From Elusimicrobiota bacterium (GTDB lineage Bacteria > Elusimicrobiota > Elusimicrobia > Elusimicrobiales > UBA9959), in the NCBI GenBank assembly GCA_036574205.1, contig JAINCQ010000002.1, positions 1-44,710 of the forward strand: DNA of 44,710 nucleotides. The letters run 5' to 3'. The notes below the pieces were generated by a model. The model made no database searches. It worked only from the letters and a program-made list of their open reading frames with translations, and was not told the origin of the DNA. Numbering within the stretch: position 1 is the stretch's first letter; each line of letters begins with the position of its first letter. This document shows positions 1 to 44,710 of this stretch, piece by piece. The position numbers and the translations under genes are program-made.

Positions 1-36
1 ATTAAAAGATCTTTCTAATATAAAAAATATTAGTAA

Positions 37-91
37 TTATCCACAGAATTATGAGATTATTGGCACACACAAAAACTATTCATGTGGATAA
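37..91. promoter_or_regulatory. Pair of perfect DnaA boxes in inverted orientation
   Basis: TTATCCACA at 37-45 and TGTGGATAA at 83-91 in AT-rich non-coding DNA; both match consensus TTATNCACA. Confidence 0.6.
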
Positions 92-139
92 CTAATATGG
101 TTACATTCTTAGATGAGTTGACAGGATATCAAAAATCTA

Positions 140-844
140 CTAAAAACCAAGTTTGAGACAAAGTTCTTTATAAATTTTTATGTCAGATATAAATCTTTCT
201 TTAATCTGATTTATAATAACATCCCTTTCCTCAGGTTTCTTGATCATTAATTTATATATTTCGTTTAACTCAAGCTCTTTCTTTTTTTCTTTGTAAATAT
301 CAGTCATTTTAGAAACTATAAATATATCATCCATAATATATCTTAACCTGAAAACTGCAGATTCAGAACCCAGCCCAAACTCAATCTCAGCTTTTTTAAG
401 CAATCTTAAAAGCGCTTTTAGGTCTTTTTTCTCATAAGCCTCATTGATCTCTCCCATACGAAATTCGTAAAATTCCTTTTCCCAACCTTCTAGATATGAA
501 AAATTATCAGGGTGATAAATTTTTGCAAGTTTTCTATAAATTCTTTTTACATCATTTATATCAACTTTTTCGCTCACATCATCTTCTTTATCCGCTGGCA
601 AATTTTCGTCACTTTCTTTTATGCCAAGAAGCCTGTTTTTAAGATCTTCTATGATTTTTATATAGACTCCAAGTTCTTTCAAATAATAACTCTTATAAAA
701 CTTTTTTATTCCAGCTTCCATTGATATATATTCAGCAACAGTCTCAAAAAGCTCTCGCTCTTTTAAAAAAAGAGTTTTTCTCGCCTCTCTTATTTTCTCG
801 TTATATTCTTTCTCTTTTGAAATAAGTGCCTTAGATTTTTCCAT
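140..844 (-). CDS. J-domain (DnaJ-like co-chaperone) protein with coiled-coil flanks
   Basis: Central VKRIYRKLAKIYHPD...MGEINEAYE is a J-domain with the HPD motif; the flanks are charged and helical. Confidence 0.85.
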   Translation of the reverse strand: MEKSKALISKEKEYNEKIREARKTLFLKERELFETVAEYISMEAGIKKFYKSYYLKELGVYIKIIEDLKNRLLGIKESDENLPADKEDDVSEKVDINDVKRIYRKLAKIYHPDNFSYLEGWEKEFYEFRMGEINEAYEKKDLKALLRLLKKAEIEFGLGSESAVFRLRYIMDDIFIVSKMTDIYKEKKKELELNEIYKLMIKKPEERDVIINQIKERFISDIKIYKELCLKLGF

Positions 845-845
845 A

Positions 846-1214
846 TCACCTTGCTAGAAAATACAATTTTAAAAGACTTTCAATCTTTTCTATATCCTGT
901 GGCTTTAAGACATAATCAAAAGCCCCCTCCTTAATACTTTTTGAGGCTATATCCATAGTAGAATTCTGGCATATAACTATAACACAAACATCTGGATTTT
1001 TGTCATGAGCTAATTTATTAACTTCAAGTGCGGTAAGCCCATATATAAAAGCATCTGTTATTACGATATCATAGGGCAAAAGAAGCAATTTTTCTCTCGC
1101 AACCTTAGCATCACTTACATGCTCTATTTTAATATCTTCATATTTCTTCACCATCTGGCAAACCCTTTCAATTACATATAATTCATCTTCTATAAAAAGA
1201 AGCTTTTTTACCAT
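846..1214 (-). CDS. Single-domain response regulator (receiver domain)
   Basis: LLFIEDE, DIVITD (phospho-Asp), GAFDYVLKP. Start moved to ATG 1214, which overlaps the upstream stop (ATGGTAA). The usual Thr/Ser position is Cys (VIVIC). Confidence 0.85.
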   Translation of the reverse strand: MVKKLLFIEDELYVIERVCQMVKKYEDIKIEHVSDAKVAREKLLLLPYDIVITDAFIYGLTALEVNKLAHDKNPDVCVIVICQNSTMDIASKSIKEGAFDYVLKPQDIEKIESLLKLYFLAR

Positions 1215-2407
1215 TCTATCCAAAGCCATTTAATCTTCTCCCTTTTGACAAACCCAGGATTTTTATTAGATAACTCTTTGAGCGAAATATATCCTTCTAT
1301 ATATAATAGCGGGGAATCTGCTAAATTAATTACTCTCTTGCCAATTTCTCTAAAATTAGCATCCATCTCTATCCTGACAATTGGCTTTAAAGGTTTAGAC
1401 TTATTTATAAATAAAACTCTACCCACCTCACCGCTTGAAAGTTTTACAAAACTTCCACATGGATACAAAGTAAGAAAAGAAATAAGCCCCTTTATAGCTC
1501 TATGATGAAAAAGCCTTCTAGTTTTCCCTATAAAACCAGATAAAACCTCATGCTCATCAAATGCTTCTCTATAGCTTCTTTTATGCGTCAAGGCTTCATA
1601 AAAATCGGATATAGAAATAATCTGATATACCTCCTGTATTTCATCTCCACTTAATTTAAAATATCCAGATCCATCATACCTTTCATGAGATAAGTTTATT
1701 GCCTGGCAAACAAATTTTTTCATCTCTTCGTCATAACTAAACACCTTTGAAGCAATATTTATTCCGTCTTTTAAATGATTTTTAATAGTTTCTCTTTCAA
1801 TATCTGTAAATTCCCGTTCAACAGATGTTAGCAAACGATAATTTAACATCCCTATGTCTATAAACAGAGCAGATACAATCGCTTTTTTAATTTCATCGTC
1901 TGAATATTTCAATTCATTCATTATCCCGCAGGTTATTATCGCAAGGTTCAGAGCGTGAGAATAAAGATAGTTTGCCGGCGTAAGATATTTAAGGAAATTT
2001 GCAAAATACCCATTTCCCCTAACTTCATCCAGTATAAGCTGTGAAGCATAAAAAAAATCATCTGAGATATTGTAATATAATCCCTCTGAAATTTTTCTAA
2101 AATCCCTTGAAACTATTGAAATAAGATTTGAATAGGTATAATGAGATTTTTCCCTTAATATAACCTCATCAAATTCTATTTTATCATTATCTATTGGTTT
2201 TATCCCCTCATCCATCTTATTAGAAAAACTTGCTGTTTCAGGAGGTTTTGAGGGTAATTCCTGAATTTTATTTTCTTTTTTATCTATAAGTGGAATAGAA
2301 CTATTTAAAGTATTTGAAACATCTTCTTTTATCTCTTTTTTTGAGTCAGGTAGATCTTCTCTTTTTTTTAATAGTTTTTCACTTTTATCAAGGTCTGAAA
2401 ATTTCAT
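1208..2407 (-). CDS. HD-GYP domain protein with degenerate active site
   Basis: YSHALN, ALFIDIGM (HD->ID), KNH, SHERYDGSGYF (HHE..GYP variant), ISDFYEALTHKRSYR. N-terminus is low-complexity. ATG 2407 preferred over TTG 2413. Confidence 0.8.
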   Translation of the reverse strand: MKFSDLDKSEKLLKKREDLPDSKKEIKEDVSNTLNSSIPLIDKKENKIQELPSKPPETASFSNKMDEGIKPIDNDKIEFDEVILREKSHYTYSNLISIVSRDFRKISEGLYYNISDDFFYASQLILDEVRGNGYFANFLKYLTPANYLYSHALNLAIITCGIMNELKYSDDEIKKAIVSALFIDIGMLNYRLLTSVEREFTDIERETIKNHLKDGINIASKVFSYDEEMKKFVCQAINLSHERYDGSGYFKLSGDEIQEVYQIISISDFYEALTHKRSYREAFDEHEVLSGFIGKTRRLFHHRAIKGLISFLTLYPCGSFVKLSSGEVGRVLFINKSKPLKPIVRIEMDANFREIGKRVINLADSPLLYIEGYISLKELSNKNPGFVKREKIKWLWIEW

Positions 2408-2543
2408 AATCAAATTTTACCACTGAGATATTAAATTTTCATTACATTTTTTTGTCAGTTTTTTCTTTTAAACTGGCAAAAGCAGAATTTACTTAGAAAA
2501 TCAAAACAAACATAAGTTAGCTAGTATTTAGTTTTAAGCAAGT

Positions 2544-3650
2544 TTATTTTAAAGATTTTTTATAAATCCTGTATTTTTTATAAACCTTCCCGCCAAATTT
2601 TTCTATTGTTTTATTTATTTTTATATTATCCTCAAGCGTCCATGAAAGCTCACCCCATTCCCAGCCAAGCTTTCTGGCAGTTTCTATTGCTTTTAAAATC
2701 ATAAGCAGCTCTATCCCTTTTCCTCTATATTCTGCATTTACTCCTAAGGCAAGCATTCTTCCTGATTTAATTTTAAATAGATATTTATAAAACATTGAAA
2801 AAATATTTAAAGGAGTTATTTTTCCATTTAAGGATTTTAAAACAATATTTAAATCTGGAAGCATTAAACAAAAAGCAACCGGAATATTATTTTCCCTTGC
2901 AAAAAAAATAAACTCTTTCTTAAGTATAGGCTTAAGTTCCTTAGTCATCTGCTCTATCTCACTATCGCTCATTGGAACAAAACCCCAATTTTTTTCCCAT
3001 GCCTTGTTATAAACTGATTTGACATCATCAAATATGGCTGATAAATTTTTAATATCGCCAAACTCTATACTTAGCCCCTTGTTGGCATCCCATATCCTTT
3101 GTGCCACATTTTCAAACCTTGAAAGAATAGCCTCATCATAAACCCATTTAAAAGCATATAAATCTTTTTCTTTTATATATCCATTTTTTTCAATAAGTCT
3201 TTGATAATAGGAAGGATTATACGGCATCATTATTGTATTTGGTTCATCAAAATTATCTATTAAAACCCCCCATGAATAATTACTTGAAGGATTGGCAGGC
3301 CCCATTATAAAAGAGCACCCTTTTTCTTTAGCCCATTTTTCAACTTCACTAAAAAGCAGGTTTGAAACATTTTCATCGTTTATCAGATCAAAAAAACCAA
3401 AAAAGGAAGCATTTTCGCCATGAAATTGGTTATACCTGTGGTTTATTATTCCTGCTATTCTCCCCAGAATTTTCCCGTCATCCTCTACCACAAAAAACTT
3501 TTTCTCCGCACATCTCCAGAAAGGATGTTTGTCAGAAAGAAGAAATTTAACATTACCTTTTAATTCCCCAACCCAATTCTTATTATTTCTAAAAAGACGA
3601 TAAGGAAAATCAACAAATTCATTTAAATCTAATGCCTCTCTTAAATGCAT
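2544..3650 (-). CDS. YghO-like double-GNAT acyltransferase, probable bacterial ceramide synthase (bCerS)
   Basis: Family motifs FVDFPYRLF..NKNWV, GRIAGIIN, FGFFD, MGPANPS, MPYNPSYY, AWEKNWGFVP, LGVNAEYRGKG, ELSWTLEDN. Lies 22 bp downstream of spt. Confidence 0.75.
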   Translation of the reverse strand: MHLREALDLNEFVDFPYRLFRNNKNWVGELKGNVKFLLSDKHPFWRCAEKKFFVVEDDGKILGRIAGIINHRYNQFHGENASFFGFFDLINDENVSNLLFSEVEKWAKEKGCSFIMGPANPSSNYSWGVLIDNFDEPNTIMMPYNPSYYQRLIEKNGYIKEKDLYAFKWVYDEAILSRFENVAQRIWDANKGLSIEFGDIKNLSAIFDDVKSVYNKAWEKNWGFVPMSDSEIEQMTKELKPILKKEFIFFARENNIPVAFCLMLPDLNIVLKSLNGKITPLNIFSMFYKYLFKIKSGRMLALGVNAEYRGKGIELLMILKAIETARKLGWEWGELSWTLEDNIKINKTIEKFGGKVYKKYRIYKKSLK

Positions 3651-3672
3651 CGAACAGGAGCTCCATTAAAGC

Positions 3673-4878
3673 TCATAAAGTTTTACTTTTATGCGTTCCC
3701 ATAACAGATTTATAACATTTTTCAAAAATATTAAGTGCTCTATCAAGATGTTCTCTGGTATGAGTCGCTGTAACCACAACTCTTAAAAGGGTTCTTTTGG
3801 GAGGCACGGCAGGACTTATTACAGGATTTGAAAAAACGCCGTTTTCAAAAAGCATCTTCCACAACATAAATGTTTTTTCGTTGTCACCTATAAGTATCGG
3901 GATTATAGGCGTCTGGGTTGGACCAATGTTTGCTCCTATCTCCTTAAATTTTTTCAAAAGATATCTTGAATTATCCCACAATTTTTTCCTTCTCTCCGGC
4001 TCTGTTTCTATAATATCTATTGCTTTTGAAATCGTCGCCACACAAGAAGGGGGTAGAGCTGCTGAGAAAATCATTGATCTTGAAATATGTTGTATATAAT
4101 CTATAACATCAGCATCCCCAACAACAAACCCACCAACTGAGGCAAAACTTTTAGAACAGGTTCCAACTACAAGATCTATTTCACCTTTTTCAAGCCCAAA
4201 ATATTCTGAGGTTCCTCTACCATTTTCACCTAATACACCTGTTGCGTGAGCATCATCTACTATAAGTCTTGCTTTATATTTTTTGCAAACCTCAACTATT
4301 TGCGGTAATGGTGCAATATCCCCCTCCATAGAAAAAACCCCATCAACAATTACAAGTTTTCCTCTTCTTTTGTCAATAGATTTTAATACCTTATCAAGAC
4401 TTTGTACATCGTTATGTTTAAATCTTTTAATTTCAGCACCACTTAATCTTGCGCCATCTATTATGCTGGCATGATCAAGTTTATCCACTATAACCACATC
4501 CCCGTTTGAAGCAAGCGCCGATACTACCCCAAGATTCATCTGATATCCAGTAGCATATATTAAAGCCCTCTGTCTGTTCTTAAATTTTGCAAGTTTTCTT
4601 TCAAGCTCCTCATGAAGCACAGTATTACCATTTAAAAATCTTGAACCTGCAACCCCGGTGCCAAATCTTTCTATGGCTTCCATAGCAGCAGACTTCATCC
4701 TCGGATCATTTGCAAGCCCAAGATAATTATTTGATCCAAACATTATAAACCTTTTACCGCCTATCAAAACCTCTGGAGCCTGCTCAGATTCAAGTGCTTT
4801 AAAATATGGATATATCCCCTTTTCTTTTAATTCATTCACAATTGTAAAATTTCTTACTTTTTCAAATAAATCTGTCAT
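3673..4878 (-). CDS. spt: Serine palmitoyltransferase (alpha-oxoamine synthase family, PLP)
   Basis: GIYPYF..ESEQ, MFGSNNYLGL, GSRFLNG, DHASI, DGVFSMEGD, DDAHA, GTCSKS (PLP Lys). N-terminus resembles Bacteroidota SPT more than BioF or Kbl. Confidence 0.82.
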   Translation of the reverse strand: MTDLFEKVRNFTIVNELKEKGIYPYFKALESEQAPEVLIGGKRFIMFGSNNYLGLANDPRMKSAAMEAIERFGTGVAGSRFLNGNTVLHEELERKLAKFKNRQRALIYATGYQMNLGVVSALASNGDVVIVDKLDHASIIDGARLSGAEIKRFKHNDVQSLDKVLKSIDKRRGKLVIVDGVFSMEGDIAPLPQIVEVCKKYKARLIVDDAHATGVLGENGRGTSEYFGLEKGEIDLVVGTCSKSFASVGGFVVGDADVIDYIQHISRSMIFSAALPPSCVATISKAIDIIETEPERRKKLWDNSRYLLKKFKEIGANIGPTQTPIIPILIGDNEKTFMLWKMLFENGVFSNPVISPAVPPKRTLLRVVVTATHTREHLDRALNIFEKCYKSVMGTHKSKTL

Positions 4879-4901
4879 ATAATAAACATTGTATTATTTA
4901 T

Positions 4902-5369
4902 TTAAACTTTTTTCAATTGAGATTTTCTCAATATTGCTGTAGTAGACCTACCTTTTAAAAGCTTAACTATAACAACCTTTTTAGCAAATTCTTTTCCAAC
5001 AACATTTTCCTTTGAATAATCCCCTCCCTTTACAAGCACATCAGGCATTATCAGTTTTATAAGATTATAAGGGGTAAGAGAATTAAAAACTACAATATAA
5101 TCGACATATTCTATCGCAGAAAGAACTATTACTCTATCAGGCAGAGGATTTACAGGTCTTTCTTTACCTTTAAGCGCTTTAACAGAACGATCGCCATTAA
5201 GCCCCACAACCAGGATGTCGCCCATACTCTTTGCCTGACTTAAAACTTTAATATGACCACTATGAATTATATCAAAACATCCATTTGTAAAAACTATTTT
5301 TTTCCCCTCTCTTTTCATTTTTTTCAGTATCCTAATAAGTTTTTTTAGAGTTATTTCTTTTGTCTTCAT
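4902..5369 (-). CDS. rfaE2: D-glycero-beta-D-manno-heptose 1-phosphate adenylyltransferase
   Basis: VFTNGCFDIIHSGH, VVGLNGDRSV..LKG..RP, PDVLVKGGDY, GRSTT. Confidence 0.92.
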   Translation of the reverse strand: MKTKEITLKKLIRILKKMKREGKKIVFTNGCFDIIHSGHIKVLSQAKSMGDILVVGLNGDRSVKALKGKERPVNPLPDRVIVLSAIEYVDYIVVFNSLTPYNLIKLIMPDVLVKGGDYSKENVVGKEFAKKVVIVKLLKGRSTTAILRKSQLKKV

Positions 5370-5386
5370 ATAAAGTTTAAAGTTTT

Positions 5387-6766
5387 TTATTTACCAATGC
5401 TTGTTTTTTCCAATATCAGTTTGGGTATAAATTCTTCAAGATATTTAGTATGAACATTGGCTCTTTTGAAATTTAAGTCATTGAGTATTTCCTTGTGAAG
5501 CCCCAATGTTGTCTTTATCCCTTTTATTTGAAATTCATCTATTGCTCTTGCTGATTTTAATATAGCATCTTTTCTTGTAGGTGCCCAGATTATCAACTTT
5601 GCTATCATGCTGTCATAATATGGAGGTATTTTATAACCGGGGTAAATATGGGTATCAACCCTTACTCCATTTCCCATAGGGAAAACCACATCTGAAATAG
5701 TTCCAACATTTGGCATAAAATTTTTTTCCCAATCTTCTGCATTTATTCTGTGTTCTATTGAATGTCCTCTGAAACCATCTACATATCTGGAAGATATATC
5801 CATCTCAAAGCCCTGGGCTATTAAAATTTGTTCTTTCACAAGGTCAACCCCACATATTGATTCTGTCACCGGATGTTCAACCTGAAGCCTTGTATTTACT
5901 TCCATAAAATAAAAATTTTTATCTTCATCCATTAAAAACTCTACAGTTCCAACACCATGGTAATTAGCACTATCAGCAAGTTTTTCAGTAACCTTTTGCA
6001 GTTTTTTTCTAACATCAGGTGTAACAAAAGGTGAAGGAGTTTCTTCTATAAGCTTTTGATGTCTTCTTTGAAGCGTACAATCCCTTTCTGGGAAAGCCAC
6101 TACATTGCCATGAAAATCTCTGGCAAACTGTATTTCTATATGTCTTGGCTTATCTATATATTTTTCAAAAAACACATCATCGTTTCCAAAAGCAGCCTTT
6201 GCTTCTTGCTGAGCCATTTCAACTTCTTTAATAAGAGAACTTTCTTCTGTAACTATCCTCATACCCTTTCCACCGCCACCTGCCGCAGCTTTTATCATTA
6301 TAGGAAATCCTATCTTTTTTGCAATTTTAATAAAATCTTTTTTAACACAACCGTTAGAACCAGGGGTTATGGGTACCCCGGATTTTCTGGCAAGCTCTCT
6401 TGCCATAGATTTATGCCCAAGAAGTTTTATTGAATCAGGATTGGGACCTATAAAAATAAGCCCATTTCGTAAGCATTGTTTTGAAAATTCTGCGTTTTCA
6501 GAAAGAAAACCGTAGCCCGGATGGATAGCATCCGATTTTGTAATAAGCGCGGCTGATATAATTCTGTCCATTTTAAGATAACTTTCCTTTGCCGGGCTGT
6601 CGCCAATGCATATAGCTTCATCCGCCATATCAAGATGAAGGGAATTTTTATCCGCTTTAGAATAAATAGCAACAGATTTTATTCCCATTTCCTTTAAAGT
6701 CCTTATAACCCTAACAGCTATTTCACCACGATTTGCAACAAGAACTTTTTTAAATTCTTTTTTCAC
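5387..6766 (-). CDS. accC: Acetyl-CoA carboxylase biotin carboxylase subunit
   Basis: KVLVANRGEIA, IHPGYGFLSEN, KAAAGGGGKG, ERDCTLQRRHQK, FMEVNTRLQVEHPVTE, YYDSMIAK. GTG start at 6766 follows an AGGAGG SD and overlaps the upstream TAG. Confidence 0.95.
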   Translation of the reverse strand: MKKEFKKVLVANRGEIAVRVIRTLKEMGIKSVAIYSKADKNSLHLDMADEAICIGDSPAKESYLKMDRIISAALITKSDAIHPGYGFLSENAEFSKQCLRNGLIFIGPNPDSIKLLGHKSMARELARKSGVPITPGSNGCVKKDFIKIAKKIGFPIMIKAAAGGGGKGMRIVTEESSLIKEVEMAQQEAKAAFGNDDVFFEKYIDKPRHIEIQFARDFHGNVVAFPERDCTLQRRHQKLIEETPSPFVTPDVRKKLQKVTEKLADSANYHGVGTVEFLMDEDKNFYFMEVNTRLQVEHPVTESICGVDLVKEQILIAQGFEMDISSRYVDGFRGHSIEHRINAEDWEKNFMPNVGTISDVVFPMGNGVRVDTHIYPGYKIPPYYDSMIAKLIIWAPTRKDAILKSARAIDEFQIKGIKTTLGLHKEILNDLNFKRANVHTKYLEEFIPKLILEKTSIGK

Positions 6767-8400
6767 TATTCCTCCTTCAATTGTTTTATATTTATTGTCC
6801 TTTCCCATAAATTAACTATTCCCTCATACCTCAATATATCAAATCTTTTTTTGCCAGATTTTTTTACTCTTATTTCCACTTTATAAGATGGGCCATTTAG
6901 ATAATTACATACATATTCAGTTTCATATTTTAACTTTGAAACATCAAATGTCTTTTTTAATTCACTATCTATAAAATCATTAATATTAACTCCATCTATT
7001 TTGTAATTTTTAAGATATTTAATAGCATCAGAACAAGATTCTCCTTTAAGCATTGAAATCCTTTTTTCAGCTTCTTTTTTTTCAATTCCATCTTCACATA
7101 TCGAAATAGCACTGGCAAGATCGTTCATAGCGCTGTTGTATTTTTTGGTTGCAACATATCCATCAGCCCTTGCTAAAAAAACAGAACACTTGTTTTTAAT
7201 CGGGACATCTGGATTTGAAATAAGCAGATCATATATTTTAATAGACTCTTCAATCCTATCTGTAAAGCGAAGACTATCTGCATAATTGAACCTATACCAG
7301 AATAACTCTTCTTCATTATAGTATTTTATGGGATAGATAGCGGAAAGTTCAACTACCCTTCTGCAACTGTCTATTGCTTTATCATATAACCTCATAAAAT
7401 ATTCGCTCCAGCAAAGATATCCGCTTGACCGTGGATCAAGAGGATCTATAAGATACAATTTCTGGGACAAAAACAATGATTTTGAAAAATCCCTCTGCGA
7501 AAAAGCCTCATCTATATCTCTAAATAAATTCCACACATAAGGCCTTGTCCACACTCCATGTTCTTTTACAAAGTTAAGATAATCATCCCTCCACTGTCCA
7601 TCTCCTTCTTTCAGTTTGTAAACAATAACACTTTGATTCTCCTCAAAATAATATATTTTTAAATCTTTAAATTCCCAGCTACCAATCTTAGAATAATAAC
7701 TTTCACTTGCTTTTAGATAATCGGTAAAACTCACAATAGTTTTTGAATTATTGGAAAGATAATTATAGGCTTTTTCATAATTCCTTTCTTTTAGCGCATT
7801 TAAATATTTTTTTGCTGTATAAAGCAACTCATATCTTGAAATACTCTTTCTAACAAAAAGAAGATAAGACGCTATAATAGATACCACAAGTGAAGAAAAT
7901 ATAATTATAAAAATTCTCTTTTTATAGTTATCTTTTTTAACCTGTAAAGTACTTGTGATTGGCTGGGCATTTTTCTCATCAAAAGAAGAATTTTTAATAT
8001 AATCTTCAATCTTTTTCTTTTCATCCTCCGTTTTCTTAATTTTGCTTTCAACTTCTTTTTGTTCTTCAGCGTTGATTTTTTGTTTTTCATTTTCTTTTCG
8101 ATAGCTGTCGTCTTTCTTCCAAACACTTTCATTGATAGGCTCAAACTCAAGCTTTATTTTTTTTTCTTCTTTTGGCGGGATATCATCTTTGCGATTAGAA
8201 GAATCTATTTTTTTTTGGGGAGTAAGAGCAAGCAATTCACCACAATTGTCGCAGCGTGATTTTTCAACAGAATTTTCATGACCGCATTTACCGCAAATTT
8301 TTACTATCTCTCCACCACATTTTATACACACATCAGTTATTATATTTGGCTCATAACCGCATTTTTTACAAATTATTTTACTTGGATTTATATTATCCAT
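6766..8400 (-). CDS. Double zinc-ribbon, single-TM, TPR-containing membrane protein
   Basis: Four N-terminal CxxC pairs (CKKC, CIKC, CGKC, CDNC), charged linker, hydrophobic IFIIIFSSLVVSIIASYLLF, NTF2-like segment (YEKAYNYLS), then TPR-like helices. Confidence 0.75.
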   Translation of the reverse strand: MDNINPSKIICKKCGYEPNIITDVCIKCGGEIVKICGKCGHENSVEKSRCDNCGELLALTPQKKIDSSNRKDDIPPKEEKKIKLEFEPINESVWKKDDSYRKENEKQKINAEEQKEVESKIKKTEDEKKKIEDYIKNSSFDEKNAQPITSTLQVKKDNYKKRIFIIIFSSLVVSIIASYLLFVRKSISRYELLYTAKKYLNALKERNYEKAYNYLSNNSKTIVSFTDYLKASESYYSKIGSWEFKDLKIYYFEENQSVIVYKLKEGDGQWRDDYLNFVKEHGVWTRPYVWNLFRDIDEAFSQRDFSKSLFLSQKLYLIDPLDPRSSGYLCWSEYFMRLYDKAIDSCRRVVELSAIYPIKYYNEEELFWYRFNYADSLRFTDRIEESIKIYDLLISNPDVPIKNKCSVFLARADGYVATKKYNSAMNDLASAISICEDGIEKKEAEKRISMLKGESCSDAIKYLKNYKIDGVNINDFIDSELKKTFDVSKLKYETEYVCNYLNGPSYKVEIRVKKSGKKRFDILRYEGIVNLWERTINIKQLKEE

Positions 8401-8413
8401 AAAACTGAAAATT

Positions 8414-8782
8414 TTATTCTATTATAAAAAGGAGTTGAGAATATTCAACAACATCGCCATCATCCACACATACAACTTTTATCTTACCGTCTGTTGGAGA
8501 GACGACCTCAAATTCTCTATTTAGAACCTTAACATATCCTAGCACATCCCCTTTTTTTACAACATCTCCTTGTTTTATTTCACTGGATTTACCTTTTTTT
8601 GAAAAATTAAACAACCCCACTTCAGGCGAAACTACACTAACCAGATTTGAAACTATTTTAGTAGAAGATTTTTCTCCTTCTTTAACAAGAGAAACTTTGA
8701 AATTACCTTTTCTAAAAGAAAGTTCAACAAGATCTGAATCGCTAAACCATTTATTTATATCTGAAATTTCTTCAATTTTCAT
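8414..8782 (-). CDS. AccB/BCCP-like protein lacking the biotinylated lysine
   Basis: AccB-like N-terminus (SDLVELSF) and biotinyl fold (VVSPEVGLF, VKKGDVLG, SPTDGKI, DGDVVEYSQLLF). EAMKM is replaced by KVLNR. GGAGG SD present. Confidence 0.8.
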   Translation of the reverse strand: MKIEEISDINKWFSDSDLVELSFRKGNFKVSLVKEGEKSSTKIVSNLVSVVSPEVGLFNFSKKGKSSEIKQGDVVKKGDVLGYVKVLNREFEVVSPTDGKIKVVCVDDGDVVEYSQLLFIIE

Positions 8783-8824
8783 AAAACCTCCATTAAAAAA
8801 CTACAAGTTTTGACATAAAAAATA

Positions 8825-9241
8825 TTATAATCCTGCTTTTCCGGGCTCAAAAGGTTTATATATAAGTTTTGACACCTTTATCAAACTAACCTTTTCCTTA
8901 TTTTTTTCTATTGGATGATAATCGACACATATCACATGGGAAGACTTATCAGCAAATTCAAGTATAACCTGCCTGCAGGCGCCGCATGGAGTAGCGGATC
9001 TTGCCACCACACAAATGTCTTTAATAGACTTTTCTCCATTTGCTATAGCCTTAAATATTGCCACACGCTCTGCGCATATTGAAAGACCGAAAGAAGCATT
9101 TTCTATATTTGTCCCGGTATATATTTTTCCACTTCCCCCAACAACACTTGCTCCAACTGGATATCTTGAATATGGCGAATATGAGTTTTTCTGAGCTTTT
9201 TTAGCAAACTCTATTAATTTTCTCATTAATTTTCTATCCAT
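8825..9241 (-). CDS. cdd: Cytidine deaminase (homotetrameric type)
   Basis: YSPYSRYPVGA, GTNIENAS, CAER, PCGACRQ zinc motifs. Confidence 0.93.
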   Translation of the reverse strand: MDRKLMRKLIEFAKKAQKNSYSPYSRYPVGASVVGGSGKIYTGTNIENASFGLSICAERVAIFKAIANGEKSIKDICVVARSATPCGACRQVILEFADKSSHVICVDYHPIEKNKEKVSLIKVSKLIYKPFEPGKAGL

Positions 9242-9246
9242 TTTTT

Positions 9247-10104
9247 TTACCCTATTATCAATTTTAATTTAGCAAGATTTTTAGCGGATATATTATCTCT
9301 TGAAGTTAGCAGGGAATTTGGTGGCAGTTTCTCACAATTACAAGAAGGTTTAATAGATGAAATTTCTGGAATTGTTATAACCAAAAGTTTTTTAATGTTT
9401 TCAATATTCTTATGAATAGTATCTAAAACTTTCTCCTGAGATACTTCATCTTCTTCTTTCCAGCAGTCATAATCAGTGACAAGAGAAACAGGGACATAAT
9501 GCAAACCCGCTTCTTTTGCAACCTTACATTCGGTGGCAACAGTCATCCCAATTATTGAATATCCCTGCCTTCTATGATACTCACTTTCTGCTTTAGTTGA
9601 AAATTGAGGTCCTTCCATACAGACATAAACTCCCCCAAGATGTGATTTTATTCCGATTTCAAGCGCTTTTTTGTGTATAAATTTAGAATAATCCATACAG
9701 AAAGGATGAGCAAGGGGAACATGAGCAACAACCCCATTTCCAAAGAAAGTGCTTATCCTATTCTTAGTTTCATCAACAAACTGATCTGGAAATACAAAAT
9801 GAGAAGGAGCAAGATCTTCCTTTAAAGATCCAACCGCACTTACAGAAATGATAACCTCAACACCAAGCGATTTTAGCGCCCACATATTTGCCTGATGAGG
9901 AATTTCTGAAGGTAGTATGGTATGATTTCTCCCGTGTCTTGGCAAAAACAATACTGGAACCCCTGAAATCTTTCCATAAATCAAATTATCACTGGTTTTC
10001 CCAAAAGGAGTTTTGATTTTAATTTCTTTTTTATCTTTCAACTCCTCTATTTTATAAAGTCCGCTTCCGCCTATAACAGCAACTTTTGCTTTAAATTTTT
10101 TCAT
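9247..10104 (-). CDS. mtnP: S-methyl-5'-thioadenosine phosphorylase
   Basis: IGGSG, TPFG, PRHG..H, SAVGSL, EGPQFSTKAES, IGMT, VTDYDCW. ATG 10104 follows a GGGAG SD. Confidence 0.92.
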   Translation of the reverse strand: MKKFKAKVAVIGGSGLYKIEELKDKKEIKIKTPFGKTSDNLIYGKISGVPVLFLPRHGRNHTILPSEIPHQANMWALKSLGVEVIISVSAVGSLKEDLAPSHFVFPDQFVDETKNRISTFFGNGVVAHVPLAHPFCMDYSKFIHKKALEIGIKSHLGGVYVCMEGPQFSTKAESEYHRRQGYSIIGMTVATECKVAKEAGLHYVPVSLVTDYDCWKEEDEVSQEKVLDTIHKNIENIKKLLVITIPEISSIKPSCNCEKLPPNSLLTSRDNISAKNLAKLKLIIG

Positions 10105-10262
10105 AAATTCTCCCGTTATTAAACTCGGATAAATACCTGAAAACAATGTTAAATTATATTCTATAAAAAAATTGATTAATTATGGCATGCTGAAAAAGCA
10201 AGCAAGATATATAAAACTAGAAAAAATCAAAATCCTAAAATTTTATTTACTAATATTAAATC

Positions 10263-12200
10263 TTACTCATATCTCAGAGCTTCTATCGGTTCAAGATTAC
10301 TCGCTTTTTTGGCGGGCCAGAATCCAAACACAATTCCAACTAGAGCCGAAAAGGAAAATGACATTATTATAGCCACCCAGGGAATATCAATACTCCAGCC
10401 AGTAAATTTTCCAAGTATAATAGCAGCTCCACTCCCAAAAGCTATTCCTATCACTCCACCGACTACCGAAACTATAACCGCCTCTATCAAAAATTGCCAC
10501 AGAACCGCTCTATTTGTTGCCCCTATAGCTTTTCTTAATCCTATCTCTTTCGTTCTTTCAACAACACTTACAAGCATTATATTCATTATTCCTATCCCGC
10601 CAACTATAAGAGAAATCCCTGCTATTATTCCTAAAAGCAGGCTAAAGGTTTTTGTAGTTTGAGTAAGCATATTCTTTATATCCGAAAGATTAAAAACGGT
10701 TACAGGATCATCTTTATAAGAAGGGACATTCATAATTTTTCTCATAACTTTTGGAATATCCTCCATAGCTTTATCAATATAATCTGAATCTTCCACCTCA
10801 ACCCATATCTGATCAATATAATCCTTTCCAAATAATATCTTCATAGCTGTATTTACTGGAACTATTATAATATCATCCTGATCCCTCATCCCTGCCGCTC
10901 CTTTCATAGGCAAAATCCCTATAACTGTAAAATTCTTCCTGTTAATCTTAATCTGTTTTCCTACTGGATCTTCGTCACCAAAAAGATCATTGACAACCGT
11001 CTGTCCCAAAACACAAACTCTTTTAAGTTCTTTATTTTCCTGTTCAGTGAAAAATCTACCATAATAAGGATAAGCGTTTCGTAAAGATGGATAGTTAATA
11101 GAGCTTCCCATGACAGAAGTTCTGGTATTTTTATCTTTGTAAACCGCCTGAACATTTCCATTGACATTAACATCATAATTTACTATATAAGGAAGTCTTG
11201 AAATAATCATTTTTGGATATTCCAGCCTCAATCTTGAAACTTCCCCACGCCCTCCTCCAACTCCTCCAGTTGTTAGCTGTTGCGGAAATATCATAAGAAG
11301 ATTTGCCCCAAGAGACGAAAGGCTTTGCTGTATAACTTTTTGTGCTCCATATCCCACAGCAAGCATTGCTATAAGCGAACCAACCCCTATTATTATTCCA
11401 AGCATCGTAAGAAATGATCTTACTTTATTAGAAACTATTGATTTCAACGCAGTTTTTATATTTTCAAAAAACTCCTGAATATTAAACCTGGATTTCTTAA
11501 TCTCTATATCGTAATCTCTTTTTGTAATAAAATTTTTCCCATTTATTATATCTTCATAAATATTTCCGTCTTTTATCTTTATTATCCTTTTAGCATATGC
11601 TGCTATATCTGGTTCATGAGTCACTATTACTACAGTTTTACCCTCTTCATTAAGCTTTGTCAGAATCTCCATTATCTCCTTTGATTGATCGCTTGCTAAA
11701 TTCCCGGTCGGCTCGTCTGCAAGAACTATAAGAGGATCGTTCACAAGTGCTCTGGCTATAGCAACCCTCTGCTGTTGTCCTCCTGAAAGTTGATTGGGTT
11801 TATGAAAAATTCTATCTCCAAGACCAACCTTTTCAAGTAATTTTTTGCCAATTACTTCATCAACGCTTTTAAGATATATCTGGGGCAAACAAACATTACT
11901 AAGAGCTGTAAGCCTTGAAAGAAGATTAAACTGTTGAAAAACAAATCCTATTATTCTTGACCTAAGATACGCAAGTTCTGAGTCTGAAAGATTTGTAACA
12001 TCCCGTCCAAGAATTTTGTATTCACCGCTTGTTGGTCTGTCAAGAAATCCTATGATATGCATTAATGTAGATTTACCAGAACCGCTTGGACCCATTATTG
12101 CAACAAACTCCCCCTGTTCTATTTTAAGATCTACTCCTTTTAAAACCTCAAGTTCTTCCCCCATCTTATAAACCTTTCTTATTTTTTTAAGTTCTATCAT
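10263..12200 (-). CDS. macB: MacB-family ABC transporter, fused ATPase + permease
   Basis: Walker A GPSGSGKS, LSGGQQQR, LADEPTGNL, RSFLTMLGIIIGV, GGIGIMNIMLVSV.ERTKEIG, PIEALRYE. Confidence 0.95.
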   Translation of the reverse strand: MIELKKIRKVYKMGEELEVLKGVDLKIEQGEFVAIMGPSGSGKSTLMHIIGFLDRPTSGEYKILGRDVTNLSDSELAYLRSRIIGFVFQQFNLLSRLTALSNVCLPQIYLKSVDEVIGKKLLEKVGLGDRIFHKPNQLSGGQQQRVAIARALVNDPLIVLADEPTGNLASDQSKEIMEILTKLNEEGKTVVIVTHEPDIAAYAKRIIKIKDGNIYEDIINGKNFITKRDYDIEIKKSRFNIQEFFENIKTALKSIVSNKVRSFLTMLGIIIGVGSLIAMLAVGYGAQKVIQQSLSSLGANLLMIFPQQLTTGGVGGGRGEVSRLRLEYPKMIISRLPYIVNYDVNVNGNVQAVYKDKNTRTSVMGSSINYPSLRNAYPYYGRFFTEQENKELKRVCVLGQTVVNDLFGDEDPVGKQIKINRKNFTVIGILPMKGAAGMRDQDDIIIVPVNTAMKILFGKDYIDQIWVEVEDSDYIDKAMEDIPKVMRKIMNVPSYKDDPVTVFNLSDIKNMLTQTTKTFSLLLGIIAGISLIVGGIGIMNIMLVSVVERTKEIGLRKAIGATNRAVLWQFLIEAVIVSVVGGVIGIAFGSGAAIILGKFTGWSIDIPWVAIIMSFSFSALVGIVFGFWPAKKASNLEPIEALRYE

Positions 12201-12231
12201 ACTTCTCCTATCAAAGCTTTTAATAAAGTTT

Positions 12232-13206
12232 TTATAGCTTTCTCATTATCTGCCTCGGTTGATTTTTGCTTCTTTGAGGCATAAATGGAATTTTACCTCC
12301 CTCAAACGTCTGTTTTGAGTACTTCTTGATTTTAAGATATATCTCATCGCCATCGTTAAGTCCTTTTTTCACTTCAACTATATCATTGTAATCCTTCCCT
12401 ACCGTTATTTCTTTCTTTACAGGTTTTTTCTCCAAATCAAAGCCTGTTATAACATAAGTTTTCCCATCTTTTGAATATTCAACAGCATTGTTTGGAACTC
12501 CAATAATTGCTTTCTGAGAAACAAGTATTTTCACATTAGCTGTCATCTGAGATTTTAAAAAAGATGGGGTGTTATCAAGTCTTATCTTCACTCTATATAT
12601 TATAACACTACTAACGTTTTTACCCTCATCAAGTATTTGAAATACCCTGCCGGTTATCTGGGTATCAGGATATGAATCAAGTGTTATAAAAACTCTATCC
12701 CCAATTTTAACCTTGCCTATATCAGACTCATCAACATTTGCATTGGCTATCAAGGTATCTGACATGGCGAACAAAACCGTCGATGCTCCCAAAGTCTGCC
12801 CCTCAACTATGTTTCTTAAAATTATTCTTCCACTTATAGGAGCAAGGACTTTTATCGGCTTATAACTATCCTCCCATTTTTTATACTCCTCTTCACTTAT
12901 AGATCTTGCGGCATCTAAAATAGCGACCCTGTCTGAAGAACTCATAAGACACAATACATCTCCGCTTTTTACATTATCTCCTTCTTCAACAAAAATTTTT
13001 TCTATTCTGCCAGAGGAAGGTGGAAGTATTTCAACCCTGTTTAAAGGTTCAATCTGCCCGGTTGTTTCAACATAATCAGCAACATTATTTATTTTTACTT
13101 CTATTTTTTTATAAAAAAATTCATCCTGTGGATCTTTCTTTCTTTTTAAAAAATAAATTCCCGCTATTATAGCTACTGCAGATATTAAAATAACTACTTT
13201 CTTCAT
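12232..13206 (-). CDS. macA: Efflux periplasmic adaptor (MacA-like, short hairpin)
   Basis: N-terminal anchor, lipoyl half-motifs (SGRIEKIFVEEGDNVKSGD; APISGRI), VDESDIGKVKIG; located between tolC and macB. Confidence 0.85.
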   Translation of the reverse strand: MKKVVILISAVAIIAGIYFLKRKKDPQDEFFYKKIEVKINNVADYVETTGQIEPLNRVEILPPSSGRIEKIFVEEGDNVKSGDVLCLMSSSDRVAILDAARSISEEEYKKWEDSYKPIKVLAPISGRIILRNIVEGQTLGASTVLFAMSDTLIANANVDESDIGKVKIGDRVFITLDSYPDTQITGRVFQILDEGKNVSSVIIYRVKIRLDNTPSFLKSQMTANVKILVSQKAIIGVPNNAVEYSKDGKTYVITGFDLEKKPVKKEITVGKDYNDIVEVKKGLNDGDEIYLKIKKYSKQTFEGGKIPFMPQRSKNQPRQIMRKL

Positions 13207-13258
13207 TTTTCCTCCCGCTTTTTTTCATTTTTAGACTTCCATCTATGTTAAAAAAATC

Positions 13259-14518
13259 TTACTGAGAGATCTTTTCTCCAATAAGGCTTTCAAGCGATAT
13301 TTTTCTAAGATAAACATTTTTAATATATTCAGTGTAATTTTGTCTTGAATCAACAAGATTTTGTTCTATATTCTCAAGATCTATATAACTCATTTTCCCG
13401 GCCATATATTTTATCTGAGCTTCTTTATATCTTTCTTCATTTGCCTCAAGCAATATAGCATATGTTTTTACAGTAGAAACGGAATTTAGATACTCGTTAT
13501 ATGCATTTTGAATATCATTTTCAGCGCTTATTATATAAGCGTTAAGCTTCTCTCTTGTTGATCTCAGGGTTTCCTTAAGCATATCTACATTGTTTTTATA
13601 ATATGTTATACCAGAAGAAAAAAGCGGAAACGAAAGACCAAGCCCAATAGACCATGTCATATTTGTATCTGGAAATTCAGATTTTCCAGAATATCCCCTG
13701 GATGCAGAAAAACTGAGTTTTGGTAGCCAATCATATTTATTTGTTTTTAATTTTTCCTCAGCAAGAAGTATGTTCTTTTCAAAAATTTTATAAGCAGGTG
13801 TAGATTTGATATAATCGATTATTTTATCCCGCTCAAATAGTATTTGAGGCATAGAAATATTTTCTCTAACTAAAATTTCATCCTTAATTTTAATTCCTAT
13901 TGCGTTTTTAAGATTGTTTGATGCTATTTCAATCTGTCTTTTTGATTTATCAAGATTAAGTCTTGCCATTTCATATTGCGCTACAGCATAAAGCATATTC
14001 CCTTTAGATTCAAATCCACTTTGATATTTAAGTTTTATCAAATCCGCATTATTTTTTCTTATCTCAACTATTTTCTCATTGACCCTGTAGGTTTCCTGCG
14101 CAAAAAGAAGATTATAAAAGGCAGTATAAATATTTTTTCTTAAATCTATAAGGTAGCTTTCATAGTTTAACTGTGCAATCTCATAGTTTATTCTGGAACT
14201 TTTAATTGTATAAATAGAGTCATAATCAAAAATATTTTGAGAAACGCTTGCTGAAAGTGAAAAAGTATTAGAAGTCTGGTTGTTATCTCCGCCAGATCTT
14301 GAAAAATTATTTGAAAGGTTAATCTTTGGAAGATAGGAGTTAAGCGAAGAGTAATAAGAATATTTAGCAGATTCAAGCTCGGCAAGCTTTGATTTTAAGG
14401 CTGGATTATTTTCAAAAGCTAAATTAATACATTCTTTAAGAGTAAGCTCAATGGCTTTGGACAAATCTATAAAAGTAAAAAACAACAAACATACAAGAAT
14501 TACTTTGTTTTTTTTCAT
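13259..14518 (-). CDS. tolC: TolC-family outer membrane efflux protein
   Basis: Signal peptide, LTLKECINLAFENNP, two LPK(I/L) beta repeats, LSFPLF, KYMAG..SYID. Confidence 0.88.
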   Translation of the reverse strand: MKKNKVILVCLLFFTFIDLSKAIELTLKECINLAFENNPALKSKLAELESAKYSYYSSLNSYLPKINLSNNFSRSGGDNNQTSNTFSLSASVSQNIFDYDSIYTIKSSRINYEIAQLNYESYLIDLRKNIYTAFYNLLFAQETYRVNEKIVEIRKNNADLIKLKYQSGFESKGNMLYAVAQYEMARLNLDKSKRQIEIASNNLKNAIGIKIKDEILVRENISMPQILFERDKIIDYIKSTPAYKIFEKNILLAEEKLKTNKYDWLPKLSFSASRGYSGKSEFPDTNMTWSIGLGLSFPLFSSGITYYKNNVDMLKETLRSTREKLNAYIISAENDIQNAYNEYLNSVSTVKTYAILLEANEERYKEAQIKYMAGKMSYIDLENIEQNLVDSRQNYTEYIKNVYLRKISLESLIGEKISQ

Positions 14519-14600
14519 ACAAACTCCCTACATCTCATACCTATATTATATTAACGATTTTACAGCAAAATTATTGCATTATTATAAAGAACTTAATAAC

Positions 14601-14627
14601 TTACCTACCAGTAAGTAAATTATAGCA
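14601..14627 (-). promoter_or_regulatory. Extended -10 promoter with adjacent palindromic operator for tolC-macA-macB
   Basis: Minus-strand TGCTATAAT at 14627-14619, immediately followed by the dyad TTACCTAC-CA-GTAAGTAA (14601-14618, one mismatch). Confidence 0.55.
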
Positions 14628-14667
14628 AATAAAAGACAACAATTTCTTGTAAGATATCTATACATAG

Positions 14668-14725
14668 CTGTCTGCGTGCCTGCCTGAGCAAAGACACTCG
14701 CAGTCAGGCGGACACGCACAGGCAG
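14668..14725. repeat. GC-rich imperfect inverted repeat (REP-like hairpin)
   Basis: Arms CTGTCTGCGTGCCTGCCTGA (14668-14687) and TCAGGCGGACACGCACAGGCAG (14704-14725). Confidence 0.65.
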
Positions 14726-14801
14726 GTTGGACTTTTCATGATTTTTAAATTGTTTATCTAAAAACCAATTTATTGGCGTTTTTCCGATTTAATTATTTTC
14801 A

Positions 14802-14837
14802 CCCTCACCTTAATCCTCTCCCATTAAAGGGAGAGGA
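14802..14837 (+). repeat. BoxC-like palindromic repeat, copy 1
   Basis: CCCTCACCTTAA followed by the perfect stem TCCTCTCCC-attaaa-GGGAGAGGA. Confidence 0.7.
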
Positions 14838-14929
14838 AAATGAGTGTTAGCAAGGCATGAATACTAATTTTCTGGACAGTTTAATTCCTTTCATATGTTT
14901 ATATTTTCCCTCTCCCCATTTTAATATAT

Positions 14930-14963
14930 CCCCTCTCCTTTTTTGGAGAGGGTTAGGGTGAGG
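14930..14963 (-). repeat. BoxC-like palindromic repeat, copy 2 (inverted)
   Basis: Reverse complement reads CCTCACCCTAACCCTCTCC-aaaaaa-GGAGAGGGG. Confidence 0.7.
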
Positions 14964-15034
14964 AGATTTAAGGGGGAAGGGATGGTTTTTAAGCGTTTAA
15001 GGAAGGTAAAATTAGGTTTTGTTCAGATTAAAAA

Positions 15035-15156
15035 ATTATCCACACTTTAACCACGATCGTATAAAATCAGTGTATGTTATTCATAGGAAAGTTATATAAT
15101 TTCCGCTAAATGATTATACACAGTTTAACCACGATCGTGTAAAATTAGTGTATGTT
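15035..15156. repeat. Two 44-bp direct repeats separated by a 34-bp spacer
   Basis: 15035-15078 and 15113-15156 are 40/44 identical. Each starts with TTAT(C/A)CACA and has an ACGATCGT dyad. Confidence 0.85.
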
Positions 15157-15179
15157 TTTTTTGAAAGCAAAATACCTTA

Positions 15180-15200
15180 GACTGACCGCCCAGCTCAGTC
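15180..15200. terminator. Small hairpin downstream of addB, possible terminator
   Basis: GACTGA-N9-TCAGTC; no clean U-tract. Confidence 0.25.
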
Positions 15201-15362
15201 CGCTATTGGAGATATATCTATTTTTTTATTACACACTTTTCAATAGATTTACAAATATTATTCTACAGCTTAACGACATTAAAATCTGTCCATTATGTTT
15301 CTGATATTTTGCATTTCTATATTATAAAAAGAACTTTTAATCAAGAATATAAAATTCAAAAA

Positions 15363-18176
15363 CTATAACCTGTCACATATTGTTTTATAGGGACAGTATT
15401 CACAGTTATTATCATTTTCAGGTGGGTTGAAATAATCATCATCTATAATCTCAGAGATAATATTTTTAACAAAATCCATTACTTTATTAATATTTTCATT
15501 TTCAAACGTAATAATTTCTTCAGGGATCACTTTTATATCCCTTTCATGTAAACACAAAAATTCAGCAGTTGTATTGGATATATCAGCTCCTTCAACATTC
15601 TTTAAATTCTTTAAGCCAGCAAAACAATAAACATAAATAAATAATTGAAGCAAATTAAGTTTTTTCCCACCTCGAAACTCAGACAGCATTTTATCTAAAT
15701 TCATCTTTTCAACTCCATTTAAATCAATGTGTCCTGTTTTATAATCGGTTATTATAAATTCGTTCTTTCCATCTTTTGATATTTTATCAACTCTATCTAT
15801 TCTTGCATTGAATTTAACATATTTTTCTTTATCATACTGCAAATCAAAAGAAATATTTTTCTCACACATAATAATCTCTCTATCTCTATGATTTTTGAAA
15901 TGAAATTCAATAAAATCAGAAAGCCTGTTTAAAATCTGTTTTTTAAACATATAATCCTTAAGACTTATTCTATCTTGAATTTTTCTTTTTATTTCTTCTT
16001 CAAAGATACCAAAAATAGTCTTTTTCTCCTTGTCTTTGTCTTTATCTATAAAAGTTTTACCTATATATTTAGAAAAATATTTTTCAAATACTTTATGCAA
16101 AATAATTCCTATCTCATTTTTCTCAAAATCTTCCTTTATCTCTTCATTTTCAGAAAGCCCAAGCACATACTGATAATAAAAGCTGAGCTGACATTTTAAG
16201 TAATTTTCTATGGCTGAATATGAATAAGACATAGAAGAAAGTAACCTTTTAATCTCATCAGTTTTTTTGATTTTACTTAGATCTTTTTTATTAAAATTAA
16301 TATTAAAAACCGGTGTTGTTTCTTTAAAATCTTTATCTTCTTTCTCATAAAGCCATTTTATTTTCTCAAGTAAAGGACTTATTTCCCTCTCTTTATTATC
16401 AACATAATAAGCATAAAAATTTTCACATCCATAAAAAAGCAAGTGGAAATAATAAGAATATATATCAAATGAGGTTTTTGAATCCGGTATATTAAGTTCT
16501 TTTCTAACAAAATCAGGTATAACAGAATCCTTCTTTTTTATGTTGGGCAAGATTTCATTATTTAAATCTAACATAAAAACATTTTTAAATTTAAGATTTC
16601 TTGCTTCAAGAAAACCTATACATTGAAGTCCCTTGATAGGAGAGCCTTTAAACGGATGGGTTTTTGTATTGAAAAATATCTTAATAAAATCAAAATATGA
16701 CTTTTTCTCATTAAAAACCAACTTTGATATCTCACTATTTTTTATTTCTTCAATTATATCACATATAACCTCATTAAAATAAGCCCAGTAATGATGTCTT
16801 GAAGCAGTAGAGTCTTTATCCAGGTATTTCAGGATATTTAAAAGTTTGCTTAAAAAATCATCAACGTTTTTTATAGAATCAAACGATCGTATAAACAAAT
16901 CATTTATTCTCTTAATTATTTCACTATCCCCCTCAACATCAGACAAAGATATTCTTATATTCAAAGGTTTTTTAATTTTCTCAAATATGCGATGTATTTC
17001 TTTTCGTGTTTCTTCAGCCTTTTCACTATCAAATTTTATATTCTTAATGTAAGGATGATTTAAAAACTTAAAGTATTTTTCAATTGAATATAGTTTTTTA
17101 CCATCAACCTCAGTGGCTGATTCAATAAGTTCAAAAAGAAGCATAAACATTGAATAAATTGGGGTAAGTTTTAAAGGAAACCCACTTGAAACATTAAAAT
17201 CACTAAAATCTCCAAGCACATTATTAAGGAGTGAAGTAACAATACTTTCATCATTTATTACAACAACATTTTCTCTGCCAGCTTTAAACAAATTATTATC
17301 AATATGAGAAACTGAGATTAAATCCTTTCTTAATTCACTTAATTCTTCAAATGAGCTTGATACCTTTCTTACCACCAATTTTGGTATGTTTGTTTGAGGA
17401 GTACTATAATCTTCCACAGTAAAAGGGATATAATCTTTGATATTTCCTGTATTATAATAAAGAAAATAAGAGTTAGGATGATTATTGTATATATTCTTAA
17501 ATATAATCTTTTCACTTTCAGTTAAGGCAAAAAAACCTGCAAAAACAATATTTTTAAAACCACTCATATCATAATTCTTAATATTCTGGGAAACAAAAGA
17601 ATACTTCATTGATCTGGTATATCTCTTTTCTTTTTCTAGCTTCTGATAAAATTTAGCATAGATATCTGAAAATTTTATAAACCTATCGCTAAATTTTCTA
17701 AAAACATCATCCCTTGAAATACTTAACTCATTGAAAACTATAAAATCAAAATCCCTCATCTTCTGTGGCTCTACTCTGTGTATCTTAAGCTCTTCAAAAT
17801 CGGATAATATACTCAATGCAACAGGCAAAAAATAATCAAAAGCCATTTTATCTTCTTTATTTTTAATATCAAAGATCGCATTCTGTATATCATCACCAAA
17901 ATCATTTAAAAGGGAATAAATTAAATCATATTCACTTGCGGTTTTTGCCTGTGGATTGATTTTTTCAAACACAAAATTTATAAAATCATCCATCCCCATT
18001 AGTTTGGGCGCAGGAAGTGGTTTATTATCGTATGCTTTACTTATATAATCCACCAGAAAATAGCCTGGCCTTCTGTTTGGAAAGATCACAATAGAATTTT
18101 CCAGGTCATTATTAATTAAAGATAGGATTTCATCAAATATATCTTTTTGAATATCTATAAGTTTAACCTTTTCCAT
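15363..18176 (-). CDS. addB: AddB-like PD-(D/E)XK nuclease subunit with Fe-S cysteines
   Basis: IVIFPNRR, GFLEARNL, SYSAIENYLKCQL, RIDRVD..ITDYKTG, C-terminal CEYCPYKTIC; lies 2 bp after addA. Confidence 0.85.
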   Translation of the reverse strand: MEKVKLIDIQKDIFDEILSLINNDLENSIVIFPNRRPGYFLVDYISKAYDNKPLPAPKLMGMDDFINFVFEKINPQAKTASEYDLIYSLLNDFGDDIQNAIFDIKNKEDKMAFDYFLPVALSILSDFEELKIHRVEPQKMRDFDFIVFNELSISRDDVFRKFSDRFIKFSDIYAKFYQKLEKEKRYTRSMKYSFVSQNIKNYDMSGFKNIVFAGFFALTESEKIIFKNIYNNHPNSYFLYYNTGNIKDYIPFTVEDYSTPQTNIPKLVVRKVSSSFEELSELRKDLISVSHIDNNLFKAGRENVVVINDESIVTSLLNNVLGDFSDFNVSSGFPLKLTPIYSMFMLLFELIESATEVDGKKLYSIEKYFKFLNHPYIKNIKFDSEKAEETRKEIHRIFEKIKKPLNIRISLSDVEGDSEIIKRINDLFIRSFDSIKNVDDFLSKLLNILKYLDKDSTASRHHYWAYFNEVICDIIEEIKNSEISKLVFNEKKSYFDFIKIFFNTKTHPFKGSPIKGLQCIGFLEARNLKFKNVFMLDLNNEILPNIKKKDSVIPDFVRKELNIPDSKTSFDIYSYYFHLLFYGCENFYAYYVDNKEREISPLLEKIKWLYEKEDKDFKETTPVFNINFNKKDLSKIKKTDEIKRLLSSMSYSYSAIENYLKCQLSFYYQYVLGLSENEEIKEDFEKNEIGIILHKVFEKYFSKYIGKTFIDKDKDKEKKTIFGIFEEEIKRKIQDRISLKDYMFKKQILNRLSDFIEFHFKNHRDREIIMCEKNISFDLQYDKEKYVKFNARIDRVDKISKDGKNEFIITDYKTGHIDLNGVEKMNLDKMLSEFRGGKKLNLLQLFIYVYCFAGLKNLKNVEGADISNTTAEFLCLHERDIKVIPEEIITFENENINKVMDFVKNIISEIIDDDYFNPPENDNNCEYCPYKTICDRL

Positions 18177-18178
18177 AT

Positions 18179-21100
18179 TTAATACTCAATAATTTTTTTA
18201 GTATCAAAATAATAAATATAACATTTAACCTGTTTGCCTTTATAATAACCTGAAACAATTTTTTTATAAATATCCATCTGCCGGGAATAATCTTTTTCCA
18301 GACCTGTTTTATAATCTACAATATAGACACAATCATCATCTATGACCAGTCTATCCACTCTAAATATAGATGAGTTATATATAAACTCAAACTCGTTTTT
18401 AATTTTTCTATTAGTTTTATAAACAAACAAATCCCTCATTTTCTCAATAGCTGAATATATATCTTTTTTTATCTCCTCTAATTTTATATCATTAATTGAA
18501 AGACCATAAAAATCTGCAGATTTTTTTATGTAATCAGTCAATTTATCATCCGGTATATATTCTATCATTGACATAACCATATGATATATCTTACCTATAA
18601 GACTTTCATAGCTTTCTTTTTCATCACGGATGAAGTTGTAAGCGGAAAGATGCTTTGAATGAGAAAACTCTGAAAGAGAAACCTCAGCATCAGTTTTAAC
18701 CTGATCATATTTCTTACCATACTCACCTAAAAAATCCTTATCAAATATATTCCTAAGCCAGTCATTCTCCTTTTTATTTCCATTTTTAGGTTCCTTTTTA
18801 GGAAGAACTATATTATAAAGTTCTTTTTTTGCTCTTGTTAAAGCCACATATAAAACATTCAATTTTGCAATATACTCTTCTTTCTCTATATTAAAATATA
18901 TGTCTTTTAGCTTCTTAATTTTTTCATTATCAACAGTAAATCTAAGCCAATCTTTATTTATGGCAAGAATATGTATGTTTTCACCTTCAATAAAATACTT
19001 GATGTTTGGGATCCTAACATTAAAATGATTGTTTTCAAATATATTTATGACAACATCAAAACCAAGGCCTTTTGCCTTGTGAAAAGTCATAACCTTAACA
19101 GCAACCACATCAGTTGGAATATTAACCGCAAAATAATCGCTATTTTTCTCATCATCAAAATATTTACAAAGCGATGTGATGTCGCAGACGTTTTCATTTA
19201 AGGTTAATTGATTAACTATATCAAAAAATTTTATAAAGAAAGCGGACTCTTGAGGAAAGTTCTCATAAACTAAAAACTTAGAAAAAAACAAATTTAGCAG
19301 TTCATAAACACTAAGATAACCAGACTTAGCAAAAATCTCATCAAAATATTTGTTCCATATTTCAGGATACTCTTTCCTGAAATCAACATAAATAAACTCT
19401 TTCTCTTTATTTTTATAAATAAAATCGCTAAAATCTATTCTTTTTTTAAAATCTTTTTCAATTGTTTTTTTAACTATATCACCAAGCAAAAAAACTGAAA
19501 AATTAAAATTATCATGATTATTTATGAACTTAAGGAAAGAAAGTATTTCATTTATTGTTTTCCTTTTTCTTATATCAAGTGAACTAAATGAAGCTGAGTT
19601 AATACCAATTTCATAAAGCCACTTAACAACCTCTTCCACATCATCATTTCTTGGTACAAGAACTGCAATTGAATCAAGATTAAACCTCTGAGAAACATCC
19701 TTTATAATATTTAAAAATTCTTCTTTAAGTTTTTCCCTATCTTCAACCATTATACTTTTAACATATCCCTCATCATTATTATCTGCACTCTTTTGCCCCT
19801 TATTAAAAATCTCAATGTAATCCTTCAACCCCTCTAAATTTTCCCCAAAAGGATTGGAAGAAGCAATTGATTCAAAAAATTTGTTCACATATTCTACTAT
19901 CTTTTTTTTGCTACGATAATTTTTTTCAAGATTAAAATGTTCAATCCCATTTCTTAAACTATCAGTATTCAAATAAACAGATTTATTATCATCAAGAAAA
20001 CTCTTCATTATCTTATAATCTGCGTTTCTAAACATATATATAGCCTGTTTAACATCCCCTATCAAAAAGCAACTTCCACCTGTTGCTATAGACTCTTCAA
20101 TTAATGGTCTTAATATCTCCCATTGAGATAGGCTTGTATCCTGAAATTCATCTATTAAGAAATGTTTTAAATGAGATGATAATTTAAAATAAATTTCTGG
20201 AACGCTTAAATTTTTTATCTCCCTGCTTAGTTCAGCAGTTATTCTGGATAATACAATTTTTTTCTGTTTTTTATAATGATTATCATAGAATTCTTTAAAC
20301 TTAAGATAGAACTCAGAATATTTACTGTATTTTATAAAAGCTTTGTGATAATAATAATCGCAGACATTTAAAACCAATGTCTTAAGTTCATCTTTGAAGG
20401 AATTTTGAGTTTCTTTAGGTAGAGCATTAAATTTCTTATCAAAACCCTTATTTTTATTATATAAAAAAGCTTCTTCATTTATACCATCTATAAATTTAAT
20501 ATCATTGTTTTCAAGCAACTTAAAAGAGTTTTTAAACTCGCCAATATTATAATCACAAAGGGCTTTGCTTTGCCTAATTATCTCTTCTTCAAGCTTTTTA
20601 AAATCCTGCAATGAGATTTTACTACTACAAACCACCTTAGCCAGGTATTTGTTTTCTTTATCGTTTATTTCACTAAACATCTCAACAAGCTTTTTAAATG
20701 GATCATAAACATAATTTGTTTCAACTGCATTTATATTTTCAAGAAAATCATCTATATATTTTCTATCTGATTCATCCCCTCTTTCAAGATAATCTGTAAG
20801 AGATTTTTTTATACCTTTTTCTGTATCAAAAACTATTTCAAAATCATAAGGAATTCTTAATTCATTAAGACTTACACTTAAAATTTTTACTATAAAGCTA
20901 TCAATAGTTTCAACATAAAAATTATAGTAGTTGTCAAATATCTTATTCAAAAGCCTATCTGCTTTTTCAACTATCATTTTTTCATAATTTACATCTATCC
21001 CAAGCAGGTTTTTTATGAAATCATCTCTTTTATTTTTATCCTTAACTATACGCTTAATTAAACTTATTATCTCTTGCCTCATTTCTTTTGTAGCATTTTC

Positions 21101-21277
21101 GGTAAAGGTTATAGCAAGAATATTGGATATATCGTTATTATTAATCCTTTTAGAAAGCAAAAATTGAACATATCTTGAAACTAAGTTATATGTTTTTCCA
21201 GATCCAGCCGAAGAGCTCAATATAACAACATCAGGAAAAATTAACTCATCATCCTTTACTGGAAATTTATTTCCCAT
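18179..21277 (-). CDS. addA: AddA-like UvrD-family helicase/nuclease
   Basis: SSAGSGKT, ILAITFT, LIDEFQDTS, GDVKQAIYMFR, NYRS, MTFHKAKGLGF, YVALTRA, C-terminal DRL..IVDYKTG. Confidence 0.92.
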   Translation of the reverse strand: MGNKFPVKDDELIFPDVVILSSSAGSGKTYNLVSRYVQFLLSKRINNNDISNILAITFTENATKEMRQEIISLIKRIVKDKNKRDDFIKNLLGIDVNYEKMIVEKADRLLNKIFDNYYNFYVETIDSFIVKILSVSLNELRIPYDFEIVFDTEKGIKKSLTDYLERGDESDRKYIDDFLENINAVETNYVYDPFKKLVEMFSEINDKENKYLAKVVCSSKISLQDFKKLEEEIIRQSKALCDYNIGEFKNSFKLLENNDIKFIDGINEEAFLYNKNKGFDKKFNALPKETQNSFKDELKTLVLNVCDYYYHKAFIKYSKYSEFYLKFKEFYDNHYKKQKKIVLSRITAELSREIKNLSVPEIYFKLSSHLKHFLIDEFQDTSLSQWEILRPLIEESIATGGSCFLIGDVKQAIYMFRNADYKIMKSFLDDNKSVYLNTDSLRNGIEHFNLEKNYRSKKKIVEYVNKFFESIASSNPFGENLEGLKDYIEIFNKGQKSADNNDEGYVKSIMVEDREKLKEEFLNIIKDVSQRFNLDSIAVLVPRNDDVEEVVKWLYEIGINSASFSSLDIRKRKTINEILSFLKFINNHDNFNFSVFLLGDIVKKTIEKDFKKRIDFSDFIYKNKEKEFIYVDFRKEYPEIWNKYFDEIFAKSGYLSVYELLNLFFSKFLVYENFPQESAFFIKFFDIVNQLTLNENVCDITSLCKYFDDEKNSDYFAVNIPTDVVAVKVMTFHKAKGLGFDVVINIFENNHFNVRIPNIKYFIEGENIHILAINKDWLRFTVDNEKIKKLKDIYFNIEKEEYIAKLNVLYVALTRAKKELYNIVLPKKEPKNGNKKENDWLRNIFDKDFLGEYGKKYDQVKTDAEVSLSEFSHSKHLSAYNFIRDEKESYESLIGKIYHMVMSMIEYIPDDKLTDYIKKSADFYGLSINDIKLEEIKKDIYSAIEKMRDLFVYKTNRKIKNEFEFIYNSSIFRVDRLVIDDDCVYIVDYKTGLEKDYSRQMDIYKKIVSGYYKGKQVKCYIYYFDTKKIIEY

Positions 21278-21327
21278 AGTTATATTATAATAAACCCTTA
21301 AAGCATTAAAAAGGTATAATATTAATT

Positions 21328-22008
21328 ATGGAAATTAAAAACATTTTTTTTGATTATGGCGGAACAATAGATTCTGATGGAATACACTGGAGAGAGAGAT
21401 TTTACAAACTTTATCTTAAAGCTGGCATAAAGATAGACTACGATGAGTTTTCAAAGGCTTTTTTTGATTCAGATGACAATCTTGCAAAAAGGCACAACTT
21501 AAAAAAAACAGGATTTAAAGAAACTATATCCTATCAGGTCAATGATGTTTTTAGATATCTTAAAATAAAAGATTCAAAGAAGAAAAAAGAAATAATAGAG
21601 AATTTTATTGAAGATTCAATAGAAAAAATTAATAGCAATAAAAAAATATTTGAAACCCTTTTGGATAAGGGCATCAAACTTGGGATTATATCAAACTTTT
21701 ATGGCAATCTTAATAATGTTTTAAAGTCTCTGGGGATACTTAATTATTTTAGCTTTGTGGCTGATTCAGGCAAAATAGGGGTTATAAAACCTGATAAAGC
21801 AATATTTATTGCAGCTTTAAAAGGACTAAATGCAGAAATAGAAGACTCCGCTATGGTTGGTGATGCTTTGCATAGAGATATAAAAGGCGCGCATAATATA
21901 GGAATGCGACATTTCTATCTTACATCAAAAAAAGGCGAAGAAATAAAAAAATGTTGTAAAAAAATGTTTGTCATAGGAAAACTCAAGGATATATTAAACT
22001 ATGTCTAA
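21328..22008 (+). CDS. HAD-superfamily hydrolase
   Basis: FFDYGGTID, IISNFYGN, KPDKAIF, MVGDALHRDI. Confidence 0.9.
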   Translation: MEIKNIFFDYGGTIDSDGIHWRERFYKLYLKAGIKIDYDEFSKAFFDSDDNLAKRHNLKKTGFKETISYQVNDVFRYLKIKDSKKKKEIIENFIEDSIEKINSNKKIFETLLDKGIKLGIISNFYGNLNNVLKSLGILNYFSFVADSGKIGVIKPDKAIFIAALKGLNAEIEDSAMVGDALHRDIKGAHNIGMRHFYLTSKKGEEIKKCCKKMFVIGKLKDILNYV

Positions 22009-22696
22009 TATAAATGCAGGCATATTTGCTGCTGGAAAAGGCGAAAGACTAAAAAAACATTTTCCACATACTCCAAAACCTCTTATAAAAGTTGGGAATA
22101 AAACTTTAATTGAATATGCTTATTATAACCTTTTATCTTTAAACCCATCTTCAATTGCCTTGCTATTAAATACTGAAACAGGCGAGCAAATTTTAGATTA
22201 TATAAATAAAATAGGATATAAACCGACTGCAATAATGATTGATTCAAAAACTTCATTTGAAAGTTTTTTTACCCTTGCTAATTTTTTAAAGGTTAAAGAT
22301 AAAGATGTGGTTTTATCAACTGTTGACACAATTACAAGATCAGGTGAAATAATTAATCTTGTAAAAAACCATAACAATACATCCGCTTATATAACCCTTG
22401 GAGTAACAAGGGTTATAAACGATGAAAAGCCACTTCTCGTAGATATAGATGAAAAAACTAAGAGGATAAAATCAATAGGTAAAACTGGTTATTATGCTAC
22501 AAATGGGATATATTGTCTTAGTTATAAGGCTATTAATAATATAAAGAATAATAGATACAAAGCTTTACGTGAATTTTTATCTCAGCTTGATTTTGAAAAA
22601 AATTTTATATCTTTTTATAATATAGAAGAAAGCTTGGATATAGATGATATCTCTGATATAAAGATAGCCGAATTTACCTTACAAGATAAACAATAA
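22001..22696 (+). CDS. Nucleotidyltransferase (NTP_transferase family)
   Basis: GIFAAGKGERL, PKPLIKV, LSTVDTI, DEKPL, DIDDISDI; overlaps the HAD gene by 8 bp. Confidence 0.85.
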   Translation: MSNINAGIFAAGKGERLKKHFPHTPKPLIKVGNKTLIEYAYYNLLSLNPSSIALLLNTETGEQILDYINKIGYKPTAIMIDSKTSFESFFTLANFLKVKDKDVVLSTVDTITRSGEIINLVKNHNNTSAYITLGVTRVINDEKPLLVDIDEKTKRIKSIGKTGYYATNGIYCLSYKAINNIKNNRYKALREFLSQLDFEKNFISFYNIEESLDIDDISDIKIAEFTLQDKQ

Positions 22697-23791
22697 TTAA
22701 AATAATTCAAGTGCTTTTGATATGGCAGTATCAGCATCAATAACATAGGTTAAACCCATCTTTTTATAGTTTTCATATCTAACAGAATAATCCGGTATAA
22801 CCCCCTCATCAAGGTCTTTGCCTGAAGAAGAATATATTTTTGCCACTGTTATCTTTGCCGCTGTTTCATTGCCAACTTTAAAAAGCTTTGTTATATACAC
22901 ATTCCCACCAGTTTTTTCACCAACTATCAAAGCCCCATTTTCTTTGAAACTTTGAGCCATAACCTCGCCCAAAAGGGCGGTGTTTCTATCTATTATCACA
23001 ACTAATTTAAAATCTGTAAAAATGTTCTCCTGCTCACCAAAACTTTTTGTATATCCCTCTTTAGAAGATTTTATAAAATAAGTCTTTTTATCTTTTGAAA
23101 AATAACCTATTATCTTAGCAACCTCTTCATAATCCCCTCCTGAAATATCCCTTAAATCAATTATAAGTTTTTTAATAGCTCTTTTTCTTAGATTCATAAT
23201 ATTATTTCTTATAAAAACCGAAGAATTTTTAGCAAAGGACAAAATATTAATATACGCAGTTTGAGAATCAATCACAACACTCCATACAAAAGGAAAAGCT
23301 GCTATCTCTTTTTTTACCTTCATTGAATAATCGGCGTTTCCATCGTTAAAAGAAATTGTTAATTCTTTTGAATTTTCAAGATTTTCTTCAAGTTTTTGCG
23401 GTTCAATGTCTTTCAGATTCATTTTATTTATAGAATTAAGCAAGCCTGGTTTTAGCCCGGCTTCATATGCTATCGTATAGTCAAAAACTTTCAATATGAT
23501 ATAACCGTCACCATATTTTTTTAGCACAAAAGGGTAAAAAAATTCCTTTGTCGGTTTATCTGCTTTACTTTTTCTTATTCTTTTGCCTTTCAAGGGAACA
23601 AATTCAAAGTTTTTATCAATTTTTTTTAAACCATCAACCCCATTTTCAAGAGCCTTTTTTATATCCTCCTCTTTATAATCATAATAGCTATGCTTCACAA
23701 AAGCAGTTATTAACTCTTTTTCATTATATATTCTCCTCTGACAGGAAAATAAAGAAAAAGAAACAAGCAAAGATATCAATAAAAATCTCAT
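22697..23791 (-). CDS. S41/CtpA-like lipoprotein, catalytic residues absent
   Basis: Lipobox LFSC, degenerate PDZ (AYEAGLKPG), AYINILSF, IIDLRDISGG, TALLGE, IVGEKTGGN, GVIPD. Confidence 0.8.
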   Translation of the reverse strand: MRFLLISLLVSFSLFSCQRRIYNEKELITAFVKHSYYDYKEEDIKKALENGVDGLKKIDKNFEFVPLKGKRIRKSKADKPTKEFFYPFVLKKYGDGYIILKVFDYTIAYEAGLKPGLLNSINKMNLKDIEPQKLEENLENSKELTISFNDGNADYSMKVKKEIAAFPFVWSVVIDSQTAYINILSFAKNSSVFIRNNIMNLRKRAIKKLIIDLRDISGGDYEEVAKIIGYFSKDKKTYFIKSSKEGYTKSFGEQENIFTDFKLVVIIDRNTALLGEVMAQSFKENGALIVGEKTGGNVYITKLFKVGNETAAKITVAKIYSSSGKDLDEGVIPDYSVRYENYKKMGLTYVIDADTAISKALELF

Positions 23792-23859
23792 ATCTAAAAT
23801 TATACAATAAATTTTATTGAAGTTTCTTGATTCAGTTCAGGTTTTGAAACGCCAAAAAT

Positions 23860-25164
23860 TCACACAAAATAGATATCTTGAGGGCAATTATCTGCGCCCG
23901 GCATAAGACACATTCCAGCATTTGGGTCTTCACAGCCAAGAATTTTTCCGCTATCAGGATCAAATATTTGCACCATTCCATCATCTCCGGTAACCCTTAT
24001 ATATCCATATTCATCAGTGGATACATTAGATATACCGGTTCCCAGATCTGGCTCTGTGGACGGTTGCGTAACAGTTTTTCCTTCTGGTGAAGTAGCCACA
24101 TTTGGGTTACTGGCATCAACTCTATAAGATCTTTGATCAATCTCATCTTCGCTTTGATCATTATTGCTAAAAAGGTTCAGATTAGGGTTGATTGTATTAA
24201 AATTCTGATCCTGCTCCTCAGCGGTTTTAAAATCCTGTTTAATTTTATCTATATCTATATCAAAATCCTTTCCTTTATCTTCCTCAGAAAGCCCCGGAAC
24301 ATCTGATGCTTTTAATGATCTCATACTCTCAGCATCAAGCGCTGGATCCTTTAAGAAAGCCGGAATAGAATTTGGATTAATTCTATCTAGCTTTGCTCTA
24401 AGTTTTTCATCATATTCAATTGTCTCTTTTATATCTGGAGTCAAATCAAAAGCCTTTGCCGTCCACGATCTTGCAGTATCGTTTGATGCATCTCTGGCAG
24501 CATAAAGGGTGGATTTGTAAGTGTTCTTAAGGAGCTCAATAGCAGATGTGGAGTTTTTCTCTCCTGGTTTTGCAACCAGAACTTTTTGATTTGTGGCAGA
24601 AACCCTAACACTGGCTTTTGATCCAGTTTCAAAAGAGGATAACGAAGTCTTTGATTGCTGGCTTGTCTCCATCCCGCTAATAGAAGAAAGAGAAGGATTT
24701 AATCTCTCAGTTGTAGTCCTGACAGAGCCATATCCCAAGGAATTAGAAGCTAAATAATCCCCTTCATAAGATTTTGCCAAACCTTCTTTTAAGCTTTTTT
24801 CTCCGCCAGCAGTATCTAAGTTCTCAGACAAAGCCAGATCAGGATTTAAAGAAGAATCTTTGCTTTTTGCTTCAACCACTTCTTCATCAGAAAATAAATA
24901 TTTTATCTTTTGAATAAAAGTAAGCCTTACTCCTTTATTATTAGAGTTAAGCTCGCTATATCTTTTTCCACCCACAAGTTTTAAAGCCTCATCGCTTAAC
25001 AAAAAATACGAACCTATTCCCACAACAAAAAGGAAAAAAAGTAAAAGCACAAGATTATACCTGAAAACCCTTTCAAATGAAAAATTTTCAAAACCAGAAA
25101 AAACATTTTGCTTCTTTTCCTCCTCTTCCTTTGTTGTGACATTTTCTTTTTTTTGTTCTTCCAT
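23860..25164 (-). CDS. Hypothetical single-pass membrane protein
   Basis: Long ORF with a GGAGG SD before ATG 25164, one TM (LVLLLFFLFVVGIGSYFLL), Ser-rich and acidic regions, and 3 Cys near the C-terminus. Confidence 0.75.
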   Translation of the reverse strand: MEEQKKENVTTKEEEEKKQNVFSGFENFSFERVFRYNLVLLLFFLFVVGIGSYFLLSDEALKLVGGKRYSELNSNNKGVRLTFIQKIKYLFSDEEVVEAKSKDSSLNPDLALSENLDTAGGEKSLKEGLAKSYEGDYLASNSLGYGSVRTTTERLNPSLSSISGMETSQQSKTSLSSFETGSKASVRVSATNQKVLVAKPGEKNSTSAIELLKNTYKSTLYAARDASNDTARSWTAKAFDLTPDIKETIEYDEKLRAKLDRINPNSIPAFLKDPALDAESMRSLKASDVPGLSEEDKGKDFDIDIDKIKQDFKTAEEQDQNFNTINPNLNLFSNNDQSEDEIDQRSYRVDASNPNVATSPEGKTVTQPSTEPDLGTGISNVSTDEYGYIRVTGDDGMVQIFDPDSGKILGCEDPNAGMCLMPGADNCPQDIYFV

Positions 25165-25207
25165 AAATCCTCCCACCGCATTAAAACAAGATAAAACAAA
25201 AAATTTT

Positions 25208-25277
25208 CCTCTACAAACGTCTTAAAACCTTGTAGAGGCTTCTTATTATGTTATAGCAGAAAATTTCTAAAAATCAA
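25208..25277 (-). promoter_or_regulatory. Sigma70-like promoter and 5'-UTR hairpin of the hypothetical gene
   Basis: TTGATT (25277-25272), 16-bp spacer ending in TGC, TATAAC (25255-25250). Perfect 9-bp IR CCTCTACAA/TTGTAGAGG at 25208-25238. Confidence 0.45.
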
Positions 25278-25407
25278 GTCCTTTTTTCAAATTACAAACT
25301 ACAGAGCAAGAGAATATCTGGGCAATTATTTTAATAATTAACAACAAAAACAAAAGTAAATACTAATTAATAAAAAAAGAGAGGGGAAAAATTAAATTTA
25401 GTAAAAT

Positions 25408-27858
25408 ATGGATATGATAAATGAGATAAAAAATTTAATGAAAGAAAAAATTTTAATATTTGATGGAGCTATGGGAACTGAGATAAACAAAAGATTTTAT
25501 AAAAATGATTTACTTCCAAACGATTTTCTAAATCTTTCAAATCCACAGTTAATTGAAACCATTCATCTTGATTATATAAAATCAGGCTGTGATTTTATTG
25601 AAACAAACACTTTTAACTCAAATCCAATATCACTTTCAGATTTTAACAAAGAGAACCAAACTGTTGAATTAAATAAAAAAGCAGTTGAGGTAGCAAAATC
25701 TGCTATTAAAAAATCAGGTAAAAAAGTTTTTATAGCGGGGTCATCTGGTCCCCTTAATATATCTCTTTCTCTTGGCTCAAAATATAGTTTTGATGAGGTA
25801 AAGAAAGCATATATAAAACAGGCAGAAGTTTTATTAAAGGAAGGAGTAGATCTGATAATCTTTGAGACAGCTCATGATATAATTAACCTCAAAGCAGCAA
25901 TAATAGGAGTTATTGAAATACTAAATAGATATGATAATCTTCCAGTAATTGCTTCTTTTACTTTAAATTCAAATCAATCGATTTTAAGCGGAGACGATAT
26001 AAAAGCAATTTATTCAAATCTTTCTCACTTTGATATAATTGCTATTGGGATAAACTGTTCAAGCGGACCTGATAATATGGAACTTGCTATAAAAAACTTA
26101 TCAGAGTGTTCTCATTTACCAACTCTAATTATGCCAAACGCCGGTTTCCCGGATGAAAACGGCAATTACAATTTATCTCCCGAAGATTTTACGCAAAAAA
26201 TAATAGAATATGCTCAAAATGGATACATAAATATTGCTGGAGGTTGTTGCGGCACAGGACCTCATCATATATCTGAGCTTTCAAAAAACCTTAAAAATAT
26301 AAAACCCAGAAAACTGAACAAAGAGAAGAAATTTGTTTTATCGCATAAAATCGCCATATTTGAAGATGAAATAGAAAAACCATATCTGGCTGCTGAAAGA
26401 TTAAATACCCTTGGAAGCAAAAAGTTTAAAAAATTAATAGAGGAAAATAATAAATCCGAAATAATTTCAATAACAAAGAAACAAATAGAAAAAGGCGCGC
26501 ATATTTTAGACATATCTTTTATAAATACTGAAAGGGTGGAGATTGATGATCTAAAAAATTTTCTTCCTGAAATATCAAAAAACTCTAAAATACCTTTGAT
26601 GATAGATTCAACTAATATCAATATCCATGAGGAAGCGGCAAAACTAACTGGTTCAAAACTCATAATAAACTCTGTAAATTTTGAAAACGGTGATGAGAAA
26701 CCCAAAAAAGCCATTGAATTAAGCAAAAAATACGGATCCATAATAGTCTGCGGACTTATAGATGAAAAAAAAGAAATGGCATTTAACTTTGAAAGAAAAA
26801 TGGAGATAGCTACAAGAGCATTTGATTTTTTTTCAAAGCACATCAGTAATAAATTTATTATCTTTGATCCACTTGTCTTCCCTATCGCAACCGTAGAATA
26901 TCCTCTTTCCGCTTATGATACACTTAAAGCAGTAAGCGAAATTAAAAAGAGATTTAATGTTAAAACGATACTTGGAATAAGCAATATTTCATATGGATTA
27001 AACTCACTTGCAAGAAAATACTTAAACTCTGTCTTCCTTTATCTTGCAATTAAAAATGGGCTCGATATAGCGATAATAAATATAGGCGAAAAGATTCCAT
27101 TTGCTTTGATTGACGAAGAGATAAGAGAGTTATGTATATCAATAATAAACGGAAATAAAGAAGATATTAAAAGATTGCTAACCTTAACACAGAACAAAGA
27201 GTTGGAAAAAGAAACCATAGAAAGCCTTACCATAGAAGAAAAATTAAAAAAATCAATAATGGAAGGTATTGGAGATATTGAATCAATATTAAAAGAATTA
27301 ATAAAAAAATACTCAGCCTCTGATATAATAAACCGCTTTATAATAGGCGGGATGAATGAAGTTGGAGAAAAGTTTTCCAGAGGAGAATATATAGTAACAG
27401 AGGTTTTATCATCAGCGGCAGTTGCTCAAAAAGCTATAGATTTTATAAAACCATATCTCAGTAAAGAAAATTTTAAAAGAGGAAAACTTTTAATTGCAAC
27501 TGTTAAAGGCGATGTACACGATATAGGTAAAAATCTGGTTTCAATCATATTTGAGTCAGCTGGATTTGAAATAATTGATCTTGGGACAAAGGTAGAACCT
27601 CAAATTATAGCTCAAAAAGCTTGTGAAATAAAACCTGATATAATAGGACTTTCAGGGCTTCTGTCAAAATCAGCTGAATATATGATTGAAACTGCAAAGA
27701 AACTAAAAGAAAATAACCTTAATATTCCACTTCTAATCGGTGGCGCTGCAATGAGTGAAAAATTTGTTAATCTAAAAATTATTCCTGTATATGAAAAAGC
27801 ATTTTATGCAAAAGATGCCATAGAGGGATTAAAAAAAGCAGGTGATTTACTAAAATGA
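25408..27858 (+). CDS. metH: B12-dependent methionine synthase: Hcy, pterin, cap and B12-binding domains (no activation domain)
   Basis: IFDGAMGT, ETNTF, GINCSSGP, PNAGFP, GGCCGT, ERLN..GSKKF, PLMIDS, GISNISYG, KGDVHDIGKN, GLSGLL, IGGA. True start may be ATG 25414. Confidence 0.93.
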   Translation: MDMINEIKNLMKEKILIFDGAMGTEINKRFYKNDLLPNDFLNLSNPQLIETIHLDYIKSGCDFIETNTFNSNPISLSDFNKENQTVELNKKAVEVAKSAIKKSGKKVFIAGSSGPLNISLSLGSKYSFDEVKKAYIKQAEVLLKEGVDLIIFETAHDIINLKAAIIGVIEILNRYDNLPVIASFTLNSNQSILSGDDIKAIYSNLSHFDIIAIGINCSSGPDNMELAIKNLSECSHLPTLIMPNAGFPDENGNYNLSPEDFTQKIIEYAQNGYINIAGGCCGTGPHHISELSKNLKNIKPRKLNKEKKFVLSHKIAIFEDEIEKPYLAAERLNTLGSKKFKKLIEENNKSEIISITKKQIEKGAHILDISFINTERVEIDDLKNFLPEISKNSKIPLMIDSTNINIHEEAAKLTGSKLIINSVNFENGDEKPKKAIELSKKYGSIIVCGLIDEKKEMAFNFERKMEIATRAFDFFSKHISNKFIIFDPLVFPIATVEYPLSAYDTLKAVSEIKKRFNVKTILGISNISYGLNSLARKYLNSVFLYLAIKNGLDIAIINIGEKIPFALIDEEIRELCISIINGNKEDIKRLLTLTQNKELEKETIESLTIEEKLKKSIMEGIGDIESILKELIKKYSASDIINRFIIGGMNEVGEKFSRGEYIVTEVLSSAAVAQKAIDFIKPYLSKENFKRGKLLIATVKGDVHDIGKNLVSIIFESAGFEIIDLGTKVEPQIIAQKACEIKPDIIGLSGLLSKSAEYMIETAKKLKENNLNIPLLIGGAAMSEKFVNLKIIPVYEKAFYAKDAIEGLKKAGDLLK

Positions 27859-28598
27859 GTTTTAAACCAGATTATATACCAGAACCACAATCTCTTGAAA
27901 GAAAAGTATTTAATGAATTTGAACTAAATATACTTTTTAATAACCTGAACTGGGATATGCTTTTTTTAAGATTTTTTAACCTTAAAAAGTCCCAGCAAGA
28001 AAAAATCAATGAAACAAAAAAGGAGATGGATGAGATAGGAAAAGAAATAATAGCAGAGAAGTATTTAAAAGCAAAAGGAATTTATCAGATTTTTAAAATA
28101 AAAAACTATACTGATTACATAGAACTTATTGAAAATGAAAAAGTCATAGGCAGGATAGAATTCAATAAAACCTCAAATCATTTGCTTTCTGATTTTTTAG
28201 CTGATGAAGATTTTTTAGGTGTGGCATCTGTGTCTGTGTTTATAGACGAAAAAAAATTTCAAAAATTATTTGAAGAAAGAAAATATAGAAAACTTTATAT
28301 AATTAACTCAATTTCAATAATGATGGCTGAAAGTTTTATAGAAGTTTTGCATTATTTTGTTCAAAAAAACTTCAAAAACGAAGATGAAAATGATTTTTCT
28401 AAATTTCCACAATATATCCAGCAAACTAAAAGATATTCACCAGGATATCCATCAATAGATATAAAATTTAATAAAACATTACATGAAGTTTTAAAAGCAA
28501 ATGAAATTGGGAGTAAAATTACAGAAAGCTATATGATTGAACCAGAGTCTTCAGTTCAAGCAATAATACTACACAACCCAAAAGCATTTTATATATAA
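27855..28598 (+). CDS. Stand-alone methionine synthase activation (AdoMet-binding) domain
   Basis: MAESFIEVLH, RYSPGYPS, ITESYMIEPESSVQA...HNPKAFY; ATGA overlap with metH. Confidence 0.88.
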   Translation: MSFKPDYIPEPQSLERKVFNEFELNILFNNLNWDMLFLRFFNLKKSQQEKINETKKEMDEIGKEIIAEKYLKAKGIYQIFKIKNYTDYIELIENEKVIGRIEFNKTSNHLLSDFLADEDFLGVASVSVFIDEKKFQKLFEERKYRKLYIINSISIMMAESFIEVLHYFVQKNFKNEDENDFSKFPQYIQQTKRYSPGYPSIDIKFNKTLHEVLKANEIGSKITESYMIEPESSVQAIILHNPKAFYI

Positions 28599-28624
28599 AA
28601 AATCATTCCATATCAATGATTTTT
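28598..28624. terminator. AT-rich inverted repeat between convergent genes
   Basis: AAAAATCATT-N7-AATGATTTTT. Confidence 0.3.
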
Positions 28625-28682
28625 AAACTCTACTTTAAAAGATAACCAGTTTATAATATTGCGTCGCTTTAAAGTGAAATTA

Positions 28683-31600
28683 TTAATGTATTATTCCTAT
28701 TTTCTTGGTGATTGTTTTTGATCCTTTTGGACTTGAGGCTTTTATTCTAACTATATATCCTCCCTTTGAAACAATCCCTCCCAATTCATTTTTCCCATTC
28801 CAGTCAATATAGTTAGAACCAAGCTTTGCTCCAGTTTGACCTCTTGAAAATTTAAACTGCTTAACAAGATTGCCCAAAAGATCGTATATATCAATAGTAA
28901 CCTCAGCATCATCATTAAGTATATATGCTATTGTAACCTTCCCCTCCCTTCCGCCTTTTCTTAAATCAACCGGGTTTGGATAAGCGTCTACTTTTTGGAT
29001 TAACTCCTGACCAATTGTTGTCGCGGCTGGTTTTGACACTTCAGACCAATCAGAGTTTAACCCTGCAAAATTCCAGGCTCTGATTCTATAAGTGTAATAA
29101 TTACCAAGGGGTCTTGGAGTCTCGCCTGGATTTACAGGATCTCCAATCGAATATAGATTATTGATTCCTCCACCATATTTATATCCCGGTATTCCGGCTA
29201 TGGTTTTCCATATAGGACTTGTGTTTTCCCTTTCTTGTATTTCATAAGCCATAATATTGGACTCATTATCTGTTGAAGGAGTCCATTTAATAGAATATGA
29301 CTGTCCGGCAGCAACACCTTCGGCAACCTGTGGTTGTGGCGCTCCCGGAGTAGTTGGTTTGGTGGTATCAATTCTGAATATAAGAACAGGCGTTCCTTTT
29401 TCGTTTGGAATATAAGTTCCTCCGGATGTAACAGCCCTGACAGAAACTATATATGCCCTGTCTGATACAAATTCTCCCCATGGGGTATGCATAGCAGGAT
29501 ATGATCCCTGAATCCCTCTTTCAATTATTCTAAATGTTTTATCATCTATTTTTGAAACAAGCATTATCTCGCTCCCAACATAAACCACACCTTCCTGAGC
29601 AAAATTAGAAGCATCTTTAACTGTAAAACTGGATGAGTCAAGTGTTATTCTTGATGTAAGAGTTGTTATATTTCCGGGTGAAAGCGATATATTTTTAATG
29701 GAACCAATTAAATTCTTTCCAGCTGGCTCCCAGAGTTTTTTAATTCCTGAGACATCATTGTAATTTTCGCCAAGAGTAACCTCATATCTATCTATATTTG
29801 TTGTTGATGGCTGCCATCTTGCTGTAAGTTCATTTGTCTTATAGCTCCATACGCTTGGCACAGCGCCAACCTGAGGTACTGAATAATAAAGCTTTTGATT
29901 TTGATATCTATCGCCTATAAAATAAAGTGGTTCGCCCCAACCATTGTCAATTATCCTATCAGGTATATAATCCAAATTGGATTCAAAATCTATTATTCTG
30001 TCTCCATCTATATCAAATGATGGTAAAGGCGAATTATTAAGTGAAATATTAACACATTTTTTGGCATTAAAATAATCAAAATTATCAGGGATGCCATCAC
30101 TATTTATATCTATAAGCGGCTCATCTGGTCTACAATATGTTTGTGTAGAGCCATAAATCCATTTTGACGTATCAGCAATTGGATATCCATTTGAATTTAA
30201 AACAATATTTCCGCTTGAATCAACAAGAGCATAGGCTGGATAACCATTATCTGCAAGTATTATAGGACTATACACCGGCGTAAGTCGTATATTACCGGGC
30301 ACAATAGTAATCTGCCTTGTTTGAATTGGATATCTATCAGCAAAATACTGACCAGCTGCAAGTGGCAAACCGCCCGGTCCTTTTATATCAGAGAAATTAT
30401 TAATCTTAATCCCTGCTTTATGGCCTATTATGCTTGAAGAAGAAAGATCAATATCTCCAGTATTTATCAATATATGCACTATTGTAGTATTAGTTGTTAT
30501 GGTTATATACGGCAAATCGCCTTCTTTAATATCTACAGATATGCCGTATTTAAATGGGACAACAGATGAGTGAGTCGTTATGCCAAGACGATAATCAAAT
30601 AGAGGAGAAAAAGCTCCGTCATTATCTATATCCTTCCATATACTAACAGCTTTAAAATCTCCATCGCCAACACCCGTATAGCTTTCTTCTATTGTTCCAC
30701 TCTGATAGAAAACAAACTGCCCGATCCTTACAAAATCCTGATTGGTTTTTATTTTAAGAGTCATAACTGGCAAATCTTTTTTGTTTGTTTCTGCTGAAAG
30801 TGGAGTTACATCTATACTATTAACACTTACATACACCGCTCTTATTGGGATTAAACTTGAACTATATGGGAAGGAGGAAGTACCGGTCCCTTGAGGATTA
30901 AATTTAGATATATTTGTGTATATTGTTTGATTAACGTTATGAGGATAATTAACATTAACCCATGAATTATCATTTATAAGGGCACCAACCTTATTTCCTG
31001 GTATTGCAGTTTCACCTATATCATAAGCCACAAAGAAAGTCTGAGGTAAAGGAGATAATATTTGAGTTTCTGAAAGGAAAATTTCAGTTTGAAGTTCAAG
31101 GAGTTTTTCCTGATCATATAGATCAACCTTTACAATCTTGCTTTCAGGAGGATGGTTTATAATAGGTGTATATCTTTCTCCCAACTTCATTCCTCTTTGT
31201 GTTATCATAAGAGAAGGTTTACCATAGGAGGAGTTATAACTTATTGACGAGTAATAAACAAGTTCCGCATCGTTAAGCCATAGATAGCCATTTGAAGGGA
31301 ATCCTTCGGTTGATTTAACCACAAGCTCAAACGGAGAAGTTTCACTTGCTGTATCAGTAGAAGAAAACATATTCACAGATTTAGTCTCTTTCTCTGATAT
31401 ATTCACATCATTTACATCAAGCATATCGTTTTGATTTGCATCTCTGTATATTTTTATGAATTTCACATCACTGTTTTTACCAAACGGCGCGGCCGGGTCG
31501 TTAGATGCTCCTGTTCTTCTAAGCTTAATTGAATACCATTTGGCAAAACCAGCTTCTGTTTTCATATTAAATCTTAAAATAGGAACATCTCTCTGTGCCT

Positions 31601-34600
31601 GTCCAACTCCTCCTCCACCAACTACTTCATCCGCTATATCATAAAATCCCATTCTAACATCTGAGGGGACTTCACTAATAGACATAGGATATGTTTGAAT
31701 AGGGAATGTCGTAAGAATTATATCGTTTGGTATGGATACTGTAAAATATGATGTGTCTGATAAAAGCAATCCTACTGTTGATCCCAATATAGCAAATTGA
31801 GATATATCATATGCAATAAAAGCGCAGGTTGTCATTGTAGTTACCACTATAGGCTTTTTAAGGACAAGAGCTACTTGATTCTGAGCAAAGCTTTCATTCC
31901 CATAGCTCATAAGATGCAAATAACTGCCGGTACTGTCTGTTGCTTTATCTACGCTGTCGAATATGCAATTATTATTCGCATCTTCAAAAACTTTGACAAG
32001 ATTTATATCAGTATCATTGGCTGTTCCTATCTTTCTTAATCTTATTGCCTCTATTTTTGCCGAGGTTTTATCAACCTTCATTTTAAGAGACAGGACTCCA
32101 ACATTTTTTTGATCCTGTAAAACAGATGCTGGAGAAATATCTTCAGGTATTGTCGTTATCGTATTTATCTGAGGAAGTATGAGGTTTGCTCCTGATTTCA
32201 GAGTTCCAACATAAACTGGAGGAGTTGAGGCAGATACTGTAAAGGTAGCTATATGACCTGCATATGAAGGTCCAAATACAAAATGTTCTGTGGCCACAAT
32301 ATCCGCCCCTATAACATCATTTTGTGGATCAAGTAAGACATGGGAAAAATTAGATTTTGGATCTATATCAACCGTAACAAAAACCTTTGTAGGAGTAGAA
32401 CCTAATATAACATAATTTTGATTGGCCCCAAGTCTTGGATCTTTAACATATATTGTTGCTTTTCCCATGCTGTCAAAATCTCCAAATTTTCCACTTCCAA
32501 GTAAATAATCGCTTAAATTTTGACCAGTAATGGGATCTCTATCAAAAATGCCATTTCCATTATCAAGCCATAATTTAACAATTGAAACGTCACTATCATA
32601 ACCATTTAGTGGAGCAGGCTGACTTCTTGTAAGCTTTACGCCTTCCCATCTAACGCCATAGCCCGGAGTTTTCAATGTAAGTTGCATAAGCGGCCAGTTA
32701 ATATATCCCTGATAAACATAACCTACAAGTGGGGTACCACTTGAGTGATTGACTACTGGTGAATTAAACTGCCCTCTATCTACAAAAGCCAAAGTGTTTC
32801 CTATAATTGAATTATATTTAACTATTTCATTATCAACAACAAGATATCCACTTGATGGAAGACCAGTTGTAGTATTTACATTCCAGGCGGGATCCTGAGG
32901 TCCTGATGTGGTTATATCCTGAGCCAGAATAACTGCAGGAGAAACAACCCCATCTGTTGATATCATAAGCGAAGTAGCTGAAATAGTTACTGTAGATGGA
33001 GCCGCTATAACTTCCCTTACTATTGAAAAATAAGGCAGGGTAGAAGATGAAAGATCTATATAATTAGGCAGAGATATAGAGTTTTTTGAAGGATCATCAA
33101 ATAGTGGACTGTTTTGAGGAAAAGAATCTTCCTTTATATATGCGCCTAAATATCTTTGATTACCATACTGGTCGTTTGGCACAGCAGATTCCTTTATATC
33201 ATAAGTAACAAAATATCTCTGTGAAATACCTTTTGAATTTGCTTCAAGTTCTGTCATTATTCTTTGAGGCGCTATAAAGTCAACCCTTGAAACAAGTGTT
33301 CCGTATATCGTATTACCAAAAGTTCCACTCCCCACAAAAACGTCTTTTGATGTATCTAAAAATCCATTATTATCACTATCATACCATATCTTAACTGCCT
33401 CAACATCATTCATCGCTGTTCCCTCAGATATAACCGAGCCAGTTGCATAAATCATTACCCATCTCCAGATTGCATCTGCAACATCAGTTTTCACTTCCAG
33501 ACTCAAAACAGGTTGATTAACTGCCTTTTGCTGGAGGGTATTTCCTAAAACAGTCTGAGTCGCTATTACTATAACTTTATCTGCGTATTCTTTTACTCTT
33601 GAAACAAGTGAAACAGATTTTCCTGGAGGAGTGACTCCAATGTTATAGGTTGACATAATTTTTGGAGATTGTAAGCTAAAATAATCTGTTGTCCTTATAG
33701 CAATTCCTAAGTTTGAATAATCACTTACATAAGCTAATGGAGAAAGATCATATGTGATAAAATAATCTTTTTCAATCGGATATATTATTTGCCCATCAGG
33801 ATTGTTTTGATCTCCAGCTAAAGGAATAAATGCCTGTCCACTTATAACCGTTCCGCTTGACCAATCTCTTGCAACAGTTCCTTCAGCACCTCTTGTAATC
33901 TGAGTAAAGGCATTATTTAGATAATCAATGCTTGAATAATAAACCACCTCTTTAAGCGCTGGATCTGGCTGATCATCGTTTATTATAAGCCTTCCAGGAA
34001 CTGGCGGGAAAGGACTATCCACAGGAAAATAAACCGATATATCTGAAACCTTTATACTTGTTGTATCTCCAGCGCTAATTGGAGCAACCAATGTAGAAGC
34101 AGGGAATCTCCTTGGTTTTACTGAGGGTAAAGTAACATCAGTATCCACCTCAGGATCAAATAAACCATCCTCATTAGAATCATACCAAACCTTAATGGAT
34201 GTTACATCATCATATTTGTTATTTACAGGTATCCCACCATTTTCAGATGCTGTAATCCATCTATCTAACTTGATTCCTTTCCATAGCGCAGAACCCTTAG
34301 CTCCCTGTATTTTCAATGTCAATCTTGCTATGGCTTTATTTTTGTCGTTTTGAGTTAAAAACGACGGTTTTGAAAAATCGTTCGGTGGGGTTCTGTTAAC
34401 ATCTTCAAGTCTGACAATATCTCCAGTGGCCACTACTGGAATAGTTGATGAAACTATCGGGCTAAATGAGGCAACTTTTTCAGTAATAACCCCATCAACA
34501 TCAATCCTTGCCCCATGATAAGTAGAAGGTATAGCAGCCTCATCAAATTCATAAACAATAAAATAAGTCCTTGTTGAACCATCTATATATCCGTCTATTG

Positions 34601-37600
34601 AAGGATACTGCAACGGCAATGTCCACATATTTGGATCAGTCGGATTTATTACCGGTGGATTCAATGGATCTGTAATTTCCTTATCTATTGAATACTGAAA
34701 ATCTCCATCACCTAAACTTGGATCTCCGCCTATTGAATCAAGAAAAACCCTCATAGTCTTTATATCAGCAGGATTCCCATCTCCTGTTTTAATCACCTTA
34801 AATGCTCTAATATATCCATAAAAATCATTGGTCCAGGCTTTTACCTTAAGCATCCCAACTCTTGATTGTCCCTGCTCAACATAACTATATTGTCCCAAAG
34901 GCATAGCGCTCGGCTGCCACCATGCAGCTATATCCTCACCAGCTATCTGTATTTCAGCAGGCGCTCTTGTTACAGGTGAGGTTGCAGTATATATAGGAAA
35001 GTTATTATAAGCTATGCCTATATTAGTAGAAACATTTATAAAGGTGGGGTTCTCTATATTCAAACCAAGGCTCGTTGGAACTATAGCAGTTGTAGCTATT
35101 CTGACCGTAATAAAAAAGTTTTTGGGGATATTTGTTATTAATGTCGCTGTAGAATTTTTTATATTAAGTTCCTCAAACTTCCAACCCATATTGCCACTAT
35201 CCCATACACCAGTAGAAATTAATATATCTTTAGGCAAACCACCTAAGGTCTCTTCTCCGTCAAAAATACCTGCCTGACCATCTAAAGGATTATCCCAGTA
35301 AAATCCAACTTCAGATACATAAGAAGGTGGAAGGGTTCCAGTTGATTTTACAACTAAAGATTTCAAAATTCCATCAGCTGTTCCAGTGGGTTTTGTCTGC
35401 ATTGTTAATCTAAGCATTGCAATTGGAGCAGGCGAGCCGCCAATCATTCCGTCTCCCTGGTATAAGCTTGTTCTATAAAGCCCCATTGAAACCTTTGTTG
35501 GTGGGAGTGGATCTTCCGGAGACATATCAACAGGGGTTATCAAAATACCGCTTAAATAAACATCCCCACTTGATGAAATAGGCTTTCCCCTTGATTCATC
35601 ATTTGTATGACCATATATTGAAGGATCTGCATAATCAGTTACTCTTATATTAAGAGTTTCGATATATCTATCCACCAGTTTGAAAACCCTTTCTCCAGCG
35701 TCTGATGGAGTAAAAGTATAGTATGTTGTGTTATTATTAAGATCTCTGAAATCTGCGCCCTGAATTGAATTATTGGTTGAGATTATAGTTCCGGTATAAT
35801 ACTGTCCGTTTATTGGATCACCCGTTGCAATGTTGCCAAATTTATCCCTGATCCTTATAGTAATGAAGCCATTTTGCAAGACCCCAAGTGGAGAATCAAA
35901 AGTATAAGGATGATAAAGTGTTATATAATCAGCTTTATTTGGAGTTATATAATGATACTGAGTTACCGATTCAAAAAGAACATTATCAACGCTTCCATTA
36001 ACGACTATCGGAACACTTCCAACAATAGTATCCCAGATATAAAATGTAGAATAAGATGAACCAGGTGCTATTATGGTATTTAGTGGGTTTACAGATAAAA
36101 GCCTCCAGTTAGGATTTGAAGGTATTGTCGGTTCATCAGGCAAAGTTCCACCATAAACTGAGCTTCTCGTGGAGGTTACGACTATGTTGGTGATACTTGT
36201 AGTTGTAGTAATATTATCAAAAACATCTCTAATTGAAAGCGTTATATTTGTAGGTGTTGTTATCCCGAGTATGTAATCATGATATTGTATTGTTGTTCCG
36301 GCAATAAGTCTTCTTGGAGAAGTTTCAATCTTTAAATGATGTGGAGCTGAAGGCAAAACCGAATAAGAAGCAATTGCTACTTGCCAGTTCTTTTCATAAA
36401 CTGTATCCACAGTCAATGTATGAGTGGAGTTATATGTTGCAAGAGTATCTATAAAATAAAAAGTTGTCGTATCCTCATTTAATGCCATTTTTATTACTGC
36501 CGGTCTTGATGAAACAAAGCTTTCATCATCAGGCCAGGAAACCTTAAAATCACCACTTGATGTTGAAAACACATAGAAACTTATACCCTCACCAGGTGCA
36601 TCTTCTGAGATGACAGGGGTTCTATTTCCAAAGTAATCTTCAAGGGCAACTAAAACTACCGAAGAGGTGGAACCTGCTATAATAGTTTGACCCGCACCAT
36701 CACGTATATTCATTTTATACGTATAATCAGGAACTACTTTAACACTCTGTGTAGAAGCTTCCCAATTTATCTTATCTGCAATCTTTACTGCCATAATAGG
36801 CTTTGTCGGTAGTTGTATAGAATATTCATTAGAAGCTTTTGTATCTATATAGTAAAAATTGGTCTTATATTCGTTTATATCTATTACTGTAAAGGTTGTA
36901 GGATAAACAAACTGATAGCCAATAGTTTGGCTTGAAAGTGAAAAGGCAAAATAATCATTTGCTTTAGACTCTTCTCTTGTATAAGTTGAGAAAGATACAG
37001 TATATGGATAGGTGGCCACAGATGGATTATCAAACATATCCCTTAGCTGAGCTTCAAATGTCTGGTTATTACCTATGTAATCGGTTATTTTACCAGCAAC
37101 AAGAGTCCTTTGTGGATTTACTATTGAAATTTTTGAAACTTCTAATGGATCTACTCTTAAACTGTAAACTGCTGGTTGCATTGAAACACTTCTTGCTTCT
37201 ATCTGCCAGTAACCTGGCCTTCCTCCTTCAGCAGTATTAGAAGATGGTGAAACGCCGGAGTAAGATGCTACCCTATCATGATATCTGAATGAAACTTGAG
37301 ACTGTCCATCATATATAACTGCCTGAGGGATAAAACCAGTATTGGCAAGATTTCTAAAGCCATAATCTCCAAATGTCCCAAATGTCCCCATAACCTTGCC
37401 TAGGTTTGTATGAATTTGAACATGTTCAGGAAGCAATGTCGGATAAACTATTAAATCACCTTCTGTTGAAACGTTATCAAAGTCATCCCTTCTTTCCACA
37501 GTAAACAAACCACCCGCTCCCGGTACTTCGTCTATTCCAACACTTATATAAGCAGGTGTTGAAACCCATACAAGTTTTGTTGGTGTTCCACCTTTTGTTA

Positions 37601-40600
37601 TAAGTCTTCCACTTACATTTTGCTTTCTGGCTATATTAGTCTCTAAAAGATTTACCGTAGTTGTTCCTATCCATATCCTTGCCCAGTCATTCGCTTTTGA
37701 AGACACTTTGTAAGACAAAGGAAGCACAGTTGAACCAATAACACCAAAAGAATCTGTATACCACACAGTAGATGTTCCTATATCATACCACAGACCTGTG
37801 CCGGTATCCTGCCATTGTAAAACCCCAGTTGATCCATAAACCTGAACTATTTCTATATAAGCAGGAACATTTGCTGAGGATATTGGATTATCATATGCAT
37901 CAATAGCCTGAGCAGTCAATAGTTGTCTTCCAGGATTAGATAATGACCCTGCTCCAACAAGTTTATCATCATACGGATTTACTTTAAAAGCATATAACTC
38001 TCCGGGTAAAACTCTAACCTCCTGAAGAGGATTGACATAAACAAGAGGATTTGCTATATCCGAAGCTCCTATATAATCTATTCCGGCTTTTTTAAGAGTA
38101 AACCATAATGGTAAATATTTAAGACCGCCGTCTGAGACAAAGAAACTTGTTGTTGGTGATACAAGTGAAGGCTGTTGATTTGGATTTGACTGGTTAGTTA
38201 CTATAAATGTAACAGTTCCTAAATAAATATTTGGACCGGTAGAGCAAAGATTATCATAACTGTCATATGCCGCTAAATATGCGTCAAAAGGAACGCCAGC
38301 AATTACCGTAGTAGAGGGCAGAATGTATTTAAGTTTTGAAACGGTTGCAGGATAAACAACAAGAGTTGAAACCCAGCTATCATATGATGCAGAAGATGAT
38401 GAAGATGTGGAAGCTATTATTCTATATGTAGTTGTTGAACTTTTTGGCAAAGTTGAGAAAAGAGCATAACCATTTGATAATGCCTGATTTGCTGGAGGGG
38501 TTATTTTTGAATCATCAAGGAAAATTAACTTTACCTCAGGCATCAGGGGTATTGGATTTGTATCCTGATAAGAACCAGTTTGTTCTGTTGCTATATTATA
38601 ATAACCATCTATAAGATAAACTTTAACATTAAGAGGCCCACTATCAATAACATAAGGTAAAGGTGATCCTGATTTACCAGGATTTGGATTGGTTATTGAA
38701 TCATCTTTGCATGGTGGTTTCGTATTGCATTTTCCTTCTACTATATTTTCACCTGGTAATATAATAAAAAGTTTTGTTGCAGTTGATGCATAAACTTTGA
38801 ATGTAGATTTTGCCTGTAAATCATTATTAAGACATATATTTGAAGGAGAATTACCAATACATATATCATTTCCAGCTGCACCTGAAGGATAAAGTTTGAT
38901 ATAAGTAGATGTCGTTTTTTTAACAAGAGTAACAGGTATATTAACGACGCCATAAGACATAGTTCTAGTTGTAGGATCTATATCATATGGATCATTTGTG
39001 TATACATAGACATCAGGTCCACTTGTTATATCCTTTGCTATATTGAAATATTTATCCACAAGATTTGCTCTTACATAAAACTGCACACCTGCAGTCGGCG
39101 TTGATACAATCGTAGTTTTTCCACCATTTGGATAAATACCATTACCCGGAATATTCATCTCTCCTGGCATTAGTAACTGGAGACCATAAGGCTCATTATG
39201 TTTTACTGTAAAAGTTGAAGATTGAGGATCTGGTGCTATCCCTGAATCATAAAAATCAATTGCTGAAAGATATTGGTAAGTGGCAATTCTTAGTTCAACC
39301 GGTATTAAGTCAGTATAACCAGTGTTAATGTTTATTTCAGCTGTTGAAATAGCTGGAGCATATGGATCTTGTGGCGTATTAACCTTTACAGTCACAGGTC
39401 TTTGAGTAACTAAATTGAAATAATCATCCACTACTCCAACTCTTATATTAAATGGAACACCTGCCGTAATAGTTTGATTGAGAGACCCCTGTTTGCCAAC
39501 ATAAGATCCCTGCCACCAGTTTTCGCCAGGCAAAAGGATTAAAAGCCTTCTTGCAGTATTCGGATTAATATTAACTGGTGTTGCAGTATCAACAGATAAA
39601 GTTGGTCCCCATATTGGTGGATCATTAACCATCTCAGCCCTTATAGCAAGAGATCCAGCTCGTCTTGGAATAATTGCAAATGTAGCGCTTGAAACAACAA
39701 CCTGAGAAGATGGGATCACTGATCCAAATTGGTCATCAATTATAACTCTTATTTCCTGACTTGCACCTGGAACAAGATTCCAGAAAGCATCAGTTATATC
39801 AACCGTAATATAGAAAGTTTCCCCAGCTTTAAGTGTTGAAGAAGGAGTTCCCGTTCTTCCTTTAGTTGTCGGATTATTGTCCCCATCAAGTCTTGTTTCA
39901 CCTGGAACAAGAACCCTTAATTTTGTTGGAGTATTTGGCACTGTTGGGATAATAGTAGAGGTAGAGCCTATAAGCTGAGGTGAGCCGCTGATATCTTGAG
40001 CAAATAATTTTCTATTTGAGGCGGTCCTAAAAGTGATATTAGTAATTGTAGCTGTTCCACCTGACATTGTAAAATTACCTATAAGAGGATTAAATGGATC
40101 ATCGCTTGTAATCCTTATGGTTCTGTCGCTTGCTGATGTTGGATTATATCTTGAGTCAACTGCATAAACATAAGCATCAAACCCAACCCCTGCTGTCTGT
40201 GTTGAAACATCTCCATCAACTCCATATGGGAAAACTGTTTTACCTCCAACAAGATACTGATTTGGGATACGCCACATAAGCCTTATAGCAGTTCCAGGAA
40301 CAACATTTATTCCGCTTACAGTTGAAGTTGAAAGATATGGTACTATTGAATCGTTATCAACTGCATTTATCACAAGGTTTGAGGTTGCAGCTGAAGGCAC
40401 AAAACTTGAGAAGAAAACCTCACCATTTGCAAGCGGAGCAGCTGATGGGATATCTGCGTATATATCATTTGCCGTTATTCTAACGCTTCTCCCATCAGGC
40501 GCTTTATTATTATATAAGTCAACGCTCCTAACTCTAAGTGTATATGTACTTCCAGCAATAAGTTGAGCAACCGTACCAGTTTTGCCAGTAATACTTCCTT

Positions 40601-43600
40601 CGTCAGGCGACTGGTTCGGGACATAAAGCATGAGAGAAATCGCGTCATTAGGATTTACCACTATTCCGCTTGCTGTATCAGTAGAATAATTTGTCCCAAT
40701 AACACCGGTATCAGTCGCCTTAATATTCAATCCTGTCGTTTGGTTTCTTGTAACTGGTATAAAGTAAAAGACAGTACTTCCATTAATCAAACTCTTTGTG
40801 TATGGATCTGGAACAAGGCCACGGATCTGTATATTAGGATCATTTAAGAAATCAATTTTAATAACAGGGTTGTTGTTTGCCGGGTTAAGCCATGGTGTTG
40901 TCCCTTTGACTATATTGAAATAATTATCAACAAGATTTACTGTAACATAGCTTGTAACACCAGCGGTTAAATTTGCTTTTGTTCCTATTTTGCCACCAGA
41001 AGTTGGATTTGAATCATAAGGCGGTTTTCCTGGCTCATTAAACTCACCTTCACTAAGAACCTGAAGCTTTACGCCAGAGTTCCACCAGACCTTTACTGGA
41101 TTTGGAGTGATGTAGTAGGTATTTGAAAGTCCAAGGGTTTCAAATTTAATTGAATGAGTTGCTGCTACCACTGGAGTAAAAACAAATACAGTTGAACCAT
41201 TTATAATCTGTTGAGTTGATGGGGTTACATCATATTTATCTGTAACAATATCAACCCAGACATCAATATTTGTTGCTGAAGAATTAACATTATAATATTG
41301 ATCAACAGCATAAACTGTGGCAGAGAAACTAAGCCCAGCCAGTTGTTCATCAGGCACTCCATCTTTGCCATAAGGCAGTGAAGAAAACTTCCCCTGATTT
41401 AAGGTCTCTCCCGGTAATATTGCAAGAAGCCTATCAGCTGTCTGCGGTCTTATAACAACAGCTGATGAAGGATTATTATTATTAGGATATACACCAGCGT
41501 TTTCTGCTTTCAACCTCCAACCGGAAGGATTTGCTGAAACAAAAACCCTTTGAATTGTAGCTGTTCCATTTATTACTACATAAACATCAGGACTTACAGA
41601 GGAGTTGTTCGGATCATCATCAGTTATAAAAACCATCGGCGAAGATGACATAACAACATTCCAGTATTTATCGGTTACCTGCAAAAGATAATTTATTGAT
41701 TCTCCAGCCAATTTTTCTCTTGGAGTTCCTTTTTTCCCACTAACTGTTCCAGGATCAGGCTGTTCCCCCAAAATATCGTAATCTGCTATTATAGAAATTT
41801 TCTCTGCCGCTTGAGGAATCACCACAGCCATAGTTGAACCATATATTGAAGGATTATCGCTATCCTGTACTCTAAAGGTTCTATTCCCTGCTTTCCTCAG
41901 TTTAACCTTTACAGTTCTTATCCCATAATCGCTTGATAAAAATTTAGTAGCTGGCGGCAATCCATATATTTCATCTGGAATACTATCTGTATCCATAGTT
42001 TCAGGTCCACCTGGCACGCCATCTACATAAAATGTTACCGTGCTTTGATAGGCGGCTGCTCTTCCTCCAGTTCCGTTATCACCATCCTTTGCCTCGATTA
42101 TAACATCGACCTCAGTTCCTGCTGTAAATGTTGTGGAAGTAAATGTCACTAAAAAGCTTCTTGCTGGCGCTGCTATATAAAATCTTGGGCCTGAGGTTAT
42201 TATTGATTGTAATGTGTTTGCGTTGTCTTGCGCTCTAACCCATACATGATATGGATAACCTTTCACCCAGCAAGTATAGTTTTCTCTTTCAGTATCATTA
42301 TCACATACAAGACCGGAGTATTGCCAGTTGCCTAACTGATCTGTGTAGGCCGCATCAACCCAGAGAGGGCCTCCCCCAACAGCGGTCCATGTTGAACCGT
42401 CCCAGAAATATCCGGAATCATCCCATCCCGTGCCAGATCCAAATGTAGCCGGTCCATCTATTTGCATAAGTGGCTCTGTATCTCTAAAAACACATATCTC
42501 AACCTTACCCTTTGCCCATAGCGCATATGGATATGTTCCGCTACCAGTTCCATTTATTCCCTGATGAATATATCCAGGATCTGAAGAGTTGCCCACAACA
42601 ACCCTCTCATCGTTATAAACAAGACCATTTTGTGGAAGCGCTACATATGATTGTGGCTCTGTGGTGTCGTATAAAAATCTTGCATATCCACTTTCGCTTT
42701 GAACATTTCCAATTATATCCGTTCCGCTTGATTTAACCACATAATGATGGCCGTTAACATAATTTAAACTTAACAAACCATTTATATAAGTCCAGCTTGA
42801 TTGATATATATCTGTTGCATCAAGCCACACCTCGTTATCGCTACTAAAAGTTGAACCATTAAAATATTTCGTAGTCTCTTCATCCAGTATAGTTAGTTTA
42901 ATGGATGCTATAGCACTATCATCTGAAAAACTTCCAATTAACTGGGGGATGTTATTATAAGCACTATTAGGCTGGGGGAATGTCAATGAAGTAATTGGTC
43001 CCTCATTATCAAATATAAAAGTTCTTGTAGTATAACTTATCTCCTGATTTGTTGTCATATCAACACTTTTTGCCGCTACATAGAATTTCTTTCCATTTTT
43101 TCCATCATGTGTTGATTCCTTCCAGGCATAATTGAGATTCCCTGGATTTGTAAAATCTTCGTTTGTATAACTCCAATTATTTATAACTCCCTTTGGAAGA
43201 TTATTAGTGCCACTTACAGAAAACCATCCAGTATCTGAAAGATTCCAGTGAGGAAAAGTTGGTGACCAGTAATAAGTTGTTCCATCAGATATATACCACA
43301 TCCTTATATAAACCGAATTAATATTGGATGTTTGGTCATAAACAGTACCGCTTATGGCTGTCATTGACGAGTATCTATTATCATCTGAAGGAGGATAGGT
43401 TATGATCGTTTGAGGAGGTGTTTTATCAAATGAAAATGTGGAACTAAATATATTGAAATTTCCAGCTCTGTCTATAACCTTTACATCAACCCTTAAACCA
43501 TCATTCCTATCAGGCCAACTGACACCTGAGGTATCTAAACTCCACACAAATGGTTGATTATTTGATGAAGAGCTTGTCGTAATAAACCATATTTCTGGAT

Positions 43601-44708
43601 AGTTTGGATCATCATTTATATCTTTTGCCCATATAGTACCATTAAAATAAGCATTTAATGGTATATCGTAAATTCTGACAAGTGGAAACCTTACATTATA
43701 GGTATCTTGAGCAGTACCAGAAGAAACAGTCAACGAGTTATATCTATAACCGTTATAAGGTGTTAATATTTGAGCGGTGGGACTGGAAACATCAAATCTA
43801 AAGACAGATCCAGTAAGTAAAACTGTTTGAGTATTACCAGCTATATCAAAAGCCTGAGATTTTATTTCATAAAGACCATTATCTTCAAGACCAGTAGGTT
43901 GATTGTTTGGTGGAGGAAGTTGAGTATTTTTTACCCAGGGAGAACCGCTTACTGGATCAAGCCAAACCTCATTTGAAACCCATTGTGTTCCATTCCAGTA
44001 ATAATTATTCCCAAACTGCTGTCGTATTCTTATTTGAGTATTTTTAAGACCGCTTGGATTTGAATTCAAATCAGAGGCAGTCCCGGTAACTGACGATATA
44101 TAGTTATAAAATTCATTATTAACCGGGAAACTCACATCTGAAACAGGTGGAGTTATATCATATCTTATTACAACAGCTGAACCAACAGCAGATTCGTTAC
44201 CAGCTATATCCCCCGCTTTGACATAAAGGTTGTAATTCTTATTATCCTGTAAATTTGGAGACTGAACACTGAATGTATAATTTGGACCTACACCACTTAT
44301 ATTAGTATCTATCCATTTTGAAGAAGATGAACTAAATGTTGAAGTTGCAATATCATAGTAAAGTAGCGTGTCAACTTCTTGAACTGCAACCGAAGCATAT
44401 TTTACCGTAAAAGGTTCATATACTGGGCCTGAGATATTTGGGATGAAATTAATATTTCCGCGTGTATCAGGCAAGCTTATTGGATAAGTAATTGAAACTG
44501 TAGGTGGCGTTGTGTCATATATAAATGTTATTGAGCTTATCTCAACTTCCTCATTATACGGCACCGCATTGTCGCGGGCTTTCACACGTATCCTGTATTT
44601 ATATCCATCCCTGAACGCTGGCGCATTTATCTGCCACGCCCCATTTATGTAACTACCATTAAGTGATACATCGTTGTTAAGCGCATAAAATACTTCCCCG
44701 CTTACATT
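28683..44708 (-). CDS. Giant repetitive secreted/surface protein (5'-partial, at least 5341 aa) with Ig-like repeats, Ca-binding loops, FN3 and a C-terminal T9SS-CTD/FlgD-like domain
   Basis: The frame stays open for 41 more codons upstream of 44585 to the window edge. Several repeat classes are present. C-terminal AYPNP...VTIDIYDLLGNLVK...WNGKN..G..VSKGGYIVRI...KKIGIIH. Confidence 0.9.
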   Translation of the reverse strand, partial: NVSGEVFYALNNDVSLNGSYINGAWQINAPAFRDGYKYRIRVKARDNAVPYNEEVEISSITFIYDTTPPTVSITYPISLPDTRGNINFIPNISGPVYEPFTVKYASVAVQEVDTLLYYDIATSTFSSSSSKWIDTNISGVGPNYTFSVQSPNLQDNKNYNLYVKAGDIAGNESAVGSAVVIRYDITPPVSDVSFPVNNEFYNYISSVTGTASDLNSNPSGLKNTQIRIRQQFGNNYYWNGTQWVSNEVWLDPVSGSPWVKNTQLPPPNNQPTGLEDNGLYEIKSQAFDIAGNTQTVLLTGSVFRFDVSSPTAQILTPYNGYRYNSLTVSSGTAQDTYNVRFPLVRIYDIPLNAYFNGTIWAKDINDDPNYPEIWFITTSSSSNNQPFVWSLDTSGVSWPDRNDGLRVDVKVIDRAGNFNIFSSTFSFDKTPPQTIITYPPSDDNRYSSMTAISGTVYDQTSNINSVYIRMWYISDGTTYYWSPTFPHWNLSDTGWFSVSGTNNLPKGVINNWSYTNEDFTNPGNLNYAWKESTHDGKNGKKFYVAAKSVDMTTNQEISYTTRTFIFDNEGPITSLTFPQPNSAYNNIPQLIGSFSDDSAIASIKLTILDEETTKYFNGSTFSSDNEVWLDATDIYQSSWTYINGLLSLNYVNGHHYVVKSSGTDIIGNVQSESGYARFLYDTTEPQSYVALPQNGLVYNDERVVVGNSSDPGYIHQGINGTGSGTYPYALWAKGKVEICVFRDTEPLMQIDGPATFGSGTGWDDSGYFWDGSTWTAVGGGPLWVDAAYTDQLGNWQYSGLVCDNDTERENYTCWVKGYPYHVWVRAQDNANTLQSIITSGPRFYIAAPARSFLVTFTSTTFTAGTEVDVIIEAKDGDNGTGGRAAAYQSTVTFYVDGVPGGPETMDTDSIPDEIYGLPPATKFLSSDYGIRTVKVKLRKAGNRTFRVQDSDNPSIYGSTMAVVIPQAAEKISIIADYDILGEQPDPGTVSGKKGTPREKLAGESINYLLQVTDKYWNVVMSSSPMVFITDDDPNNSSVSPDVYVVINGTATIQRVFVSANPSGWRLKAENAGVYPNNNNPSSAVVIRPQTADRLLAILPGETLNQGKFSSLPYGKDGVPDEQLAGLSFSATVYAVDQYYNVNSSATNIDVWVDIVTDKYDVTPSTQQIINGSTVFVFTPVVAATHSIKFETLGLSNTYYITPNPVKVWWNSGVKLQVLSEGEFNEPGKPPYDSNPTSGGKIGTKANLTAGVTSYVTVNLVDNYFNIVKGTTPWLNPANNNPVIKIDFLNDPNIQIRGLVPDPYTKSLINGSTVFYFIPVTRNQTTGLNIKATDTGVIGTNYSTDTASGIVVNPNDAISLMLYVPNQSPDEGSITGKTGTVAQLIAGSTYTLRVRSVDLYNNKAPDGRSVRITANDIYADIPSAAPLANGEVFFSSFVPSAATSNLVINAVDNDSIVPYLSTSTVSGINVVPGTAIRLMWRIPNQYLVGGKTVFPYGVDGDVSTQTAGVGFDAYVYAVDSRYNPTSASDRTIRITSDDPFNPLIGNFTMSGGTATITNITFRTASNRKLFAQDISGSPQLIGSTSTIIPTVPNTPTKLRVLVPGETRLDGDNNPTTKGRTGTPSSTLKAGETFYITVDITDAFWNLVPGASQEIRVIIDDQFGSVIPSSQVVVSSATFAIIPRRAGSLAIRAEMVNDPPIWGPTLSVDTATPVNINPNTARRLLILLPGENWWQGSYVGKQGSLNQTITAGVPFNIRVGVVDDYFNLVTQRPVTVKVNTPQDPYAPAISTAEININTGYTDLIPVELRIATYQYLSAIDFYDSGIAPDPQSSTFTVKHNEPYGLQLLMPGEMNIPGNGIYPNGGKTTIVSTPTAGVQFYVRANLVDKYFNIAKDITSGPDVYVYTNDPYDIDPTTRTMSYGVVNIPVTLVKKTTSTYIKLYPSGAAGNDICIGNSPSNICLNNDLQAKSTFKVYASTATKLFIILPGENIVEGKCNTKPPCKDDSITNPNPGKSGSPLPYVIDSGPLNVKVYLIDGYYNIATEQTGSYQDTNPIPLMPEVKLIFLDDSKITPPANQALSNGYALFSTLPKSSTTTYRIIASTSSSSSASYDSWVSTLVVYPATVSKLKYILPSTTVIAGVPFDAYLAAYDSYDNLCSTGPNIYLGTVTFIVTNQSNPNQQPSLVSPTTSFFVSDGGLKYLPLWFTLKKAGIDYIGASDIANPLVYVNPLQEVRVLPGELYAFKVNPYDDKLVGAGSLSNPGRQLLTAQAIDAYDNPISSANVPAYIEIVQVYGSTGVLQWQDTGTGLWYDIGTSTVWYTDSFGVIGSTVLPLSYKVSSKANDWARIWIGTTTVNLLETNIARKQNVSGRLITKGGTPTKLVWVSTPAYISVGIDEVPGAGGLFTVERRDDFDNVSTEGDLIVYPTLLPEHVQIHTNLGKVMGTFGTFGDYGFRNLANTGFIPQAVIYDGQSQVSFRYHDRVASYSGVSPSSNTAEGGRPGYWQIEARSVSMQPAVYSLRVDPLEVSKISIVNPQRTLVAGKITDYIGNNQTFEAQLRDMFDNPSVATYPYTVSFSTYTREESKANDYFAFSLSSQTIGYQFVYPTTFTVIDINEYKTNFYYIDTKASNEYSIQLPTKPIMAVKIADKINWEASTQSVKVVPDYTYKMNIRDGAGQTIIAGSTSSVVLVALEDYFGNRTPVISEDAPGEGISFYVFSTSSGDFKVSWPDDESFVSSRPAVIKMALNEDTTTFYFIDTLATYNSTHTLTVDTVYEKNWQVAIASYSVLPSAPHHLKIETSPRRLIAGTTIQYHDYILGITTPTNITLSIRDVFDNITTTTSITNIVVTSTRSSVYGGTLPDEPTIPSNPNWRLLSVNPLNTIIAPGSSYSTFYIWDTIVGSVPIVVNGSVDNVLFESVTQYHYITPNKADYITLYHPYTFDSPLGVLQNGFITIRIRDKFGNIATGDPINGQYYTGTIISTNNSIQGADFRDLNNNTTYYTFTPSDAGERVFKLVDRYIETLNIRVTDYADPSIYGHTNDESRGKPISSSGDVYLSGILITPVDMSPEDPLPPTKVSMGLYRTSLYQGDGMIGGSPAPIAMLRLTMQTKPTGTADGILKSLVVKSTGTLPPSYVSEVGFYWDNPLDGQAGIFDGEETLGGLPKDILISTGVWDSGNMGWKFEELNIKNSTATLITNIPKNFFITVRIATTAIVPTSLGLNIENPTFINVSTNIGIAYNNFPIYTATSPVTRAPAEIQIAGEDIAAWWQPSAMPLGQYSYVEQGQSRVGMLKVKAWTNDFYGYIRAFKVIKTGDGNPADIKTMRVFLDSIGGDPSLGDGDFQYSIDKEITDPLNPPVINPTDPNMWTLPLQYPSIDGYIDGSTRTYFIVYEFDEAAIPSTYHGARIDVDGVITEKVASFSPIVSSTIPVVATGDIVRLEDVNRTPPNDFSKPSFLTQNDKNKAIARLTLKIQGAKGSALWKGIKLDRWITASENGGIPVNNKYDDVTSIKVWYDSNEDGLFDPEVDTDVTLPSVKPRRFPASTLVAPISAGDTTSIKVSDISVYFPVDSPFPPVPGRLIINDDQPDPALKEVVYYSSIDYLNNAFTQITRGAEGTVARDWSSGTVISGQAFIPLAGDQNNPDGQIIYPIEKDYFITYDLSPLAYVSDYSNLGIAIRTTDYFSLQSPKIMSTYNIGVTPPGKSVSLVSRVKEYADKVIVIATQTVLGNTLQQKAVNQPVLSLEVKTDVADAIWRWVMIYATGSVISEGTAMNDVEAVKIWYDSDNNGFLDTSKDVFVGSGTFGNTIYGTLVSRVDFIAPQRIMTELEANSKGISQRYFVTYDIKESAVPNDQYGNQRYLGAYIKEDSFPQNSPLFDDPSKNSISLPNYIDLSSSTLPYFSIVREVIAAPSTVTISATSLMISTDGVVSPAVILAQDITTSGPQDPAWNVNTTTGLPSSGYLVVDNEIVKYNSIIGNTLAFVDRGQFNSPVVNHSSGTPLVGYVYQGYINWPLMQLTLKTPGYGVRWEGVKLTRSQPAPLNGYDSDVSIVKLWLDNGNGIFDRDPITGQNLSDYLLGSGKFGDFDSMGKATIYVKDPRLGANQNYVILGSTPTKVFVTVDIDPKSNFSHVLLDPQNDVIGADIVATEHFVFGPSYAGHIATFTVSASTPPVYVGTLKSGANLILPQINTITTIPEDISPASVLQDQKNVGVLSLKMKVDKTSAKIEAIRLRKIGTANDTDINLVKVFEDANNNCIFDSVDKATDSTGSYLHLMSYGNESFAQNQVALVLKKPIVVTTMTTCAFIAYDISQFAILGSTVGLLLSDTSYFTVSIPNDIILTTFPIQTYPMSISEVPSDVRMGFYDIADEVVGGGGVGQAQRDVPILRFNMKTEAGFAKWYSIKLRRTGASNDPAAPFGKNSDVKFIKIYRDANQNDMLDVNDVNISEKETKSVNMFSSTDTASETSPFELVVKSTEGFPSNGYLWLNDAELVYYSSISYNSSYGKPSLMITQRGMKLGERYTPIINHPPESKIVKVDLYDQEKLLELQTEIFLSETQILSPLPQTFFVAYDIGETAIPGNKVGALINDNSWVNVNYPHNVNQTIYTNISKFNPQGTGTSSFPYSSSLIPIRAVYVSVNSIDVTPLSAETNKKDLPVMTLKIKTNQDFVRIGQFVFYQSGTIEESYTGVGDGDFKAVSIWKDIDNDGAFSPLFDYRLGITTHSSVVPFKYGISVDIKEGDLPYITITTNTTIVHILINTGDIDLSSSSIIGHKAGIKINNFSDIKGPGGLPLAAGQYFADRYPIQTRQITIVPGNIRLTPVYSPIILADNGYPAYALVDSSGNIVLNSNGYPIADTSKWIYGSTQTYCRPDEPLIDINSDGIPDNFDYFNAKKCVNISLNNSPLPSFDIDGDRIIDFESNLDYIPDRIIDNGWGEPLYFIGDRYQNQKLYYSVPQVGAVPSVWSYKTNELTARWQPSTTNIDRYEVTLGENYNDVSGIKKLWEPAGKNLIGSIKNISLSPGNITTLTSRITLDSSSFTVKDASNFAQEGVVYVGSEIMLVSKIDDKTFRIIERGIQGSYPAMHTPWGEFVSDRAYIVSVRAVTSGGTYIPNEKGTPVLIFRIDTTKPTTPGAPQPQVAEGVAAGQSYSIKWTPSTDNESNIMAYEIQERENTSPIWKTIAGIPGYKYGGGINNLYSIGDPVNPGETPRPLGNYYTYRIRAWNFAGLNSDWSEVSKPAATTIGQELIQKVDAYPNPVDLRKGGREGKVTIAYILNDDAEVTIDIYDLLGNLVKQFKFSRGQTGAKLGSNYIDWNGKNELGGIVSKGGYIVRIKASSPKGSKTITKKIGIIH

Positions 44709-44710
44709 AA

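Follow-up and report, generated by a model that had tools for sequence, protein, structure and literature searches.

A serine palmitoyltransferase-like gene adjoining a YghO-family acyltransferase gene in an Elusimicrobiota genome: a predicted module for ceramide synthesis

Organization of the spt locus

The window, a 44,710-nucleotide stretch of DNA from an Elusimicrobiota bacterium, includes two neighboring genes (Table 1). The upstream gene, spt, codes for P0001, an alpha-oxoamine synthase resembling serine palmitoyltransferase (SPT), and the downstream one for P0002, a YghO-family protein that has the tandem-GNAT organization. The names of the sources of the GNAT homologues and of related loci agree with an Elusimicrobiota host. 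The open reading frames, the family assignments and the predicted fold bear out the sequence-only reading of this DNA, which had described an Spt-like synthase followed after 22 bp by a YghO-like double GNAT protein.

The assignment of the gene directly upstream of spt to heptose 1-phosphate adenylyltransferase is based on a TIGR02199 score of 181.9 bits, the cut-off being 181.5. An RfaE-type gene occupies this place in all 21 Elusimicrobiales-type loci, where the order of accB and accC upstream of spt is also kept; the zinc-ribbon protein of the accB-accC string is present in 11 of the 21. No terminator-like sites were found on the minus strand between positions 1 and 9500. A promoter scan was uninformative (49 sites versus 40.2 +/- 6.6 expected), with one 10/12 match located just upstream of spt, at 4916-4888. 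No RNA run is listed for this DNA; the one run listed is of DNA and may be the source sample. The spt and GNAT genes are probably co-transcribed, and they lie within the string accB-accC-rfaE-spt-GNAT, a conserved set of genes for envelope lipids.

Table 1. Location of the genes and features discussed in the text. Coordinates are those of the window unless a contig is given.
Feature	Coordinates	Strand	Remarks
bcerS-like gene, YghO-family tandem-GNAT N-acyltransferase (P0002)	2544-3650	minus	368 aa, ATG start
spt/GNAT spacer, 22 nt	3651-3672	minus	GGAG ribosome-binding site 11 nt before the GNAT ATG
spt, serine-palmitoyltransferase-like alpha-oxoamine synthase (P0001)	3673-4878	minus	401 aa, ATG start
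Heptose 1-phosphate adenylyltransferase (RfaE domain II)	4902-5369	minus	23 nt before spt; TIGR02199
accC	5387-6808	minus, same direction as spt	Pfam
Double-zinc-ribbon protein	6766-8400	minus, same direction as spt	Pfam
accB	8414-8782	minus, same direction as spt	Pfam
CerR-like SDR (candidate)	G000:C8:52131-53078	minus	Reciprocal best match of the E. coli BL21 cluster reductase

Identity of the Spt-like synthase

P0001 belongs to the alpha-oxoamine synthases (PF00155, 226 bits), and its top NCBIfam family is the Bacteroidota-type serine palmitoyltransferase NF047600 (SerpalmtaseCFB) with 534.7 bits, 100 bits above the BioF/Kbl family TIGR01825 (434.7 bits). It stays below the curated NF047600 equivalog cut-off of 640, and it likewise misses those of NF047599 (411.8 versus 500) and NF047603 (350.5 versus 670). 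Among proteins of solved structure the best relative is the SPT of Sphingobacterium multivorum (PDB 3A2B/8GUH; NF047600) with 419 bits, which resembles P0001 in being a stand-alone protein of about 400 amino acids; lower scores were found with ThAOS (327 bits), Kbl (241-274 bits) and two cysteate acyltransferases (268 and 252 bits). The cysteate fatty acyltransferases (CapB/SulA; PDB 28EH, 7U7H) belong to the same superfamily and likewise produce long-chain bases. On these scores P0001 is closer to the serine-using SPT than to them.

Comparison with the S. multivorum enzyme showed that 11 of the 12 named active-site residues are identical in P0001 (N50, G78, S79, H136, S183, D208, A210, H211, T240, S242 and K243), the sole change being Met271, which is Ile270 in P0001. 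The Schiff-base lysine of the fold-type I PLP domain and its His/Asp/His contacts with PLP are included in this set, as K243, H136, D208 and H211 align with S. multivorum Lys244, His138, Asp210 and His213. P0001 and the Spt of E. coli BL21 are reciprocal best matches (310.9 bits, versus 239 for kbl and 218 for bioF), while a separate paralogue, encoded on another contig of the genome (C31), scores above the cut-offs of Kbl and TIGR01825. A phylogeny against BioF and Kbl, which the sequence-only reading had proposed as a check, placed P0001 within a 62-row clade containing BL21 Spt (SH-aLRT 97) and left Kbl, the C31 paralogue and BioF outside; this was a quick tree with long reference branches, and its locus rows were picked for their nearness to a YghO-like gene. 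P0001 can thus be considered a Bacteroidota-like Spt, predicted to condense L-serine with a long-chain acyl thioester.

The YghO-family tandem-GNAT protein

The full length of P0002 (residues 8-367) aligns with E. coli K-12 YghO at 30% identity (E = 2e-59). In Caulobacter the homologue of YghO is listed as CC_1154, a gene (cerS) needed for dihydroceramide (PMC9386255 and PMC11324152); of the E. coli product it is said in the literature that it "might be" the N-acyltransferase. The link between P0002 and CC_1154 therefore runs through a protein that is itself a putative N-acyltransferase. An AlphaFold model of P0002 (pLDDT 96.9) was compared with known structures using Foldseek, and the best matches were solved tandem-GNAT proteins, including glucosamine N-acetyltransferase (5KF1), MAB_4324 (7Q3A) and mycothiol synthase MshD (E = 4e-15, TM 0.60-0.69). 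Together with the full-length match to YghO, these structural matches justify the designation of P0002 as a YghO-like double GNAT protein. The fold is alike, but the sequence identity to these enzymes, which use acetyl-CoA on sugars or thiols, is 8-14%. The copy of the PDB that was searched contained no bCerS structure, and a sequence search of it with P0002 gave marginal GNAT matches alone (E at least 0.05). P0002 matched none of the NCBIfam families, and the 128 YghO-family members showed at most weak generic GNAT scores.

Natural fusions of Spt with GNAT (P0148) and of GNAT with an AMP-binding domain (P0194) were also found. In the GNAT tree P0002 belongs to a clade of 23 rows, all of them spt-adjacent, and the GNATs without spt linkage form a different clade. 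The genome codes for a second YghO-family protein, on contig C16, which shows 35-36% identity to E. coli YghO versus 30-31% for P0002; the subfamily of this paralogue is never linked to spt and was also found in Bacillota, WOR-3 and Zixibacteria records. By homology, P0002 is predicted to transfer a long-chain acyl group to the amino group of 3-ketosphinganine or sphinganine.

A candidate CerR on another contig

CerR is missing from the window, as the sequence-only reading had observed, and CerR-like SDR matches were located elsewhere in the genome, on contigs C8 and C4. The search of the genome that had been recommended for this enzyme thus yielded a candidate, the SDR encoded on C8. It is the reciprocal best match of the BL21 cluster reductase (E = 1.4e-25 versus 3.1e-4 for the next match, and 2.8e-24 versus 6.6e-4 in the reverse direction), so that the next SDR trails by about 20 orders of magnitude; the identity is only 24%. 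The protein includes the extended-SDR motifs TGGRGFIG (GxxGxxG Rossmann) and YGLSK (YxxxK). CerR of Caulobacter is reportedly periplasmic; in the C8 protein the Rossmann motif starts at residue 2 with no signal peptide visible, and the BL21 enzyme starts likewise.

The candidate gene is unlinked to spt, which lies on contig C26, and its neighbors (TspO, MFS and TonB/ExbBD) are unrelated. Among the 105 genomes of the phylum sample that carry spt, however, 39 have its orthologue directly beside spt, with 39-185 nt between the matches, and in 30 loci of other phyla searches with the C8 SDR and with the BL21 reductase find the same gene.

Conservation of the module

The phylum sample consisted of 121 genomes, of which 105 carry spt; the GNAT gene is present in every one of these 105 and adjoins spt in 100, so that the adjacency is not a product of chance. 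Both genes are missing from 14 of the 121 genomes. A second set comprised 80 loci from many phyla, with relatives of the GNAT gene. An Spt-like gene lies beside the GNAT relative in 62 of them, 30 of which also include an SDR gene. The remaining 18 have a YghO-family GNAT gene with no spt nearby, and in nine of these at least 5.4 kb could be inspected on both sides.

Comparison with known ceramide gene clusters

The three enzyme families found here are those of Caulobacter crescentus, represented by Spt, bCerS (CC_1154) and CerR (CC_1164), and of the E. coli BL21(DE3) cluster yghO-aasR-epi-acpR-spt. With respect to the latter, reciprocal best matches were obtained for Spt and the SDR, and the GNAT protein matches YghO over its full length, but sequence identity is low throughout (Spt 41%, GNAT protein 30%, SDR 24%), no dedicated AcpR or AasR homologue was found in the Elusimicrobiota genome, and its reductase gene is unlinked. 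In E. coli K-12 an IS5 element adjoins yghO at the place where aasR-epi-acpR-spt lies in BL21. In addition, LptF/G paralogues lie beside the BL21 cluster and none lie beside the Elusimicrobiota genes. The three ceramide genes of Bacteroidota are described in PMC11334938 as not clustered, whereas here spt adjoins the acyltransferase gene in a probable operon.

Acyl supply and head group

The window also lacks a gene for ACP, as had been stated in the sequence-only reading; ACP matches were found in the genome on contigs C10 and C21. Blastp searches of the genome, which is 95% complete, gave no match to BL21 AasR (E at most 1e-3), and the sole match to BL21 AcpR was the single ACP on C10, so that a dedicated AcpR/AasR pair was found nowhere in it. 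On these grounds an AcpR/AasR-dependent system of the Rhodobacteria type was rejected. As the Spt is Bacteroidota-like and no such pair was found in the genome, the missing ACP in the window is no objection to a ceramide pathway. The one AMP-binding match in the genome is a fusion of LuxC with a PaaK/LuxE-like protein, and no long-chain acyl-CoA synthetase was found in the genome. The acyl supply is probably Bacteroidota-like as well, with either acyl-CoA or the acyl-ACP of fatty-acid synthesis as the probable donor.

PAP2-family genes adjoin the cluster elsewhere, in 10 non-Elusimicrobiota loci by grouping and in 11 of the 80 loci by blastp. No homologue of these cluster-linked PAP2 genes (blastp, E at most 0.01) and no head-group transferase were found in the genome under study.

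Proposed pathway and alternatives

The analysis shows homology, fold, synteny and co-occurrence; we infer what the enzymes act on, whether acylation precedes reduction, which head group the lipid finally carries and where in the cell the pathway operates. We consider it likely that the gene pair codes for the enzymes of the first two steps in bacterial ceramide synthesis and that the C8 SDR is the enzyme of the third. Spt would join L-serine and a long-chain acyl thioester to form 3-ketosphinganine, the tandem-GNAT protein would N-acylate this product, and the CerR-like SDR would then reduce the 3-keto group to give dihydroceramide. The system would resemble the kind found in Bacteroidota and Myxococcota, working with neither a dedicated ACP nor an acyl-ACP synthetase. 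The claim of the sequence-only reading that this organism makes ceramides is supported at the level of genomic inference, since all three enzymes of the published pathway have candidates in the genome, and membrane lipids of the sphingolipid type are very probably among the products of this bacterium.

The same three-enzyme logic could operate on another amino acid. Glycine or alanine would yield 1-deoxy long-chain bases and cysteate the base of a sulfonolipid, and N-acylation of such a base by the GNAT protein would lead to a sphingolipid-like compound other than a canonical ceramide. SPTs are described as taking alanine and glycine too, at low efficiency (PMC10196870), 1-deoxysphingolipids are reported as abundant in anoxic water rich in Spt-like genes (10.1101/2024.01.25.577268), and the cysteate acyltransferases share the superfamily (PMC13692747). 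Moreover, SPT recognizes the serine hydroxyl mainly by way of water and the phosphate of PLP, so that the amino-acid substrate is not fixed by sequence alone. Nevertheless, we regard this alternative as unlikely given that P0001 scores far better with the serine-using SPT than with the two solved cysteate acyltransferases, that serine- and cysteate-using enzymes share only about 30% identity according to PMC13692747, and that all but one of the named SPT active-site residues are kept. A greater departure, which would surprise us considerably, is that no membrane-lipid backbone is made at all, the synthase being a Kbl or BioF type enzyme that serves amino-acid or biotin metabolism, with the GNAT protein as an unrelated acetyltransferase that happens to be its neighbor. 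P0001 does reach 410.9 bits with the bioF model and 395.2 with the Kbl model, the product of the adjoining accB needs biotin, and the 18 cross-phylum loci with no spt nearby could be read in the same way. Against this stand the distinct C31 paralogue, which already exceeds the cut-offs of Kbl and of the BioF/Kbl family, the separation of P0001 from Kbl and BioF in the tree, the adjacency of the pair in nearly all Spt-bearing genomes of the phylum and the existence of Spt-GNAT fusion proteins; the non-linked GNATs, furthermore, belong to a clade other than that of P0002, whose 23 members are all spt-linked.

It is also conceivable, but quite improbable, that the pathway stops at N-acyl-3-ketosphinganine or diverges after it, the C8 SDR being a sugar or hopanoid-type epimerase; oxidised ceramide would then accumulate, or another reductase would be used. 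The best named family of the SDR is in fact HpnA, the hopanoid-associated sugar epimerase, and the gene lies among unrelated ones on another contig, with low identity to the BL21 reductase. The HpnA score (117.6 bits), however, is far under the cut-off of 367.65, and the reciprocal best matches with the BL21 enzyme, the orthologues immediately beside spt in the phylum and the cross-phylum loci with a gene matched by both reductases argue for the ceramide pathway running through to its third step.

Implications for the Elusimicrobiota

In bacteria, sphingolipids affect the stability of the outer membrane as well as host signalling, and to our knowledge they have been shown biochemically in few lineages only. 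The Elusimicrobiota are a little-studied phylum with insect-gut symbionts and with cultivated members such as Elusimicrobium minutum and Endomicrobium proavitum; our searches found no literature joining Elusimicrobia with serine palmitoyltransferase, nor lipid or enzyme data for any Elusimicrobiota. The conserved core, with spt in 105 of the 121 genomes and always accompanied by the acyltransferase gene, leads to a concrete and testable lipid prediction for this group. On the other hand, the description of the lineage as unexpected in the sequence-only reading was overstated, since Spt-like genes have already been reported in about 40 phyla (PMC11334938), and the Elusimicrobiota may already be listed in published Spt surveys. 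The present results point to a complete core ceramide pathway and would extend a known pathway to another lineage.

A broader reading, which we offer tentatively and would put at somewhat less than an even chance, is that ceramide-type lipids are a near-universal core component of the Elusimicrobiota envelope, made by a minimal spt-bcerS(-cerR) module wired into an acetyl-CoA carboxylase/LPS heptose-activation operon. The acyl chains would be taken straight from acyl-ACP, because these small genomes are without acyl-CoA synthetase and AcpR/AasR, and the non-linked YghO subfamily would represent a different, undescribed lipid or amine N-acyltransferase. The spt-linked and non-linked YghO clades can be told apart, which matters wherever "bCerS" is annotated by homology alone.

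Organization of the spt-GNAT region

The adjacent pair described by the sequence-only reading, an spt and a GNAT gene, consists of two ORFs that fill the interval assigned to it; that description is right except that it omits the strand, which is given in the table below. The window corresponds to contig C26 of a 1.85-Mb genome (43 contigs, 95% complete), which the source names attached to homologues and to related loci assign to the order Elusimicrobiales of Elusimicrobiota. The spt-GNAT spacer is 22 nt long, with a GGAG located 11 nt before the GNAT ATG, the accC-rfaE and rfaE-spt gaps are 17 and 23 nt, and no terminator-like site was found on the minus strand between window positions 1 and 9500. 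A co-directional accB-accC-rfaE(II)-spt-GNAT string, in which rfaE(II) is the heptose 1-phosphate adenylyltransferase gene, is present in all 21 Elusimicrobiales-type loci, and a double-zinc-ribbon gene lies between accB and accC in 11 of them. The neighbours of the pair are thus fatty-acid and LPS-core genes, a setting compatible with a role in envelope lipids while falling short of proving co-transcription. The N-terminal double zinc ribbon is the sole recognisable part of the protein encoded between accB and accC in the window.

Features of the window, of other contigs of the same genome (G000) and of related loci (L) and genomes (G)
Feature	Location	Strand	Remarks
spt, P0001 (401 aa)	window 3673-4878	minus	ORF
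GNAT gene, P0002 (368 aa)	window 2544-3650	minus	ORF
Zinc-ribbon protein (544 aa)	window 6766-8400	minus	overlaps accC start by 43 nt
Low-G+C stretch	window 14001-22000		G+C 26-29%; 31-38% in rest of window
AddA/AddB-like helicase-nuclease pair	window 15363-21277
Methionine synthase, cobalamin-dependent	window 25408-28598	plus	apparently split
Giant ORF (at least 5341 aa)	window 28683-44708	minus	runs off window end
Second YghO-family tandem GNAT (371 aa)	G000:C16:612-1727 (L028)	minus	3-kb contig; adjoins M48 peptidase
CerR-like SDR candidate (315 aa)	G000:C8:52131-53078	minus	ORF
AMP-binding ORF (800 aa)	G000:C32:10889-13291 (L113:1390-3792)	minus
SDR and GNAT, genome G002	C11:104903-107694		spacing 827 nt
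SDR and GNAT, genome G022	C1:857787-860105		spacing 357 nt
PAP2_3/PAP2_C membrane protein beside SDR-spt-GNAT	L040, L043, L062, L063, L067, L082
PAP2_3/PAP2_C membrane protein beside SDR-spt-GNAT	L094, L098, L101, L102, L104

The synthase

P0001 belongs to the fold-type I PLP enzymes (PF00155, 226 bits). Its top NCBIfam model is NF047600, the Bacteroidota-type serine palmitoyltransferase (534.7 bits, short of the curated cut-off of 640), followed by TIGR01825 (BioF/Kbl family, 434.7), bioF (410.9) and Kbl (395.2). The solved structure with the highest score is the SPT from Sphingobacterium multivorum (419 bits); next are ThAOS (327), Sphingomonas SPT (about 303), cysteate acyltransferases (268 and 252), Kbl (241-274) and BioF (about 217). 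When P0001 was aligned to chain 8GUH using HMMER, 11 of the 12 SPT active-site residues named in PMC10196870 were identical (N50, G78, S79, H136, S183, D208, A210, H211, T240, S242, and K243). The twelfth, Met271 of SPT, which is described there as contacting the substrate via its main chain, is replaced by Ile270.

The genome includes one other alpha-oxoamine synthase, on contig C31, which passes the cut-offs of both TIGR01825 (545.5 bits) and Kbl (494.6 bits), and a Kbl/BioF-type enzyme is therefore already accounted for. When P0001 is searched against the E. coli BL21(DE3) chromosome, its best match is spt (310.9 bits, 41% identity), then kbl (239.2) and bioF (218), and the reverse search with BL21 Spt gave 303 bits for P0001 and 194 for the C31 paralogue. 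The Spt-like character proposed by the sequence-only reading is also borne out by a tree of 65 rows (59 Spt-like ORFs from related loci and six references), in which a 62-row clade holds P0001 and BL21 Spt (SH-aLRT 97); BioF lies outside it, as does Kbl, which groups with the C31 paralogue. The tree comes from a rapid search and has long reference branches, and its locus rows had been gathered by proximity to a YghO-like gene. Judged from its sequence, P0001 is predicted to be an Spt.

The acyltransferase

The sole Pfam match of P0002 is to a GNAT domain, PF00583, at residues 213-344 of the C-terminal half (32.2 bits), and no NCBIfam model was found for its family, which numbers 6701 clusters (50% identity) at E <= 1e-3. 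Residues 8-367 align with E. coli K-12 YghO (30% identity, E = 2e-59). In BL21(DE3) the gene belongs to a cluster with the order yghO-aasR-epi-acpR-spt, and the homologues of Caulobacter CC_1154 and CC_1164 are yghO (ECD_02850) and ECD_02852, respectively (PMC9386255); CC_1154 is cerS and CC_1164 is cerR, both needed for dihydroceramide formation (PMC11324152). Where BL21 carries the rest of the cluster, K-12 has an IS5 element directly next to yghO. An AlphaFold model of P0002 (mean pLDDT 96.9, 128-sequence alignment) was compared using Foldseek, and the top ranks were occupied by tandem-GNAT enzymes: 5KF1 (E = 4e-15, TM 0.60/0.69), 7Q3A, 2WPW, and MshD. As far as the predicted fold goes, the earlier description of P0002 as a double GNAT is therefore correct. 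Two natural fusions, P0148 (780 aa; an N-terminal domain with NF047600 as best family, 470.4 bits, then GNAT) and P0194 (940 aa; GNAT, then an AMP-binding domain), link the GNAT both to Spt and to the activation of fatty acids. Taken by sequence, P0002 is a member of the YghO/bCerS family.

A second YghO-family gene of the same genome, on C16, shares 35-36% identity with YghO as opposed to 30-31% for P0002. A GNAT tree (84 rows; a partial row was dropped) places P0002 within an Elusimicrobiales clade of 23 rows (support 100), all of them spt-linked, and the C16 paralogue within a clade of 12 rows (support 96); the 11 remaining members of the latter clade, all from scanned loci, have no spt nearby. 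The paralogue is closer to YghO yet belongs to the clade that is not spt-linked, and thus pairwise identity alone would pick the wrong gene; judged by linkage, the spt partner is P0002. The records in the paralogue's clade are from Zixibacteria, WOR-3, Eubacteriales, and Aminicenantes.

Candidate reductase and acyl supply

The CerR that the sequence-only reading had left to be sought in the rest of the genome has a candidate in an SDR on contig C8, the one clear relative of the BL21 cluster reductase (E = 1.4e-25, versus 3.1e-4 for the next SDR). The match is reciprocal: searched against BL21, the C8 SDR finds the cluster reductase at 2.8e-24 and then rfaD at 6.6e-4. Pairwise, the two proteins show 24% identity (E = 1e-35), with GxxGxxG and YxxxK visible. 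The best NCBIfam family of the C8 SDR is HpnA, at 117.6 bits well under the cut-off of 367.65, and the genes around it are unrelated.

No homologue of the acyl-ACP synthetase AasR was found in this 95% complete genome. ACP-type matches are limited to one ACP, on C10, and a PP-binding stretch in the terminal part of C21, and the sole AMP-binding match, on C32, combines a LuxC-like acyl reductase half with a PaaK/LuxE-like adenylating half. The Rhodobacteria-type AcpR/AasR supply is therefore absent. An ordinary long-chain acyl-CoA synthetase was not seen in the genome either, and we infer that acyl-ACP would be the acyl donor.

Conservation within the phylum

In a sample of 121 genomes, P0002 has a match at E <= 1e-20 in 107, the C8 SDR at E <= 1e-15 in 110, and some alpha-oxoamine synthase is found at E <= 1e-60 in 120. 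The sampled genomes are related and hence non-independent, so that these counts describe a pattern and not a statistical test. The synthase counts were split from the best 150 of 188 matches. The matches listed divide cleanly into a group of 106 places, from 105 genomes, with E <= 2.1e-121 and 47-100% identity, defined here as Spt-like, and Kbl-like places from 4.8e-111 downward. Still among the matches listed, the GNAT is present in all 105 Spt-like genomes, both genes are missing in 14, and G002 and G022 have the GNAT with no Spt-like match. For 101 of the 106 places listed (100 genomes), 8-406 nt separate the spt match from the GNAT match; the exceptions are G013, G045, G049, G083, and G086, in three of which the genes are on different contigs.

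The SDR places used, 102 in 101 genomes, comprise the 101 best (E <= 4.3e-30) and the best of G061 (4.4e-24); all remaining places with E above 4.3e-30 were excluded, as was the second, weaker match of G023. Among the matches listed, 40 of the 106 Spt-like places, from 39 genomes, have the SDR 39-185 nt from spt, forming an SDR-spt-GNAT cluster; in Elusimicrobiales, the order to which the window belongs, the SDR is unlinked from spt. The SDR and GNAT genes of G002 and G022 are spaced such that a whole spt would not fit, and these loci may be decayed clusters.

Conservation outside the phylum

Scanning species-representative genomes yielded 80 loci, labeled as Elusimicrobiota, Acidobacteriota, Nitrospirota, delta-proteobacteria/Myxococcota (including a Myxococcus isolate), Bacteroidota, Chlorobiaceae, Ignavibacteria, Gemmatimonadota, Verrucomicrobiota, Planctomycetota, and others. 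An Spt-like gene was detected by tblastn in the flanks of 62, and 30 of these 62 also have an SDR, the same place being matched by the C8 protein and the BL21 reductase. No Spt lies near the other 18, nine of which have flanks of 5.4 kb or more on each side.

Genes of the PAP2 family (PF14378/PF14360), which includes sphingolipid head-group transferases, were grouped beside the cluster in 10 non-Elusimicrobiota loci, and blastp finds them in 11 of the 80. The encoded membrane protein is a candidate sphingolipid head-group transferase in those phyla; blastp found no PAP2-family homologue at E <= 0.01 in the genome studied here. In seven loci from Bacteroidota, Chlorobi, and Ignavibacteria a class IV aminotransferase adjoins the GNAT instead.

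Proposed pathway

What is observed comprises homology, the predicted fold, conservation of residues, synteny, fusions, and co-occurrence. If the published pathway (PMC11087976) applies, Spt would form 3-ketosphinganine, the GNAT would N-acylate it in the cytoplasm, and the SDR would reduce the keto group as the last step; Olea-Ozuna and co-workers proposed the reverse order for the last two steps (PMC11087976, PMC9386255). Homologues of Spt, bCerS, and CerR were already known from nine phyla, and Spt-like genes from 38 Black Sea phyla, 40 in total (PMC11334938 and preprint). The main texts of these two sources do not include the string "Elusimicrobi"; the phyla themselves are listed in a figure and in supplementary files. 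No literature joining "Elusimicrobi" with "serine palmitoyltransferase" was found, and the records joining it with sphingolipid or ceramide are, by title and abstract, nearly all diet or gut-microbiome correlations, with a few reviews and unrelated works; among the matches listed, none is on these genes. We consider the spt-GNAT finding a firm phylum-wide prediction.

Other features of the window

The protein encoded by the giant ORF at the end of the window contains much S, T, I, V, G, N, and D and little Cys. Pfam gave no family at E <= 1e-5 for its last 4999 residues and self-blastp found no internal repeats; our guess would be a surface protein. The low-G+C stretch spans the AddA/AddB-like pair. 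The methionine synthase consists of an 816-aa ORF with the Hcy, pterin, and B12 domains and an overlapping, separate 247-aa ORF with the activation domain.

Follow-up and report, generated by a model that had tools for sequence, protein, structure and literature searches.

On the minus strand of the window, by which we mean the whole 44.7-kb stretch of DNA that was analyzed, a short open reading frame encodes a protein that resembles the biotin carboxyl carrier protein (BCCP, AccB) and lacks the biotinyl lysine. One gene separates it from accC, and two conserved neighbors lie upstream. The features of the region are as follows.

8414..8782, minus strand: BCCP/AccB-like open reading frame without the biotinyl Lys, 122 aa plus stop
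8787..8791, minus strand: GGAGG, a ribosome-binding-like site, 4 nt 5' of the ATG of the BCCP-like frame
8675..8782, minus strand: N-terminal AccB-type domain, residues 1-36, with a helix at 3-14 and strands at 18-24 and 29-34
8417..8641, minus strand: biotinyl-fold domain, residues 48-122, with a thumb-length insert at about 60-69
8516..8530, minus strand: hairpin K85-V-L-N88-R89, aligned with canonical E-A-M-K-M; Asn88 codon AAT at 8519-8521
6766..8400, minus strand: 544-aa zinc-ribbon protein, between the BCCP-like gene and accC, found at 4 of 4 loci
5387..6808, minus strand: accC, ACC-type biotin carboxylase, catalytic motifs intact
8825-9241, minus strand: cytidine deaminase, conserved upstream neighbor of the block
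9247-10146, minus strand: MTA/purine nucleoside phosphorylase-family gene, conserved upstream neighbor of the block

The BCCP-like protein has the AccB/BCCP architecture in full: an N-terminal domain, a short linker, and a biotinyl fold. Pfam Biotin_lipoyl (PF00364) matches it with an E value of 1.8e-10 and 41 bits (cut-off 22.1), residues 50 through 121 covering profile positions 3 through 73 of 73; the top NCBIfam model is TIGR00531 BCCP, at 49 bits and under the equivalog cut-off of 115.2. HHalign comparison of the lysine-less family profile with 40 canonical BCCPs gives a full-length alignment that includes the N-terminal domain (probability 99.95%, E = 6.6e-38), and in a library profile search the family profile also aligns with canonical BCCP N termini as separate stretches. 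The linker is ∼30 residues shorter than in canonical BCCPs by profile-profile alignment, in keeping with the short linker described in an earlier note on this DNA. An AlphaFold2 model, for which the input was 39 family sequences, has a mean pLDDT of 85 and values of 95-97 over most of the biotinyl domain. The top Foldseek match of this model is the biotinyl domain of Escherichia coli BCCP (1bdo; TM 0.87 by target), which superposes with an rmsd of 1.3 Å over 76 columns at 29% identity. The claim of an intact biotinyl fold is thus borne out by the PF00364 match, the model confidence, and the similarity to 1bdo. Sequence and model taken together indicate that the product of 8414..8782 is a descendant of AccB (BCCP) that keeps both the N-terminal domain and the biotinyl fold.

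The difference lies at the tip of the hairpin. Read in frame, this stretch is G82-Y-V-K-V-L-N88-R89-E-F-E-V, with Asn88 encoded by AAT at 8521-8519. When a profile of the BCCP-like protein and six relatives is compared with solved biotinyl domains, ungapped HMM alignments put the family k-v-l-n-k on e-a-m-k-m; the same placement is obtained in the profile-profile alignment to 40 canonical BCCPs. The AlphaFold2 model has strands at residues 80-86 and 89-94, so that the turn L87-N88 falls at the canonical Met-Lys position. All three agree with the earlier alignment of E-A-M-K-M to K-V-L-N-R, and the position given for the Asn codon was also correct. In the seven aligned closest sequences, the window protein included, the Lys column reads N,N,N,D,N,G,N (Lys in 0 of 7), and in three syntenic loci (L001, L002, and L003) it reads N, N, and S. 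A sequencing error or single-base change, which the earlier note had already doubted, is rejected because the entire motif differs and the loss is common to the orthologues. From the alignments and the model, the protein cannot be expected to take biotin at the hairpin tip, where Asn88 is followed by Arg89. Since it fails both the Lys requirement and the TIGR00531 cut-off, it should not be filed as a functional BCCP; the name “biotin carboxyl carrier protein,” which several of the 120 listed family matches carry in public records, is probably a functional misannotation.

A word-indexed search found six relatives of the BCCP-like protein with 65-72% identity and lengths of 118-123 aa. A profile search run exhaustively over 1.84 billion representatives yielded 4054 matches at E ≤ 1e-3; among the best 150 library representatives, 105 have the canonical Met/Phe-Lys, 34 are without Lys at that column, and 11 have Lys there without the preceding Met. 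The Lys-less library matches are short (median 127 aa vs. 155 aa). A profile of 39 Lys-less sequences matches 414 proteins at E ≤ 1e-5, and every organism-named row among the 120 matches listed (8 of 8) belongs to Elusimicrobiota, with Elusimicrobium simillimum (on a contig of 1.93 Mb) among them. Judged on these named members, the Lys-less BCCP-like family is phylum-wide in Elusimicrobiota. In an alignment of 121 members, the composition of the canonical Lys column is S81 A11 K9 N7 G7 T4 D1 Q1; these members are 90% clusters weighted to gut lineages, and the counts reflect that sampling.

A FastTree tree was built from 149 of 157 proteins (the window protein, its six relatives, and the 150 library matches), leaving out eight long or multidomain rows (P0017, P0028, P0057, P0124, P0131, P0137, P0138, and P0156). 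One split, with a support of 96, has 41 noncanonical rows and one long-branch canonical row on one side, and 98 canonical and nine noncanonical rows on the other. Because so short a protein leaves many forks unresolved, we draw only two conclusions from this tree: the Elusimicrobial family is one group, and a few lineages outside it have lost the lysine as well.

Further proteins with BCCP architecture but no biotinyl Lys fall outside the Elusimicrobial group: P0017, P0035, P0037, P0039, P0087, P0090, P0099, P0107, P0111, and P0132. Several of these ten read Leu-Gly in place of Met-Lys; P0017 has two tandem Lys-less domains, and in P0111 the motif is canonical except that Arg replaces Lys.

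To locate the constraint on the domain, column entropy was compared in representatives clustered at 50% identity. For the five hairpin columns, 98 canonical BCCPs give a mean of 0.58 bits, compared with 1.68 elsewhere, and both Met and Lys are at 100%; in the family (n = 35), the same columns have a mean of 2.46 bits against 1.84 for the remaining domain. Positions of the fold are retained in the family (G56 and G82 at 100%; G64, G78, and F119 at 97%), and conservation is complete or no lower than 90% at W12, D17, L18, and E20 of the N-terminal domain. By column entropy, no part of the domain varies more in the family than the hairpin, and the constraint has moved. Between the window and the three syntenic loci, the BCCP-like gene has a pN of 0.18-0.32 at a saturated pS of 0.66-0.89, and its dN/dS is 0.07-0.25 where dS is computable, inside the range of the neighboring genes. 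No frameshifts are found in the gene across the four loci. The Lys-less state is conserved and under purifying selection. The earlier note had allowed that orthologues might keep MKM while this copy decayed; instead, the loss is common to the orthologues, the closest sequences are without the Lys, and pN is low.

The gene order is shared among the window, L001, and L002: a phosphorylase-family gene, cytidine deaminase, the BCCP-like gene, a gene for a ∼540-aa protein, accC, and then cytidylyltransferase, aminotransferase, and GNAT genes. L003 has the same order as far as its contig extends, with the BCCP-like gene, the zinc-ribbon protein, and the start of accC. The block of BCCP-like gene, zinc-ribbon membrane protein, and accC is kept in 4 of 4 loci (in L003 only the start of accC is present), which supports the earlier statement that the BCCP-like protein is encoded with accC. 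Identities between the window and L001, L002, and L003 are 71, 69, and 54% for the BCCP-like protein and 58, 55, and 56% for the inserted zinc-ribbon protein; for accC they are 79 and 75% with L001 and L002. The upstream flanks of the block differ among the loci, and no functional link to the block is implied for the neighboring cytidine deaminase and phosphorylase-family genes. A scan of 4800-10400 shows no minus-strand terminator-like site and promoter-like sites at chance level (30 vs. 23.4 ± 4.3), which is compatible with cotranscription and says nothing further.

AccC scores 645 bits on TIGR00514 (cut-off 626.5), and its top solved relatives are biotin carboxylases (1e-141 to 1e-151). The residues of its catalytic motifs, which we take to match the named E. 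coli residues, are invariant in 40 Elusimicrobial AccC sequences. Among the best 120 AccC matches, the organism-named rows are Elusimicrobia in 22 of 22 cases, with Elusimicrobium minutum Pei191 at 62% identity. The longest accC frame shares 43 nt with the gene upstream, and its N terminus extends ∼18 residues beyond that of most orthologues; from orthologues of 452-456 aa, the real start probably lies ∼15-18 codons further in. L001 (record DYIF01000004.1) is titled Elusimicrobium minutum, and its AccC (11993-13360) is only 61% identical to that of Pei191, so the species label of this metagenome-assembled genome looks too narrow.

The 544-aa protein begins with a double zinc ribbon containing eight invariant Cys, followed by a variable Lys/Glu-rich linker, one hydrophobic segment at approximately residues 166-188 (assigned by eye from the alignment), and a conserved C-terminal part that is NTF2-like/TPR-like. 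Its orthologues lie at 10374-11996 in L001, 10513-12153 in L002, and 4054-5673 in L003. The nearest Atlas clusters are Elusimicrobiota-only, and weaker neighbors are TPR and NTF2-like proteins. We know of no link between this zinc-ribbon membrane protein and carboxylases.

The window has no accA, accD, or birA by Pfam and annotation. A six-frame scan of the window and L001-L003 (47 kb) with a canonical BCCP profile returned nothing beyond the Lys-less genes and some weak HlyD-type matches; the motif E-[ASVT]-M-K-[MLIVF] was not found in any of the six frames of these loci. In Lombard and Moreira 2011 (PMC3199775), E. minutum is listed with an ACC-type biotin carboxylase (BC) and with no ACC carboxyltransferase (CT)-alpha or CT-beta, and BCCP domains are left unanalyzed. 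If accA and accD are missing from E. minutum, this lineage may have no ACCase of the E. coli type, and the label “ACC subunit” may be wrong for it. The second positive mark stands under the acyl-CoA carboxylase beta subunit (“XCC su beta”) in the E. minutum row of additional file 2 (“+”) and under urea carboxylase (“UCA”) in the Elusimicrobia entry of the printed Table 1 (“+++”; PMC3199775), one of the two being misaligned. Our full-text search, which covered a limited set of papers, found no description of a bacterial Lys-less BCCP, and coverage of the biotin enzymes of Elusimicrobia only in Lombard and Moreira 2011; neither accA/accB/accC nor KO terms occur in the supplements of a 2024 paper on Endomicrobia.

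By descent the closest known system is bacterial AccB; in kind it is plant BADC. The Elusimicrobial protein is like bacterial AccB/BCCP (TIGR00531; 1bdo, 4hr7) in its three-part architecture, its fold, its thumb-length insert, and its gene position upstream of accC. It differs in having Leu87-Asn88 instead of Met-Lys at the tip, in the shorter linker and the sub-threshold TIGR00531 score given above, in the 544-aa gene inserted before accC, and in the family-specific conservation of W12, G64, and G82. Plant BADC proteins have 25-30% identity to BCCP, have no biotinylation motif, are not biotinylated, and bind BC and BCCP, and they are described both as inhibitors and as an assembly “glue” in two papers (PMC12706156, PMC11926652), the second of which calls them “unique to the plant htACCase.” Like BADC1-3, the protein described here is a BCCP homologue without the biotinylation motif, and here it lies beside a biotin carboxylase. 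BADCs are additional paralogues that accompany functional BCCP1/2 in an enzyme with alpha/beta-CT, whereas the Elusimicrobial protein is bacterial, forms its own branch in the FastTree tree, and stands in the accB position; its lineage may also have neither a canonical BCCP alongside it nor a carboxyltransferase of the E. coli type.

The earlier proposal of a bacterial analogue of BADC proteins therefore stands in part. A Lys-less, fold-intact homologue under selection does lie beside accC, but the gene looks like an altered accB rather than an extra paralogue, given its full AccB architecture, its accB position upstream of accC, and the phylum-wide family. It is probably the altered accB itself and not a side copy, in a presumably independent bacterial lineage.

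Three other systems were compared. AccE, the epsilon subunit of actinobacterial acyl-CoA carboxylases, is a small noncatalytic subunit that assists the assembly of a biotin-dependent carboxylase (PMC3199775, PMC11926652). AccE is not known to have a biotinyl fold. A lipoyl domain or GcvH-type carrier was rejected, since the lipoyl-Lys column holds Asn88 and lipoyl enzymes match poorly (sucB, 18.5 bits). The HlyD/MFP barrel-sandwich proteins are alike in a marginal Biotin_lipoyl_2 match (30.2 bits vs. 29.8), confined to residues 69-83; the BCCP-like protein differs from them in having no signal, membrane segment, coiled-coil hairpin, or β-barrel domain, and this identity was rejected because its full-length match is AccB.

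From homology, fold, the missing lysine, conservation, selection, and gene placement, we infer that the Lys-less protein would still bind AccC via retained AccB surfaces and would act as a noncatalytic subunit of it. It may organize or stabilize the carboxylase oligomer, or it may limit access to the carboxylase. The carboxyl carrier of AccC would then be another biotinylated protein or domain encoded elsewhere, one candidate being a carrier tied to the beta-type gene of acyl-CoA carboxyltransferase listed for E. minutum. Such action would resemble that of plant BADC proteins, with a presumably independent origin via alteration of accB itself. We consider this whole reading, in which a nonbiotinylatable AccB descendant is a noncatalytic partner of AccC and the biotinylated substrate is separate, to have an even chance of being correct.

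Complex prediction for AccC with the BCCP-like protein gave weak support, with a score of 0.49 (runs 0.49, 0.49, and 0.64), the best of three controls reaching 0.02; at least 82% of contacts are common to the runs, and the partner pLDDT is at least 75. Of 157 solved complexes, 116 pass the mark used, as do 2 of 215 mismatched pairs; at 0.60 or under, however, only 18 of the 157 pass, together with both of those mismatches; because the prediction was run on custom alignments, these benchmark counts hold only roughly. As a BC-BCCP complex has already been solved (4hr7), the pass may reflect likeness or memory alone.

A bolder form of the proposal has, in our estimate, a slim but appreciable chance. 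Here Elusimicrobiota would be without any biotinylatable AccB, and AccC would work in an obligatory complex with the Lys-less descendant of AccB, for which the conserved zinc-ribbon membrane protein is a possible tether; the carboxyl group would pass to a foreign, non-AccB carrier (PccB/decarboxylase-type), or no protein-bound biotin would be involved. If true, this would place the malonyl-CoA supply of the phylum on an as yet undescribed carboxylase architecture.

AccC and the Lys-less protein might also be a repurposed pair that works without AccB-bound biotin in a lineage having lost AccA and AccD. The carboxylase might use free biotin, another acceptor, or a foreign carrier, and the Lys-less protein would be an activator or adaptor that it cannot do without, not a regulator. 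The family is phylum-wide and apparently the sole AccB-architecture protein seen beside accC, and the strict conservation of the AccC catalytic residues implies that the chemistry is retained, as this idea would require. An intact BC nonetheless implies a biotin substrate, and we know of no precedent for an AccC pair that works without AccB-bound biotin. The entries for E. minutum in Lombard and Moreira 2011 (PMC3199775) bear on both sides: an ACC-type BC without ACC CT-alpha or CT-beta favors repurposing, but a carboxyltransferase beta-type gene needs carboxybiotin, so some carrier probably exists. We regard a repurposed pair as unlikely.

A role independent of AccC, either autoregulation of the operon or action as a nonmodifiable decoy that titrates biotin protein ligase, seems to us somewhat less probable than that. 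The N-terminal part of E. coli AccB is reported to autoregulate its operon, and the N-terminal domain is the most family-specific conserved part here (W12, D17, L18, and E20); the fold that a ligase would recognize is also kept. Set against this, Pfam and NCBIfam searches show no DNA-binding motif, the window is without birA, and the idea is drawn purely from E. coli biology.

It is very improbable that the protein is still a carboxyl carrier modified at a shifted lysine, whether at the +1 position, as could apply to most relatives, or at Lys85. The +1 position is Lys in 85 of the 121 family members and the canonical column is Lys in 9; both counts favor this idea, and the +1 lysine counts against our main reading. 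The window protein, however, has Arg89 at +1 and P0260 has Gln, and there is no Lys from −1 to +1 in 27 of the 121 members and none from −2 to +3 in 10, including the window protein. In the model, Lys85 is part of strand 80-86, and the seven closest sequences vary at its column (K,K,K,N,R,D,S); the hairpin as a whole is the least conserved stretch of the biotinyl domain. Moving the lysine of E. coli BCCP by one residue reportedly abolished biotinylation, in work by Reche and colleagues in 1998. We therefore reject a shifted-Lys carrier for the window protein, where Arg89 occupies +1, and regard it as unlikely for the family, given its variable hairpin.

A functionless accB remnant or an assembly error is scarcely credible: although the residue that defines the function of the family is gone, the length is constant (118-127 aa in nearly all of the 121 members), the four loci are free of frameshifts, pN is low at saturated pS, the fold residues are invariant, and the full motif differs rather than one base, and we reject a pseudogene on the constant length, low pN, and conserved fold positions.

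Textbooks treat the carrier lysine as invariant in biotin-dependent carboxylation. It is at 100% in our 98 canonical representatives. To our knowledge, Lys-less BCCP homologues have been studied only in plants, as BADC, where they affect oil yield. If the Elusimicrobial protein is a noncatalytic partner of AccC, a phylum-conserved family with an intact biotin carboxylase would show that noncatalytic BCCP homologues evolved more than once, and the bacterial family would offer a small, tractable system for subunit action on carboxylase. The reported absence of accA and accD raises the question of which biotin carrier AccC uses and where malonyl-CoA comes from.

Other parts of the window hold several further features. 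Directly upstream of the block, 10263-14518 (minus strand) encodes a MacB-type ABC transporter, an HlyD-family adaptor, and an outer-membrane efflux protein; these genes are found upstream of the block in the window and L001 and are absent there in L002 and L003, and the adaptor is the sole other weak biotin-lipoyl-like match in the window. A giant open reading frame of at least 5300 aa occupies 28683-44585 (minus strand) and is open to the window end at 44708. It has no Pfam family in its first 4900 residues, only weak C-terminal matches, to FlgD_ig (8.8e-06, below the cut-off) and Por_Secre_tail, and a G+C content of 34-38% compared with 27-31% in the 14-24 kb stretch; its product may be a very large secreted or surface protein. 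At 25408-28598 (plus strand), methionine synthase seems to be divided in two: the homocysteine, pterin, and B12 domains lie on an 816-aa protein, and the activation domain is on a separate, overlapping one of 247 aa.
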